From an uncultured Pseudomonadales bacterium (lineage in GTDB: Bacteria > Patescibacteriota > Microgenomatia > UBA1400 > MFAQ01): a stretch of DNA of 39,573 nucleotides. Position numbers and translations under genes: made by a program. The stretch is taken from NCBI GenBank assembly GCA_964541175.1, contig CAZIPD010000002.1, forward strand, positions 1 to 39,573, read 5' to 3'. Shown here in pieces: positions 1 to 39,573 of the stretch. Each line of letters starts with the position of its first letter. Positions within the stretch are counted from its first letter, which is position 1. The notes beneath the pieces are model-generated. The model was given only the letters and a program-made list of their open reading frames with translations. It searched no databases and was not told where the DNA came from.

Positions 1-59
1 TACAATATCCCTTCTCGAATCCTTCATCAAAAAAAGATATACTAAAATTACACTTTCAT

Positions 60-941
60 ATGGCCATCCAGCAGCACCCCCTACCACAGGACATCAGTAG
101 CTACCGCTTCCGCTTGATCGGTGACATGACCATCAAGCAATTTGGTATGCTTGCCGCAGGCATCATTCTGGCCATTCTCTTCTATTCCTCACCTCTACCC
201 TTCTTCTTCAAGTACCCCATTTCTTTCATTTTCCTCGTGCTTGGAATAGGCTCCGCCTTCGTTCCTGTCCAAGGCCGTCCTCTGGATCAATGGATCCTAG
301 CCTTCATCAAATCTATCTATGCTCCCACCCAATACACCTGGCGCCAGACCCCGCCGGAAGAAGCGGCTCAAACCGCACTCACTCAATCACCTCTTACTTC
401 TGCCCCCAAAGCCCCCTCCGTCAGCCCCTCTTCCACCGTCCCTGCCGCTGCTCCACTCCCGGTAGCCGTTCCTGAACCCATCACTCCCGCACCCGAAACC
501 CCACCTGAGCCTGAAATAGTCATCATTCCCGAACCTACACCACAGGAGGAACCGGAAACTCCCGCCGATCTACCCGACCTCGGTATTCCCACTCCCGCTC
601 CTGTCTCCCAGCCGGAGAATCCTTCTCAAGCTCCGGCTCCAACAACCAATCTTCCGATTCCGTTTACCCCCACCACTCCCAATACCCTGGTCGGTCTTAC
701 TCTTACCCCGGACGGAAAGATCTTGGAGAATGTCTTAGTAGAAATACTCTCCAATGGTCTGACCATAAGAGCCACCAAAAGTAACCGTCTCGGCCAATTC
801 ATGTTCGCCCGTCCTCTCGAAAAGGGCCTCTACCAGATCGCCGCCGAGAAAACCGGTTTTAACTTCTCCACTTACTCCATCGAATTAACAAACAAAATTG
901 TCTCTCCGCTCAAGATCCAAGCGGAATCGGGCACAGCATAA
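60..941 (+). CDS. PrgI/VirB3-like T4SS membrane protein fused to a Pro-rich linker and a C-terminal carboxypeptidase-regulatory-like beta domain
   Basis: ATG ORF of 293 aa. The N-terminal ~95 aa carry two TM helices and the PrgI-family pattern (PQDISSYRFRLIGDMTIKQF...GRPLDQWILAFIKSIY). It lies directly upstream of a VirB4-type ATPase. A ~110-aa Pro/Glu/Thr linker follows. The last ~75 aa (LVGLTLTPDGKILENVLVEI...GLYQIAAEKTGFNF) resemble a CarboxypepD_reg/Ig-like fold. Confidence 0.6.
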   Translation: MAIQQHPLPQDISSYRFRLIGDMTIKQFGMLAAGIILAILFYSSPLPFFFKYPISFIFLVLGIGSAFVPVQGRPLDQWILAFIKSIYAPTQYTWRQTPPEEAAQTALTQSPLTSAPKAPSVSPSSTVPAAAPLPVAVPEPITPAPETPPEPEIVIIPEPTPQEEPETPADLPDLGIPTPAPVSQPENPSQAPAPTTNLPIPFTPTTPNTLVGLTLTPDGKILENVLVEILSNGLTIRATKSNRLGQFMFARPLEKGLYQIAAEKTGFNFSTYSIELTNKIVSPLKIQAESGTA

Positions 942-944
942 CCA

Positions 945-1613
945 ATGGCCGACAACATCAGAGCTTCCACCCAGGAACATCTCGACATCTATACCATCAA
1001 GAACCATCTAGTCTTTCTCAAAGACGGTACGGTAGCTCTTGTCCTCAGGACCACTGCGATAAACTTCAATCTTCTCTCCGAAGAAGAACAAGACGCCACC
1101 ATCTATGCCTATGCCGGACTCCTTAACTCTCTTTCTTTCTCAGTTCAAATTCTCATCCGCTCTCAAAGAAAGAATATTTCCGATTACCTTGATCTTCTCG
1201 ACAACAGAATTCAGATCACCCCTTCACAAAAGATAAAGGAGCAACTCCTCGCCTACCGCCAGTTCGTCAAATCCCTGGTCAAAGAGAACCGTGTTCTTGA
1301 GAAAAAATTCTTCATCATTATTCCCTTCACCTCCCTCGAACTTGGAATTACCTCCGCTACTTTTAACCCCATCGCCAAAGCTCCCCAGAAACCTCCCTAC
1401 GATCTTGATTACATCGAAGAAAAAGCTGCCATGGCTCTGTATCCCAGAAGGGATCACTTAATAAGACAATTTGCCCGTATCGGTCTAAGGTCGCAACAAC
1501 TCACTACACCCGAACTGGTCAATCTCTTCTATTCCATCTATAACCCCTCCTCTGCCGCCACCGCTACTGCCGCCCAAACCAAGGCTATTGGCGGCATCTC
1601 TAACGATAAATAA
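945..1613 (+). CDS. hypothetical T4SS-associated protein, VirB4 N-terminal-domain-like, without a P-loop
   Basis: ATG ORF of 222 aa, 3 nt after the previous stop. It has no TM segment and no Walker motifs. Residues ~8-90 align by eye with residues ~50-130 of the adjacent VirB4. Confidence 0.55.
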   Translation: MADNIRASTQEHLDIYTIKNHLVFLKDGTVALVLRTTAINFNLLSEEEQDATIYAYAGLLNSLSFSVQILIRSQRKNISDYLDLLDNRIQITPSQKIKEQLLAYRQFVKSLVKENRVLEKKFFIIIPFTSLELGITSATFNPIAKAPQKPPYDLDYIEEKAAMALYPRRDHLIRQFARIGLRSQQLTTPELVNLFYSIYNPSSAATATAAQTKAIGGISNDK

Positions 1614-1638
1614 AGCCTCAATCCGTTATACTTAAACT

Positions 1639-3492
1639 ATGGCTTTTAATCTCTTTGGTCGCGCCCCTAAAGCCCCCGCCAATACACCCGTCGCTGCCAC
1701 TGCGGGTACTCCTGTCATGCCGACTCCTGCTCCAACCCCACCACCTCCCCCTCCCCCAAAAACAAAAACTACTCAAGGAAGCACCTCTGTCCAAGACATC
1801 ATCGCTCCCTCGGCCATAGAAATAGATTTTTCCAGTTTAAAAATAGATGACGTCTACCTCCGCACTCTCTTTGTCACCGGATATCCCCGCTATGTCTCGG
1901 CCAACTGGCTCTCTCCTTTGATTAACTTCAATCACTCTCTTGATATCGCTATGTATGTTTATCCCAGCGATTCCAAAGATACTCTTGATCAACTAAGACG
2001 CCGTATCGCCGAGATGGAAGCGGAGATCAATACCGATATTGAACGCGGGCGCATTCCCCAAGCCAGTACGGAAGCCGGTCTTGAAGACGCCAAATCCCTC
2101 CAGGAGCAACTGGTCAAAGGGGCTGAACGTTTCTTCCAGTTCTCTCTCTACATCACCGTTTCTGCCGACTCCATTAAAGAACTCAATACCATCACCTCAC
2201 AGATCCAGTCGATGCTTGCCTCTCTTCTCATCATCGGTAAGACCGCTTCTCTCTCCATGGAGGACGCCTTCAAAACCACCCTTCCCTACTGTAAAGATCG
2301 TTTGATGATCACCAGGAACATGGATACCACTGCTCTTTCCACTACTTTCCCCTTCACCTCCTCTGAACTCTCTGATAACCAAGGGATCCTTTACGGTATC
2401 AACTCTCATAATGACTCTCTCGTCATCTTTGATCGTTTCTCTCTGGAGAACGCCAATATGCTCGTTCTGGCCACCTCCGGTGCCGGTAAATCATACTGTG
2501 TCAAACTCGAGATTCTTCGTTCTCTGATGTTTGATACACAGATCATAGTTCTCGATCCCGAGAATGAATACGAAATGATCGCCAAAGCCGTTGGTGGCAA
2601 CTATCTCTCCTTCGCTTCCACCTCTGCCCATAAAATTAATCCTTTCCAAATTGCCAAGCCCCTTGAAAGTACCGAGGACGAGATGGGATATAAATATCTC
2701 TTCCTCATGTCCCTTCTAAAGATCATGATCGGGGAAATGTCACCCATGGAAGACGCCACTATGAACCGGGCCCTCGTTCTTACGTATCGGCAAAAAGGTA
2801 TCACCGAGGATCCTTCAACTCATGTCATTGAAGCCCCTCGCATGGAAGATCTCTACCGGGCCCTCATCGGCATGGAAGAACCCGTCAGTAAGATCCTCGC
2901 TGCCAGGCTGGAACGCTACGTCATGGGCTCGATCAAAGGCATCTTTGACCAGCAATCGAACATCGACATCAACGCTCCTGTTACCATCTTTTCCATGCGC
3001 GACCTTGCCGATGAGATCCGTCCCATCGTCATGTTCATGATCCTCGACTTCGTTTGGACTCAAGTAAGAAAAGATCTTCGGAAGCGCATGCTCATCGTCG
3101 ATGAGGCCTGGTATCTCATGCGCTATGAAGACTCTGCCAAGATTCTTCAAGGATTTGTTAAACGTGCACGCAAATACTTCCTCGGGGTCACCGTCATCTC
3201 CCAGAACGTCGATGATTTCCTTGGTTCACCCTATGGTAAAGCCATCATCACCAACTCCGCTCTCAAACTCCTACTCAAACAATCCTCTGCCGCCATCAAC
3301 CAAATATCAGAGGTCTTCTTCCTTTCGCAAGGAGAACGTCAACTCCTTCTCTCCGCCAATATAGGAGAAGGGATCTTCTTTGCCGGTCAAAATCATGTCG
3401 CTATGAAGATCATTTCCTCTCCCGATGAACACGCTCTCGCCACCAGTAAACCATCGGAAATTCTAGATCGTCAAAAAGCTGCCCCTGTCTAA
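1639..3492 (+). CDS. virB4: VirB4/PrgJ/TrsE-family type IV secretion ATPase
   Basis: 617 aa. Walker A is ATSGAGKS (2470-2493) and Walker B is MLIVDEAWYL. The C-terminal motif ARKYFLGVTVISQNVDDF is typical of VirB4/TraE. The N-terminus is Pro-rich. Confidence 0.85.
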   Translation: MAFNLFGRAPKAPANTPVAATAGTPVMPTPAPTPPPPPPPKTKTTQGSTSVQDIIAPSAIEIDFSSLKIDDVYLRTLFVTGYPRYVSANWLSPLINFNHSLDIAMYVYPSDSKDTLDQLRRRIAEMEAEINTDIERGRIPQASTEAGLEDAKSLQEQLVKGAERFFQFSLYITVSADSIKELNTITSQIQSMLASLLIIGKTASLSMEDAFKTTLPYCKDRLMITRNMDTTALSTTFPFTSSELSDNQGILYGINSHNDSLVIFDRFSLENANMLVLATSGAGKSYCVKLEILRSLMFDTQIIVLDPENEYEMIAKAVGGNYLSFASTSAHKINPFQIAKPLESTEDEMGYKYLFLMSLLKIMIGEMSPMEDATMNRALVLTYRQKGITEDPSTHVIEAPRMEDLYRALIGMEEPVSKILAARLERYVMGSIKGIFDQQSNIDINAPVTIFSMRDLADEIRPIVMFMILDFVWTQVRKDLRKRMLIVDEAWYLMRYEDSAKILQGFVKRARKYFLGVTVISQNVDDFLGSPYGKAIITNSALKLLLKQSSAAINQISEVFFLSQGERQLLLSANIGEGIFFAGQNHVAMKIISSPDEHALATSKPSEILDRQKAAPV

Positions 3493-3495
3493 AAC

Positions 3496-6400
3496 ATGGC
3501 CGAAAAATCCTCAATCGTCTACATTCTTCGACAAGCAATTGGGATCATCTCGGAACGTCCCATTCTTGATGATCTCTCCGACAAACGGAGACAACATGTT
3601 GCTGCCATCATTTCTCAGTTCGCCAACATTCCTTACATTAACTCGATTGCTGAAGAACTTCAGCTAAAAGGTATCGAGGCCATAATCAATCATTTTCCCC
3701 TCTCTTCTGCCCAAGACTGTCTCGATCTTTACGAGAGAGATGAACCCAAAAGCGAAACCAAGACCGCCCCTGAAGAAACACCTAATATTCCCCCTGAACT
3801 GGAAGCTCTGGTAGCTGAATACGAAGAACATCTGTCCGAAAAGAATGTCAATGACGGCAAGGTAAGCTCTGTCGCCGAGTCGGTCAAACGTGCCCGTGAG
3901 GCCATGATCATTCGCGAAAGACTCTCCGCCATTCGCAAAAATAGAGCGGCCCTTTCCTATAATCCTGAAGATTTTAATCAAGCAGAGGACAAACGTTATG
4001 AAGATCTAATAGTAAAAATAGTTAATCCCAAAGCCGGCTCTCATGAGGCTGTCATGGCTCCTCTTAACGAAGTTATTTCTCAAGCCGTCGACTCATATAT
4101 CAACACTTACCCGGATATTACCGAAGACCAGAAAAAACATCTCAAAGAGTTAGCCCCATCCGTTATCGACTCCACCCGCTACCTCGCCCTAACCGAAGCC
4201 ATAGACATCGAAAATCATCATGACCTTGTCACCGCCATCTCACTTTCCATCTTCAAAGCCGACGATCAATACACCACTTCCATCTCCGATATCTATGTCG
4301 AACTTGACAACAACGCCGCCAAACACGATCGTCTAAATCAGGATATAGCCAGAGAACAACTCAAGCTGTCAAGTCTAAAAACTGAAAGGTTCCAGGCTAA
4401 GGATAAGCCCGAGATGGTGGATCACTATGTAAGTCTGATATCCACCACGGAAGCCACCATTGCTCAAAAAATAAACCAAAGGGATACCATAGATATTGAC
4501 CTTACTCCTTTCACCTCCAAAGTCGAAGACTATCTCTCCTCCACCACCCAGACCGTAATCTCTGGAGTAAAAAAGCCCGATGGTTCTCAAAATTTGGACT
4601 TCGATACCCAATCTGCAGCAGCCAGAAAAGTTCTTGATGAAATTCACTCAAAGCTTTCCGCCGACAAAAATATTCAGCGTAGGATTCCTCCTCCCGAAGA
4701 CCCTCTTCGCCAAGCAGTCGATTTGGAAAAAAATATTCGTGCCGAATTACCTCAGCTGGGTCTGAATCCTCATGCCACCAACGAAGCTCAACAAGCGTCT
4801 ATCCTCATTTCTGACCCTAAAACTCAATCAAAAGACCTCTCCGGACAAACTATCCTTCTCTACAGTAAAGGCCTGACCACCGCCGAGTTTGACAAAGTCA
4901 TCTCCCATGCTTGGTCTCATCAAAATGACCCCAACTCCTCACTCGGCAAACTCTACAAAGCTCACCCTGAGCTTTTCGGTACCATCAGACAACAACTGGA
5001 AACCATCGAAAAAACCGACACTCCCGAGGCTCACATAGAAAGGGTGAGGACCTTCGCCAATGACCCTGACAATGCTCAATCCGCCCTCTCTCTCCTCTCC
5101 AAGAACAAAGCCGCCTATGAAGAATATTTGAACCTCTCAAAAAAACTTTCTTCGAAAGAGATTGTTAGTTGGGTAAAGGACAAAGCAAATCAACACACCT
5201 CACTCGCAAAATTTTACCAAGCCAACTCCCGCTTGTTCGGTAAGATCAACACGGAATTTGAAAAGGTCAAAAACTCGGCACTGGCAAGAGAAATCGGCAA
5301 ACCGATCGGAAGATTGACTCGTTCTCTCAACTCCATCAACAACAGAATAACTTCAAGACTTAATAAGATCTCAGGTTTCTTTTCCAGGAACCATTCGACA
5401 ATTAATACCATCCTCGACCCGTTTGGATCACTCAAAAGCTATTTTGGTCGCCAAGCCGGCCAATTCATTACCGGGCGTCTCGTCCCCAATCTGGCCTCAA
5501 GCTCCATCGGCAAACTCCTCACCAAAGAAGGTCTAAAAAACACCATCAAGGTCTTAGCCAAGAAAGCCGGCGCCAGGGCAGCTGCACTTGCTGCCAAGAT
5601 CGCTGTTAAAGCCGGTATTAGAGTCTCTGCTCAAGCTCTTGCCGTCGTCTCCGGTGTTGCCACTTTTGGCGTCGGTATCATCATCTACATCGGCGCAGAG
5701 ATCTTTATGCAAGGTATTAAGATTCTCAAGAAAGGTCTCGATTGGCTCTCTCAAGCCTTCTATGGTGAAGAGTTTAACTTCAAGACCGCTGCTCGGGACG
5801 CCGCCACAGGAGCAGCAGCTCTCTTTGGAGTAGGAGCAACTGCGTTTGTCGGTTTCGTAGCTGTTGCCGGAGCCATAGCTTCCTCCGCAGTAGCTTCTGC
5901 ACTTGGAATAATAATTGTTTCCTCTTTCATCGGATATTTCTTTTACATCACCTCAATCCTTGCCGGCCCTATCGTCTCCACTCTTGCCCAACTGGAAGCC
6001 GCCCCCAAAAGTGCCGTCTCCGGTTTTTGTTCTGGATCGACCATGAACAACGACAATCTCACCTGTAATGAGTACAACGGGATTACCTATTGCTTCCCGG
6101 TAAATGATATCTCCACCGTCTCCTATGTCACCGCTCATCATGACTATCCTGCCAATGACATCATGAGGGTCGGTGATAAACCGGGTCAGCCTGATGATAT
6201 TCCCCTTCCCCTCATTGCCTATGTCGACGGCACCGTCATCTGGACCTCGGAAACTGAAGGCCTGGGTGGTTACGCCTTCATCATCGCCGGTATCGACGGC
6301 ATGTTCTACTACTATGCTCACAATATGTGTAATTTTGTATCGATGGGTCAACTGGTAAAGGCAGGGGACATCCTTGGTGGGATGGACTCCTCGGGTAATG

Positions 6401-6564
6401 CCCAAAGTACCCCTGAACACGTTCATTTTCAGATCAGCGATCAGTCTGATATGACAACCGTTCCCGAAAATTACCCCCATTTTTACGCTCCTTGGGTGGA
6501 TTTTTGTGAGAAACTTAATCTGTGCGGACCTCTCAATATTGAAGTTTACCCGGAATTCCAATAA
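3496..6564 (+). CDS. large membrane protein with a C-terminal M23 (LytM-type) peptidoglycan endopeptidase domain; putative T4SS cell-wall hydrolase
   Basis: 1022 aa. The N-terminal ~680 aa are helical and charged. A block of several TM helices follows (AAALAAKIAVKAG...IIIVSSFIGYFFYITSILAGPIV). The C-terminal M23-like domain has HVH at 6418-6426 (EHVHFQI), YAHNM, and a variant first motif HHDYPANDI (6136-6159). Confidence 0.75.
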   Translation: MAEKSSIVYILRQAIGIISERPILDDLSDKRRQHVAAIISQFANIPYINSIAEELQLKGIEAIINHFPLSSAQDCLDLYERDEPKSETKTAPEETPNIPPELEALVAEYEEHLSEKNVNDGKVSSVAESVKRAREAMIIRERLSAIRKNRAALSYNPEDFNQAEDKRYEDLIVKIVNPKAGSHEAVMAPLNEVISQAVDSYINTYPDITEDQKKHLKELAPSVIDSTRYLALTEAIDIENHHDLVTAISLSIFKADDQYTTSISDIYVELDNNAAKHDRLNQDIAREQLKLSSLKTERFQAKDKPEMVDHYVSLISTTEATIAQKINQRDTIDIDLTPFTSKVEDYLSSTTQTVISGVKKPDGSQNLDFDTQSAAARKVLDEIHSKLSADKNIQRRIPPPEDPLRQAVDLEKNIRAELPQLGLNPHATNEAQQASILISDPKTQSKDLSGQTILLYSKGLTTAEFDKVISHAWSHQNDPNSSLGKLYKAHPELFGTIRQQLETIEKTDTPEAHIERVRTFANDPDNAQSALSLLSKNKAAYEEYLNLSKKLSSKEIVSWVKDKANQHTSLAKFYQANSRLFGKINTEFEKVKNSALAREIGKPIGRLTRSLNSINNRITSRLNKISGFFSRNHSTINTILDPFGSLKSYFGRQAGQFITGRLVPNLASSSIGKLLTKEGLKNTIKVLAKKAGARAAALAAKIAVKAGIRVSAQALAVVSGVATFGVGIIIYIGAEIFMQGIKILKKGLDWLSQAFYGEEFNFKTAARDAATGAAALFGVGATAFVGFVAVAGAIASSAVASALGIIIVSSFIGYFFYITSILAGPIVSTLAQLEAAPKSAVSGFCSGSTMNNDNLTCNEYNGITYCFPVNDISTVSYVTAHHDYPANDIMRVGDKPGQPDDIPLPLIAYVDGTVIWTSETEGLGGYAFIIAGIDGMFYYYAHNMCNFVSMGQLVKAGDILGGMDSSGNAQSTPEHVHFQISDQSDMTTVPENYPHFYAPWVDFCEKLNLCGPLNIEVYPEFQ

Positions 6565-6569
6565 ACAAT

Positions 6570-7658
6570 ATGGATAAAGTAAATCAAATCATCGCCAAGA
6601 TCCAAAAACACCGTCTCCTCCTGGGGGTGATAGCCGTCATCATTATCGGTTACCTTATCTCCCTCATCCCTCGACCGGGTACTCGCCCCTTCACCCCGAC
6701 CCAACCGATTCTTCCCCAAATCACTCCCACCCCTTTTAGTGCCCAAACCTACACCCAAACATTTTCCACCGAAAGATACATAAAGATCACTGATAATCAA
6801 CAGATAGTGGCCGTCAATCAAGAAAAACAACTTGTTCAATATCTTGGCGACACTCCCTTCCCCATCACTCCCGACGGACTCACTGTTGTCGACTATCAAA
6901 CCAGAGGTGGTAGCCTGGTCTACGAAGCCGGCACCTACGCCGATCCCGACAATGCCTTCTATCTTCTAAGTCTCACTAATAAATTCCAAGTTAAGCTCAA
7001 CACCACTCCCTACAAACCCATCATTAACTACAGTATTAATTCCACCGAGAGTAGCCTCGCCTTCTTGGGAAAATATGACGCCACAAAGAGTATCTCCACT
7101 CTTTATCTCTATGACCTGTCGACGAATATTACCACCCCCCTTGAAGAGAACATCACCGCCAATTCGGTTTCTTGGCTAAATGATAACTACCTTTTGATCA
7201 GTAATAAAATAGACGTCAATATCGGACCTAACAACTTCATCAATATCTTTTCCTTATCCACCAAAGAATTCATCGTCAAAAATATTCCGGCCTTGGACAG
7301 ATCGGTCACCTTCAGTGACACAAACGGACTTCTTTATTTTGTAAATTCCAAGAACAATATCCTCACCTCGCTCAATCTATCATCCGCGACCTTCACGGAC
7401 GTTCTTAAGCTAACCACACTACCCACAGATATGTTCTTCAACCGGTCCAACAACTCTCTGGTACTCCTGATTGCCGACGATAGCGGACTTCTTGTCAGGG
7501 TCGTCGATCCCAACCAAAAGAAGGTGATCAAAGATGTCTCTCTTCAGTTGGATAAGGATGAGATATATATCGAACACTTTCAATCGGGAAGTTCTCACTT
7601 CATCAAGACCTACAATCGAAATTTTAAACATTACGTCGTCAAATATCTTCCCCTCTAA
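6570..7658 (+). CDS. N-terminally TM-anchored beta-propeller-like (TolB-like repeat) protein
   Basis: 362 aa. One N-terminal TM helix (LLLGVIAVIIIGYLISLI) is followed by repeated beta-strand blade-like segments (SLVYEAG..., SLAFLGKYD...LYLYDL, SVSWLNDNYLLIS, LLYFVNSKNN, SLVLLIADDSG). It is the last gene of the T4SS-like operon. Confidence 0.45.
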   Translation: MDKVNQIIAKIQKHRLLLGVIAVIIIGYLISLIPRPGTRPFTPTQPILPQITPTPFSAQTYTQTFSTERYIKITDNQQIVAVNQEKQLVQYLGDTPFPITPDGLTVVDYQTRGGSLVYEAGTYADPDNAFYLLSLTNKFQVKLNTTPYKPIINYSINSTESSLAFLGKYDATKSISTLYLYDLSTNITTPLEENITANSVSWLNDNYLLISNKIDVNIGPNNFINIFSLSTKEFIVKNIPALDRSVTFSDTNGLLYFVNSKNNILTSLNLSSATFTDVLKLTTLPTDMFFNRSNNSLVLLIADDSGLLVRVVDPNQKKVIKDVSLQLDKDEIYIEHFQSGSSHFIKTYNRNFKHYVVKYLPL

Positions 7659-7670
7659 TCCTCCTGTAGA

Positions 7671-8780
7671 TTACTGCTGCATCCTGACCGGCATGATCAC
7701 CTGCATCCAGTTTTCGTCCTTTGCTCTGAACACGCTCGGCTTTAATTCTCCTTCTGTCTCCCAAACCACATTTTGCTCATCAAATATATTCAAGTAATCC
7801 AATAAATACTGCGCGTTAAACGCCACAGTGATTTTCTCTCCTTCCACCTCTGCCTCGATCTCCGACTCATTAGTGCCCACCTGACTACTCTCGGCGACGA
7901 CCTTTAATGTTCCGTCTTCCACTGATAGCCTGACAATATTGGCATTCTCCCTGGCAAATAGTTTGGCTCTTTTAACGGCCTCGGCGAATTCATCTTTCCC
8001 AAAACTTGATCTGGTATTGTACGTATTTGGCATTATCTGCTGATACGGAGGAAATTCCCCTGCGATCAATCTGGAAGCTACTTCTACCCCATCCAAAGCG
8101 AATATCACCTGTTGATTTTCCTTATCGAACTCCACTGCCAAAGAATCTACTCCCATTTCGCCCGCTACCCTGGAGACCTCCATCAAAGACCTTGCCGGCA
8201 ATATCACCTTTCCCAAAAGCTTTTCCTCTATCTTAGGGATTTTCATCTTGTCCACGCTCAGTCTATACCCGTCCGTAGCCGCCAAGACCACCTCTTCCGA
8301 CTTGAATTCCCACAACATCCCCGTCAATACCGGCCTGGTATCGTCCTTGGCTGCCGAAACGCTAACCTTATCGACTTTCTCTCTAAACTCTCCCGCATTT
8401 ATCTTCAGCTGTGACGACTTCATCCTGGGTATCACCGGATAATCATCGGCCTCTTGCCCCATGATCTCCGCCTTGATCTGCTTGCTCTTCAATATCAATT
8501 TATTTTTATCAGTTTCAATATCGACCGCTCCCGGTGGTAGACTGGCCACCAGATCCGAGAATAGTCTTGCGGGGACAACGATCTCTCCCTCCTCGATCAC
8601 CTTTGCTCCCATCTTTGACCAGAAACTTATTTCCAGATCCGTAGTCACCATTTCCATCCCCTCACCGGTTGCCCTGAGCAACACTCCGGACAGGACGGGT
8701 AACTGAGGTCTGCTGCTTATCCCCCTACTCACCACACCCAGTGTCTTTTTTAAATTTTCTGATAAGGCTGTCACTTTCAT
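7671..8780 (-). CDS. dnaN: DNA polymerase III beta sliding clamp
   Basis: 369 aa with the typical DnaN N-terminus (MKVTALSENLKKTLGVVSRGISSRPQLPVLSGVLL) and three-domain length. It lies immediately downstream of dnaA. Confidence 0.95.
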   Translation of the reverse strand: MKVTALSENLKKTLGVVSRGISSRPQLPVLSGVLLRATGEGMEMVTTDLEISFWSKMGAKVIEEGEIVVPARLFSDLVASLPPGAVDIETDKNKLILKSKQIKAEIMGQEADDYPVIPRMKSSQLKINAGEFREKVDKVSVSAAKDDTRPVLTGMLWEFKSEEVVLAATDGYRLSVDKMKIPKIEEKLLGKVILPARSLMEVSRVAGEMGVDSLAVEFDKENQQVIFALDGVEVASRLIAGEFPPYQQIMPNTYNTRSSFGKDEFAEAVKRAKLFARENANIVRLSVEDGTLKVVAESSQVGTNESEIEAEVEGEKITVAFNAQYLLDYLNIFDEQNVVWETEGELKPSVFRAKDENWMQVIMPVRMQQ

Positions 8781-9131
8781 TAAGCTAATCTTACCAAAGC
8801 AATTCCCTTTACGCGCACCTTTATCTCTCCCTCTCTATTAACAATATATTTATATAAAGATAGTAGTTATTAGTAGTAGGTGTTGTGGATATGTTGATTA
8901 CCCTGACTGACCGTCTCCCAAATTCCCTGTCAATAACTTAACTCTCATCCAAACATCAATCAATTTCCTCTCTTTAAGACAAATCTATGCCCAAAATGTT
9001 CCGTAAAACCGCCGATCTTTGTTGACAAAGTTCTTGATAACTAAGCTACTTCTCCACCGACTATTGAAAAAACATTTGTCATATCCCCATTTTGTGAAGT
9101 TGTACACACTCTGTGAATTGTCTGTGGATAT
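8781..9131. other. candidate oriC (dnaA-dnaN intergenic region) with an AT-rich unwinding element, TAG-trio repeats and DnaA boxes
   Basis: 351-bp non-coding spacer. The AT-rich tract is at 8838-8862. TAGTAGTTATTAGTAGTAG lies at 8861-8879. TGTGGATAT (reverse complement ATATCCACA, 8/9 to TTATCCACA) occurs at 8884-8892 and again at 9123-9131. Weaker boxes are TTATCTCTC (8821-8829) and TTGTACACA (9100-9108). Confidence 0.6.
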
Positions 9132-10508
9132 CTATGTGTACAATGCCTGTTTTACCGCCAGTATTTTTCTTCTTACATCGGGTTTTTCCTTCATCTCGTC
9201 TTCCATTTTTTCAACCGCATGCATTACCGTACTATGGTCTCTTCCCCCCATCAGCTCGCCTACTTTTTCCAGTTGGATCCCCAAAGAATCTCTGAGCAAA
9301 TACATGGCGATGTGTCTCGCCAAGACCAGCTCGGCTTTCCTGCTTGTTCCCAAAAGATCCTTATTCTTGTAGTCAAAATACTTCGCCACTGTCGAAATAA
9401 CTTTCAACGGCCTAACCTTAACGCTCTGCCCTGAAGAGGCCGGTAGTCCCATGGTTTTCTGTACCATGTCCGAAGTTAGTTGTCCCCCCTCAATACTGGC
9501 CATCGTCGCCAACTGTACAAAAGTGCCCCCTAGCTCCCTGGCATTGGTAGTGAAATTATTCGCCATCATGTCAAAAGCCTCGTCTCCCACGTCCGCCCCC
9601 ATCTCCGCCGCTTTCTGTTTGAGTATCGCCAACCTCATCTCGTAGTCGGGTAAGCCGATATCTACCATCATCCCTCCCAAGAAGCGACTTTTTAGTCTGT
9701 CCTCCAGTAACTGTATCTCCTGAGGTTTACGGTCTGCTGTCATCACGATCTGCACCTGTTTCATCTGTAGCTCATTGAACGTATGGAAAAACTCCTCTTG
9801 AGTTGAGTCTTTTCCCGAGAAGAACTGGATATCGTCGATCAATAATGCCCCCACCAGCCTGTACTTCTTCTTAAATGCATCGGTCATCTTTGAGCGAAAT
9901 GAAGCCACCAGATCATTAGTGAACTGCTCACTGCTGATATACACTACCTTCCCGACCCCCTTCTTCACCAGCTCATGGCCCACGGCGTGCATTAAATGGG
10001 TCTTCCCTACCCCCACCCCACCATAAATGAATAGCGGATTATGTCTGGATCCTGGATTCTCCGCCACGGCCTTGGCGGCAGCGAATGCCAATCTGTTCGG
10101 GCCTCCGACAACATAAGACTCAAAAGTAAATTTAGGGTTCAGATTATTTGCCCTTGTATCCTCCGGCACGGCAAAAAGGCTCTCGCTCTTACTCTTATCC
10201 ACCTTCTGCTCCATCGAGCTTGCTTTGGCCACGGTTTCTTTCTTGGCGTCCACCACCAAAGCCAGATCACACTTTTTCTTTGTCAATCTCTCTACCACCG
10301 TCTTGATCTGACTGTAGTACTTCACCTCCACCGTTCTTGAGTGATATACCGAAGGTGAAGCTAACTCCACTATTATTCGGCTCTCGTCGACCGGGATGAT
10401 AGATCTGATGAAGCAAGGCTTTATCCATGCGGAAAAACCTCCCGGGGTCATCTGGACCTCAAGTTCACCACAAACGCTATCCCACAATCGATCAGAGGTT
10501 ATCTCCAT
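9132..10508 (-). CDS. dnaA: chromosomal replication initiator protein DnaA
   Basis: 458 aa. AAA+ Walker A is GGVGVGKTHL and Walker B is LLIDDIQF. The C-terminal DnaA-box-binding domain is present (LVLARHIAMYLLRD...GGRDHSTVMHA). Confidence 0.97.
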   Translation of the reverse strand: MEITSDRLWDSVCGELEVQMTPGGFSAWIKPCFIRSIIPVDESRIIVELASPSVYHSRTVEVKYYSQIKTVVERLTKKKCDLALVVDAKKETVAKASSMEQKVDKSKSESLFAVPEDTRANNLNPKFTFESYVVGGPNRLAFAAAKAVAENPGSRHNPLFIYGGVGVGKTHLMHAVGHELVKKGVGKVVYISSEQFTNDLVASFRSKMTDAFKKKYRLVGALLIDDIQFFSGKDSTQEEFFHTFNELQMKQVQIVMTADRKPQEIQLLEDRLKSRFLGGMMVDIGLPDYEMRLAILKQKAAEMGADVGDEAFDMMANNFTTNARELGGTFVQLATMASIEGGQLTSDMVQKTMGLPASSGQSVKVRPLKVISTVAKYFDYKNKDLLGTSRKAELVLARHIAMYLLRDSLGIQLEKVGELMGGRDHSTVMHAVEKMEDEMKEKPDVRRKILAVKQALYT

Positions 10509-10553
10509 ATGGTCAACTACTTACTAACGGGGCAGATAATCTATTTGTAGCAC

Positions 10554-10570
10554 TTATCCACATTTCCACA
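10554..10570 (+). promoter_or_regulatory. DnaA box pair in the dnaA upstream region
   Basis: A perfect consensus TTATCCACA lies at 10554-10562, directly followed by ATTTCCACA at 10562-10570. The pair sits 46-62 nt upstream of the dnaA ATG on the opposite strand, which is consistent with autoregulation or the second half of a bipartite origin. Confidence 0.65.
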
Positions 10571-10603
10571 ACCCCCAGCTTACCCAAAAAGACTGTATCA
10601 GAG

Positions 10604-10641
10604 TATAATAACCCAACGCACCTTAACTCTATTCCAGGAGG
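10604..10641 (+). promoter_or_regulatory. -10 element and Shine-Dalgarno for the 10647 ORF
   Basis: TATAAT lies at 10604-10609. AGGAGG lies at 10636-10641, 5 nt before the ATG. Confidence 0.4.
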
Positions 10642-10646
10642 AAAAA

Positions 10647-11165
10647 ATGTCCGTTCGCAATGATGCTAAAGCCATTTTAGCCAAGCTGACCGAAGCTTCG
10701 AGGCTCCCTAAAAGCGCGCCTCCACGCAGCCAGATTGAAAAGATCAATGATCAACTCGTCCGGCTCTTATCCTCAGATGAAATGTCGCCACTGATGGATT
10801 TCCTTACCGATTACTCCCCCAGAACGACCAGCAGTTACGGCTACCTCTTTGACCCTATCCCCACCGTTGATCTCAAGCCCGCCCTAAAGGCAAGCAAGAA
10901 TCCTCGCTCACAGTATTACTGTGCCAGGTACAAAGTTGAAGATTATGGCTGGATCTATCTTGTTCCCCTCCTTGGGGACCCGGATTTCGCCCTGGTCCTC
11001 AAACCGTCCCGGCCACTCCGCCGCGATATCCATGTCAATTCTGCCACGGTAAAAGGTTTTTCTCTTACCGTTGTCTACCCCCCGTACGAGGATCTTGGCC
11101 GTTTGGTACTTGTCTGGGCTGTTGTTATTGAAGCTATCAAGCTTCAGCATGATAACAAGAAATAA
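10647..11165 (+). CDS. hypothetical protein (orphan inserted between dnaA and rpmH)
   Basis: 172-aa ATG ORF with a strong SD and its own downstream intrinsic terminator. I recognise no motifs. Confidence 0.65.
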   Translation: MSVRNDAKAILAKLTEASRLPKSAPPRSQIEKINDQLVRLLSSDEMSPLMDFLTDYSPRTTSSYGYLFDPIPTVDLKPALKASKNPRSQYYCARYKVEDYGWIYLVPLLGDPDFALVLKPSRPLRRDIHVNSATVKGFSLTVVYPPYEDLGRLVLVWAVVIEAIKLQHDNKK

Positions 11166-11179
11166 GTGTTGGAAATTTT

Positions 11180-11206
11180 GGCAGGGTTAACCCCCTGCCT
11201 TTTTTG
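11180..11206 (+). terminator. rho-independent terminator
   Basis: GGCAGGG-TTAACC-CCCTGCC followed by TTTTTT. Confidence 0.75.
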
Positions 11207-11219
11207 TACCAATGTATCG

Positions 11220-11225
11220 TATAAT
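11220..11225 (+). promoter_or_regulatory. -10 box upstream of rpmH
   Basis: TATAAT lies 31 nt upstream of the rpmH ATG. There is no convincing -35. Confidence 0.35.
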
Positions 11226-11256
11226 AACCACCGCCTTTAAATGATAAAATAAGCAC

Positions 11257-11394
11257 ATGCCAAAAAGAGTCTACCAACCTAAAAAAATGAAACGCGTCCG
11301 TACTCATGGATTCAGAATTAAGATGTCCACCGCCGCTGGCCGTAACGTTATCGCTCGCCGCCGCGCCAAAGGTCGCGCCAAACTGACCGTTTAA
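11257..11394 (+). CDS. rpmH: 50S ribosomal protein L34
   Basis: This ORF is below the ORF-track size cut-off. My own translation is [45 protein letters not shown] (45 aa), the canonical L34 sequence, immediately upstream of rnpA. Confidence 0.92.
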
Positions 11395-11399
11395 TAACT

Positions 11400-11747
11400 A
11401 TGGCTCTTCCCCTAATTAATCGTCTTCCTCTCAAAGGTCAGAGGGAGAGAATTGATAAAGAGGGTTCTCCTCTCCACTCTTCTCTGTTCACCATTGTCCT
11501 AGCACCCTCACCGAAAGGCACGGTTCACCCTCGCCTTGCCGTTTTGGTATCCAAAAAGATCAGTAACCTCGCCGTCGACAGGAACCGTCTCAAACGCCAA
11601 GTTCTAAATGCCGTATATGACCTCCTTGACATGATCAAACCCGCCGACTACCTCATTATTCCCAAGAAAATAGCCAAAGATCAGGAATTTTCTACCCTCT
11701 TACTGGATTTAAAAAAACTACTCACTCATGATTCGGCTACTCCTTGA
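11400..11747 (+). CDS. rnpA: ribonuclease P protein component
   Basis: 115 aa with the RNR-type motif VSKKISNLAVDRNRLKRQ. It sits in the rpmH-rnpA-yidD-yidC synteny. Confidence 0.85.
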   Translation: MALPLINRLPLKGQRERIDKEGSPLHSSLFTIVLAPSPKGTVHPRLAVLVSKKISNLAVDRNRLKRQVLNAVYDLLDMIKPADYLIIPKKIAKDQEFSTLLLDLKKLLTHDSATP

Positions 11748-11970
11748 TTTCTACCACAAAGCTATCTCCCCTATCACTCATTCAATTGGCCAAGCACTTT
11801 TCGGTTCTCACTTCGCTTGTCGTTTCACCCCCACCTGTTCTCAGTATGCTCGCCTATCCATCAAGCGTTATGGTATTATCACAGGGGCAAGAATGGCGCT
11901 ATTAAGATTCATTCGCTGTCAACCATTCTCCCGGGGAGGTTTTGACCCGGTACCTGATAAAATCAAATAG
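11728..11970 (+). CDS. yidD: membrane protein insertion efficiency factor YidD
   Basis: 80 aa with CRFTPTCSQYA...RCQPFSRGGFDPVP. It overlaps rnpA by 20 nt. Confidence 0.9.
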   Translation: MIRLLLDFYHKAISPITHSIGQALFGSHFACRFTPTCSQYARLSIKRYGIITGARMALLRFIRCQPFSRGGFDPVPDKIK

Positions 11971-11972
11971 CT

Positions 11973-12716
11973 ATGTTTTCATTCATCTCAAATATCATCT
12001 ATCAACCACTCCTTTTCTTCTATCGTATTTTCGGTGGCAATCTCGGACTCTCCATAATTGCCCTTACCCTCCTCATCAAAGTAGTTCTCATTCCTCTCGT
12101 CATTCCTACCATCAAGTCCGCCAAAAAGATGCAAGATCTTAAACCTGCACTGGACAAACTAAAAACAAAACACACCGACAAAGCCAAACTTCAACAAGCT
12201 CAACTGGAACTCTACAAACAAAACGGCATCAATCCGGCCGCCGGTTGTCTTCCCCAAATCGTCCAGATCGTCGTTCTCATAGCCCTCTATCAAGTGTTCA
12301 TGAAATTCCTTGGCCAGTCGGAAGTTTCCGGTATTGCCCTAAACCCCAACTTCCTCTATCTCAATCTCAACAAACCCGACCAATTCTATATTCTCCCTGT
12401 TCTCGCCGGCATCACTCAGTTCGTTTTTTCCCTCATGATGCAGTCCGGTCTTGAATCACATGTACACAACCCCAAGAAGAATACCGACAAGAAAAAAGAA
12501 GAAGATAGTCTTGAAATGGCCGCTAGCATGCAGACCCAGATGGTCTACATGATGCCCGTCATGACCACGGTGATCTCTCTTAACTTTCAGTCCGGTCTCG
12601 TCCTCTACTGGGTTATCTCTACTCTCTTTTCGATCGTTCAGCAATATTATTTTTCCGGTTGGGGTGGTCTCAAACCATTCCTCGTCAAGATCAGAATTAT
12701 AAAAGTTAATCAATAA
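11973..12716 (+). CDS. yidC: YidC/Oxa1-family membrane protein insertase (short form)
   Basis: 247 aa with NGINPAAGCLPQIVQIVVLIALYQV and multiple TM helices, in conserved synteny. Confidence 0.85.
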   Translation: MFSFISNIIYQPLLFFYRIFGGNLGLSIIALTLLIKVVLIPLVIPTIKSAKKMQDLKPALDKLKTKHTDKAKLQQAQLELYKQNGINPAAGCLPQIVQIVVLIALYQVFMKFLGQSEVSGIALNPNFLYLNLNKPDQFYILPVLAGITQFVFSLMMQSGLESHVHNPKKNTDKKKEEDSLEMAASMQTQMVYMMPVMTTVISLNFQSGLVLYWVISTLFSIVQQYYFSGWGGLKPFLVKIRIIKVNQ

Positions 12717-12718
12717 AC

Positions 12719-13174
12719 ATGGACAGCTCTAAAGTCACCGAAGTACTCACCAATATTCTTACCCTTCTCGGGTTGACAGAAGACCAAATACTAATTGAAG
12801 TCGTTGAGACTGACAACATCAACATCTCTCTTACTGTCCCTCTCGATAGAGCCGGTGTTTTTGTCGGTCGTCATGGAGAAGGCTTATCTGCCTTAAGAAT
12901 GATCTTCTCTCTCGTCCTCTTTCAAAGATTCGCCTTTTGGCCGAAACTCCATCTCAATGTGAATGACTATCAAGAACGTCGTGAAGACGCTCTCCGCGAG
13001 TTGGCCAACAACGCCGCTCAAAGATCCGTTGACCTCCAAAAAGAGATCATCCTTCCCAACCTCAGTTCTTATGAACGCCGTATCGTCCACATGATCCTGT
13101 CTGAATTCCCCGGTATTCGAACCGAGTCTCGTGGAGAAGCTCCTTACAGACAGATGTACATCATTCCTGTTTAA
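12719..13174 (+). CDS. jag: Jag/KhpB-like RNA-binding protein (KH plus R3H, lacking the Jag_N domain)
   Basis: 151 aa. The KH GXXG motif is VGRHGEGL. The R3H region is SSYERRIVHMILSEFPGIRTES. It follows yidC. Confidence 0.8.
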   Translation: MDSSKVTEVLTNILTLLGLTEDQILIEVVETDNINISLTVPLDRAGVFVGRHGEGLSALRMIFSLVLFQRFAFWPKLHLNVNDYQERREDALRELANNAAQRSVDLQKEIILPNLSSYERRIVHMILSEFPGIRTESRGEAPYRQMYIIPV

Positions 13175-13204
13175 GATCCGCTCCCTCGTGTACAATCCGT
13201 CTTA

Positions 13205-14347
13205 ATGGTCGGACGGACTCTCATCTTTCTCATTATCTTTTTCCTTCCAACCCAACTTGGAAAACATTTTTGGGGAGATTTTTCCCAGGTAGGAGGATTT
13301 CGGATCGACTACCTTTCCCCTACCCTCTATTTCACCGATATTCTGATCGGACTTTATCTTCTCCATTCTCTCACCGGACTAATTACCTGGATAAGAAAAA
13401 ATTCTCGGCCTGCGCTCCTTCTACTCGGTTTCATCTCCATTAATCTTCTTTTCTCATTGTCACCGATAGCCTCTTTCTTTGTCTGGCTCCGTTGGCTACT
13501 ATATTTCTCCTTAGTTATAGCTCTAAATATTAACCGGGTTACCCTCAAGTCAGTCATTCTTCCCCTGTCACTTTCACTAATCCTCCTTGTCTTGCTCGAA
13601 ACTCTTCAGCTATTTTTCCAGTCATCGGTTGGTGGAATATTTTGGTTCCTGGGTGAGAGGACTTTTAATCAAGCTACCCCTCAAGTAGCCAAGCTCATCG
13701 TCAACGGCAGGATTATCCTTCGTCCCTACTCCACCTTTTCCCACCCGAACTCACTTGGTGGATTTCTTCTCCTCGTCCTTTTTCTTCTCGGGCAAACGAA
13801 ATCTACTGTCCTCAAAATGATCTCCCTTGTAGGCATTATCCTAACCTTCTCCAAAACTGCCATTATTACCACCCTCCTTTTTTTGGCCGGTGTGTTCAAA
13901 AAGAACAGACTCCTCCTCATTCTCGCTCTTCCTCTAATCCCCCTCCTTATAACCCCGGTCGCGGATTACTCTGTATCACTCTCCGCTCGCTCCTACTTAC
14001 TCTCACCTACTCTAAGTATTATCCGTCTCTATCCCCTCTTTGGAGTTGGTCTGGGAGGATATCTACCGGCACTGGTAGATAATCTTCCTGATAACCAGGT
14101 GACCCCATCTCTGATCCAGCCGGTTCACAACCTCCCGCTTCTCCTCATATCGGAGATAGGACTATTCGGAGTGGGATTGCTACTTTATCTCACCCTCAAG
14201 TCAAAAATACTCCACAATCCTTCCGTACTGGAGCTCCTTTCGATAGTGCTGCTCACTGGAGGATTTGATCATTACTGGCTGACTCTTCCTCAAAACAAGC
14301 TCATCCTTTTATTAGCGCTCTACTTTGTCTACAATAAACACCAATGA
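13205..14347 (+). CDS. O-antigen ligase/polymerase-like (Wzy_C-type) polytopic membrane protein
   Basis: 380 aa with ~10 TM helices. The loop HPNSLGGFLLL...FSKTAIITTLLF is typical of the O-antigen ligase family. Confidence 0.55.
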   Translation: MVGRTLIFLIIFFLPTQLGKHFWGDFSQVGGFRIDYLSPTLYFTDILIGLYLLHSLTGLITWIRKNSRPALLLLGFISINLLFSLSPIASFFVWLRWLLYFSLVIALNINRVTLKSVILPLSLSLILLVLLETLQLFFQSSVGGIFWFLGERTFNQATPQVAKLIVNGRIILRPYSTFSHPNSLGGFLLLVLFLLGQTKSTVLKMISLVGIILTFSKTAIITTLLFLAGVFKKNRLLLILALPLIPLLITPVADYSVSLSARSYLLSPTLSIIRLYPLFGVGLGGYLPALVDNLPDNQVTPSLIQPVHNLPLLLISEIGLFGVGLLLYLTLKSKILHNPSVLELLSIVLLTGGFDHYWLTLPQNKLILLLALYFVYNKHQ

Positions 14348-14775
14348 CACAAAAATACTCACTCATAGAGATCCACACGGACGGAGGCTCCAGGGGGAAT
14401 CCCGGTCCTGCAGGTATTGGTGCCTGGGCAACCTCCGATGGACAGGAAATCTTTAGCCTTTCCGAAAAGATCGGTGAGACCACCAACAACGTCGCCGAAT
14501 ACACGGCTGTTCTCAGGTCTCTGGAGACCCTAAAGGAAAAAGATCTCCGTTCCACCAAGCTCCGCTTTGTACTGGACTCCGAACTCATCGTCCGCCAGAT
14601 CACCGGCATATATAAAGTCAAACAACCTCACCTTAAAGAACTCCGTCATCAAATAGTTACCCTTATCAATGGACTTAAAGAAGGAAAGATCATCGAGCAA
14701 CTATCCTTCAAGACGGTACCAAGGGAAATGAATAAAGAAGCGGATCAGTTGGTTAACGATGCCTTGGATTCCTAA
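14344..14775 (+). CDS. rnhA: ribonuclease HI
   Basis: 143 aa. The DEDD catalytic pattern is present: HTDGGSRGNPGPAG, NNVAEYTA, LDSELIV, NKEADQLVNDA. It overlaps the upstream gene by 4 nt (ATGA). Confidence 0.85.
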   Translation: MTQKYSLIEIHTDGGSRGNPGPAGIGAWATSDGQEIFSLSEKIGETTNNVAEYTAVLRSLETLKEKDLRSTKLRFVLDSELIVRQITGIYKVKQPHLKELRHQIVTLINGLKEGKIIEQLSFKTVPREMNKEADQLVNDALDS

Positions 14776-14800
14776 AAAAATAGAATTATAGTTTTTTCAC

Positions 14801-14826
14801 GACCGCCATTTATCAGGCGGTTTTTG
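14801..14826 (+). terminator. rho-independent terminator after rnhA
   Basis: GACCGCC-ATTTATCA-GGCGGT followed by TTTTT. Confidence 0.65.
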
Positions 14827-14989
14827 TATGTAATTTTAGTTGTGGAAAAGTAATTGATGCCTAGGCATCCGTTTTCATGTGGGAAGGGTAAGAACAAAGA
14901 ATGTTTTTTAGTAGGTTCAATAAAGAAATATAGCAAGCACGAAAGATAACATCAAAAAATGTAATAACAATATTTTTGTTGATTCTGAT

Positions 14990-17698
14990 ATGAGACTTCC
15001 AAAGTTGGGTATACTTATTTCAGTGCCACGAAAATCTACCCCGATATCGGTCGAATCGAACAATAATAATCTAGTCGAAATTTTTCTCAAACTCGACGAG
15101 ATCTTAGATGTTAGATTCATCTCCGACCCGGGACTCCATAGTGCCAAGTACTCCATTTACCTGGCTGATCTAAGCTCAGACATCACCAACCTCAGTCAAG
15201 ATCTGATTAGGATACTCAGTGATTGCCAGGAAAGGCAGGTGAAAATTGTCATCTGCCTCATCTTTAAAGAAAAAATTGATATTGAAAAAGTCCATTATCT
15301 AAAAAAACTACTTGAGTCCATAGATCAAAGCCCTCCGCTATACCGCCTTTGTTTTGTCAGGGATCTGTATCAAGACGTCACTCCCCTCCCGGCAACTTAT
15401 CTCGATTCCCTTCTCTATCAAGCAATTCAAGATTCCAAATGGAAAACATCGATCAAGGGAAAAAATTTGTATTTCCCTTTACACGTTGTTGACTTTGTAT
15501 CTGTCATAAAGAAGATCCTTTTCCTTAACAACACATCTGGTAAAAACTTCTGGGTCTTCGGCGACAAGTACTCTGATCTCGAAATTGGCTTCTTATTAAA
15601 AAACATCCTCTCTGATACGGTTGAAATATTTGACATCGAATCTACTACCCAAGACTTTGAAGAAGAAGCTCAGTACTTCAACTCCGGGAATGACACTCAA
15701 ATTTCCCTTGGTTGGCGTCCCGATTCGGACTTCGATCAACATCTTAAAAAATTGACGGAACAATATTGCCTTATAGAACAAAACAAGGAAGAAATAAAGG
15801 ATCAGCAGGGAAACTCCTTGGCCAAAAAGAAATTTCTAGGGTTAAAACACCTATTATCCAATTTCAACGTAAAACATCACGGTTTAAGGATCAGAAATAG
15901 ATTTCTGGCGCTTTCTCTTAAGGGACTCATCGCTGTTTCCCTTATTTACATAGCCACGGCAGCCGTTTTTTATTGGTCACTACAGAAAGAATACTCGAGT
16001 TTAAATCAGGCACTGAACCTGGCGGGAAAAGGGGAGCTGGAAAAGTCCGTCGCAGAAGTCGATAATCTACGTTTTTACAATCAAATTAGCCAATTTACGA
16101 TTGAACCCATAAAACCGGTAATACAACTGGTTCACCCACAAACCGCGGAAGAACTGAATAATTTGTTCGCCTTCAACAACTATCTCTCCCTTAGCCTCGA
16201 AAATCTTCAACAAACATACGTCTTGGCGGACAAGATCTACAAAAGTCTTCAGGATAGCCAAGTAGACCTCGATTCAAATGAAGTCTCGCTCGCACTTCAA
16301 TCCAATCTTTCTCTGGTATATGAGAATCTAATTCAGATCAAGGTATCACTGGAATCGAAAAAACTTCCCGGTAGGGTAGTGGAGAAAATAAAAAAAAGCG
16401 ACCAATTCGCCAAACTAGCTGAGATCGAGTCACAAATATCCCAAGCAATGAAACTGACCGAAGTTCTGCCTGTCATATTAGGCAGCACTAAAGCGGTTAA
16501 TCTGGGAATACTGGTCCAAGATCAAGACGAGATCCGTCCTACTGGGGGACTGATAAAACGATTAATTGTCCTTACCTTTCAAAGCGGCAAGATCACTGAC
16601 ACCAAATCCTGGTCTCCACTCGATATAGACGCCGTAGCCGAAGGGTCATCCAAAGCACCGGAAATACTGTCCAGAATAACCGGTACTCAAAATTTCAAAT
16701 TTTCCGACATGAACTACGCCGCGGATTTCTCTCAAACGGCGGAATATATTAGTTGGTTCCTGGAAAGGACGATCGATCTTGATCTGGACTTTCTAGTTGG
16801 CCTCAATAAAAGCTTCTTTGAAAAAATGTTAGCTGAGGATCAAGCACTGGAAATAAATGGAAAAGTAATTAAAGTCCAGGATCTAAGATCAACAAGCTCC
16901 GATACAGACATTTCCAAAGAAATTGTCGACTACTATCTCTCTGCTTTTGATTCCGGCAAGCTCCCACTGGTCACTCTCGGTAGAGCCGTTCTCTCCGAGA
17001 TCGAAGAGGGGAATCTCAAGATCTTCTCAAAAGATGAATCCACTAAAAAGATCCTTGCCAGACTTCCACTTTCCGGGATCATTGCCGACCTTCCTTGTCA
17101 TTCGGGTCTGTCCGACTATCAAAACTGCCTCAGTCAAGTCACCTACCTCAATGAGGGTAACTTCATCTTTGCTCCCGTCAATCACTCTTTAACCAGGGAG
17201 ACTGTCCACTCCATCGACCTTGGTTCCGACCAATTCACCCATGAATATAGACTAAAATACTCCTTCAAAAACGACTTCAGCCTACTGAACAGACCATACC
17301 AGGTCATCTATCAACTTTTCGCCCCTTCCGGGTCGGAAGTGAATAAAATTGAGGTCGATGGTCAACAATCTGTAGAGATAAGCAGCCTGGTCAAACTCAG
17401 ACACGGTCAGTTCGAGTATTTTCAAATTCCCCTTTCATTTCCGGCATTAGGCGACCATGAAGTTAACATTACCTTCTCCACCCCTCTCTCTTTCATCTTT
17501 GATCCTGCAAAGACCGCTCTTTCGTTCACGGAAATTCGACAGCCCGGCCTTTCGGGTAAAGGTACACTCCTCATGGTCAAAATTGCCGACAACACCAGGC
17601 CACTGGCCATAACCCATCAGATACAGACCGTTCAAGGTTCGCTTGCCGTACAACTTCCTCCGCAAACCACCACTTTTGGGCTCGGTCTAGGGTACTAA
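14990..17698 (+). CDS. DUF4012-domain membrane protein with a degenerate Rossmann-like N-terminal domain
   Basis: 902 aa. A single TM helix lies near residue 310 (LIAVSLIYIATAAVFYW). The extracytoplasmic part carries the DUF4012-like motif LGILVQDQDEIRPTGGLI. The N-terminal ~300 aa look like an epimerase-type fold without GxxGxxG. The exact start is uncertain. Confidence 0.6.
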   Translation: MRLPKLGILISVPRKSTPISVESNNNNLVEIFLKLDEILDVRFISDPGLHSAKYSIYLADLSSDITNLSQDLIRILSDCQERQVKIVICLIFKEKIDIEKVHYLKKLLESIDQSPPLYRLCFVRDLYQDVTPLPATYLDSLLYQAIQDSKWKTSIKGKNLYFPLHVVDFVSVIKKILFLNNTSGKNFWVFGDKYSDLEIGFLLKNILSDTVEIFDIESTTQDFEEEAQYFNSGNDTQISLGWRPDSDFDQHLKKLTEQYCLIEQNKEEIKDQQGNSLAKKKFLGLKHLLSNFNVKHHGLRIRNRFLALSLKGLIAVSLIYIATAAVFYWSLQKEYSSLNQALNLAGKGELEKSVAEVDNLRFYNQISQFTIEPIKPVIQLVHPQTAEELNNLFAFNNYLSLSLENLQQTYVLADKIYKSLQDSQVDLDSNEVSLALQSNLSLVYENLIQIKVSLESKKLPGRVVEKIKKSDQFAKLAEIESQISQAMKLTEVLPVILGSTKAVNLGILVQDQDEIRPTGGLIKRLIVLTFQSGKITDTKSWSPLDIDAVAEGSSKAPEILSRITGTQNFKFSDMNYAADFSQTAEYISWFLERTIDLDLDFLVGLNKSFFEKMLAEDQALEINGKVIKVQDLRSTSSDTDISKEIVDYYLSAFDSGKLPLVTLGRAVLSEIEEGNLKIFSKDESTKKILARLPLSGIIADLPCHSGLSDYQNCLSQVTYLNEGNFIFAPVNHSLTRETVHSIDLGSDQFTHEYRLKYSFKNDFSLLNRPYQVIYQLFAPSGSEVNKIEVDGQQSVEISSLVKLRHGQFEYFQIPLSFPALGDHEVNITFSTPLSFIFDPAKTALSFTEIRQPGLSGKGTLLMVKIADNTRPLAITHQIQTVQGSLAVQLPPQTTTFGLGLGY

Positions 17699-17737
17699 AC
17701 TTGCTAAAACCCTTCCCCGTAAGCTACAATACGACCC

Positions 17738-18424
17738 ATGACAAAGTATTCACTAGAAGCACAAAAGAGAGACCTTTTTGGAAAAAAACTTAAAAGACTA
17801 AGGAAGCAAGGGATTCTTCCTGCCAATCTTTTTGGCAAGACCACGGAAAGTACATCCATCCAAATGAAACTCCAAGAGTTTGATCGTGTGTATAAAGAGG
17901 CCGGAGAGACCTCGGTTGTCTACGTCAAGGTCGAAGGTGAAGAGAAAGAACGTCCCGTACTGATTTCAAATCTTCATTTTGATCCCATCTCCGGAAGAAA
18001 GCTTCACGTCGACCTTCACCAAGTTAACCTCAAAGAGAAAGTTACAGCCAATGTTCCCGTCGAGATCATCGGTGAATCCCAGCTTATCAAGGATGGTATT
18101 GCCGTTCTTAACCAATCCATCAATGAAATTGAAGTTGAGGCCCTTCCCACTGACATTCCTGAGAACATCACCTTCGATATTTCCGGTCTTAAAGAGCTTG
18201 GAGATCATCTTAATGTCTCCGACGCTAAAGTTCCTTCCACCGTCGAGATAAAGACCGAACCTGAGTTGGTTGTTGTTTCTCTCTCTGAGCCTCAGAAAGA
18301 AGAAGTGATCGTTCCTCCGGCAGCTGAAGAAGGTACTGAAGGCGAACCAACCAAAGTTGAAGGCGAAGAAGCGGTTACCGGAACAGAGAAAGCTCCTGAA
18401 GGAGAAGCTCCAAAAGCCGAATAA
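17738..18424 (+). CDS. rplY: 50S ribosomal protein L25/general stress protein Ctc
   Basis: 228 aa. The N-terminus (RDLFGKKLKRLRKQGILPANLFG) and two-domain Ctc architecture are present, with an acidic Glu/Ala/Pro tail. Confidence 0.85.
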   Translation: MTKYSLEAQKRDLFGKKLKRLRKQGILPANLFGKTTESTSIQMKLQEFDRVYKEAGETSVVYVKVEGEEKERPVLISNLHFDPISGRKLHVDLHQVNLKEKVTANVPVEIIGESQLIKDGIAVLNQSINEIEVEALPTDIPENITFDISGLKELGDHLNVSDAKVPSTVEIKTEPELVVVSLSEPQKEEVIVPPAAEEGTEGEPTKVEGEEAVTGTEKAPEGEAPKAE

Positions 18425-18457
18425 GTCTCTCAGTTTATTTCTCTAAGATCACCAAGA

Positions 18458-20518
18458 TTAAGCTTTTGGCCATGCGGCTACCAGCAGCAGTCCTTCATTT
18501 GGGTACAACTCTCTCCAGACAGCCTCAGATACGAATGGAGAGAAGGGATGTATAAGTTTTAAGAAAGTCTTCATTCCTTTGCCAAGTTGAGCCGGAGACA
18601 GCTTACCTTTCTTCGCCTCCTCGATCACGCTGTCGCAATACCAGTGCCAGAATTCGTTGTAAACAAATTCCGCAGCCAACCCGATGCGCAGTGCGTCAAG
18701 ATGCTTGGTTGTCTCGATTACGACAGATCTCAAATGCTCCGTAAATTCACTACTCTCTGCCACTTCCTCCCCCTTAAACTCACCAACAAATCTCGCCGCA
18801 TTCCATACTTTATTGGCGAAATTCCTCATCCCCCTGATTTTATCCTCCCCCGTATTACTGTCCTGACCGGCAACCGTACTCATCACCAAAGCCATCCTCA
18901 AAGCATCTGTACCGTACTTGACCGTCAACTCCAAAGGATTAATAACATTCCCTTTGCTCTTACTCATTTTTTGTCCCTTTTCGTCCCTCACCAATCCGTG
19001 AAGATATACGCTCTTGAATGGAGTTTTCCCGGTCAAATAAATTGAGAGCATCATCATTCTCATCACCCAGAAGGGAAGTATCTCGTAAGCGGTCTCCATT
19101 ACACTCGTTGGATAGTAAGCCTCAAAATCTCCTGGTTTATTAAGTTTCAAGGTCAACACTGGCCATTGTCCGGAAGAGAACCAGGTATCAAAAGTATCGG
19201 TTTCCTGTACGTAATCATCACCCGGTTTCACCAATGAGACCACATAGTCGGATTTATCGTCTCCTCTGTACCATACGGGCATTCTGATGCCCCAGACGAT
19301 CTGTCTACTGATATTCCAGTCCCTGATATTGGTTAGCCAGTGTCTCAGGATCTTTTCTCTCCCCGCACCAAGAATTACCGTGTCCCCGTTATCCAAAGCT
19401 TTCAGCGCTCCCTCTGCCAAAGGTTTGGTTTTGATAAAGAACTGACTCATCGGTAGTGGCTCGATCACTCTGTGACATCTGTAGCAAGTTCCAACACTAT
19501 GGTTATACGCCTTCGTCTCTACCGACTTATCTCCCAAGTCTACCAATACTTTTTCTCTGGCAGCAGCCACACTCAAGCCCATATACTCGCCGGCATTCCG
19601 ACTCATCTTTCCCGTGGTCTCGATCACCTGATGATCCCTAACTATCTCGCTCAAATTCATTCCGGCCCGCTCGGCCGTCTCCCAGTCATTCTGATCATGA
19701 GCGGGAGTGATCTTCACCGCCCCTGTTCCAAACTCCATATCCACTCCCTTATCGGCTATGATCGGGATTTCCCTGTTCGTTAAAGGTAACTTCACGCTTT
19801 TTCCGATCAAATGTTTGTATCTTTCATCCTCGGGGTGTACGGCCACAGCTACGTCGCCCAACAAAGTCTCGGGTCTCGTGGTCGCTACGGTAATATCGTC
19901 GTACTTGATGAAATACAATTTATCCTCTCTTTCTTCATGCTCCACCTCAAGGTCGGAGTATGCTGTTCCGCACTTGGTACAGTAATTGACCAATCTCTCG
20001 CTCTTGTATATCAATCCGTCTTCATGAAGTTTAATAAAAGTCTTCAAAACCTCATCCACAATATCCTTATCCAAGGTGAATTTGAATCTTGTCCAGTCGG
20101 CACTCGCCCCTAGCTTCTTCATCTGATCGATAGATAGCTTGGAATTCTCCTGAACATAATCCCAGATCATCTGGTACAAAGTTTCTCTATCGAAATCGAA
20201 TCGACTTTTTCCTTCCTTTGCCAATTTCTTCTCGTATACGAACTGGGTCTCTATTCCGGCATGATCGGTTCCCGGTAACCATAGAGTTGGCTCTCCCAAC
20301 ATTCTGTGATATCTGGTAAGGATATCCTCGACCGTTACGAACATGGCATGTCCCACATGAAGTGGGTCATTGGCGTTCGGTGGCGGCATGATGATGGTAA
20401 ATGGTTTCTTACCCGACTCGATAACTTCATTCCCTGATGGGGGAGTAAAAGCTCCACTCTCTTCCCAAAGTTTAATTAATTCCGGTTCGGTTTGGTTAAA
20501 ATCAAAAGTTTTGTTCAT
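18458..20518 (-). CDS. valS: valine--tRNA ligase (short form lacking the long C-terminal coiled coil)
   Basis: PPPNANDPLHVGHAM (HIGH), LWLPGTDHAGIETQ, WNISRQIVWGIRMPVWY and KMSKSKGNV (KMSKS). I chose the start at ATG 20518 (MNKTFDF...) because the upstream in-frame ATG at 20608 lies inside the T-box leader. Confidence 0.9.
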   Translation of the reverse strand: MNKTFDFNQTEPELIKLWEESGAFTPPSGNEVIESGKKPFTIIMPPPNANDPLHVGHAMFVTVEDILTRYHRMLGEPTLWLPGTDHAGIETQFVYEKKLAKEGKSRFDFDRETLYQMIWDYVQENSKLSIDQMKKLGASADWTRFKFTLDKDIVDEVLKTFIKLHEDGLIYKSERLVNYCTKCGTAYSDLEVEHEEREDKLYFIKYDDITVATTRPETLLGDVAVAVHPEDERYKHLIGKSVKLPLTNREIPIIADKGVDMEFGTGAVKITPAHDQNDWETAERAGMNLSEIVRDHQVIETTGKMSRNAGEYMGLSVAAAREKVLVDLGDKSVETKAYNHSVGTCYRCHRVIEPLPMSQFFIKTKPLAEGALKALDNGDTVILGAGREKILRHWLTNIRDWNISRQIVWGIRMPVWYRGDDKSDYVVSLVKPGDDYVQETDTFDTWFSSGQWPVLTLKLNKPGDFEAYYPTSVMETAYEILPFWVMRMMMLSIYLTGKTPFKSVYLHGLVRDEKGQKMSKSKGNVINPLELTVKYGTDALRMALVMSTVAGQDSNTGEDKIRGMRNFANKVWNAARFVGEFKGEEVAESSEFTEHLRSVVIETTKHLDALRIGLAAEFVYNEFWHWYCDSVIEEAKKGKLSPAQLGKGMKTFLKLIHPFSPFVSEAVWRELYPNEGLLLVAAWPKA

Positions 20519-20690
20519 TTGGATTTCAAATAATAAATAGCCCTCGTCTAATTCCAGTATATATAGGAAATAGGCGAGGGCCATCTCAGGCGGTACCACC
20601 TCGTGCATTCTGCTCTTTGAGAGTTCTACTCAAGCTTGCGCTCTTTCTTCTCCTGGCTCACGGATGACTAATCCGGTCTTAGCTTTTCAA
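20519..20690 (-). promoter_or_regulatory. T-box riboswitch leader of valS
   Basis: On the minus strand, 20603-20575 reads CGAGG-UGGUACC-GCC-UGAGAU-GGC-CCUCG. This is the canonical antiterminator: helix A1, a 7-nt bulge and helix A2, containing the conserved GGUGGUACCGC. Its 3' strand CCUCG is shared with the terminator 5' strand. Val codons GUC-A (20668-20665) and GUA-G (20629-20626) lie in candidate specifier positions. Confidence 0.75.
20527..20581 (-). terminator. T-box leader intrinsic terminator
   Basis: On the minus strand, GCCCUCGCCUA-U-UUCC[UAUAUAUACU]GGAA-U-UAGACGAGGGC is followed by UAUUUAUUAUUUG. It ends 8 nt before the valS ATG. Confidence 0.75.
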
Positions 20691-20699
20691 ATTATAACA
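20691..20699 (-). promoter_or_regulatory. extended -10 promoter (TGTTATAAT) for the valS leader
   Basis: The minus strand reads TGTTATAAT and overlaps the tsaD stop codon. There is no clear -35, which is consistent with an extended -10 promoter. Confidence 0.45.
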
Positions 20700-21699
20700 T
20701 TAGGCTTGGTTCCGGGCTCAGATCTTCAATTTCAACAAAATCTTGATTCAAAATAGCCGCCGCTCCGATCATCGCCGCATTGTCACCGCAGTATTTCAAC
20801 TCGGGAAGGTAGATATCGACCTCCATATTTCTTGTCATCTCCACTAAATGCTCCCTGATCATTTTATTCGCTGCCACCCCTCCTGCCACAAGAAGAGACC
20901 TTGGCTGATAAGAATCCAAAGCCAGAGCTGCCTTTTTCGTTAACACCTCCGCCACCGCTTCATTGAACTCTCTGGCAATTCCGTTTATCTGCTCCTCACT
21001 CAGATCGTTCACGGTCAGTTTAGCGGCTGCTGCTTTCAAACCGGAAAAACTCATCTTCAAATTTCTTTCGTAAATCATTGGCCGCGGTAACTTGGTTACC
21101 TCAACATCTTCACTGGCTTTTTCGGCGGCGATCTGGATTGACGGGCCACCCGGATAGGGAAGTCCCAGAATCCTGGCCACCTTATCAAAAGCCTCCCCGG
21201 TTGCGTCATCAACCGTTCCTCCGATCCACTCCCACTTCTTGTAACTCTCGACCCAAACTAACTCTGTATGACCTCCACTGATAATAAGACCCACGGCCGG
21301 TAGAACAGGAGCGCTAGATCTCTCCTCACTCAAGATCCAATTGGCCGCAACATGCGCCTCAATATGGTTAACCCTGATCAAAGGTTTGTTCCACGCCAAA
21401 GCGAGAGCTCTAGCCGTCTCTATTCCGACCAATAGACTTCCGATAAGCCCGGGACCATAAGCGACAGCCACTGCGTCTATACTTTCCTTCTCAATCTCGC
21501 TCAGCGCTTCATCCAGAACCGGAACGATCGCCTTGATCTGTTCTCTGGCAGCCAACTCGGGAACAATACCTCCATATTTTGTATGGAACGCGGCTGAACT
21601 GGCCACAACATTTTTCTCTACTCTAACTCCCTGATCATTACCCTCAACTACCGCGGCAGCAGTTTCATCACACGTTGATTCGATAGCCAAGACTCTCAT
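20692..21699 (-). CDS. tsaD: tRNA N6-adenosine threonylcarbamoyltransferase TsaD (Kae1/Gcp family)
   Basis: 335 aa with MRVLAIESTCDETAAAVV, VNHIEAHV, GGHTELV and GGVAANKMIRE. Confidence 0.93.
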   Translation of the reverse strand: MRVLAIESTCDETAAAVVEGNDQGVRVEKNVVASSAAFHTKYGGIVPELAAREQIKAIVPVLDEALSEIEKESIDAVAVAYGPGLIGSLLVGIETARALALAWNKPLIRVNHIEAHVAANWILSEERSSAPVLPAVGLIISGGHTELVWVESYKKWEWIGGTVDDATGEAFDKVARILGLPYPGGPSIQIAAEKASEDVEVTKLPRPMIYERNLKMSFSGLKAAAAKLTVNDLSEEQINGIAREFNEAVAEVLTKKAALALDSYQPRSLLVAGGVAANKMIREHLVEMTRNMEVDIYLPELKYCGDNAAMIGAAAILNQDFVEIEDLSPEPSLML

Positions 21700-21721
21700 T
21701 GAGTGTATTTTACCCGACTTA

Positions 21722-23437
21722 TTAGTCCTTCATCCCAACCAAATAAACTGCCTGCCAGGGTTGATAGTTGCTGTAAAAAGTCTTCTCTAATACTGTCACC
21801 CCGTCTTTTTCCACTTTGTAATCAAAAGATACTTTCGCTCCCCACGCCGACCAATCTACTTGTTTTGTAGTCCCTTTGGCTAAAGTCGGATCGTCCACAT
21901 ACATAGTTGCCGGAGGTGCCACCTGACCGGACACTCTTGGTTCCGTAATTGTCGCCACTCTTCCGTCCTTTGTTCCATAGATATCCACTGTCATCTTCAA
22001 ACTTTTTGTATCTACGGTTGTCTGGATCAAAATATGATGCCCTGTATCATTAACGAATTTCAGATCGGCAGTTGGGTTGTAGACCGTAGCGTCGATACCC
22101 GGTTTACTGTCCTGCTCGTAATATCCAACTCTGTATGCGTGTGCCTTTCGCTCACTGATCGGTAATCCGGCATTAAGAGCGGCTCTAAATACCGTGGTCG
22201 AAACCTGACATACTCCACCACCGTCTCCCAAGACGGTCCTCCCTCCGCTGATGATATAAGCACTCTGGTATCCTGTCTCTCTGGAGATCTCCCCAACTGC
22301 TTGGTTAAAAGAGAACTCCTCACCGGGAGCAACAAGCACCCCGTTAATTCTCTTGGAAGCCAAATTAACATTGAATACTCTTCCCGGAATCGAATGTGCG
22401 AACTGGGACTTTCCTCTTCCGATCAATTCCTTTATCCCCAAATCGTTAATGTCCCCGGTAGTGATCTCTGGGTACGTCAAGATCAAACTGATTTCCACAT
22501 CTCCCTTTTCCGGTGTATACAAAGCCTCCCCCAACACCTCCTTGAACTTAGGGATATCAATCTTTGTTCCGACCACTTCAGGCTGGAACTCTTTTACTCT
22601 TTCATTCTCAAAAGTGAACACGGCGTCCCTCGGTTCCGTCTCGATCTTTGAAGATATCTCTTTAATAAGACTCTCAAAACCTGTTTCGTTCACCACGGTC
22701 CCGGACAATCCGAATAGTGACAATATCTCCTCATCGTCAAGAGTTACCTGCCTATCCTTACCCTTAAGGGTTAAGTGTTTTCCGACCCACTTCACCGCTG
22801 TCTCTTTTGCCCTGATGGATTGCGCCTCATCTTCCTCGGCCATAACCACCTGCATCGGCACATCAAGTAATTGTTTTCCTGGTAAGGCCAACATTCTCAA
22901 GATCTCACTTTTCAGTGTCTCTCTAACGATTTTCATACCGTTCTTACCCTTAATAAGATTAACTTCCTCACCCTTTATCTCCAGTTTTGGCCAGACCGGT
23001 TCGGTATTCATCTCGTCCTCTACCTGATCAAGAATTCCCTCGAGCTCATCCTCATCGTACTTGATAGGTAAGCTAACCTCTCTGTGCTTCCGCAGTCCGG
23101 ATATCTGATCATTCAATCTGGTTAAGGGATTCCCGGATCTTCCGATCCCCATAGCTTGATCCACTGCCCAAACAAAATCTCGCTCCACAAGGAACGACGT
23201 CAATCTGACGTTCTCTTTTTCTCCACCTCTTAAAACTACATTGTTAGGTTCTTTGGAAAAGTAAAGCTCGATCAGCTCCCGGGCGCTTTCTTTGTCCATT
23301 CCACTCACCTCAACGCCTGCGATAGTAGTTCTGGGGAAGATCATATTTTGAAAAGCCAGGTTATACCCCACCAATCCGGCAGTGGACATCAATATCAAAA
23401 CCAAGGTAAAAAGTAAAAAATTCCGTAAAATAGTCAT
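21722..23437 (-). CDS. VanW/YoaR-like family protein with an N-terminal TM anchor
   Basis: 571 aa. The VanW core motif is GGGVCQVSTTVFRAALNAGLPISERKAHAY. There is an N-terminal TM helix and a C-terminal beta-rich domain. Confidence 0.8.
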   Translation of the reverse strand: MTILRNFLLFTLVLILMSTAGLVGYNLAFQNMIFPRTTIAGVEVSGMDKESARELIELYFSKEPNNVVLRGGEKENVRLTSFLVERDFVWAVDQAMGIGRSGNPLTRLNDQISGLRKHREVSLPIKYDEDELEGILDQVEDEMNTEPVWPKLEIKGEEVNLIKGKNGMKIVRETLKSEILRMLALPGKQLLDVPMQVVMAEEDEAQSIRAKETAVKWVGKHLTLKGKDRQVTLDDEEILSLFGLSGTVVNETGFESLIKEISSKIETEPRDAVFTFENERVKEFQPEVVGTKIDIPKFKEVLGEALYTPEKGDVEISLILTYPEITTGDINDLGIKELIGRGKSQFAHSIPGRVFNVNLASKRINGVLVAPGEEFSFNQAVGEISRETGYQSAYIISGGRTVLGDGGGVCQVSTTVFRAALNAGLPISERKAHAYRVGYYEQDSKPGIDATVYNPTADLKFVNDTGHHILIQTTVDTKSLKMTVDIYGTKDGRVATITEPRVSGQVAPPATMYVDDPTLAKGTTKQVDWSAWGAKVSFDYKVEKDGVTVLEKTFYSNYQPWQAVYLVGMKD

Positions 23438-23486
23438 TAAATTGGTATACTTGAGATGTAAATCATTTTAACCTGAAAGATCACTT

Positions 23487-24965
23487 ATGGATAATCAATT
23501 TCCGCTTCCCGGACCGACTCAACTAAAACATCAAACTCCGGATAGCTCCACACCACTTCCCGCTCCCGAGGAAGCCGCTCCTCCTCCTCCGGGATATCGC
23601 CCTCCTCCAGCCACGGAGGCTCCTGTTGTCAAACCATCTCCTTTCAAAATATTTATACCCATTGCCATTGGCCTGATGGTGATCGGCTTGATAATTTTTT
23701 TGGCTTCCCGCTTGCTTTCCGGACCTACCACTCCCAGAGAGGCTTCTCCCGGACAGGCGGTCACTCTCACTTACTGGGGTCTTTTTGAGCCTATTCAGGT
23801 CATGAAACCCCTAATTGATGAGTTCGAAAAACAAAACCCCAATATCAAGATTGATTATCAACTTCAAGCACCCCAAGACTACCAAGACCGTCTCTCAACT
23901 GCTCTCGAAAGCAATACTCCTCCCGATATCGCCAGGATCCACACCACCTGGCTCCCCATCTTTGCCAAAAACCTTCTCCCTTCCCCGGCTAACACTATCT
24001 CGGCTACGGAAATGTCTACCAACTTCTACCCCATCATCAGTAGGCTACTTGTGGTCAATAATCAGGTTTATGGTGTTCCTCTGGTGGCCGAAAGCCTTGG
24101 CCTCTTCATCAATAACACCATGTTCCAACAAAAATCCCTTCAGGCACCCAAGACCTGGGAAGATCTCGACTCTGCCTCAAGGGCCCTCAAGGACGTCGAT
24201 CCTCTCACCGGCAAGATCAATCGTGCCGGAGTCGCCCTGGGTAACACCACGAATGTCGATCATTGGCCGGACATCGTTACCCTAATGCTCTTCCAATCCG
24301 GGGTCAATCTATACGATCCGAAAGGGGAAGAGCTCGAGACCACTCTTCGCTACTACACCCAATTTGTCACTAAAGACCATGTTTGGGACGACACCCTTCC
24401 GGGATCTGTGGTCGCCTTTGCCAATGAAAAAGTCGCCATGATCTTTGCCCCCACCTGGAGAGCCCGTGAGATCAAAGAGATCAATCCCTCCCTCGCCTGG
24501 AGAGTTGTCCCTGTGCCCCAACTTCCCGATTCCGACGTCATTAACTGGGCCACTGTTTGGTTTGAAGGAGTGCCAAAAAATAGTCGTCACCCCAAAGAGG
24601 CCTGGACATTTCTGACCTACATTGCTTCGGCTCAAGCTCAACAAATTCTTTTTGAGGCGGCCGCCAAAGATAGGGAATATCCACAACCTCCTGCTCACAA
24701 GGCAGTAGCTATCATCGCTCAGAACAATCCTGTGCTCGCCCCTTTCGTTACCGGTCTTGAAACTGCCAAGTCCTTTTACACCGCCTCGGGCACCAGAGAC
24801 TCGGCTACAGGGCTAAACTCCCGCCTGATTAAATACCTAGAGGACGCCATCAATGGAATAGCTCGTAACCAACAGGTCCCTCAGACCCTCGACACGCTCA
24901 ATCAAGGATTCAGACAAGTCCTTAACCAATACGGCATTTCCTCCACCGGCAGGACTGGTCAATAA
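23487..24965 (+). CDS. extracellular solute-binding protein (ABC family 1, sugar-type), TM-anchored via a Pro-rich N-terminus
   Basis: 492 aa. A Pro-rich head and TM helix (IFIPIAIGLMVIGLIIFLA) precede TLTYWGLFEP...FEKQNPNIKIDYQ...PPDIARIHTTW, typical of SBP_bac_1. No permease or ATPase gene is adjacent. Confidence 0.72.
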   Translation: MDNQFPLPGPTQLKHQTPDSSTPLPAPEEAAPPPPGYRPPPATEAPVVKPSPFKIFIPIAIGLMVIGLIIFLASRLLSGPTTPREASPGQAVTLTYWGLFEPIQVMKPLIDEFEKQNPNIKIDYQLQAPQDYQDRLSTALESNTPPDIARIHTTWLPIFAKNLLPSPANTISATEMSTNFYPIISRLLVVNNQVYGVPLVAESLGLFINNTMFQQKSLQAPKTWEDLDSASRALKDVDPLTGKINRAGVALGNTTNVDHWPDIVTLMLFQSGVNLYDPKGEELETTLRYYTQFVTKDHVWDDTLPGSVVAFANEKVAMIFAPTWRAREIKEINPSLAWRVVPVPQLPDSDVINWATVWFEGVPKNSRHPKEAWTFLTYIASAQAQQILFEAAAKDREYPQPPAHKAVAIIAQNNPVLAPFVTGLETAKSFYTASGTRDSATGLNSRLIKYLEDAINGIARNQQVPQTLDTLNQGFRQVLNQYGISSTGRTGQ

Positions 24966-24969
24966 CAAA

Positions 24970-25797
24970 ATGAGCAATCTTGACAGGGCAGTCAAAAAAA
25001 CTCTTGCCTATTCATCCTTCTTCAACTTTCCTCTATATCCCGAAGAAGTTCATCACTGGTTGATAACCGGCAACCCGATCCCGTCTGAAGCGGTCTGTGC
25101 TCACTATCATCAGGTTCTACCTCTGTCCTCCGTCGAGAAGAGAAAGGAACATCTCCGGATCTCCAACCAAAAAATGGAGAGAGCTAAAAAAATCTCCTCC
25201 CTCCTTTCTCGAATTCCTACCATCGAACTGGTCGCTGTCACTGGTTCGGTTGCGGTTGGCGCCGCCAAAGAGCTGGATGACGTGGATCTTCTTATTATTA
25301 CCTCAGACAACACTCTTTGGTTTACCCGGCCCTTAGTGCTCACCCTCCTCTCGCTATTCTCCCGTCGCAGATTACCCGGTCAAAGTTATGACAGCGCCGC
25401 TCACACATTTTGCCCTAATCTCTGGTTGGAAAAGCGCTCATTGTCTGTTCCTGGGGCAAAGCGCAATCTTTACACCGCTCACGAAGTACTCTTTGTCTCT
25501 CCTGTCTTTGATCGCTCAAGAACTCACTCTCAATTCCTCCAAAATAACTCATGGGTCAGAAAACATCTGGCTAATGCCTATGATATGGCCATTGCTAACC
25601 ATCTGGAGGTTCCAAAGAGAAACAACTCTCTTCTTTCCTCCTTTCTCTATCCGTTCAATCTTGTTAGCTTCGTTATCCAATATCTATATATGAGACCAAA
25701 AATTACCACCGAGGAGATCAGACTTACTCACGCTTATTTCCACACCCAGGACTTTGCCCAAAAGATTCAAAAACACTTAATCCATAATTTGAGTTAA
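24970..25797 (+). CDS. hypothetical protein with a minimal nucleotidyltransferase (Pol-beta-like) motif
   Basis: 275 aa. VTGSVAVGAAKELDDVDLLIIT fits the GS-x(9-11)-DxD NTase signature. Confidence 0.4.
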   Translation: MSNLDRAVKKTLAYSSFFNFPLYPEEVHHWLITGNPIPSEAVCAHYHQVLPLSSVEKRKEHLRISNQKMERAKKISSLLSRIPTIELVAVTGSVAVGAAKELDDVDLLIITSDNTLWFTRPLVLTLLSLFSRRRLPGQSYDSAAHTFCPNLWLEKRSLSVPGAKRNLYTAHEVLFVSPVFDRSRTHSQFLQNNSWVRKHLANAYDMAIANHLEVPKRNNSLLSSFLYPFNLVSFVIQYLYMRPKITTEEIRLTHAYFHTQDFAQKIQKHLIHNLS

Positions 25798-25805
25798 GAT
25801 TTCTA

Positions 25806-26621
25806 TTGAGTATGCAATTTTTCGAGACCTTCATCTACCAACCCTTCTTTAATATTCTGGTCGGTCTCTATTGGCTGATCGGGCAGTTCATGCCCGAACC
25901 GGATATGGGTATCGCCGTTATTCTTTTTTCGGTAGCGGTTAGACTCATTCTTCTACCCATAGACCTCGCAGGATCACGATCGGATAAAGAGAAATTCGAC
26001 ATTGCTCTCAGAGTCCACAAACTCAAAAAAGATTATGACGATGATCCAATCAAACAAGCTGAAGAATCGAAAAAGATCATGCGTCAAAGTCCGGGTGCCA
26101 TTGTCTCCGAGATCGTCAACATCATCATCCAATTCGTCATCATCATCATGCTCTACCGTATCTTTAAGACCGGTCTTGAAGGAGCTGACTTCCATCTGCT
26201 TTATGACTTCATGCCTCACATCCCCCAGCCGATCAACCTGATGTTTTTGGGGAAATACGATCTCTCACAGACAAACAATACTCTCAATCTTATCCAATCA
26301 CTGATGATCGCCATCAACGAGATATTCCATCTCTACTTTTCCCCCGTCAAGCCAACGAGAAAAGACTTCATCTCCCTCGTTATAATCTTCCCGGTCTTCT
26401 GTTTCCTTGTCTTTATCTTCCTCCCCGCAGGCAAAAAGGTTTTCATTATCACTTCCCTGGCCTTCTCCATAACCAAAAAACTCATTGAACAAACCCTCTT
26501 TCTCTATTACTCTCTTACTCACAGGGCTGCCGGAGCCACTCTCGAAGCAACCCCCTCGGTCCCTGCTTCGCCCTCGGAAGCTCCTCCCCAACCCCCACCT
26601 CCACCGGCTCCCGGAGTATAA
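25806..26621 (+). CDS. second YidC/Oxa1-family insertase paralog with a Pro-rich C-terminal tail
   Basis: 271 aa (TTG start at 25806, or ATG at 25812). The TM1 motif GIAVILFSVAVRLILLPI carries the conserved Arg. Five predicted TM helices are present. The tail is PSEAPPQPPPPPAPGV. Confidence 0.55.
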   Translation: MSMQFFETFIYQPFFNILVGLYWLIGQFMPEPDMGIAVILFSVAVRLILLPIDLAGSRSDKEKFDIALRVHKLKKDYDDDPIKQAEESKKIMRQSPGAIVSEIVNIIIQFVIIIMLYRIFKTGLEGADFHLLYDFMPHIPQPINLMFLGKYDLSQTNNTLNLIQSLMIAINEIFHLYFSPVKPTRKDFISLVIIFPVFCFLVFIFLPAGKKVFIITSLAFSITKKLIEQTLFLYYSLTHRAAGATLEATPSVPASPSEAPPQPPPPPAPGV

Positions 26622-26633
26622 TACTAGGTACCT

Positions 26634-27260
26634 ATGGCTGATTTTGATAAACTCGTAGTTTCATTCCTCGTCGACGAAGTAGTCGGAGGTTTCTTTATCT
26701 CCGTTCCTCCTGGACACGTAGCCTGCGTTTACGATAGAGGGCTTGGAGTTCTCAAGCGAGTTTGGGGACCGGGACTCCACCTCAAAATTCCCTTCTGGCA
26801 GATAGCAAAACTTTTCAACGGTCAGATCCTCGAATATACGATAAGGCACGGTTTTGACCTCAGCCAAAGAGAGTCCCTCGGAGATGAACCCATTGTCGTT
26901 TCCACCAAGGACAACAAGGTCGTCTCCATCGAAGGCTCGATCCTCTTTAAGATCGACAAAGCCAACGCCCCCGAGCTCTGGGAGCAAATAGGCGATAACT
27001 TCGTTTCCAAAGTCGTTCGTCCATACTCCCGAAGTCGTGTTTCCAGTATTGTCAGCCAATATAACGCCAAAGATATCGGTGCCCAACGTACCCAGATCGA
27101 AAAACTTATTAAAGAAGAACTCAATAAACTCTTCTCTGATAAAGCGATCGTCGTCGAGAACGTCCTCTTCTCCGAGGTAAAGGAAAGCCGTGGCGAAGCT
27201 CCTACAGAAAGCCACCCTGTCCTATCCGGCAACCCAACGAGCATTACCCCTCAAGGTTGA
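26634..27260 (+). CDS. SPFH/Band 7 (prohibitin/HflK-C-like) domain protein
   Basis: 208 aa with VPPGHVACVYDRGLGVLKRVWGPGLHLKIPFWQ...VVSTKDNKVVSIEGSILFKI. Confidence 0.8.
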   Translation: MADFDKLVVSFLVDEVVGGFFISVPPGHVACVYDRGLGVLKRVWGPGLHLKIPFWQIAKLFNGQILEYTIRHGFDLSQRESLGDEPIVVSTKDNKVVSIEGSILFKIDKANAPELWEQIGDNFVSKVVRPYSRSRVSSIVSQYNAKDIGAQRTQIEKLIKEELNKLFSDKAIVVENVLFSEVKESRGEAPTESHPVLSGNPTSITPQG

Positions 27261-27279
27261 TTTTGTATATACTTTAACT

Positions 27280-30200
27280 ATGGCCTCGCCCAAGTATTCC
27301 GTCCTGCAGGTAAAACCTGCCAAAGACTCCCTCATTGGGCAATCCACTTTTGTCCAATTTCTCAGTTCGCTTAAATCTTCTCTTAGGGCAAATATGCTCG
27401 ACCGCCTTCTTGGTACCTATGACACCATCTGTCTGGAGATTATCAACCTCAACCAAACAACCTTTTTTGTCATTGCTTGTCCGGAGAGAATGGAGCACCT
27501 GGTCCGCTCACAAATAGCTGCTCAATACCCCAATGCCCTGATTAATCCCATGGAGGACTATTTACCCCAGTGGCTGACACACGGTCAACCCCAAGCGGCT
27601 AGGCTTGTCCTCACGGCCCCTTCATATCTTCCGATCAATGCTACCGACGATGCGGCTGTAGATCAACTTTCATCGGTCCTCGGAGGACTTTCCCGTCTTC
27701 TCCCGGGTCAAGCTGCCATTATCCAGATCTGCTTATTTGCCGCCCCCAAGAACTGGCAAAGAGCTATTCGTGGATTTCTCGACGCAGGTGTCGGCAATGA
27801 GCCTGAAAAATTCAAGGCTCACCCTCAAAAAACCCACATCGAAACAAAACTGGCATATCAGGCTTACTCCGCCGATATTCGTTTAGTGGCCATTACACCT
27901 AGCGAAGATCAATCAAAGAACCTTCTCCACCAACTGGCAGCCGCCTATGGCACCTATTCTTCCTCCGAAGGTAATAGTTTTTCCCTCAAGACCCCCAAGG
28001 CGCACAACCAACAGAAGTTGATAGACTCCATCATTAACCGTTCCGCCAAGTATGCTACCCAGAGCCAATATTTAAATTACTTTGAAATATCCGCCCTTTT
28101 TCATCTTCCCAATGCCAATCTGGCAACCATAAAAAATATCGCTTGGGGAAAAACTCTCAAAGGAGAGCCTCCCGCCAACCTTTTCGTCGAGGAAGGACTG
28201 ACCGAGGAAGAGAAGAAAGACATCAACTTCTTTGCCAAGACCGAGTTCAAGAATCAACTGGTGAGTTTTGGCATGAAGAAAGGGGACGACCGCCGTCGAC
28301 ATGTCTACGTCTTGGGTAAATCCGGTACCGGTAAATCCACGCTTCTGGCTAACATGTGTATCAATGATATCCGTCATGGAGAGGGAGTTGCACTGGTCGA
28401 TCCTCATGGTGATACTGCCGAGAGGATCCTTGACTATATTCCCCGAGAACGTATCAACGACGTTGCCTATCTCGACCCTTCGGTTGCCGGGAAATCATTC
28501 CACATGAATCCGCTCTTCGTCAAAAATCCGGCCTACAGCGAACTTGTCGCCTCGGGTATCGTCTCGATTTTCAGCAAACTCTACGGTAACTCTTGGGGAC
28601 CTCGTCTCGAATATATTTTAAGGAATACTCTCCTCACCCTTGTTTCCAAACCGGGATCGACACTCCTCGACGTCCCAAGACTTCTGACCAGTAAACCGTT
28701 CCGTGAGGATTACCTGACCAGTGTCAAAGATGCCGTTCTCATTAACTTCTGGCACGATGAATATGACAAATACTCCGAAAAATTTCAGTCGGAAGCCATC
28801 TCTCCTATTCTTAACAAAGTCGGTCAGTTTATAACCTCTCCGACAATCAGGGATATCATTTCTCATCCCGACTCAACGGCCGACTTCGAAGACCTGATGA
28901 ATCAAGGCAAGATCATCATTCTCAATCTCCCTCAAGGCAAGATCGGTGAAGACAACGCCGCTCTTCTTGGAGCCATGTTCATCTCCCAGATCCAGATAGC
29001 CGCCATGAACAGGGCCAATATTCCGGAGGAACAACGCAAAGACTTCTTCCTCTACGTTGATGAGTTCCAGAACTTCGCCACGACTTCATTTATCAAAATT
29101 CTCTCCGAGGCCAGAAAATACAGACTTAACCTGATTCTTGCTAATCAATACACTGCCCAACTACCGGAAGAGATCCAAAAAGCCATTTTTGGCAACGCCG
29201 GTACTTTAATTAGCTTCGTCGTCGGCGCCGATGATGCCAACCGTCTCATGAGCGAGCTTGGAAGCTTCTACACCCAGGACGACCTCGTCTCCCTTCCACG
29301 CTACCAAACGATAATCAAGCTCTCGGTCAACTCCACCATCTCCATGCCTTTCCCGGCTCACACTCTACCCGTGCCACCGGTCACCGACACCTTCCGCCAA
29401 CAAGTCATCGAATCCAGTGAATCCCGATATTACCGCCCCATCGTCGAGCAGCCCATGCCCGTTCTTCCTCCGTATAAAGAGGAACCTCGTCGTGAAGAAA
29501 GACGCTACCAGGATCAACGCCCTCAACGCCAATACGATTCTCGACCACAACAATCCCAACCCCCTCAACGCCAATACGATTCCCGACCACAACAGCCTCA
29601 ACCTCCTCGAGAATATAATCCTCCTCGCCCTTTGGAGCCGCGACCCCAATATCAACAATCCCAACCTCCAAGACAATCTCCATCTCCTCAAACTGCTCAA
29701 AACACGCCTCAATCACCGACTCCTCACCTTTCACCGGGGCCAACACCCAAAGAACCAACGATTGAAGAACTGGACGCTCTCCGTCGACAGGGGCTCCGAC
29801 CAAGTGTGGTCGGTTGTTTTGTAAACGAAAAACACCTCCTCCTCGTCTATCAGAAAATTCACAATATGTGGACTCTTCCTCAAGGGGGGATTGATAATCA
29901 AGAAACCCTCGAAGTTGCCTTTCAAAGAGAACTCTCTGATGAGGTTACCGAAGACTTCGTTAAGAACACCAAAAAAGCTGAACTCATCGCCGAAGATAAG
30001 ATCGAGTTTCCTCCCGGGAAGCAAGGGCTTCGCGACATGAAGTTGGACTCGGGTGACCCCGTGACGATGAAGGGAAAATATTATTACTTCTTGGTCTCCC
30101 AAGCCAATACCCGTGACATTGTGGTCTCGGCAACGGAATTTGACGACTACAAGTGGCTAAAATATGAAGAAGCGTATAAACTTATTAAAGAGTCCAATAC

Positions 30201-30522
30201 CGGAGGTAAGCTTCGCATCCTGACGATGATACTTAATAAACTCAGAGACAAAGGTTTATTAGCTCAAGATCAGATTCCTCCGACCAGGACAAATTATCAA
30301 GAACGACCCAGATACCATGGATCCAAACCCTACCAATCCCAACCCCCAAGACACCAACCCAACCCCTCCTATTCAATCGCAACCCCTTCCCCCGCTAAAG
30401 CTACCGAGAATACTTCCACAACAGGAAACAACCTCACAACAGGAAGTGCCCCCTCAGTCACCTTGGGAGACACCTCAGTCCCAGTCGGGAACAAACCTCC
30501 CTCCGCTACCTCCTCAGACTGA
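27280..30522 (+). CDS. soluble VirD4/TraD-like (FtsK-HerA superfamily) coupling-type ATPase fused to a C-terminal NUDIX hydrolase domain
   Basis: I chose the start at ATG 27280 (MASPKYSVLQ), which lies after the SPFH stop. Walker A is GKSGTGKST (28315-28341), followed by DPHGD. Walker B is FFLYVDEFQNF. The motif ARKYRLNLILANQYTAQL...AIFGNAGTLISFVVGADDA is typical of TraD-like DNA-binding ATPases. No N-terminal TM helix is present. A Pro/Gln repeat linker follows. The Nudix box is GGIDNQETLEVAFQRELSDEVTE (29884-29952). Confidence 0.75.
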   Translation: MASPKYSVLQVKPAKDSLIGQSTFVQFLSSLKSSLRANMLDRLLGTYDTICLEIINLNQTTFFVIACPERMEHLVRSQIAAQYPNALINPMEDYLPQWLTHGQPQAARLVLTAPSYLPINATDDAAVDQLSSVLGGLSRLLPGQAAIIQICLFAAPKNWQRAIRGFLDAGVGNEPEKFKAHPQKTHIETKLAYQAYSADIRLVAITPSEDQSKNLLHQLAAAYGTYSSSEGNSFSLKTPKAHNQQKLIDSIINRSAKYATQSQYLNYFEISALFHLPNANLATIKNIAWGKTLKGEPPANLFVEEGLTEEEKKDINFFAKTEFKNQLVSFGMKKGDDRRRHVYVLGKSGTGKSTLLANMCINDIRHGEGVALVDPHGDTAERILDYIPRERINDVAYLDPSVAGKSFHMNPLFVKNPAYSELVASGIVSIFSKLYGNSWGPRLEYILRNTLLTLVSKPGSTLLDVPRLLTSKPFREDYLTSVKDAVLINFWHDEYDKYSEKFQSEAISPILNKVGQFITSPTIRDIISHPDSTADFEDLMNQGKIIILNLPQGKIGEDNAALLGAMFISQIQIAAMNRANIPEEQRKDFFLYVDEFQNFATTSFIKILSEARKYRLNLILANQYTAQLPEEIQKAIFGNAGTLISFVVGADDANRLMSELGSFYTQDDLVSLPRYQTIIKLSVNSTISMPFPAHTLPVPPVTDTFRQQVIESSESRYYRPIVEQPMPVLPPYKEEPRREERRYQDQRPQRQYDSRPQQSQPPQRQYDSRPQQPQPPREYNPPRPLEPRPQYQQSQPPRQSPSPQTAQNTPQSPTPHLSPGPTPKEPTIEELDALRRQGLRPSVVGCFVNEKHLLLVYQKIHNMWTLPQGGIDNQETLEVAFQRELSDEVTEDFVKNTKKAELIAEDKIEFPPGKQGLRDMKLDSGDPVTMKGKYYYFLVSQANTRDIVVSATEFDDYKWLKYEEAYKLIKESNTGGKLRILTMILNKLRDKGLLAQDQIPPTRTNYQERPRYHGSKPYQSQPPRHQPNPSYSIATPSPAKATENTSTTGNNLTTGSAPSVTLGDTSVPVGNKPPSATSSD
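29521..29604 (+). repeat. 42-bp tandem duplication (2 copies) encoding PQRQYDSRPQQ(S/P)QP
   Basis: 29521-29562 and 29563-29604 differ at only about 5 positions. The duplication lies in the linker between the ATPase and NUDIX domains. Confidence 0.85.
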
Positions 30523-31507
30523 TATTATCTCTGCTCCAGCCGACGAATTGATCACTCAAGAAGAAGCCCCTTACAATGAAGCTCCCACAGTAGAAAGAGA
30601 ACCTTTCAGCCCACATCCGTCAGACGACATTCCCTTTTCACCTGAACCAACTTCTTTTGAATCCACGACCTTCGAACCCGCGCCTTTCAGTCCTCCTTCC
30701 CCGGAACCAACATCTTCATTGGAGCTGGAAACAACCATCACGTCCAAGAACGGATCTGGTAGTCCAAGGATTCTCCTAACCGGTCTCTCTCTCATATTGG
30801 TTGGTACGCTGGTCGGTGTTTTAGCGGCCAACTTCCTCCCCCCGATCGGTCTTCCTGGTCAAACCACTCCAACCCCTACGGTCGAGATTACACCGACCGC
30901 CCCTCTGACGCAGTCGGTTACCAGTCTTGAATACAGCTTCTCCGTTGAAATGCCCGTGAGCTGGATCCAATCGGGGAACACGGCAGAATTTCCCTACCTC
31001 TTCCAGTATCAGGCAACTGACAACAGCACCTTTGAAATATTGGTTAGGGATCTACCAAAGGGGACATCAATCACCCAATATCTTGCCCAACAAGACAAAG
31101 TTTCTGCGACAGCTTTCGAAGGGAAACCAAGCAAAAAAGTCATCAGTACTCAAGAAATCGTCGTTAATGGCGTTACCGGGGTAGAGAGGGAAGAGGAGTT
31201 CCTGGCAGCCGGTCTTATCGGTCGTGTCATATATCTTCCGGGAAAGACCAAGGTCTACTCACTCAGTTTCATCCCCGGCACCGACACTGCTCCGATAATG
31301 ACCTCTCAGATATATCAAGATAGACAAACGATAATCGATTCTTTCAGGATCACCGGCAGTGAATCTTCTGCCGCCTACACCTGCCCCCCGGGAGAATGGG
31401 TTGACTGTATGCCGGGGCCGGGTGGAGCTCCCCGTCCGGAATGCGAGACCATATATCTTGACTGGGCTAAAGCTAACTGTCCCGGTTTCAAAGGCGCCGC
31501 TCTGTAA
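30317..31507 (+). CDS. single-pass membrane protein with a Pro-rich N-terminal region and an extracytoplasmic alpha/beta domain ending in a Cys-rich tail
   Basis: 396-aa ORF. The TM helix is ILLTGLSLILVGTLVGVLAANFL. The C-terminus is CPPGEWVDCMPGPGGAPRPECETIYLDWAKANCPGF. The start is uncertain because ATG 30317 overlaps the upstream gene by 205 nt; an in-frame TTG at 30548 is an alternative. Confidence 0.55.
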   Translation: MDPNPTNPNPQDTNPTPPIQSQPLPPLKLPRILPQQETTSQQEVPPQSPWETPQSQSGTNLPPLPPQTDIISAPADELITQEEAPYNEAPTVEREPFSPHPSDDIPFSPEPTSFESTTFEPAPFSPPSPEPTSSLELETTITSKNGSGSPRILLTGLSLILVGTLVGVLAANFLPPIGLPGQTTPTPTVEITPTAPLTQSVTSLEYSFSVEMPVSWIQSGNTAEFPYLFQYQATDNSTFEILVRDLPKGTSITQYLAQQDKVSATAFEGKPSKKVISTQEIVVNGVTGVEREEEFLAAGLIGRVIYLPGKTKVYSLSFIPGTDTAPIMTSQIYQDRQTIIDSFRITGSESSAAYTCPPGEWVDCMPGPGGAPRPECETIYLDWAKANCPGFKGAAL

Positions 31508-31511
31508 TTAC

Positions 31512-31540
31512 TTGACACCCACTCTTTTTTCTGTAAAAAT
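31512..31540 (+). promoter_or_regulatory. sigma-70-type promoter of groES-groEL
   Basis: TTGACA lies at 31512-31517. An A/T-rich -10 (TAAAAAT) lies at 31534-31540, giving a spacer of about 16-17 nt. Confidence 0.55.
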
Positions 31541-31565
31541 AGCACTCGGAGACATCGAGTGCTTA
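31539..31565 (+). promoter_or_regulatory. CIRCE operator (HrcA binding site)
   Basis: ATAGCACTC-GGAGACATC-GAGTGCTTA matches 16/18 positions of TTAGCACTC-N9-GAGTGCTAA and overlaps the -10 region upstream of groES. Confidence 0.85.
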
Positions 31566-31633
31566 TTTTAGGACTGACAACTCTGGTATACTCGAGACTC
31601 TCCGGAATGCTAATTAATAAAGTTAGTAAAAAT

Positions 31634-31945
31634 ATGGTTAACACCCTTACCGTTAAAAAACTTCAACCCGCTCCTGGGTACGTATTAGTAGAACCTGCAA
31701 AGCAGGAAAAAAAGACCGCCTCCGGTCTGTATCTCCCTGACTCTCATGAGGAAAAACCTCAATACGGCACCGTTCTCGCCGCTGGGGACGACATGGTCAA
31801 CGATCGTGGTGTCAAATCCTCTTCTCCTGTCAAAGCCGGTGATACCGTTATCTACAAGAAGTGGGGAGGTAACGAAGTCCAAGTCGGAGATACCGAATAC
31901 CAATTCCTCCGTTTCGACGACATTCTCGCACTAGTAAAGAAATAA
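31634..31945 (+). CDS. groES: co-chaperonin GroES
   Basis: 103 aa from ATG 31634 (MVNTLTVKKLQPAPGYVLVEP...). The longer ORF starting at 31559 would cover CIRCE. Confidence 0.92.
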   Translation: MVNTLTVKKLQPAPGYVLVEPAKQEKKTASGLYLPDSHEEKPQYGTVLAAGDDMVNDRGVKSSSPVKAGDTVIYKKWGGNEVQVGDTEYQFLRFDDILALVKK

Positions 31946-31958
31946 ATTTAAAAAATAA

Positions 31959-33584
<1,626 letters not shown>

Positions 33585-33605
33585 TCGGCAAAATAATATG
33601 CCCAC

Positions 33606-33637
33606 AAAAAAAAGACCTCGTTTGGAGGTCTTTTTTG
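33606..33637 (+). terminator. rho-independent (bidirectional-type) terminator after groEL
   Basis: An A-run precedes AGACCTC-GTTTG-GAGGTCT, which is followed by TTTTTT. Confidence 0.8.
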
Positions 33638-33651
33638 TTATCATCAACTAC

Positions 33652-34239
33652 ATGGACGAAGCAGCCAAAGCTCATCTCTCCCTCGACCCGGTAATGAAAA
33701 ACCTTTTGGACAATTTCACGATTAAGGAATACTGGGGTCAACAGCAAAATTATTTTCTCGACCTCATCGAGATAGTCACCGGACAGCAACTATCAATGAA
33801 AGCGGCCAAAAGCATCTTCGATCGCTTCCTCTCCCTCTATCCTCAAACTCCCACTCCTAAAGTGCTGGTTACGACCTCTAATGAAACTCTTCGATCGGTT
33901 GGATTCTCCAAAGCCAAAGCACTCTACGTCAAAAACATCGCCCAGGCAATTCTCGACCGGCAGATCGACCCCGACTCCTTTGACCGGATGTCCGATGAGG
34001 ATATTACGAAAAACTTGATTAAAATTAAAGGCATCGGCCCATGGTCCGTAGAAATGTTCCTCATCTTTACCCTTCATCGACCGGATATATTTTCCGTAGG
34101 GGATTTGGGGATTAGATCGGCCATCGAAAAACTCTATGGTTTGGACAGGAATGACAAAGAAGGAATTGTTAAACTCTCACAGAACTGGAGTCCCTTTAGA
34201 ACTCATGCTTGCCGCCTTCTTTGGATGAGTTTGGAGTGA
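33652..34239 (+). CDS. HhH-GPD family DNA-3-methyladenine glycosylase II (AlkA-like)
   Basis: 195 aa from ATG 33652, after the terminator. The helix-hairpin-helix is LIKIKGIGPWSVEMFLIF and the catalytic Asp lies in FSVGDLGIRSAI. Confidence 0.8.
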   Translation: MDEAAKAHLSLDPVMKNLLDNFTIKEYWGQQQNYFLDLIEIVTGQQLSMKAAKSIFDRFLSLYPQTPTPKVLVTTSNETLRSVGFSKAKALYVKNIAQAILDRQIDPDSFDRMSDEDITKNLIKIKGIGPWSVEMFLIFTLHRPDIFSVGDLGIRSAIEKLYGLDRNDKEGIVKLSQNWSPFRTHACRLLWMSLE

Positions 34240-34278
34240 TACTCTAGTCATCGGGGATCTCACTATGTAAGATAAGAC

Positions 34279-35076
34279 ATGCCGGATATATCACCCGAAT
34301 CTCCCGTAAAAACAGAAAAAAGTCGACTCCAACAACTACTGGACAGGATTAAAGCATCATCAAACAATATTCAAGGCCGGAACAAGGACGAACCTAAGGT
34401 CCACTTTGATAAAACACTGTTAGTCCAATCACGTCTGAAATACGACCGCTTCTTTGAGGAACCTACCCAAGAAAATCGCTACGGGATGTGGCAGGGAAGA
34501 CGCATCATCGGTAGAGACGTTCCCATAAATAAGGGAGTCTATCTTGGCGGATCAGAGCGAGAGGCAATAGTCGTTGATGACGAAACGATGCCTGTTCTTA
34601 GTGAAATCTACCAAGAAGTACAAACGCTCATCGAAGAAAGAGGCGGAAACTATAAAACAAATGCCCTCAGGGCGGTCTTTGATATAGCCACCAAAAGGAT
34701 CAAATTCATTGGTGAAGACGGAGTTAAAGATATCGCTAACGAGCTCAATATCTGGCCGGACAAAAAAGTAGGTCTCAAGGTATATATCAAAAGAGGTGGG
34801 GTCTGTCGCCACCAAAATCTACTTTGTGCATATCTCCTCGAGCGTCTCTGTAAAGATGGCCACCTGGGAGGGAAGGTCTCCGTAGACAGGAATTTTGTTG
34901 AGGGGCAAGGAGGTCATGCCTGGTGCCGATATACTTCCCGGAACGGTACGGTTTTCATCCTCGATGTGACTCAGGAATATATCGGGAAGCTGGACGACTT
35001 GACCGGCAACGAGCTCCGTTGGTTTTACGAACGCCCCGAAGATAAAATACGTCAAAGCCAATTATCTCTTCGTTAG
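34279..35076 (+). CDS. transglutaminase-like (Cys-His-Asp) papain-fold protein, no signal peptide
   Basis: 265 aa. The candidate triad is GGVCRHQNLLCAYLL (Cys), QGGHAWCRY (His) and VFILDVT (Asp), with spacing typical of the transglutaminase-like superfamily. Confidence 0.45.
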   Translation: MPDISPESPVKTEKSRLQQLLDRIKASSNNIQGRNKDEPKVHFDKTLLVQSRLKYDRFFEEPTQENRYGMWQGRRIIGRDVPINKGVYLGGSEREAIVVDDETMPVLSEIYQEVQTLIEERGGNYKTNALRAVFDIATKRIKFIGEDGVKDIANELNIWPDKKVGLKVYIKRGGVCRHQNLLCAYLLERLCKDGHLGGKVSVDRNFVEGQGGHAWCRYTSRNGTVFILDVTQEYIGKLDDLTGNELRWFYERPEDKIRQSQLSLR

Positions 35077-35090
35077 ATATAATTCAACCC

Positions 35091-35495
35091 ATGATCGACA
35101 TTCAATCGGTTCTCGACCGGAAATTGGACAGCGTTGAAAAACATCTCCAAAACGCCATCTTTGAACGTGACCATTCGGCGACCCCGATGGAATCTCATTC
35201 TGACAAATCAAGGCAGCTCGCCGAACAGATGATCGATTCTTTAAACGATGAGAAAAAAAGACTTGTTGGTTTAGAAAGAAATATAAAAAACTTTACCCCC
35301 ACTCTTTTTGCTCTCACTACCCCGATAGGGAATAAGCAGTACGCTCTGGTACCGGAAGGACTGGGTGGTGAGCTGATTGGAGAGATTACCCTTATATCCC
35401 AAGAATCTCCCCTTGGCAGAAAACTCAAAGAATCAAAAAAAGGGGAGAAGTTCTCACTGAACGGAAAAGAATTCACCATCCTCTCCAAGGACTAG
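35091..35495 (+). CDS. GreA/GreB-family C-terminal-domain protein (Rnk-like size)
   Basis: 134 aa. A short coiled-coil N-terminus precedes QYALVPEGLGGELIGEITLISQESPLGRKLKESKKGEKFSLNGKEFTILS, which matches the GreA_GreB C-terminal pattern. Confidence 0.55.
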   Translation: MIDIQSVLDRKLDSVEKHLQNAIFERDHSATPMESHSDKSRQLAEQMIDSLNDEKKRLVGLERNIKNFTPTLFALTTPIGNKQYALVPEGLGGELIGEITLISQESPLGRKLKESKKGEKFSLNGKEFTILSKD

Positions 35496-35626
35496 GTCCA
35501 CGGAAATTAACCTCTTCGCCTTTAAATTAAGACGGTAAAAAAGATATCCCCAAAATAGGTGAGTTTTCCACACAACAAAAAGGATTGACAAATAAAGCAA
35601 AACACCGGGATAACTGTGAGAAATAC

Positions 35627-36214
35627 TTATTCCTTATTAAGCGTCAGATAAGGTCTTGGGTTAACGGTTCTATCTTCCTTTTTAATCTCCAAGTGCAGAT
35701 GAGGACCTGAAGTATTACCGGTCAATCCGACTTCACCAATTGGTTTTTCGGTTGAAACCTCATCTCCTTCCTCCACATAGATCTTGCCCATGTGAGCATA
35801 AAGGGTCAAAAGACCGTTTCCATGATCAATATAAACGGCTCTTCCGTAGTTCCATCTGGAGTTTTCGATCCTCATGACCACACCACTCTTAAGTGGGTAT
35901 AGTTTGGATCCCAAAGGAGCGGTAATGTCTACTCCTGGGTGTCCAAAATGGAAACCCTGAGAGACACCGGTAAAGTCCGGCAAAACATTAGACATGCTCT
36001 TTTTCGTTTCAAGAACGATCTGAGTGTCTATTATTGGGTAGTTGGCCAGAACGGTAGCATTGTCGGCAGGGATGAGTATCAATCCTGAAGCAAGTGAGGT
36101 GATAGCAAATCCTCCGCCCAAAGCGGTTCTGATCCATTTTGTTTCGAACACGGGTCTAAGAAGTTTAGAAAAGGGGTTAGAGACCCTGCATTTAGGTAGT
36201 ATGTTTAGTATCAT
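35627..36214 (-). CDS. M23 family metallopeptidase with an N-terminal anchor
   Basis: 195 aa with canonical motifs HPGVDI (HxxxD), LYAHMG and GPHLHLEI (HxH). Confidence 0.85.
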   Translation of the reverse strand: MILNILPKCRVSNPFSKLLRPVFETKWIRTALGGGFAITSLASGLILIPADNATVLANYPIIDTQIVLETKKSMSNVLPDFTGVSQGFHFGHPGVDITAPLGSKLYPLKSGVVMRIENSRWNYGRAVYIDHGNGLLTLYAHMGKIYVEEGDEVSTEKPIGEVGLTGNTSGPHLHLEIKKEDRTVNPRPYLTLNKE

Positions 36215-36248
36215 AGATGCGGGTAGAAACCCGCCTCAAGACAAAAAA

Positions 36249-36280
36249 TGTCTAGACATTACTAGACAGGCGGATATACT
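36249..36280 (+). promoter_or_regulatory. inverted repeat (candidate operator) plus a -10 box upstream of pgk-gap
   Basis: TGTCTAG (36249-36255) and CTAGACA (36262-36268) are separated by 6 nt. TATACT follows at 36275-36280. Confidence 0.35.
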
Positions 36281-36366
36281 AACATTGCTACCCCGTAATG
36301 TCAAATCCACGCCCGGTGAATAGCCTCGTCACAGGCACGGATTTTGATCTGGTATACACTATATCT

Positions 36367-37341
36367 ATGCTTACCCCTGAACAACTCAAGAACAAGAATG
36401 TCATCATCCGTGCCGATCTGGACGTGCCTGTCAAGGACGGTAGGGTAGAGAATGACTATCGCCTCGAGGCTCTACTCCCCACCATCGGTTTCTGCCTTGA
36501 AAATGCCCGGCACACTCTTCTGATAGGGCATATGGGTCGCCCGGAAGGAAAAGATCCTTCTCTGAGCCTGGCTCCCGTTCAAGAGTGGTTAAAATCACGC
36601 CTGAATCGCGATATTCCCTTTATTCCTTCGGGTTTTTCTCCAGGGGAGTGGTGGACAGGGGACTTCCCTCTCTCCCTCCTTGAGAACTTACGCTTCGATC
36701 CGGGTGAAGAAAAAGAAGATAGGGAATTCGCCTCCCAAATTGCCACCGGAGCGGATATTTACATTTATGAAGCATTTTCGACATACAGACCCTGCGCCTC
36801 CATGCGCATAATACCCGAACTTGTGCCTACATACACCGGACTCAGGTTCGACAAAGAGGTGACTACGCTCGCCAAGGTCCTTGAGCGACCCGCACACCCC
36901 ACCCTACTCATCGTCTCGGGCGCGAAGACCGACAAACTGGAGATCATTGACAAGCTCCGACCTCATTTTGACCGTGTCCTTCTTGGTGGTAAGCTGGCAC
37001 AGCCTCAGTTCCTCACCGTCGATGGCTTAGACCTCAACGACGGGGCCATTTCCCTATTCTCCCAAGAGATAGCCAAAGCCAAGATGATCGTATTCAACGC
37101 CCCCCCCGGGGTCTATGAGGACGGGATACACGCCAAAGGCACCAAAAGCCTCCTCCTAAGCCTCAAAGACTCGTCTGCCTTCACTATTCTTGGAGGCGGT
37201 GATACCCTGGCCGCGATACCCTCTCTGGGCTTTGCGTATACCGACTACGGGTTTGTCTCTACCGGTGGCGGTGCCATGCTCGAATATCTGGCCACAGGCA
37301 CGCATCCCCTCCTGGAGGTACTAAAATCCCTAAAAAAATAG
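36367..37341 (+). CDS. pgk: phosphoglycerate kinase (short form)
   Basis: 324 aa from ATG 36367 (MLTPEQLKNKNVIIRADLDVPV...), with GHMGRPEG, FNAPPGVYE, GGGDTLAAI and STGGGAMLEYL. Confidence 0.88.
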   Translation: MLTPEQLKNKNVIIRADLDVPVKDGRVENDYRLEALLPTIGFCLENARHTLLIGHMGRPEGKDPSLSLAPVQEWLKSRLNRDIPFIPSGFSPGEWWTGDFPLSLLENLRFDPGEEKEDREFASQIATGADIYIYEAFSTYRPCASMRIIPELVPTYTGLRFDKEVTTLAKVLERPAHPTLLIVSGAKTDKLEIIDKLRPHFDRVLLGGKLAQPQFLTVDGLDLNDGAISLFSQEIAKAKMIVFNAPPGVYEDGIHAKGTKSLLLSLKDSSAFTILGGGDTLAAIPSLGFAYTDYGFVSTGGGAMLEYLATGTHPLLEVLKSLKK

Positions 37342-37395
37342 TAATATTGAGTATGGATCGCCAAGGTGCGACCGTTTAGTAATCAATATTACTGT
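37338..37395 (+). other. long intergenic stem-loop bridging the pgk stop and the gap start
   Basis: ATAGTAATATTGA (37338-37350) pairs with TCAATATTACTGT (37383-37395): 13 bp including one G-U, 11 of them a perfect inverted repeat. An inner GGATCGC/GCGACC helix is present. Confidence 0.5.
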
Positions 37396-37397
37396 CC

Positions 37398-38486
<1,089 letters not shown>

Positions 38487-38526
38487 CTCTCGGAAAAAAT
38501 ATCCGTTGAACTGAACGATGTTTGTG

Positions 38527-38598
38527 AGGCCGGTGCCGGAGTCGAACCGGCGCATGGCGGTTTTGCAGACCGCAGCGTTACCCCTTCGCCAACCGGCC
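38527..38598 (-). tRNA. tRNA-Cys (anticodon GCA)
   Basis: I folded the cloverleaf by hand. Acceptor stem is GGCCGGU/ACCGGCC. The D arm is GCGA...(A)CGC with an A13-A22 mismatch. The anticodon stem GCGGU/ACCGC closes the loop CUGCAAA. The variable loop is CAUGC. The T arm is GCCGG-UUCGACU-CCGGC. The discriminator is U73. No CCA is encoded. Confidence 0.9.
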
Positions 38599-38643
38599 GA
38601 AATCTTTCATATTTTAGCATCTATCTGGTACACTAAGCTTAAT

Positions 38644-39534
38644 ATGAAATCGAGACTAATTAGTTTCCTGAGCCTGCTTCTTTTTTCTGTCTTTCTCTCA
38701 GGTTGTAGCCTCAATATCTTCTCTCGCCGTTCGGGAACTCAAATTACCTCCAATCCCCAAGCCGAGATCACCATCAATGGTGAAAGCTACGGTAAAACTC
38801 CTTACGTCAACGAAAATTTAAAAGCCGGAGAATACACGATCAGACTCACACCCATAGATCAGGAACTTCAACCATGGGAGATTAAGACAGTCTTCTCCCC
38901 GGGCTATCAAATCATTGTCGATAGACAGTTTGGCAAGACCCAAGACCAATCCAGCAATCATACCCTCTCCTTCGAGAAGCTCAACGACAAAAAGTCTACT
39001 GAAGTTAGCATCATCAGTAATCCCTCAAATATTTCGGTCGCCGTAGATAAAGTCCCTAAAGGTTTTACCAATCGCCCCATCGAAAATATAGAGGTCGGAG
39101 AACATACCTTTGATTTCTCCGCTCCTGGATACCAAGACAAACGGGTCCAGGGCCGTGTATTTGCCGGTCAGCGCCTGGTCATCAATGTCACTCTGGCAAC
39201 GGCCCCGGTCGTTCCCACTCCTACGCCCTCACCTCTTGCTACTCCCTCAGCTACCCCTTCCCCGTCAAAGGGAGCCTCTACGATCACTCCTCTTCCCAAA
39301 CAGGCCACGATCTCCGCCCTCCTTGTGAAACCATATGTGGAAATAGTCTCCCCGGTTATGACCTGGGCTAGAGTTAGAGCTGAAGCGAGTATCTCATCGG
39401 ATGAGCTGGCAAAGGTGAACCACGGAGACTCCTTTAACTACAAAGATATGGAAACCGCCGGTTGGTACTACATAGAATACCTCAAGGACAAATGGGGCTA
39501 TGTTTCAAGTCAGTACGCCAAGCTCGTCAAATAA
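38644..39534 (+). CDS. lipoprotein with two PEGA-like domains, a Pro/Thr/Ser linker and a C-terminal bacterial SH3 domain
   Basis: 296 aa from ATG 38644. The signal peptide and lipobox are MKSRLISFLSLLLFSVFLSGC. PEGA-like segments are ITINGESYGKTPYVNENLKAGEYTIRL and ISVAVDKVPKGFTNRPIENIEVGEHTF. The SH3-like segment is ARVRAEASISSDELAKVNHGDSF...GWYYIEY...WGYVSSQY. Confidence 0.7.
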   Translation: MKSRLISFLSLLLFSVFLSGCSLNIFSRRSGTQITSNPQAEITINGESYGKTPYVNENLKAGEYTIRLTPIDQELQPWEIKTVFSPGYQIIVDRQFGKTQDQSSNHTLSFEKLNDKKSTEVSIISNPSNISVAVDKVPKGFTNRPIENIEVGEHTFDFSAPGYQDKRVQGRVFAGQRLVINVTLATAPVVPTPTPSPLATPSATPSPSKGASTITPLPKQATISALLVKPYVEIVSPVMTWARVRAEASISSDELAKVNHGDSFNYKDMETAGWYYIEYLKDKWGYVSSQYAKLVK

Positions 39535-39573
39535 AATAACTAAAGATATCTCTCCTTATTTTCCTCTGCCCAT

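Follow-up and report, generated by a model that had tools for sequence, protein, structure and literature searches.

A PrgI-TrsD-VirB4 locus beside dnaN as the probable window-resident half of a chromosomal Patescibacteria T4SS

Five genes, some of them related to components of conjugation systems, abut dnaN in the 39,573-nt stretch of DNA analysed here (the window), and they raise the question of whether they belong to a mobile element or to a resident machine of the cell, and whether such a machine is a new one. The host is a Collierbacteria-related patescibacterium of the Microgenomatia. All five genes lie on the forward strand, separated by only 3, 25, 3 and 5 nt: ORF1 (60-941, 293 aa), ORF2 (945-1613, 222 aa), ORF3 (1639-3492, 617 aa), ORF4 (3496-6564, 1022 aa) and ORF5 (6570-7658, 362 aa). 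The stop codon of ORF5 is 12 nt (7659-7670) from that of the convergent dnaN, which encodes the sliding clamp (7671-8780, reverse strand; TIGR00663, 285 bits); both the tight spacing and this distance are exactly as an earlier note on this DNA had described them. The junction contains no terminator hairpin or terminator-like site (RNA fold z-score +1.34), and in the relatives L001 and L003 the last gene and dnaN are 0 nt apart or overlap. Judging from the spacing and from the absence of promoter and terminator matches within the array, the five genes probably form one operon. Its GC content (0.477 versus 0.471 in the surroundings) and strand skew are those of the flanking DNA.

The first three genes encode a recognizable T4SS core. 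ORF1 carries a PrgI domain at aa 8-91 (nt 81-332; Pfam, 35.6 bits, cut-off 27, E 1.4e-8) and two predicted TM helices, which bears out its earlier description as a PrgI/VirB3-like membrane protein. The PrgI domain is joined by about 110 aa of Pro-rich linker to a C-terminal beta-sandwich that resembles transthyretin/CarboxypepD_reg domains (about nt 687-917; CarboxypepD_reg E 1.7e-5, under the Pfam cut-off). Full-length identity is 50-72% across the Collierbacteria-like clade. ORF2 has no Walker A/P-loop and matches the N-terminal part of VirB4 models, namely VirB4_plasma (NCBIfam, 5.6e-8, positions 126-233 of 894), CD1110 (NCBIfam, positions 19-117 of 752) and, weakly, the TrsD/TraD model (NCBIfam, 2.6e-5, 24 bits, curated cut-off 200); its homologues carry the tag PF26593 TraC-like. 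It is 64-92% identical within the Collierbacteria-like clade and 42-59% identical in more distant Microgenomatia. ORF3 is a VirB4 ATPase of the MPF-FATA/CD1110 type (NCBIfam CD1110, 368 bits, cut-off 325, E 8.8e-110, positions 181-733 of 752; Pfam P-loop_TraG 6.5e-28), with Walker A ATSGAGKS at nt 2470-2493 and Walker B LIVDEAW at nt 3091-3111. Among solved structures it best matches 4AG5, a VirB4 C-terminal domain (E 4.4e-45), with TrwK at 5.8e-6. The earlier reading of ORF2 as a P-loop-less protein like the VirB4 N-terminus and of ORF3 as the ATPase, including the position of its Walker A motif, thus holds. Because the two proteins occupy complementary parts of the CD1110 model, with ORF2 supplying the region of the first ~180 positions missing from ORF3, the profile matches identify them jointly as a predicted split VirB4, ORF2 being the TrsD/TraD-type equivalent of the detached N-terminal domain. 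At least 8000 proteins were retrieved with ORF3, all at E<=1e-10; among the 120 matches listed (74-100% identical), nearly all those with a source name come from CPR taxa, and the best hits would place ORF3 in the "Patescibacteria clade" of MPF-FATA-type systems.

ORF4 combines a helical N-terminal domain, three TM helices and an M23 domain. Its first ~690 aa are predicted to be soluble and helical, and presumably cytoplasmic; an amphipathic segment and only three hydrophobic/TM helices follow (aa ~706-822, nt ~5611-5961), then the GPIVSTLAQLEA motif (nt 5965-6000), which is invariant in the alignment, and finally an extracytoplasmic Peptidase_M23 domain at aa 905-983 (nt 6208-6444; Pfam, 47.5 bits, cut-off 28.7) with an HVH motif at nt 6418-6426. 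The M23 assignment made earlier is therefore sound; with three helices behind a soluble region of this size, "polytopic" is true in a weak sense only. The AF2 model is poor and unreliable (pLDDT 50), Foldseek returned only LytM/M23 domains at non-significant E values, and for the N-terminal and TM parts no relative of known function could be detected. The first zinc motif of the M23 domain is non-canonical, the HxxxD spacing being absent, and catalytic activity is for this reason not certain. From its domain matches ORF4 can be assigned as a membrane-anchored M23 peptidoglycan peptidase, active or otherwise, with a large N-terminal domain, and by analogy it is a predicted functional counterpart of the VirB1 cell-wall hydrolase. 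Only 83 representative clusters among 1.84 billion match it, and 7 of 10 distant family members retain the M23 domain.

ORF5 consists of a TM anchor (aa ~7-30), a disordered Pro-rich linker (30-77) and a beta-propeller (aa 80-360, nt 6807-7649). The AF2 model (pLDDT 76.9, pTM 0.71) and Foldseek matches to WD40, prolyl-oligopeptidase and TolB propellers (E about 1e-9) agree with the earlier proposal of a TM-anchored beta-propeller. It has only 3 database homologues, and we regard it as a lineage-specific accessory surface protein.

Comparison with 78 related genomes indicates how this locus has been inherited. PrgI, TrsD and VirB4 are colinear in 60 of the 69 evaluable loci, and in 47 of 53 a convergent dnaN follows VirB4 at a distance of no more than 8 kb. 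The identities of VirB4 and DnaA rise and fall together across loci (Spearman 0.87), with VirB4 the better conserved of the two in 46/46 loci; mean identities are 70% for VirB4, 65% for TrsD, 53% for DnaA, 50% for PrgI and 48% for DnaN, with conservation declining from the cytoplasmic motor towards the surface parts. The core of four genes is conserved, as is its place against dnaN, and both have been passed down with the chromosome. The synteny whose conservation the earlier note suggested testing does not extend to all five genes, as the fifth differs between lineages. The 3-10 kb preceding PrgI in relatives encode a polytopic membrane protein of ~600 aa, conserved at 39 loci, together with VirB2-like pilin genes in arrays of 2-5, present at no fewer than 14 loci. 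The window has just 59 nt of sequence to the left of ORF1, which is why these genes are known from relatives alone; the "minimal" character ascribed to the operon is an effect of the window edge, and the window itself carries a coupling-protein-like ATPase further along.

Could the locus nevertheless be the mating-pair-formation module of an ICE, or its decayed remnant, lying beside dnaN by chance? Its VirB4 family was defined on a conjugative transposon (CD1110/CTn2), TrsD and PrgI are components of conjugation systems, and a VirD4-like ATPase is present in the window. However, none of the scanned ORFs of at least 100 aa has a relaxase or integrase domain, positions 1-12000 contain no att-like repeats, and the sole tRNA of the window, tRNA-Cys, is at 38526-38598, in agreement with the earlier note. 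In relatives, too, no relaxase or integrase precedes the corresponding position: the genes there are the pilins and membrane proteins, which refutes the ICE reading. Moreover, the chromosomal position is identical in dozens of species, divergence follows DnaA, composition and skew match the flanks, and a VirB4 more conserved than DnaA and DnaN in every locus compared fits decay poorly. An ICE is hence highly improbable. Since the position is conserved, the inheritance vertical and mobility genes lacking, the earlier view of a chromosomally fixed, non-conjugative envelope machine derived from a Gram-positive-type T4SS is upheld.

The suggestion of a subunit set unlike those already described is not. 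The 2025 phylum-wide survey of Quinonero-Coronel et al. (PMC12102498) describes chromosomal T4SSs of Patescibacteria (CPR) with TrsD, PrgI, pilin arrays, no relaxase and a distant coupling protein, located near dnaA/dnaN in Microgenomatia; Wang et al. 2023 (PMC10633639) applied Tn-seq to the cultured Ca. Southlakia epibionticum and found its T4SS genes, SEML1_0006-0019, to be essential for epibiotic growth, and the Patescibacteria T4SS has been reviewed (PMC12857230). Our locus shares with the surveyed systems a VirB4 of MPF-FATA-derived lineage, an adjacent TrsD-like protein (the commonest VirB4 partner in the survey), PrgI/VirB3, the missing relaxase, a coupling-protein homologue encoded far off, a position next to dnaA/dnaN/rnpA/rpmH (which the survey states explicitly for Microgenomatia), VirB2-like pilin arrays nearby (here known from relatives) and a VirB6 that profiles do not detect in Microgenomatia; we see no essential difference from them, so the locus is a known system, correctly read, and not a new one. 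The words "M23", "intein" and "GC skew" do not occur in the survey's main text, and beyond that text our analysis adds the ORF4 architecture as that of the gene constantly following VirB4 in the Collierbacteria-like clade, a variable last gene, the lack of a skew switch at dnaA, and adjacency of PrgI to VirB4 in 60/69 sampled loci, although the survey gives an association of only 22.6% for Microgenomatia VirB3 homologues.

Among classical systems, the staphylococcal Trs/Tra systems of pGO1/pSK41, an MPF-FATA subclass, are the only ones with a separate VirB4-N-terminal-like TrsD beside the VirB4 ATPase, TrsE, according to the survey (PMC12102498); they too combine, in one operon, a small membrane protein of VirB3-like type with a cell-wall hydrolase. 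Unlike our locus, they are plasmid-borne and conjugative, with relaxase and coupling protein, a VirB3 homologue that is TrsC rather than PrgI, a VirB1-type hydrolase (TrsG) without M23, and no pilins. Enterococcal pCF10 Prg/Pcf and Clostridioides CTn2 share the PrgI family of ORF1, the CD1110 family of ORF3 and the order VirB3-VirB4-hydrolase, but they transfer DNA, and besides a full-length VirB4 they have a relaxase, a coupling protein, PrgH/CD415 (VirB6) and the VirB8-like PrgL; of these, PrgH/CD415, PrgL and the relaxase are not detectable in our window.

Taken together, the locus is very probably the window-resident, right-hand half of a vertically inherited chromosomal Patescibacteria T4SS, which would serve the epibiotic lifestyle, not conjugation. 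By comparison with VirB3/VirB4 of solved T4SSs, a VirB4 hexamer would dock at the membrane via PrgI and TrsD and power the building of a channel, a VirB2-type pilus or both; genes just left of the window would presumably supply the pilins and the polytopic membrane subunit, as in relatives. The M23 domain may open the cell wall locally, and the parts outside the cell, which evolve fast (ORF4 C-terminus, ORF5, pilins), would face the host bacterium in contact-dependent exchange. For Microgenomatia the function, substrate and direction are extrapolated from the essentiality data on a single Saccharimonadia species, Ca. S. epibionticum. We tentatively favor pilus-mediated host contact with protein export, at somewhat less than even odds; some other substrate or direction is a lesser possibility.

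Import of host DNA or other macromolecules is on the unlikely side, though a little ahead of that last option. The machine would then be a dedicated importer of DNA, or of another nucleotide source, feeding a cell unable to make nucleotides. H. pylori ComB and archaeal Ced offer possible models: they are chromosomal and not self-transmissible, with a VirB4-type motor and no relaxase, and our locus likewise has neither relaxase nor adjacent coupling protein. This likeness is a functional analogy, as the CedB match of ORF3 (NCBIfam, 1.1e-14) is far weaker than that to CD1110 (8.8e-110) and indicates no membership at the sequence level. Import of DNA or macromolecules is favored by the survey's authors (PMC12102498), and in Ca. 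S. epibionticum ComEC-dependent uptake is dispensable while the T4SS is essential (PMC10633639, PMC12857230). Yet no DNA-binding or nuclease component is evident among the five genes, the essential VirB2-like pilin arrays indicate a pilus or contact function, and present sequence data do not discriminate the direction of transport.

It is less probable still that only PrgI-TrsD-VirB4 belongs to the T4SS and that ORF4 and ORF5 are unrelated cell-wall and surface genes filling a gap. The VirB4-dnaN interval indeed varies from 17 nt to 6.3 kb in relatives, and in several Microgenomatia (L030, L072, L082, L032) VirB4 abuts dnaN, with neither ORF4 nor ORF5 present. For ORF5 this separation is plausible: its family occurs in only 6 species among the 78 loci, and its slot is usually held by a different ~340-aa TM-anchored family. 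The ORF4 family, however, immediately follows VirB4 at every Collierbacteria-like locus and at some distant ones; 3 nt separate the two genes in the window, 1-2 nt in L001 and L003. As a rule, monoderm T4SSs have peptidoglycan hydrolases beside virB4, and the survey reports essential peptidase and lysozyme genes 3' of virB4 in Ca. S. epibionticum (PMC12102498).

The placement of the operon at the replication origin, as previously proposed, does not hold as stated. The order dnaN-dnaA-rpmH-rnpA-yidC is canonical, and DnaA-box-like 9-mers cluster around dnaA (9132-10508, reverse strand; TIGR00362, 457 bits) at 8884, 9123, 10195, 10554 (a perfect match) and 10767. GC skew shows no sign change at dnaA within the 39.5-kb window, GC3 skew being negative on both sides of the gene and throughout, and the origin is therefore only putative here. 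The proposed head-on transcription is consistent with the skew, the operon lying on the C-rich strand.

An additional gene overlooked in the earlier note encodes a VirD4/TraG-like, coupling-protein-type ATPase (27277-30522, forward strand; Pfam DUF87, TraG-D_C, TrwB_AAD_bind and NUDIX; NCBIfam CD1115 VirD4-like 4e-9, SXT_TraD 2.6e-9). It has Walker A GKSGTGKS at aa 347 and no clear N-terminal TM helices by hydropathy, and the ATPase is fused to a Pro/Gln-rich linker followed by a C-terminal NUDIX domain. Its domain matches make it a possible distant component of the T4SS, 20 kb from the operon.

The cluster at nt 60-7658 consists of five genes on the + strand, separated by gaps of 3, 25, 3 and 5 nt. 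ORF1 (60-941) encodes a protein with two TM helices, of which aa 8-91 pass the Pfam threshold for PrgI (35.6 bits versus a cut-off of 27). ORF3 (1639-3492) is a VirB4 ATPase: it scores 368 bits with the NCBIfam model CD1110 (curated cut-off 325), matches 4AG5, the solved C-terminal domain of VirB4, at 4.4e-45, and shows a Walker A motif, ATSGAGKS, at nt 2470-2493 and a Walker B motif, LIVDEAW, at nt 3091-3111. The intervening TrsD/TraD-type ORF2 (945-1613) has no P-loop; its NCBIfam matches are confined to the N-terminal parts of VirB4 models (5.6e-8) and to the TrsD/TraD model (TrsD 2.6e-5), with none in a PDB sequence search or a relaxed Pfam scan. As ORF2 covers positions 19-117 of CD1110 and ORF3 positions 181-733, the two coverages are complementary and the pair is a split VirB4. 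ORF4 (3496-6564) combines three TM helices (aa ~706-822) with a C-terminal M23 peptidase domain (Pfam, 47.5 bits), and ORF5 (6570-7658) is a TM-anchored beta-propeller (AF2 pLDDT 76.9) with Foldseek matches to WD40, prolyl-oligopeptidase and TolB propellers at E about 1e-9. Beyond it dnaN (7671-8780, - strand) converges on ORF5, with 12 nt between the stops (7659-7670), followed by dnaA (9132-10508, - strand). The earlier note had given the extent of the cluster, its gaps and its distance to dnaN exactly, and its assignments of PrgI, a P-loop-less VirB4-N-like protein, VirB4 with its Walker A site and a TM-anchored beta-propeller were all borne out; it had called ORF4 a polytopic M23 protein, of which the M23 domain stands, but the TM helices number only three.

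The spacing, and the fact that no promoter or terminator matches fall inside the cluster, suggest that the five genes form a single operon. An Rfam scan of the operon returned nothing. At the ORF5/dnaN junction a search for a terminator hairpin found none. Transcripts from either side should run antisense into the opposite gene. The corresponding stops are 0 nt apart in the relative's locus L001 (17086/17087) and overlap by 4 nt in another, L003 (15437-15440). The PrgI-like proteins of the window and of the relatives' loci (L001-L083) are ~290-305 aa long, three times the usual size of VirB3/PrgI, and continue through a Pro-rich linker into a conserved C-terminal transthyretin-like beta-sandwich. 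In ORF1 this region is CarboxypepD_reg-like at E 1.7e-5, under the Pfam cut-off, and the two TM helices with positive charges on both flanks imply that it may lie on the cytoplasmic side.

Systems of this kind have been published. Surveying 3,035 Patescibacteria genomes, Quinonero-Coronel et al. (2025; PMC12102498) found that patescibacterial VirB4s form a monophyletic clade within MPF-FATA, with TrsD (VirB4 N-terminal-like) as the most abundant partner, PrgI/VirB3 homologues, and VirB2-like pilin arrays, most of all in Microgenomatia and Saccharimonadia. In the same survey relaxases are nearly absent, most coupling-protein homologues lie far from virB4, VirB6 is scarce in Microgenomatia, and dnaN, dnaA, rnpA and rpmH are the commonest virB4 neighbours in Paceibacteria and Microgenomatia (PMC12102498). 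By Tn-seq, Wang et al. (2023) found SEML1_0006-0019, the T4SS cluster of Ca. Southlakia epibionticum, to be essential for growth on the host, and they noted that a relaxase and a coupling protein are missing; Ca. S. epibionticum ML1 is the sole organism for which this requirement for epibiotic growth is known (PMC10633639). A 2025 review ranks them as a new and recognised branch within the T4SS superfamily (PMC12857230). The window has a patescibacterial-type VirB4, an adjacent TrsD-like ORF2 and PrgI, in a vertically inherited locus without a relaxase, 12 nt from dnaN. Its operon is this Patescibacteria T4SS, already known, and the essentially correct reading in the earlier note is a rediscovery, since the system had been published (PMC12102498, PMC10633639). 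The further claim that its subunit set differs from described systems fails: TrsD plus VirB4 is the same split as in pGO1, and taken as a whole the set is that of Patescibacteria. The Patescibacteria T4SS was the first for which essentiality to the bearer was shown, and ultra-small epibionts may draw on their hosts through it. The window is a clean Microgenomatia example rather than a new kind of system; what it adds is the conservation of VirB4 beyond that of DnaA throughout the clade and the fast turnover of surface-facing genes, and what is still novel is the ORF4 family, the variable terminal gene and a skew anomaly.

Relatives were collected by scanning genome collections, which yielded 78 distinct loci, each from a different species; the window proteins were then compared with these loci by tblastn. 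A search with ORF3 recovered at least 8000 proteins, all at E<=1e-10; the 120 matches listed are 74-100% identical, and those listed with a source name are nearly all from Collierbacteria, Woesebacteria, Microgenomates or Patescibacteria. Judged by best matches among those listed, the closest relatives of ORF3 are patescibacterial. PrgI-TrsD-VirB4 are colinear in 60 of the 69 evaluable loci, and in 47 of 53 the 8 kb downstream of VirB4 include a convergent dnaN, at a distance of 17 nt to 6.3 kb; dnaA, rnpA and yidC follow dnaN in the same order in relatives. Identities of VirB4 and DnaA are correlated (Spearman 0.87), with VirB4 the more conserved at each of the 46 loci that could be compared; identities average 70% for VirB4, 65% for TrsD, 50% for PrgI, 53% for DnaA and 48% for DnaN. 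Conservation drops steeply from motor to surface: where VirB4 is 90% identical, ORF4 is 52% and ORF5 38% identical. The exact five-gene arrangement beside dnaN, whose conservation the earlier note had proposed to examine, is not conserved. The ORF5 propeller family occurs in only 6 species, and most relatives have a different ~340-aa TM-anchored family in the slot before dnaN. L001 carries both families, and in several other Microgenomatia VirB4 directly abuts dnaN. In some Microgenomatia loci (L040, L041, L044, L067, L035 and L038) PrgI-TrsD abut dnaN and VirB4 lies beyond dnaN-dnaA-yidC, so that the T4SS straddles the dnaA block.

The earlier note's description of the operon as minimal proved to be an effect of the window edge, which lies 59 nt ahead of ORF1. 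Iterated profile searches placed a polytopic ~600-aa family ahead of PrgI in 39 loci and found arrays of 2-5 pilin genes in at least 14; neither is found in the window itself. In L001, whose VirB4 is 90% identical, the 10 kb upstream contain three T4SS pilin genes of PF18895 and encode a secreted protein of 733 aa, a protein of 606 aa that combines a signal peptide with 6-9 TM helices, and a divergent soluble protein of 970 aa. PF18895 arrays are seen 8-10 kb ahead of VirB4 in L001 and in no fewer than 13 further relatives. The window also holds a VirD4/TraG-like ATPase (27277-30522, + strand), 20 kb from the operon, with Walker A GKSGTGKS and a TraG-D_C domain, followed by a long Pro/Gln-rich linker and a C-terminal NUDIX hydrolase domain; no clear N-terminal TM helices were seen in it. 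Its ORF overlaps the next one (30317-31507) by ~200 nt. Of two YidC/60KD_IMP paralogues (11973-12716 and 25806-26621), the second has an SPFH/Band-7 gene after it, and next comes this ATPase.

An integrative conjugative element would bring a patchy distribution, and a relaxase and coupling protein together with the MPF genes. Instead, the position is conserved among the 78 loci compared, no relaxase or integrase domain was found in the scanned ORFs of the 39.5-kb window, and the VirD4-like ATPase is distant and NUDIX-fused. No att-like repeats were seen in nt 1-12000 and no nearby tRNA or other insertion boundary within the window, and the GC content and strand skew of the operon equal those of its surroundings. 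On conserved synteny, the co-divergence of VirB4 with DnaA, matching composition and the lack of mobility genes and repeats, with the left flank judged from relatives, we reject an element of this type, in line with the earlier note, to which the operon looked chromosomally fixed rather than conjugative; that the operon nevertheless serves conjugation is highly improbable. The system has long resided in the chromosome, is inherited vertically and is under strong purifying selection.

The ORF4 family is the first gene after VirB4 in every Collierbacteria-like locus and comprises no more than 83 representative clusters out of 1.84 billion proteins. Its N-terminal domain (aa 1-160) has an invariant PPELEALVAEYE...RNRAALS block and its TM region an invariant GPIxSTLAQLEA motif; between N-terminus and TM helices stretches a ~690-aa helical region without a signal peptide. 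Three TM helices and no signal peptide predict an N-in, C-out topology with the peptidase outside. The M23 domain is mostly kept in distant members; the HxH element (HVH, aa 975-977) and the histidine of YAH do not vary, and the first zinc motif is non-canonical, its HxxxD spacing departing from the standard. We considered ORF4 as a VirB6/PrgH/TrbL channel subunit and rejected it on its three rather than at least five TM helices, the lack of a TrbL match up to E=5 and the restriction of its Foldseek matches to LytM/M23 domains, at non-significant E. A relaxed Pfam scan of its sub-regions found nothing, and an AF2 model from a 6-sequence alignment was unreliable (pLDDT 50), giving no fold for the N-terminal and TM parts. 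Profile searches for VirB6 and VirB8 in Collierbacteria-like Microgenomatia found neither. The upstream ~600-aa polytopic family is a better VirB6 candidate than ORF4; its profile against PDB sequences and its members against Pfam gave no significant match (TrbL at E 0.95, in 1 of 16). A peptidoglycan hydrolase domain adjoins virB4, as the gene of the M23-bearing family begins 3 nt after it. VirB1 and TrsG hydrolases have canonical SLT or CHAP domains whereas ORF4 has M23, which makes ORF4 a functional analogue and not a homologue.

On the observed parts list, predicted topologies, conservation pattern and vertical inheritance a mechanism can be proposed. In solved Gram-negative T4SSs such as that of R388, VirB3 and the VirB4 N-terminal domain anchor VirB4. 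Likewise PrgI and TrsD would dock a VirB4 hexamer at the membrane, and VirB4 would supply the power to build a channel and/or a VirB2-type pilus out of upstream-encoded subunits. PMC12102498 reports an anchoring role for VirB3, and the essentiality of peptidase and lysozyme genes downstream of virB4 in Ca. S. epibionticum. The external M23 domain of ORF4 would open the wall locally, by analogy with VirB1 analogues, and ORF5, the ORF4 C-terminus and the pilins would be the host-facing, fast-evolving parts. The steep motor-to-surface fall in conservation fits this account. In our estimate, protein export or pilus-mediated contact is somewhat ahead of DNA or macromolecule import as the function.

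The placement at the replication origin, as claimed in the earlier note, is unproven for this clade. The order dnaN-dnaA/rpmH-rnpA-yidC-jag is a canonical origin neighbourhood, and DnaA-box-like 9-mers (17 in the whole window versus about 9 expected) cluster at 8884, 9123, 10195, 10554 (perfect) and 10767; but the GC skew does not change sign at dnaA. On the + strand, GC3 skew lies between -0.1 and -0.6 in 32 of 33 genes, on either coding strand, across nt 60-39534. The whole Collierbacteria-like clade shares this one-signed skew on both sides of dnaA, some other Microgenomatia show the classical minus/plus switch, and a further four loci are positive on either side; PMC7111523 holds nothing specific on unusual skew in CPR/Microgenomates.

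The leading strand is usually G-rich. By this rule the fork crosses the whole window from right to left, the T4SS operon is head-on to it, as the earlier note had stated, the 26 of 33 genes on the + strand are on the lagging strand, and the skew-defined origin falls 29 kb or more to the right of dnaA. Either the origin is away from dnaA in this clade or most window genes are lagging-strand. The T4SS locus could be origin-proximal in gene-dosage terms; that the skew does not confirm the origin location bears on the published gene-dosage argument. Rather unlikely, in our judgment, is a joint reading in which the ORF4 family is an unrecognised core T4SS subunit, the last gene a host-specificity module and the dnaA-T4SS block off the functional origin. 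In that joint reading ORF4 could unite scaffold or channel roles with cell-wall cutting, and the interchangeable last gene may be either the beta-propeller or the ~340-aa TM-anchored family.

The dnaA-rpmH spacer is the usual place of oriC elements. In the window it contains a 172-aa ORF without a family match (10647-11165, + strand), followed by a terminator-like hairpin (11180-11199); in L003 it measures only ~100 nt. The other window genes are housekeeping: rpmH, rnpA, yidC, khpB/jag, RNase H, a DUF4012 protein, L25, LeuRS, TsaD, GroES/EL, PGK and GAPDH. A stand-alone M23 peptidase gene (35627-36214, - strand) is the only one with opposite GC3 skew (+0.19), which suggests a recent local inversion or acquisition. 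Many MAG contigs with this Microgenomatia synteny, L006, L009, L012 and L034 among them, bear other taxon names in their titles ('uncultured Pseudomonadales', 'Gammaproteobacteria', 'Spirochaetia', 'Clostridia', 'Bathyarchaeia'), which are probably placeholder or wrong labels. A Collierbacteria VirB4 gene (L074, 1970-5611) contains a ~596-aa intein with a LAGLIDADG-type endonuclease, likely present also in L075, L076, L077, L079 and L083; it sits inside Walker A (GAGK / S...VHN / SYAVK), and splicing restores the GAGKSY motif of the window.

Follow-up and report, generated by a model that had tools for sequence, protein, structure and literature searches.

The minus-strand DNA between tsaD and valS in the window (the whole stretch analysed, 39,573 nucleotides) raises the question of whether so short a leader, with room for only a very small Stem I, can be a T-box riboswitch and how its signal would be read out. 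T-boxes are the textbook case of one RNA reading another. Current reviews set transcriptional switches with a long Stem I against translational switches with a short Stem I, the latter found mostly in Actinobacteria, and hold that the elbow platform, the IIA/B pseudoknot and Stem III are each indispensable in the context where they occur. We consider it likely that the leader is a valine-specific, strongly reduced T-box riboswitch gating transcription into valS. Sequence elements, covariation, mutually exclusive pairings, codon-gene correspondence and an energy difference between the two structures were observed, and there are no experimental tRNA-binding or termination data. The leader belongs to a large, apparently unannotated family of mini T-boxes across the CPR/Patescibacteria.

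Organization of the valS leader

The regulated gene, valS (18458-20518, minus strand), encodes a 686 aa valyl-tRNA synthetase (ValRS) without the C-terminal coiled-coil region, and its product matches the NCBIfam equivalog NF004349 with 800.6 bits (cutoff 704) over model positions 2-697 of 860. The start codon is the ATG at 20518-20516. An in-frame ATG at 20608 was rejected as the coding start because eight of the eleven orthologous leaders have in-frame stops.

The leader element occupies 20683-20527 of the minus strand (157 nt) and consists, in order, of a K-turn, Stem I, Stem II with an S-turn, a linker, the antiterminator and the terminator, preceded by an extended -10 promoter. A sequence check confirmed the position and minus-strand orientation of every sequence feature listed in the preliminary description, including the extended -10 box TGTTATAAT (20691-20699, minus strand), which overlaps the tsaD stop codon (20694-20692) and whose promoter function is inferred. 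The sequence TGNTANNNT was present in 10 of 11 orthologous leaders and ended 6-11 nt 5' of the K-turn.

The Stem I module (20656-20683, minus strand; supported by covariation and conservation) is as short as had been claimed, with a 4-bp helix under a 7-nt loop. The K-turn below it has a C-stem of GC (20683-82) and GC (20657-56), a UAA bulge (20681-79) and a tandem G•A formed by GA (20678-77) and GA (20659-58). This arrangement, GC-UAA-GA-C ... U-GA-GC, aligns to the Rfam consensus K-turn, and the kink itself is predicted only. The helix pairs CGGA (20675-72) with UCCG (20664-61) and, like the C-stem, was assigned from pair counts. The apical loop UUAGUCA (20671-65), read from the sequence, holds the specifier GUC (20668-20666) and its 3' purine A (20665), assigned from the invariance of GUC-A and the match between codon and gene.

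Stem II (20620-20653, minus strand), supported by covariation and invariant S-turn strands, is built from an outer helix (GGAG 20653-50 with CUCU 20623-20), an internal loop in which AAGAAA (20649-44) faces GAGUAGAA (20631-24) as an S-turn, an inner helix (GAGC 20643-40 with GCUU 20635-32) and a GCAA loop (20639-36). A purine-rich linker of 16 nt, CAAAGAGCAGAAUGCA (20604-20619, minus strand), follows; in the 11 leaders it has the consensus AA(A/U)GAG-N-A-N-AAU.

The T-box antiterminator (20575-20603, minus strand) was borne out as previously drawn by pair counts and family conservation. Its sequence gives an A1 5' strand CGAGG (20603-20599), a 7-nt bulge UGGUACC (20598-20592), an A2 helix of GCC (20591-20589) and GGC (20582-20580) around the loop UGAGAU (20588-20583), and an A1 3' strand CCUCG (20579-20575). 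The intrinsic terminator (20527-20581, minus strand), for which pair counts, covariation and energy speak, comprises a hairpin (20581-20540) and the U-rich tail UAUUUAUUAUUUG (20539-20527). The 5' arm of the hairpin reuses the GC of A2 and the A1 3' strand CCUCG, and the strand common to both structures is 20581-20575. Eight nucleotides separate the U-rich tail from the ATG, again as had been proposed.

Covariation in orthologous valS leaders

Eleven distinct orthologous valS leaders were compared, picked by protein rather than by leader and belonging to ValRS proteins 67-85% identical to that of the window. Pairing was kept throughout the K-turn C-stem (22/22 as GC, GU and AU variants), which covaries, and in 42 of 45 Stem I pairs, with double-sided changes at four positions and covariation at all four pairs according to the tool counts. 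Among leaders with Stem II, 30/32 Stem IIa and 25/25 Stem IIb pairs were kept with many double-sided changes, and AAGAAA and UAGAA were invariant in the eight protein-selected leaders having this stem. Stem II is absent from some Collierbacteria leaders (L202, L004, L006). Across the 11 leaders all 55 A1 pairs were kept, with compensatory changes in L007 and L202, as were all 33 A2 pairs, whose sequence is invariant, and all 77 pairs of the terminator lower stem. The sharing of CCUCG by A1 and the terminator hairpin, inferred earlier from the window alone, was upheld by a three-way covariation in L007 that links the two helices via the shared strand: where this strand changes from G to A, the A1 5' strand and the terminator 3' arm both change from C to U.

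In a MAFFT alignment of the valS leaders pairing reached 92.4%, against 30-52% in slid controls, and double-sided changes occurred in 16 pairs, against 9.5 ± 1.6 in shuffles (0/500). The terminator alignment was 93.8% paired with a covariation score of 0.406, compared with 0.26 for shuffles (0/500). Covariation was present in seven helices, and compensatory conservation in orthologous leaders, the absence of which would have counted against a T-box, was found for all helices. The leader L205 is a clear remnant in which only the core is kept, and the leader is wholly lost in the close relatives L002, L003, L008, L009 and others.

Specifier and proposed tRNA sensing

Of the two valine codons put forward in the preliminary description only one stood. 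GUC-A (20668-20665), at positions 16-19 from the first K-turn nucleotide and invariant in 11/11 valS leaders, is on sequence evidence the specifier, its predicted partner being the tRNA-Val anticodon GAC. GUA-G (20629-20626) was rejected, as it lies within the invariant S-turn strand (A/G)(A/G)GUAGAA of Stem II. The CPR tRNA-Val(GAC) genes from other genomes carried A73 in 8/8 cases, a count that leaves out L454, whose tRNA was not cleanly parsed. The tRNA-Val of the source genome was not found in the window, in 280 loci, in the contigs extending the window or in 119 further loci. The reading of the element as a compact valine T-box is supported by covariation, the tracking of codon with gene, conserved terminators and A73 in CPR tRNA-Val(GAC).

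Binding of tRNA and sensing of its charge by the valS leader are inferred. A G•U pair closing A2 has been described as a steric sensor; each of the 11 valS leaders has G-C there, not G•U. The window leader cannot accommodate a IIA/B pseudoknot, its Stem II and A1 being separated by just 16 nt. A pseudoknot of the Stem II loop with the linker was dropped, and no alternative partner is evident, because the Stem II loop is unconserved among valS leaders. Stem III is replaced by about 3 nt in the linker, its helix being missing or no more than a 3-bp GYA-NAA-URC stub that is possible in 7/11 valS leaders, and flanking purines (AAGAG ... AA) are present. In the motif definition Stem III is flanked by 5'-RRRxG ... 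AA-3' (PMC7583486), and by analogy AAGAG may correspond to the RRRxG string and AA to the Stem III-flanking AA. An ultrashort Stem I is reported to need the IIA/B pseudoknot (PMC10651847) and the discriminator to need Stem III (PMC7583486); as both are missing here, tRNA affinity and charge sensing remain unproven.

Rfam and pattern searches

A covariance-model score below the gathering threshold had been named beforehand as an outcome that would refute the T-box, and taken literally that outcome was obtained. At its gathering score (93) RF00230 gave no match in the window and none in 13 related loci; with permissive filters it reached 10.7 bits on the window, a match lost on an even shorter stretch. 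This shortfall is attributed to the model and not to the element because of its alignment to the family member L298 (40.2 bits, E = 6.9e-8). Here the K-turn base and T-box core are aligned, and the AA before A1 is also matched to the consensus, with 76 consensus positions of distal Stem I replaced by 6 nt and the entire Stem III deleted. A generic terminator scan of the window reported no terminator, and missed that of valS because its hairpin loop is 10 nt.

The leader features exceed chance. The core 11-mer GGTGGNACC[AG]C had one occurrence in the window and 12 on both strands of about 1.28 Mb of fetched locus DNA, where about 0.6 were expected, and 10 of the 12 immediately preceded valS on its coding strand. 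The leader also folded more stably than its shuffles (z = -3.06). For the pattern TAGAA N3-33 AGGTGGTACCGC, searched over genomes, the matches listed were mostly T-boxes of Firmicutes and Tenericutes, and the useful yield among them was L093, L135 and L161. Pattern searching also retrieved L310 and L316, probable members of the actinobacterial class that share the aptamer layout. The actinobacterial pattern matches L142, L178 and L199 were rejected as T-boxes, being chance matches in coding DNA. Twenty-one pattern matches had no aminoacyl-tRNA synthetase (aaRS) gene. No literature was found on T-boxes in Patescibacteria, the candidate phyla radiation or Saccharibacteria; subscription journals were outside this search, which is weak evidence of novelty.

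A family of mini T-boxes in the CPR

A family model built from eight of the 11 valS leaders retrieved 90 distinct elements, most of them patescibacterial, with scores of 50-166 bits for CPR members. The family alignment was 95.5% paired with double-sided changes in 25 of 28 pairs and 436 double-sided cells, against 115 ± 9; it was fitted to the model, a point to be set against the T-box reading. The specifier tracked the downstream gene, being AUC, followed by a purine (A/G), before ileS (50 elements, or 55 counting a one-register shift), GUC before valS (12/12) and GAC or AAC before aspS (five elements). No conflict between codon and gene was seen wherever the loop codon was readable; in 16 further ileS-linked elements Stem I was unaligned and the codon unread.

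The UGGUACC bulge was found in 88/88 members, and the K-turn GA was kept in 78-79 of 88 on the 5' side and in 72/77 and 83/84 on the 3' side. The linker had a median of 18 nt, and 75 of the 90 members passed a strict terminator test. The pair closing A2 was A-U in 58, including most CPR ileS members, G-C in 28 and G•U in two.

Proposed transcriptional read-out and alternative explanations

The proposed competition between antiterminator and terminator agrees with the folding energies, which are -9.0 kcal/mol for the antiterminator (A1 and A2) and -20.8 kcal/mol for the terminator. The terminator was the more stable structure in 11/11 valS leaders, with 5-8 U in the next 9 nt; in the window the first 9 nt beyond the hairpin include 6 U, and the U-tract is interrupted (UAUUUAUUAUUU).

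Both the transcription start site and the choice of termination over another read-out are inferred. Transcription would begin a few nucleotides downstream of the extended -10 box or arrive by read-through from tsaD. The K-turn and 4-bp Stem I would form first in the nascent RNA, exposing GUC-A in the 7-nt apical loop, and Stem II would follow, its S-turn purines AAGAAA docking on the codon-anticodon helix as in the actinobacterial ileS T-boxes. A tRNA-Val(GAC) would bind by its anticodon. If its 3' end were uncharged, ACCA-3' would pair with the UGGU of the bulge, the weak antiterminator would be stabilised and polymerase would proceed into valS. With the tRNA charged or absent, GC-CCUCG would pair with CGAGGGC in the more stable terminator, and transcription would halt in the U-tract, 8 nt short of the ATG. 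Counting against this scheme, a start at the predicted site would leave the K-turn C-stem with only 2-3 bp at the extreme 5' end.

The same aptamer could instead have a translational or dual read-out in which the hairpin hides GAGGG (20545-20541) until the antiterminator frees it. GAGGG is the only Shine-Dalgarno (SD)-like sequence, lies in the terminator 3' arm and would be single-stranded in the ON state, and no SD-like sequence occurs within 15 nt of the ATG in the window leader, L001, L007, L202, L203 or L204. Relatives without the leader have GAGGG 3-4 nt before the ATG, and an SD 5-6 nt before the AUG is clearly sequestered in the family member L371 and the actinobacterial-type L310 and L316. 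However, GAGGG is 19-28 nt from the AUG (22 in the window), farther than an SD normally lies, and in L004 and L006 the distance exceeds 100 nt. A pure sequestrator would moreover have no need of the 5-8 U that all 11 leaders carry in the 9 nt following the hairpin, and L310, L316 and L371 lack them. We regard this read-out as unlikely; a translational contribution cannot be excluded because there is no SD near the ATG and GAGGG sits in the terminator 3' arm.

Transcriptional gating of valS has also to be weighed against decay and against coincidence. The absence of several defining T-box modules, the core-only remnant L205 and the relatives without a leader (L002, L003, L008, L009 and others) would fit a non-functional relic that now serves only as a tsaD terminator and constitutive leader. 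Relics would not be expected to show compensatory changes upholding Stem I, Stem II, A1 and the terminator across ValRS proteins of 67-85% identity, an invariant GUC-A and UGGUACC, or the same reduced layout recurring in many CPR lineages ahead of ileS and aspS, with codons to match, and we hold this explanation to be very improbable. That an ordinary intergenic terminator happens to contain GGUGGUACCGC could be argued from the sub-threshold RF00230 score of the window leader, the chance matches in coding regions (L142, L178, L199) and the 21 matches without an aaRS gene. Such a coincidence is hardly conceivable given that 10 of the 12 core occurrences in 1.28 Mb are valS leaders and that covariation in seven helices accompanies a perfect codon-gene correspondence; as far as comparative data reach, it is already refuted.

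Comparison with known T-boxes

The likeness to the actinobacterial ultrashort Stem I noted at the outset, here coupled to a terminator and in a CPR genome, is supported. The class II or translational ileS T-boxes with an ultrashort Stem I (Sherwood, Grundy and Henkin 2015, to the extent relayed in PMC7583486 and PMC7778990) are represented by the structures of the Mycobacterium tuberculosis and Nocardia farcinica elements (PMC7583486, PMC10651847). Like the valS leader, they set a very short Stem I on a K-turn and present the specifier, with a purine on its 3' side, in the apical loop; both also have an AGUA/GAA-type S-turn in Stem II and a UGGNACC bulge separating A1 from A2, and neither has an elbow-binding platform. 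In N. farcinica ileS the specifier is at 16-18, followed by A19, and the S-turn string includes purine 39, A39 (PMC7583486); the valS leader has an identical register at these positions. The valS leader differs in having neither the IIA/B pseudoknot nor the Stem III helix, in an expression platform made of a hairpin and U-tract terminator instead of an SD sequestrator, in its gene (valS, where other family members precede ileS or aspS) and in its patescibacterial host. L310 and L316, in contrast, have a Stem III (GCUCA-AAU-UGAGC) and GGAGG 6 nt before the AUG without a U-tract, and the CPR model gives L310 only 28 bits.

With canonical transcriptional T-boxes (RF00230, for example B. subtilis tyrS and the Stem II-less glyQS) the leader shares the K-turn base, the specifier and its purine, the T-box sequence GGUGGUACCGC, the location before an aaRS gene and an antiterminator of A1, 7-nt bulge and A2 that competes with a more stable terminator followed by U's. 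The canonical long Stem I, with its interdigitated T-loop platform stacking on the tRNA elbow, is absent; about 76 Stem I consensus positions, including the specifier-loop S-turn, the AG bulge and the distal interdigitated T-loops, give way to an apical loop of 6-7 nt. The mini T-boxes have lost Stem IIA/B and Stem III, the pair closing A2 is G-C, or A-U in most CPR ileS members, in place of G•U, and RF00230 scores range from 10.7 to 40.2 bits, far from the gathering score of 93. The class thus described has no distal Stem I platform, no IIA/B pseudoknot, no Stem III helix and no G•U closing A2, and it nevertheless appears to act via transcription termination, on which no experiment bears. The balance of evidence tips, by a narrow measure, towards Patescibacteria having their own minimal T-box class, serving at least ileS, valS and aspS, that lacks these four modules and works co-transcriptionally via an intrinsic terminator.

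Implications

For annotation, the Rfam gathering threshold, and the TBDB built on it, miss the whole mini T-box group. By joining the shortest Stem I to a terminator, the family offers a natural minimal construct for studying which contacts tRNA capture and charge sensing truly require while transcription is under way. In the Stem II-less leaders (L202, L004 at 2826-2946 and L006 at 2814-2932) a switch of 119-124 nt consists only of the K-turn/specifier hairpin and the discriminator, and if functional these would be the smallest natural tRNA-sensing riboswitch. Functional mini T-boxes would likewise contradict the elbow contact as a rule for fast tRNA capture by transcriptional T-boxes and would define the true minimal core of the T-box mechanism. 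For the CPR, the family means that reduced, largely unculturable bacteria regulate at least some of their aminoacyl-tRNA synthetases via tRNA charge, the sensing itself being inferred.

Organization of the valS leader

The element in the valS leader is real, and the preliminary description, which had inferred from the sequence a compact valine T-box at 20519-20699, was essentially right in its interpretation. The core features of a T-box were met, namely the T-box bulge, a specifier matched to the gene, a K-turn and the competition of an antiterminator with a terminator, and several of the features by which either described T-box class is defined were not. Binding of tRNA-Val, sensing of its charge and termination remain putative, each being inferred from anatomy and comparative evidence.

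The coordinates first assigned to the leader all proved correct against the minus-strand sequence, and the segmentation given here matches the window exactly. An extended -10 box, TGTTATAAT (20699-20691), is followed after 7 nt by the K-turn and Stem I, GC-UAA-GA-C-CGGA-UUAGUCA-UCCG-U-GA-GC (20683-20656), and then by CA, Stem II (GGAG-AAGAAA-GAGC-GCAA-GCUU-GAGUAGAA-CUCU, 20653-20620) and the linker CAAAGAGCAGAAUGCA (20619-20604). The antiterminator, CGAGG-UGGUACC-GCC-UGAGAU-GGC-CCUCG (20603-20575), continues into the rest of the terminator hairpin, CCUAUUUCC-UAUAUAUACU-GGAAUUAGA-CGAGGGC (20574-20540), the tail UAUUUAUUAUUUG (20539-20527) and AAAUCCAA before the AUG at 20518, all on the minus strand.

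The downstream gene was identified as valS (800.6 bits to NCBIfam equivalog NF004349), and the upstream gene is tsaD, the stop codon of which lies inside the -10 box. An extended valS start called by the ORF finder at the ATG at 20608 was rejected as in-frame stops occur there in 8 of 11 orthologous leaders, and the leader is therefore non-coding. ValRS (18458-20518, minus strand) is only 686 aa, as are its orthologues in related genomes (683-686 aa), and its alignment covers only positions 2-697 of the 860 in the NCBIfam model, indicating that the C-terminal coiled-coil region is absent.

Strand composition is strongly asymmetric over the whole window (1-39573), C outnumbering G (11,221 vs 7,438) with a GC skew of -0.20, which reaches -0.30 within the initial 5 kb, although the plus strand carries most long ORFs. 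PrgI-like and TraC-like genes of a type IV secretion or conjugation type are located at the window start (60-3012, plus). The called start of a PEGA/SH3_3-domain ORF (38518-39534, plus) overlaps tRNA-Cys (38526-38598, minus), the only tRNA encoded in the window, and was therefore probably miscalled.

Orthologous leaders and repeated loss

Relatives of ValRS were chosen by protein similarity from species-representative genomes and metagenomes, and the nearest belonged to Candidatus Collierbacteria and other Microgenomates/Patescibacteria (CPR). Many of the nearest (L001, L003, L008, L009 and others) have record titles like 'uncultured Pseudomonadales' or 'Gammaproteobacteria' bacterium, public MAG labels that look wrong for relatives with Collierbacteria-type ValRS. 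The 11-mer GGTGGNACC[AG]C occurred 12 times on both strands of approximately 1.28 Mb of genome loci, and in ten cases the site was immediately 5' of valS on its coding strand.

After removal of identical copies there were eleven distinct Collierbacteria-type leaders, eight of which had the full layout of the window (the window leader, L001, L203, L204, L207, L005, L064 and L007), while Stem II was missing in three (L202:1074-1197, L004:2826-2946 and L006:2814-2932; 119-124 nt in all), the L004 and L006 leaders each being present in at least three independent assemblies. The extended -10 box (TGNTANNNT) ended 6-11 nt upstream of the K-turn in 10 of the 11. In leaders without Stem II the K-turn/specifier hairpin is joined to the antiterminator/terminator by some 20 nt of purine-rich linker, with helix covariation and GUC-A retained, and L202 has an additional helix, CUUGAG/CUCAAG, below the K-turn. 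In some genomes a repeat-like hairpin, GGAUUGCCAC-N15-20-CGCAAUGAC, separates the T-box terminator from the valS start and also recurs elsewhere (L004:2956-3000, L006:2941-2985, L009:2967-3000, L394:4948-4990, L008:4805-4850 and L298:432-480).

The leader at L205:1014-1205 keeps only the core, AAGCACGAGGUGGUACCG, adjoining the tsaD end, and looks like a decayed remnant. Eight equally close relatives (L002, L003, L008, L009, L206, L213, L215 and L216) were leaderless, valS being preceded by a promoter and Shine-Dalgarno sequence alone. This remnant together with the leaderless close relatives (L002, L003, L008 and L009) indicates that the T-box was lost repeatedly. A further valS leader, L067:2817-2993, has GUC-A, an S-turn and a IIA-like hairpin (ACGGG-UAAG-CCCGU), and its AUGGUACC bulge is embedded in a long hairpin, itself followed by U5.

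Covariation and the inferred two-state switch

Compensatory conservation, the lack of which was to have counted against the assignment, was present in the orthologous leaders. In a hand-registered segmentation of the 11 leaders, pairing was found in 22/22 cells of the K-turn C-stem (GC, GU and AU), 42/45 of Stem I (CGGA/UCCG, CGGG/CCCG, CGAG/CUCG, GAGG/CCUC and CGAAG/CUUCG), 30/32 of Stem IIa, 25/25 of Stem IIb, 55/55 of antiterminator helix A1, 33/33 of helix A2, which was invariant, and 77/77 of the terminator lower stem. In L007 the A1 5' strand changed from C to U jointly with G to A in the strand shared by both structures and C to U in the terminator 3' arm, which preserves both alternative pairings, the hallmark of a genuine two-state switch.

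When the eight full-length leaders were aligned by MAFFT without guidance, 92.4% of cells were paired in the antiterminator conformation (slid controls 30-52%), with double-sided changes at 16 pairs compared to 9.5 +/- 1.6 in shuffles (0/500). For the terminator 93.8% of cells were paired, and the covariation score was 0.406 vs 0.26 in shuffles (0/500). Across the leaders the antiterminator alone folded at -5.9 to -9.0 kcal/mol (window -9.0) and the terminator hairpin at -18.2 to -27.7 kcal/mol (window -20.8), and 5-8 U were located within 9 nt 3' of the hairpin in all 11. The far greater stability of the terminator and its U-rich tail indicate that the default state is OFF, as in transcriptional T-boxes.

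Distribution across Patescibacteria and expression platform

A covariance model (R1) trained on the eight full-length valS leaders found a single element in the window (158.7 bits) and strong matches in other Patescibacteria. A pattern independent of Stem I, which combined the two strands of the S-turn with the T-box core and left too little space to hold a IIA/B pseudoknot together with Stem III, matched 116 stretches in all from 185,579 species genomes, and Patescibacteria lineages accounted for at least 52 of 80 titles listed. Lineages among the matches included Saccharibacteria, Paceibacterota/Parcubacteria, Nomurabacteria, Woesebacteria, Dojkabacteria, Peribacteria, Collierbacteria and Elulimicrobiota. 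At E < 0.001, R1 identified 93 elements (90 distinct), and CPR ileS and aspS leaders scored 50-104 bits with this model from valS leaders only. Across the family 95.5% of cells were paired (slid controls 33-48%) and 25 of 28 pairs had double-sided changes, 436 such cells compared to 115 +/- 9 in shuffles (0/500). This model-guided alignment is biased towards structure, and the unguided counts from the valS leaders are therefore the cleaner test.

A strict terminator test was passed by 75 of 90 elements, its criteria being a fold no weaker than -10 kcal/mol, inclusion of the A1 3' strand in the 5' arm, no more than 3 nt between the last pair and the U-run, and five or more U among 9 nt. Control of translation is the alternative read-out. 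In L310 (6684-6852) and L316 CCUCC pairs with GGAGG, a Shine-Dalgarno sequence located 6 nt upstream of the AUG, and the U-tract is absent; these two retain the Stem III hairpin, have Actinomycetales titles and are probably members of the known class. The same sequestration was found with AAGGAG, 5 nt before the AUG, at L371:5027-5189, so that closely related compact aptamers carry either a terminator or, in L371, L310 and L316, a Shine-Dalgarno sequestrator. The window leader does have GAGGG in the terminator 3' arm, and a translational contribution cannot be excluded, but this motif is 22 nt from the AUG with no Shine-Dalgarno sequence nearer, which makes termination the better reading.

Specifier codon and tRNA

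Two valine codons had been put forward as specifiers. GUC-A (20668-20665) was upheld, as a 7-nt loop ending in GUC-A was conserved in all 11 leaders and the codon tracks the gene, while GUA-G (20629-20626) was rejected since it lies within the invariant strand (A/G)(A/G)GUAGAA, which faces AAGAAA and forms the AGUA/GAA S-turn of Stem II.

The aligned loop was compared with the tblastn class of the downstream gene, reference genes being confirmed. Loops with AUC-A/G preceded IleRS (50 elements, and a further five with CUAUCAA loops in a register shifted by one), GUC-A preceded ValRS (12/12 elements), GAC-G/A preceded AspRS (2 elements) and AAC-A also preceded AspRS (3 elements). There were no conflicting cases among elements with a readable loop; sixteen with Stem I unaligned and the loop unreadable were excluded, and the L289 loop, AUAUAAA, was ambiguous. 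This match independently tests both the identification as a T-box and GUC as the specifier. Upstream of AspRS the Asn codon AAC makes sense if the enzyme is non-discriminating and charges tRNA-Asn as well. The three compact AAC-A elements, upstream of aspS-containing operons (L161:188-358, L383:5571-5737 and L396:5485-5652), suggest tRNA-Asn control of such an enzyme. These elements retain the UGGU bulge, although G73 is usual in tRNA-Asn and tRNA-Asp, for which pairing with UGGU would need G•U.

Bacterial tRNA-Val generally carries an A73 discriminator. Neither the loci around valS nor contigs that extend the window yielded a tRNA-Val, and that of this genome remains unseen. A generic tRNA-Val(GAC) pattern matched 74 stretches, nine of which were examined, eight with Patescibacteria titles and L405, whose 'Gammaproteobacteria' title looks mislabelled. 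A followed the acceptor stem in all eight cleanly parsed tRNA-Val(GAC) genes, from other genomes, and in three CPR tRNA-Val(UAC) genes, in agreement with the predicted GUC specifier and UGGU bulge. In several Patescibacteria tRNA clusters (L412, L420, L429, L435 and L454) tRNA-Val(GAC) adjoins an ARAGORN-called tRNA-Ile with anticodon UAU, an unusual isoacceptor in bacteria.

Relationship to described T-boxes

The decoding half matches that of actinobacterial ileS T-boxes with an ultrashort Stem I, with the K-turn, apical specifier, S-turn Stem II and register in common (specifier 16-18, conserved A 19 and AAGAAA purine 39, as A19/A39 of N. farcinica ileS; PMC7583486). Unlike these and canonical T-boxes, the leader has no IIA/B pseudoknot, reported as essential for pre-docking and tRNA binding (PMC10651847), and only 16 nt separate Stem II from A1 (family median 18). 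The Stem III helix, called indispensable in a review (PMC7583486), is also absent or, in 7 of 11 leaders, could at most form a 3-bp GYA-NAA-URC stub, with about 3 nt in place of the hairpin, and the linker keeps AAGAG...AA, resembling the RRRxG...AA purine string. The A2 closing pair, a G•U 'steric sensor' in canonical T-boxes, is G-C in the window leader and A-U (58), G-C (28) or G•U (2) in the family. The CPR host is a further difference.

The Rfam T-box model RF00230 did not match the leader at gathering score, giving 10.7 bits with permissive filters against a threshold of 93, which was reached by none of 13 related loci with the T-box core. A score below threshold had been named in advance as refuting the T-box; this was literally met, but the comparative evidence places the fault with the model and not the element. 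In Rfam's own alignment of L298 (40.2 bits) the K-turn base and T-box core were aligned, 76 Stem I positions were replaced by 6 nt and Stem III was deleted. Class I entries in TBDB were drawn from RF00230 and its class II model was run only on Actinobacteria and class I hits (PMC7778990), so these leaders would be absent. No literature linking T-boxes with CPR, Patescibacteria or Saccharibacteria was found, which is weak evidence of novelty since most subscription journals were not covered. The window element is one member of a widespread and apparently unannotated CPR family.

Follow-up and report, generated by a model that had tools for sequence, protein, structure and literature searches.

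A chromosomal Patescibacteria gene encodes a coupling-protein-like ATPase fused in frame to a Nudix domain

Results

The window analyzed here is the whole 39,573-nucleotide stretch of DNA. On its plus strand, an open reading frame that starts at 27190 (GTG) or 27280 (ATG) and ends at 30522 encodes, from the ATG (27280..30522), a product of 1080 aa plus stop, in which a DUF8128 domain, a T4CP-like ATPase, a linker, a Nudix domain, and a tail follow one another. No internal stop codon was found in 27280-30522, including between the ATPase and Nudix domains, and the ATG-start product was a 100% match to the public NCBI protein P0001. An earlier note on this DNA had described a single CDS with low-complexity linkers in which a T4CP-like ATPase, without a transmembrane (TM) anchor, is joined in frame to a Nudix domain. 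This architecture was borne out, with all quoted motifs in frame and correctly placed.

We examined the gene neighborhood. Upstream lie a second, divergent YidC/60KD_IMP paralog (YidC2; 25806..26621, plus strand), with three hydrophobic segments and a Pro-rich tail, and an SPFH/Band_7 protein gene with one N-terminal hydrophobic segment (26634..27260, plus strand), which ends 19 nt before the ATPase start. The YidC2 gene is conserved upstream in L004, L006, L089, and the P0116 locus, and the SPFH-ATPase adjacency was kept in all syntenic orthologs examined. Downstream, a gene on the same strand (30548..31507) encodes a protein with one TM segment, a C-terminus that is rich in Cys and conserved (YTCP..WVDCMP..NCP.F.GAAL), and 33% identity to the same-position gene in L001; its start is uncertain, and the longest ORF, from 30317, would overlap the ATPase gene. 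The order YidC2, SPFH, ATPase gene, GroES/EL constitutes a housekeeping synteny in all orthologs examined, unchanged in an ortholog at 65% identity. A Patescibacteria-type T4SS cluster lies ~24 kb and ~20 CDS upstream of the ATPase gene (60..7658, plus strand), with a PrgI/VirB3-like gene (60-941), a VirB4-like ATPase gene (1639-3492), and a gene for a 1022-aa M23-peptidase protein (3496-6564), and is a possible partner of the ATPase-Nudix protein. No relaxase was found in the window. The gene is chromosomal and outside any conjugative element. The earlier note had described its product as a VirD4/TraD-like ATPase; the gene is a T4CP-like "orphan" with YidC2/SPFH on one side and GroES/EL on the other.

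The N-terminal region (aa 1-309; 27280..28206) corresponds to a DUF8128 domain (PF26449, precomputed on P0001 and relatives), which was modeled confidently by AF2 as alternating strands and helices. A sequence-profile search retrieved no PDB relative of this domain, and its hhalign probability against the window's own VirB4 was 0.3%. No TM helix was detected in DUF8128 or elsewhere in the protein (maximum Kyte-Doolittle 19-residue mean, 1.42). The proposed lack of an anchor therefore holds for this copy, but the N-terminus is occupied by the 300-aa DUF8128, and a TM helix precedes DUF8128 in 37 of the 72 distant family representatives (about half). A TM-less precedent is TraJ of pIP501, a Gram-positive coupling-type ATPase that relies on a small membrane protein, TraI, as its proposed anchor (PMC12857230). 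By its description, TraJ differs from the present protein in being plasmid-borne, within a tra operon with a relaxase, and in having neither DUF8128 nor a Nudix domain.

Residues 310-715 (28207..29424) were assigned by Pfam, PDB sequence, and Foldseek matches to a TrwB/VirD4-type T4CP-like P-loop ATPase consisting of a nucleotide-binding domain plus an all-helical insert. Pfam gathering cut-offs were exceeded by DUF87 (29.7 bits; cut-off, 23.2), TraG-D_C (26.3 bits; cut-off, 22), and TrwB_AAD_bind (21.6 bits; cut-off, 20.5), and the top PDB sequence matches were TrwB and DotL. In Foldseek, ~410 columns aligned with TrwB-deltaN70 at a TM(target) of 0.60-0.64, covering almost the whole of soluble TrwB; the TM(target) to Cag-beta was 0.51-0.57, and HerA was also among the top structural matches. 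With the whole core as query, VirB4 ranked first over ~830 aligned columns, at a TM of only ~0.3. The Walker A motif GKSGTGKST (aa 346-354; 28315..28341), whose Gly and Lys are (nearly) invariant family-wide, is followed in frame by a DPHGD motif (28399..28413). In the Walker B region LYVDEFQNF (29050..29076), Y590, D592, E593, and F597 (numbering of reference row P0121) are invariant in family alignments. The conserved C-terminal ATPase motif AIFGNAGTLISFVVGADDA (29182..29238) has the family consensus AVFGNVGTxIxFRVGAxDA, with Asn and Asp invariant. A predicted helical bundle (aa ~417-540; 28528..28899) is inserted between the Walker motifs, where T4CPs have their all-alpha domain; DSSP of the AF2 model assigned helices at 417-434, 441-455, 464-470, 472-479, 485-497, 500-518, and 521-527. 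These results place the ATPase, by fold, among the P-loop nucleic-acid motors of the FtsK/HerA/T4CP class.

The ATPase is followed by a low-complexity linker of ~110 aa (aa 716-827; 29425..29760) rich in Pro, Gln, Arg, and Tyr (Pro 23%, Gln 17%, and Arg 13% over aa 700-835), within which a 42-bp tandem repeat was found at 29515-29608. Linker length differs between orthologs, and the Nudix start ranges from aa 773 to 911. The protein ends in a Pro/Ser/Thr-rich tail (aa 988-1080; 30241..30519). Pro-rich tails are common in this genome and are also present on YidC2, the SPFH protein, and the downstream gene product.

The Nudix hydrolase domain (aa 828-987; 29761..30240) was identified by Pfam, AF2, Foldseek, and profile matches. 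The Nudix assignment was upheld both by profile detection (NUDIX, PF00293, aa 840-969; E=1.8e-11; 44.6 bits; gathering cut-off, 21.1) and by structure prediction (pLDDT 93.8). NudI, a nucleoside triphosphatase, and Escherichia coli RppH tied as the top Foldseek matches (TM ~0.7). In the PDB, the family profile matched lupin Ap4A hydrolase (E=1.5e-9) and E. coli RppH (E=1.5e-8) over nearly full length, with the N-terminal RPxVG motif and the WxxPQGG motif at the start of the Nudix box aligned. In NCBIfam, the closest resemblance was to the RppH equivalogs, but all their cut-offs were missed by far (40 bits vs a curated cut-off of 118). In the Nudix box GGIDNQETLEVAFQRELSDEVTE (aa 869-891; 29884..29952), aligned over 101 homologs, the Gly is retained in 99, the Glu of RE in 96, and the first and second Glu of EE in 79 and 93, respectively. 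This copy is one of 6 of the 101 in which Asp replaces the first of these, and it carries Thr in place of the Nudix-box Gly. Across the family, the catalytic residues are conserved. Compared with E. coli RppH/NudH and plant-type Ap4A hydrolases (lupin 1F3Y), the domain shares the Nudix fold and both motifs but only 20-22% identity. The RE..EE metal ligands are conserved in its family, which is set apart by an insert of high conservation (IEFPPxKQGLRDxKxDxG...MKGK) and by a GGKLRI helix at the C-terminus. Free-standing homologs are named by their sources "RNA pyrophosphohydrolase" or "putative (di)nucleoside polyphosphate hydrolase." These results place the fused domain in the RppH/NudH/Ap4A-hydrolase subfamily; its substrate is not readable from sequence.

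We then surveyed the distribution of the fusion. Of the 120 protein clusters nearest to this protein (48-100% identity), 101 have the Nudix segment and conserve its Nudix box, and full-length fused ORFs were found in at least 27 species-representative genomes of Collierbacteria/Woesebacteria-type Microgenomates. The same single ORF occurs in >100 protein clusters drawn from NCBI, JGI, ENA, and Logan assemblies, with differing linker sequences and lengths. Because the fusion is conserved over so many independent assemblies, it does not stem from a chimera or the loss of a stop codon. Elsewhere in Patescibacteria, the same Nudix subtype is encoded by a free-standing gene of ~172 aa, unlinked to the ATPase. 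In lineages with the free form, this gene was never found near the ATPase gene or with a conserved neighbor, so it offers no independent guilt-by-association evidence. The fused copies form a monophyletic group, consistent with their capture in one event. Separate genes, which the earlier note had named as grounds for rejecting the fusion, do occur outside the clade, as free-standing Nudix genes and as ATPases with no tail or with an S1 domain; the fusion itself stands, as a lineage-specific capture. The note's claim that the architecture is undescribed agrees with the searchable literature, in which no paper describing an ATPase-Nudix fusion was found, but the proteins are already deposited in public databases under generic names such as "hypothetical protein" (e.g., KKS32840.1) or "NUDIX domain-containing protein."

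Furthermore, we compared what relatives carry at the C-terminal position. In the YidC-SPFH-gene-GroES/EL context, the positional orthologs P0116 and P0121/L089 carry an S1 tail at this site, and P0112/L004 and P0106/L006 have no tail; some positional orthologs have low-complexity sequence alone. The S1 domain in these tails is of the canonical, RNA-binding kind (top PDB matches, bS1, Rrp5, and PNPase). Among 53 distant family representatives, a treble-clef zinc finger (zf_Tbcl_2) was present in 14 and S1 in 3. For S1 OB-folds and zinc fingers, ssDNA is a possible ligand as well.

Discussion

The gene has been shown to join, in a genuine fusion specific to one lineage, two proteins that are each widespread in Patescibacteria, a group of the candidate phyla radiation. 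Its ATPase resembles T4CPs (TrwB of R388, VirD4, TraD, Cag-beta, and DotL) in the Walker A/B domain with a helical domain between the motifs, in the profile and structural matches described above, and in a variable C-terminal extension. In T4CPs, this extension recruits substrate (TraD-TraM; Pfam TraG-D_C), and in TraD and DotL, it recruits substrate or adaptors. Unlike T4CPs, the protein begins with DUF8128 instead of a TM domain, lacks relaxase or T4SS linkage, scores far under the curated T4CP equivalog and subfamily cut-offs (36 vs 366 bits; 35.8 vs 250), and bears an enzyme at its C-terminus. By analogy with T4CPs, the C-terminal position may be a swappable substrate-engagement module at the cytoplasmic entry face of a motor assumed, from homology, to be a hexamer with a central channel. 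S1 and RppH-type Nudix domains are both RNA-directed, so the substrate is most likely RNA or a 5'-ended single-stranded nucleic acid. The tethered Nudix domain would remove a 5' pyrophosphate or Np4-type cap, or hydrolyze dinucleoside polyphosphates, at the motor, and the resulting 5'-monophosphate end would be ready for threading or decay. Membrane association in the fusion clade, if any, might be provided by partners, with the co-directionally encoded YidC2 and SPFH proteins or the T4SS as candidates. HerA-NurA and related pairs likewise couple a hexameric HerA/FtsK-class motor to a nucleic-acid-end enzyme; there, the enzyme is a nuclease on a subunit of its own, dsDNA ends are the substrate, and HerA has no all-alpha domain. 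We hold the proposal of a swappable module with 5'-end or (di)nucleoside-polyphosphate processing at the motor with about even confidence. Judged from sequence, coupling of end processing to translocation is plausible, and the long disordered linker also fits loose tethering with no mechanistic coupling.

One alternative is that a housekeeping NudH/RppH gene landed behind a highly conserved gene and fused with it, so that the two activities are co-expressed or co-localized but mechanistically uncoupled, the job of the ATPase being unrelated to the Nudix substrate. The long, low-complexity linker, which varies in length and grows by repeats, the frequent Pro-rich tails on other proteins of the genome, the unlinked free-standing Nudix gene, and the many tail-less close orthologs are consistent with this account. 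However, the fusion and its intact catalytic residues have been retained across a clade diverged to 48% identity, and the independent gain of S1 and zinc-finger modules at the same site argues for a functional theme; we regard a fusion of this kind as rather unlikely. The linker repeat is also the type of sequence prone to assembler error, but an artifact, whether from the assembly, a frameshift in sequencing, or the loss of a stop codon, is effectively refuted by the >100 protein clusters, the 27 full-length loci with differing linkers, and the monophyly of the fused copies.

It is similarly doubtful that the protein serves as the working coupling protein of the genome's own T4SS, with DUF8128 docking to VirB4/VirB3 or a small membrane partner and the Nudix domain preparing or regulating what is secreted or imported, such as nucleic acid or nucleotides traded with a host cell. 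The VirB3/PrgI-like, VirB4-like, and M23-hydrolase genes lie in the same window, the ATPase fold is nearest to TrwB and Cag-beta, the first-ranked VirB4 alignment hints at a VirB4-NTD-like N-domain, distant family members are TM-anchored as T4CPs are, and a T4CP with an anchoring partner has its precedent in TraJ-TraI. By contrast, the orthologs examined are all syntenic with housekeeping genes instead of a T4SS, the window lacks a relaxase, and the resemblance of DUF8128 and the core to VirB4 is low in hhalign probability and TM. Moreover, of 5,713 T4CP homologs counted in Patescibacteria, only 148 are near virB4; they lie mostly away from it and may have been exapted for other functions, and in S. 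epibionticum the T4SS was essential but the homolog was not (PMC12102498). Very improbable is a conjugal-immunity or anti-mobile-element device that senses or degrades a nucleotide signal or nucleic acid entering the cell, in the manner of Pif or of HerA-type or MADS-type defense ATPases. Actinomycete integrative conjugative elements (AICEs) often have Nudix genes beside FtsK-like translocases, and the Nudix protein Pif of pSAM2 confers conjugal immunity by blocking redundant transfer; a Nudix protein is there functionally tied to the FtsK-like DNA translocase TraSA, a P-loop motor from the superfamily of the present ATPase (PMC3218068). As described, these are separate genes on a mobile element, with a different translocase branch (FtsK-like) and Nudix subtype. 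The top PADLOC match of the ATPase was mad8 of MADS (E=1.5e-18), with weak HerA matches, but the mad8 match is limited to the common ATPase fold, and no further MADS or defense components were found nearby. In addition, the locus is a stable housekeeping block with no variable island, and the Nudix subtype is the general NudH/RppH-like enzyme of the lineage.

In our favored reading of a motor with an exchangeable substrate-engaging C-terminus, the fusion hints that the widespread "orphan" motors work on RNA or on the ends of nucleic acids and not in DNA conjugation.

Architecture of the fused protein

A single long open reading frame on the forward strand, starting at 27190 (GTG) or 27280 (ATG) and ending at 30522, was found to encode both the ATPase and the Nudix domain. 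The ATG form gives a protein of 1,080 amino acids that matches an NCBI protein (P0001) exactly from end to end. Walker A (28315-28341), DPHGD (28399-28413), Walker B (29050-29076), the AIFGNAGT... motif (29182-29238), and the Nudix box (29884-29952) were all recovered in frame on the forward strand, where the earlier note had placed them. The in-frame fusion that it proposed was also borne out: the two domains are joined by a low-complexity, Pro/Gln/Arg-rich linker of ~110 residues, which contains no stop codon and holds a 42-bp tandem repeat (29515-29608). As had been claimed, the protein is predicted to have no transmembrane (TM) helix, the highest 19-residue Kyte-Doolittle (KD) mean in a scan of the whole protein being 1.42. 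The Nudix segment was detected by the Pfam NUDIX profile at residues 840-969 (E=1.8e-11, 44.6 bits; gathering cut-off, 21.1). These results confirm the fused architecture, far beyond chance.

Pro-rich low-complexity tails or heads were also present on adjacent proteins (26500-26621, 27200-27260, 29425-29760, and 30241-30700, covering YidC2, the SPFH protein, both the linker and the tail of the ATPase, and the protein encoded downstream). Such stretches look like a genome-wide habit, and their occurrence on several neighbours weakens an RNA-specific reading of the ATPase linker.

The ATPase core and its DUF8128 N-domain

The core (residues 1-715) was modelled by AF2 with a pLDDT of 92.9. In Foldseek comparisons, residues 310-715 aligned with TrwB-deltaN70 over 400-424 columns with a TM(target) of 0.60-0.64, covering almost the entire soluble TrwB, and with Cag-beta with a TM(target) of 0.51-0.57. 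A helical bundle at residues ~417-540 of the model occupies the position of the all-alpha domain of type IV coupling proteins (T4CPs). The top PDB sequence matches of the ATPase were TrwB and DotL, and Pfam DUF87, TraG-D_C, and TrwB_AAD_bind all scored above their gathering cut-offs. The sequence thus points to an FtsK/HerA-class P-loop domain with Walker A and B, and the model predicts an inserted all-alpha domain and a TrwB-like soluble fold. Three hallmarks of T4CPs are missing, namely a TM domain, linkage to a relaxase or type IV secretion system (T4SS), and adequate scores against curated families (NCBIfam TraD and VirD4-like models: TIGR03743, 36.1 versus a cut-off of 366; NF045973, 35.8 versus 250 bits). 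No match to PF02534 (T4SS-DNA_transf) was reported for the window protein, and 23 of 53 distant relatives matched that profile. Because of the three missing hallmarks, we file the protein as T4CP-like within the DUF8128 family; as modelled, it is a P-loop motor of T4CP fold with a DUF8128 N-domain. In PADLOC, the ATPase matched the MADS defence gene mad8 best (E=1.5e-18, 65 bits; 28231-29322, residues 318-681), which suggests that mad8 shares the T4CP-like ATPase branch with it.

Residues 1-309 correspond to Pfam DUF8128 (PF26449), precomputed on P0001 and on almost every one of the 120 best matches, with the T4CP-like ATPase following. The N-domain could be aligned across 72 representatives, and the family comprises 6,174 representatives at E<=1e-30. 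A PDB sequence profile search with DUF8128 returned nothing at E<=10. Its assignment as a VirB4 N-terminal domain was rejected, given this empty search and an hhalign probability of 0.3% against the VirB4 encoded in the window. When the whole core was submitted to Foldseek, VirB4/TrwK and HerA ranked over TrwB in long alignments of poor superposition (TM about 0.3); on these models DUF8128 might resemble a VirB4-type N-domain, which we regard as a weak lead.

In 37 of the 72 distant representatives, including P0140, P0158, P0137, and P0146, DUF8128 is preceded by one strongly hydrophobic helix at the N-terminus (KD 1.8-3.1); these TM-helix-bearing DUF8128-ATPases lie at 35-45% identity. No such helix was found among 118 close relatives. 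By sequence, loss of the anchor is clade-specific, extending to the entire Microgenomates clade around the window protein. Other relatives (P0193, P0208, P0212, P0226, P0235, and others) begin with the ATPase at about residue 5, lack DUF8128, and carry C-terminal extensions of 300-520 residues. For one such gene (locus L088, 201-2996), the start is closely preceded by a stop codon, and the short N-terminus is therefore not a contig-end artefact.

The Nudix domain is RppH/NudH-like

The AF2 model of the Nudix domain had a pLDDT of 93.8 and a pTM of 0.88. Foldseek returned 514 PDB matches at E<=0.001; all those listed were Nudix enzymes, led by NudI and Escherichia coli RppH (TM about 0.7), so the predicted fold is the Nudix alpha/beta/alpha fold. 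The box reads G-x5-E-x7-R-E-L-S-D-E-V-T-E and departs twice from the consensus GX5EX7REUXEEXGU, with Asp for the first Glu of the "EE" pair and Thr for the box Gly. Among 101 homologues, the first two Gly residues were conserved in 99 and the RE-Glu in 96, and the "EE" pair was kept at its first position in 79 (Asp in 6) and at its second in 93; the box-Gly position was occupied by Thr in 60 and by Gly in 39. The description of the box as near-canonical holds, with the metal-binding glutamates in place apart from the one Asp and the Pfam score above the cut-off, and the conservation pattern argues that selection acts on the box across these homologues.

In PDB searches, the family Nudix profile matched lupin Ap4A hydrolase (1F3Y, 1.5e-9) and RppH (1.5e-8) over nearly their full length, with an N-terminal G-x-R-P-x-V-G and the box-opening W-x-x-P-Q-G-G aligned. 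The top NCBIfam resemblances of the Nudix half were RppH equivalogs, the best being NF001936 at 40.4 bits versus a cut-off of 118. Sequence and predicted structure thus place the domain close to RppH and plant-type Ap4A hydrolases; since the equivalog scores fall far under the curated cut-offs, we call it RppH/NudH-like and not RppH. In an alignment of fused and free-standing NudH-like proteins of Patescibacteria (29761-30240 in the window), both forms shared two highly conserved elements, an insert, IEFPPxKQGLRDxKxDxG..MKGKxYYF, and a C-terminal GGKLRI helix, and the FPP of the insert also aligned with lupin Ap4A hydrolase. The insert and helix are candidate substrate-binding elements. Under the classical Nudix substrate rules, a downstream Tyr marks Ap4A hydrolases and a Pro marks ADP-ribose enzymes. 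Compared by eye, the window sequence gave no clean fit to these rules, and no substrate call was drawn from them.

Distribution of the fusion and exchange of the C-terminus

A search of 5.8 billion clustered proteins yielded 5,262 relatives. The best 120 share 48-100% identity, and the Nudix segment was present in 101 of them, which come from NCBI, JGI, ENA, and Logan assemblies. Among species-representative genomes, 27 loci carried a complete fused ORF of 940-1220 residues with a linker of variable length, the Nudix domain starting at residues 773-911. With independent assemblies, varied linkers, and a conserved box, an assembly or frameshift artefact or a lost stop codon is rejected as the source of the fusion; we give that explanation virtually no weight. 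The earlier note had called the architecture undescribed. This held for the literature, in which searches on DUF8128, on Patescibacteria with DUF87, and on Nudix-T4CP fusions returned no paper; it did not hold for databases, where the proteins are already public as "hypothetical protein" (e.g., KKS32840.1 from a Collierbacteria genome), "NUDIX domain-containing protein", or "MutT".

Orthologues at the same position in the conserved gene order carried different C-termini. Some ended directly after the ATPase (P0110 and P0113), some had only a low-complexity tail (P0106 and P0112), and others had a canonical RNA-binding S1 domain (P0115, P0116, P0118, P0119, and P0121), whose best PDB matches were ribosomal protein bS1, Rrp5, and PNPase. 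Among 53 distant long-tailed representatives, a treble-clef zinc finger (zf_Tbcl_2) was present in 14 and S1 in 3. Within the 150 listed 50%-identity representatives, this Nudix domain is known only in the top-scoring P0090 (68% identity to the query), and a family-specific Nudix HMM matched none of the other 149. These results indicate that the C-terminal site of the ATPase is modular.

We also scanned 185,579 species genomes with the family Nudix alignment and obtained matches in 237. Among the best 80 loci, those of the Collierbacteria/Woesebacteria type were fused; the other 46 were free-standing ORFs of 171-240 residues with 34-50% identity, found in Buchanan-, Magasanik-, Uhr-, Morani-, Berkel-, and Kerfeldbacteria, Parcubacteria, and others, and named "RNA pyrophosphohydrolase" or "putative (di)nucleoside polyphosphate hydrolase" in their sources. 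In these 46 genomes, tblastn found no ATPase homologue within 4.5 kb on either side of the free-standing gene, and no neighbour family was conserved beside it; an origin of the fusion from neighbouring genes was therefore rejected. A small Nudix gene lying 3 kb away from one distant orthologue (locus L087) was likewise discarded, being of a different subtype with similarity confined to the box. Neighbour-joining, with E. coli RppH as the root, grouped the 28 fused Nudix domains in one clade that included no free-standing member, which fits a single fusion event. On this sequence comparison, the fused domain is a captured housekeeping enzyme. Many public records of metagenome-assembled genomes carrying this Patescibacteria gene (L007, L008, L011, L035, L085, and others) bear the label "uncultured Pseudomonadales", "Gammaproteobacteria", "Spirochaetia", "Planctomycetota", or "Bathyarchaeia", and are probably mislabelled or contaminated bins.

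Genomic neighbourhood

The ATPase gene lies in a co-directional block with gaps of 4-19 nt, comprising genes for a solute-binding protein, a Pol-beta-type nucleotidyltransferase, a divergent YidC, an SPFH/Band_7 protein, the ATPase, a small single-TM Cys-rich protein, GroES, and GroEL. This gene order is kept around orthologues at 56-65% identity, and the ATPase gene is thus a chromosomal core locus, not part of a mobile element. No relaxase was found within the window, and with the housekeeping synteny this led us to reject a conjugative-element context. A promoter and terminator scan of 23.3-32.1 kb gave counts no better than shuffles, its sole good promoter-like site preceding GroES; operon structure is consequently inferred from the short gaps.

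Several neighbours were characterized further. The nucleotidyltransferase (24970-25797, 275 residues) has a weak Pol-beta/NTP_transf_2 signature and belongs to the conserved YidC2-SPFH-ATPase block. Two YidC paralogues are present: a canonical one (11973-13174, 171 bits), followed by a Jag/KhpB-like KH+R3H protein, and the divergent one (25806-26621, 63.7 bits), which ends in a Pro-rich tail and whose gene precedes those for SPFH and the ATPase. The single-TM protein 3' of the ATPase (30317/30548-31507) has a conserved Cys-rich C-terminus, YTCP..WVDCMP..C...W.K.NCP.F.GAAL, and is 33% identical to its positional counterpart beside a fused orthologue (L001, 9266-9985); that gene is absent beside the orthologues without a tail in L004 and L006. 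The longest ORF for the single-TM protein shares 205 nt with the ATPase gene, which makes a later true start probable.

The ATPase gene is preceded, at a distance of about 24 kb (about 20 CDS), by a T4SS cluster of the Patescibacteria/monoderm type (60-7658), which is directly beside dnaN (7671-8780, reverse strand) and dnaA (9132-10508, reverse strand). The cluster encodes a PrgI/VirB3-like protein (60-941), a VirB4-like ATPase with P-loop_TraG and AAA_10 matches (1639-3492), and a 1022-residue protein with a C-terminal M23 peptidase (3496-6564), along with two genes without an assigned family (945-1613 and 6570-7658). Gene-poor stretches follow dnaN and dnaA, and 7671-11972 is therefore likely a replication-origin region; even so, the forward-strand GC skew does not change sign there, staying strongly negative (-0.2 to -0.4) between 1 and about 31 kb. 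A tRNA-Cys (GCA) gene (38526-38598, reverse strand) overlaps the start of the longest ORF for a PEGA/SH3 protein (38518-39534), whose true start must be further downstream.

Possible roles of the fused protein

A census of T4SSs in Patescibacteria counted 5,713 VirD4-like homologues in 2,918 genomes, an average of about two per genome; only 148 were near virB4, almost none were near a T4SS or relaxase, and their role was acknowledged as a question (PMC12102498). The same study notes that the VirD4-like homologue of S. epibionticum was non-essential and raises exaptation as a possibility; a genetics paper on S. epibionticum mentions neither VirD4 nor Nudix. The window gene is a member of this orphan population. 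Conceptually, the protein comes closest to Pif and TraSA of actinomycete elements and to pairs of the HerA-NurA type, which combine a motor with an end-processing enzyme.

A role as a genuine coupling protein for the genome's own T4SS draws support from the T4CP fold, the TM-anchored relatives, and the T4SS cluster in the window, but is unlikely in view of a synteny unrelated to the T4SS, of the census data, and of the missing relaxase. We consider it similarly improbable that the fusion is one of convenience with uncoupled activities: the linker is floppy and repeat-expanding, other proteins of the genome carry Pro-rich tails, and the free-standing Nudix form is unlinked to the ATPase, yet the fusion has been retained long-term and nucleic-acid-binding tails were gained in parallel. 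Pif-like immunity or defence, for which an AICE precedent (PMC3218068) and the mad8 match speak, is very improbable in view of the core-gene synteny and of the missing partner genes, no other MADS gene lying nearby. A defence system was accordingly rejected, PADLOC having given only shared-fold matches to mad8 and HerA.

In T4CPs, C-terminal extensions recruit substrates or adaptors, as in TraD-TraM, the source of the Pfam name TraG-D_C, and in DotL with its adaptors. By this analogy, the C-terminal modules would face the substrate-entry side of a putative hexamer. Since S1 and RppH-type Nudix domains are both RNA-directed, it is most economical to suppose that RNA or single-stranded nucleic acid is what the motor engages. 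In this clade, six tethered Nudix domains might then convert 5'-tri/diphosphate or Np4-capped ends to monophosphate at the motor or, alternatively, hydrolyze Ap4A-type dinucleotides there, with membrane proximity perhaps supplied by the neighbouring YidC2 and SPFH or by the T4SS. In Firmicutes, flotillin-type SPFH proteins act as a scaffold for RNase Y, an arrangement that would fit a membrane-proximal RNA-decay hub. We are highly confident in the identity of the fused protein and hold the RNA-end-processing mechanism, which is drawn by analogy, only tentatively; for identity and mechanism combined, the balance is even.

A bolder and rather doubtful extension takes the orphan VirD4-like ATPases of Patescibacteria, which number in the thousands, to be RNA-handling motors and not conjugation coupling proteins. 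They would act as RNA translocases or as a hub near the membrane for RNA decay or exchange, possibly supplying the essential T4SS, and lineages would mark the substrate by adding S1, an RppH-type decapping enzyme, or a zinc finger. If so, the Nudix fusion would be a Rosetta-stone clue to a new cellular role of the T4CP fold. Together with the S1 and zinc-finger tails, it offers a first concrete, testable substrate hypothesis for the orphan ATPases, namely RNA or nucleic-acid 5' ends, and the fused protein is a ready-made construct for biochemistry. Should this hypothesis fail, the gene would be a clean example of clade-specific domain capture on a core gene; should it hold, the coupling-protein fold would gain a function beyond conjugation and secretion, and a motor would be tied to the RNA metabolism of ultra-small symbiotic bacteria.
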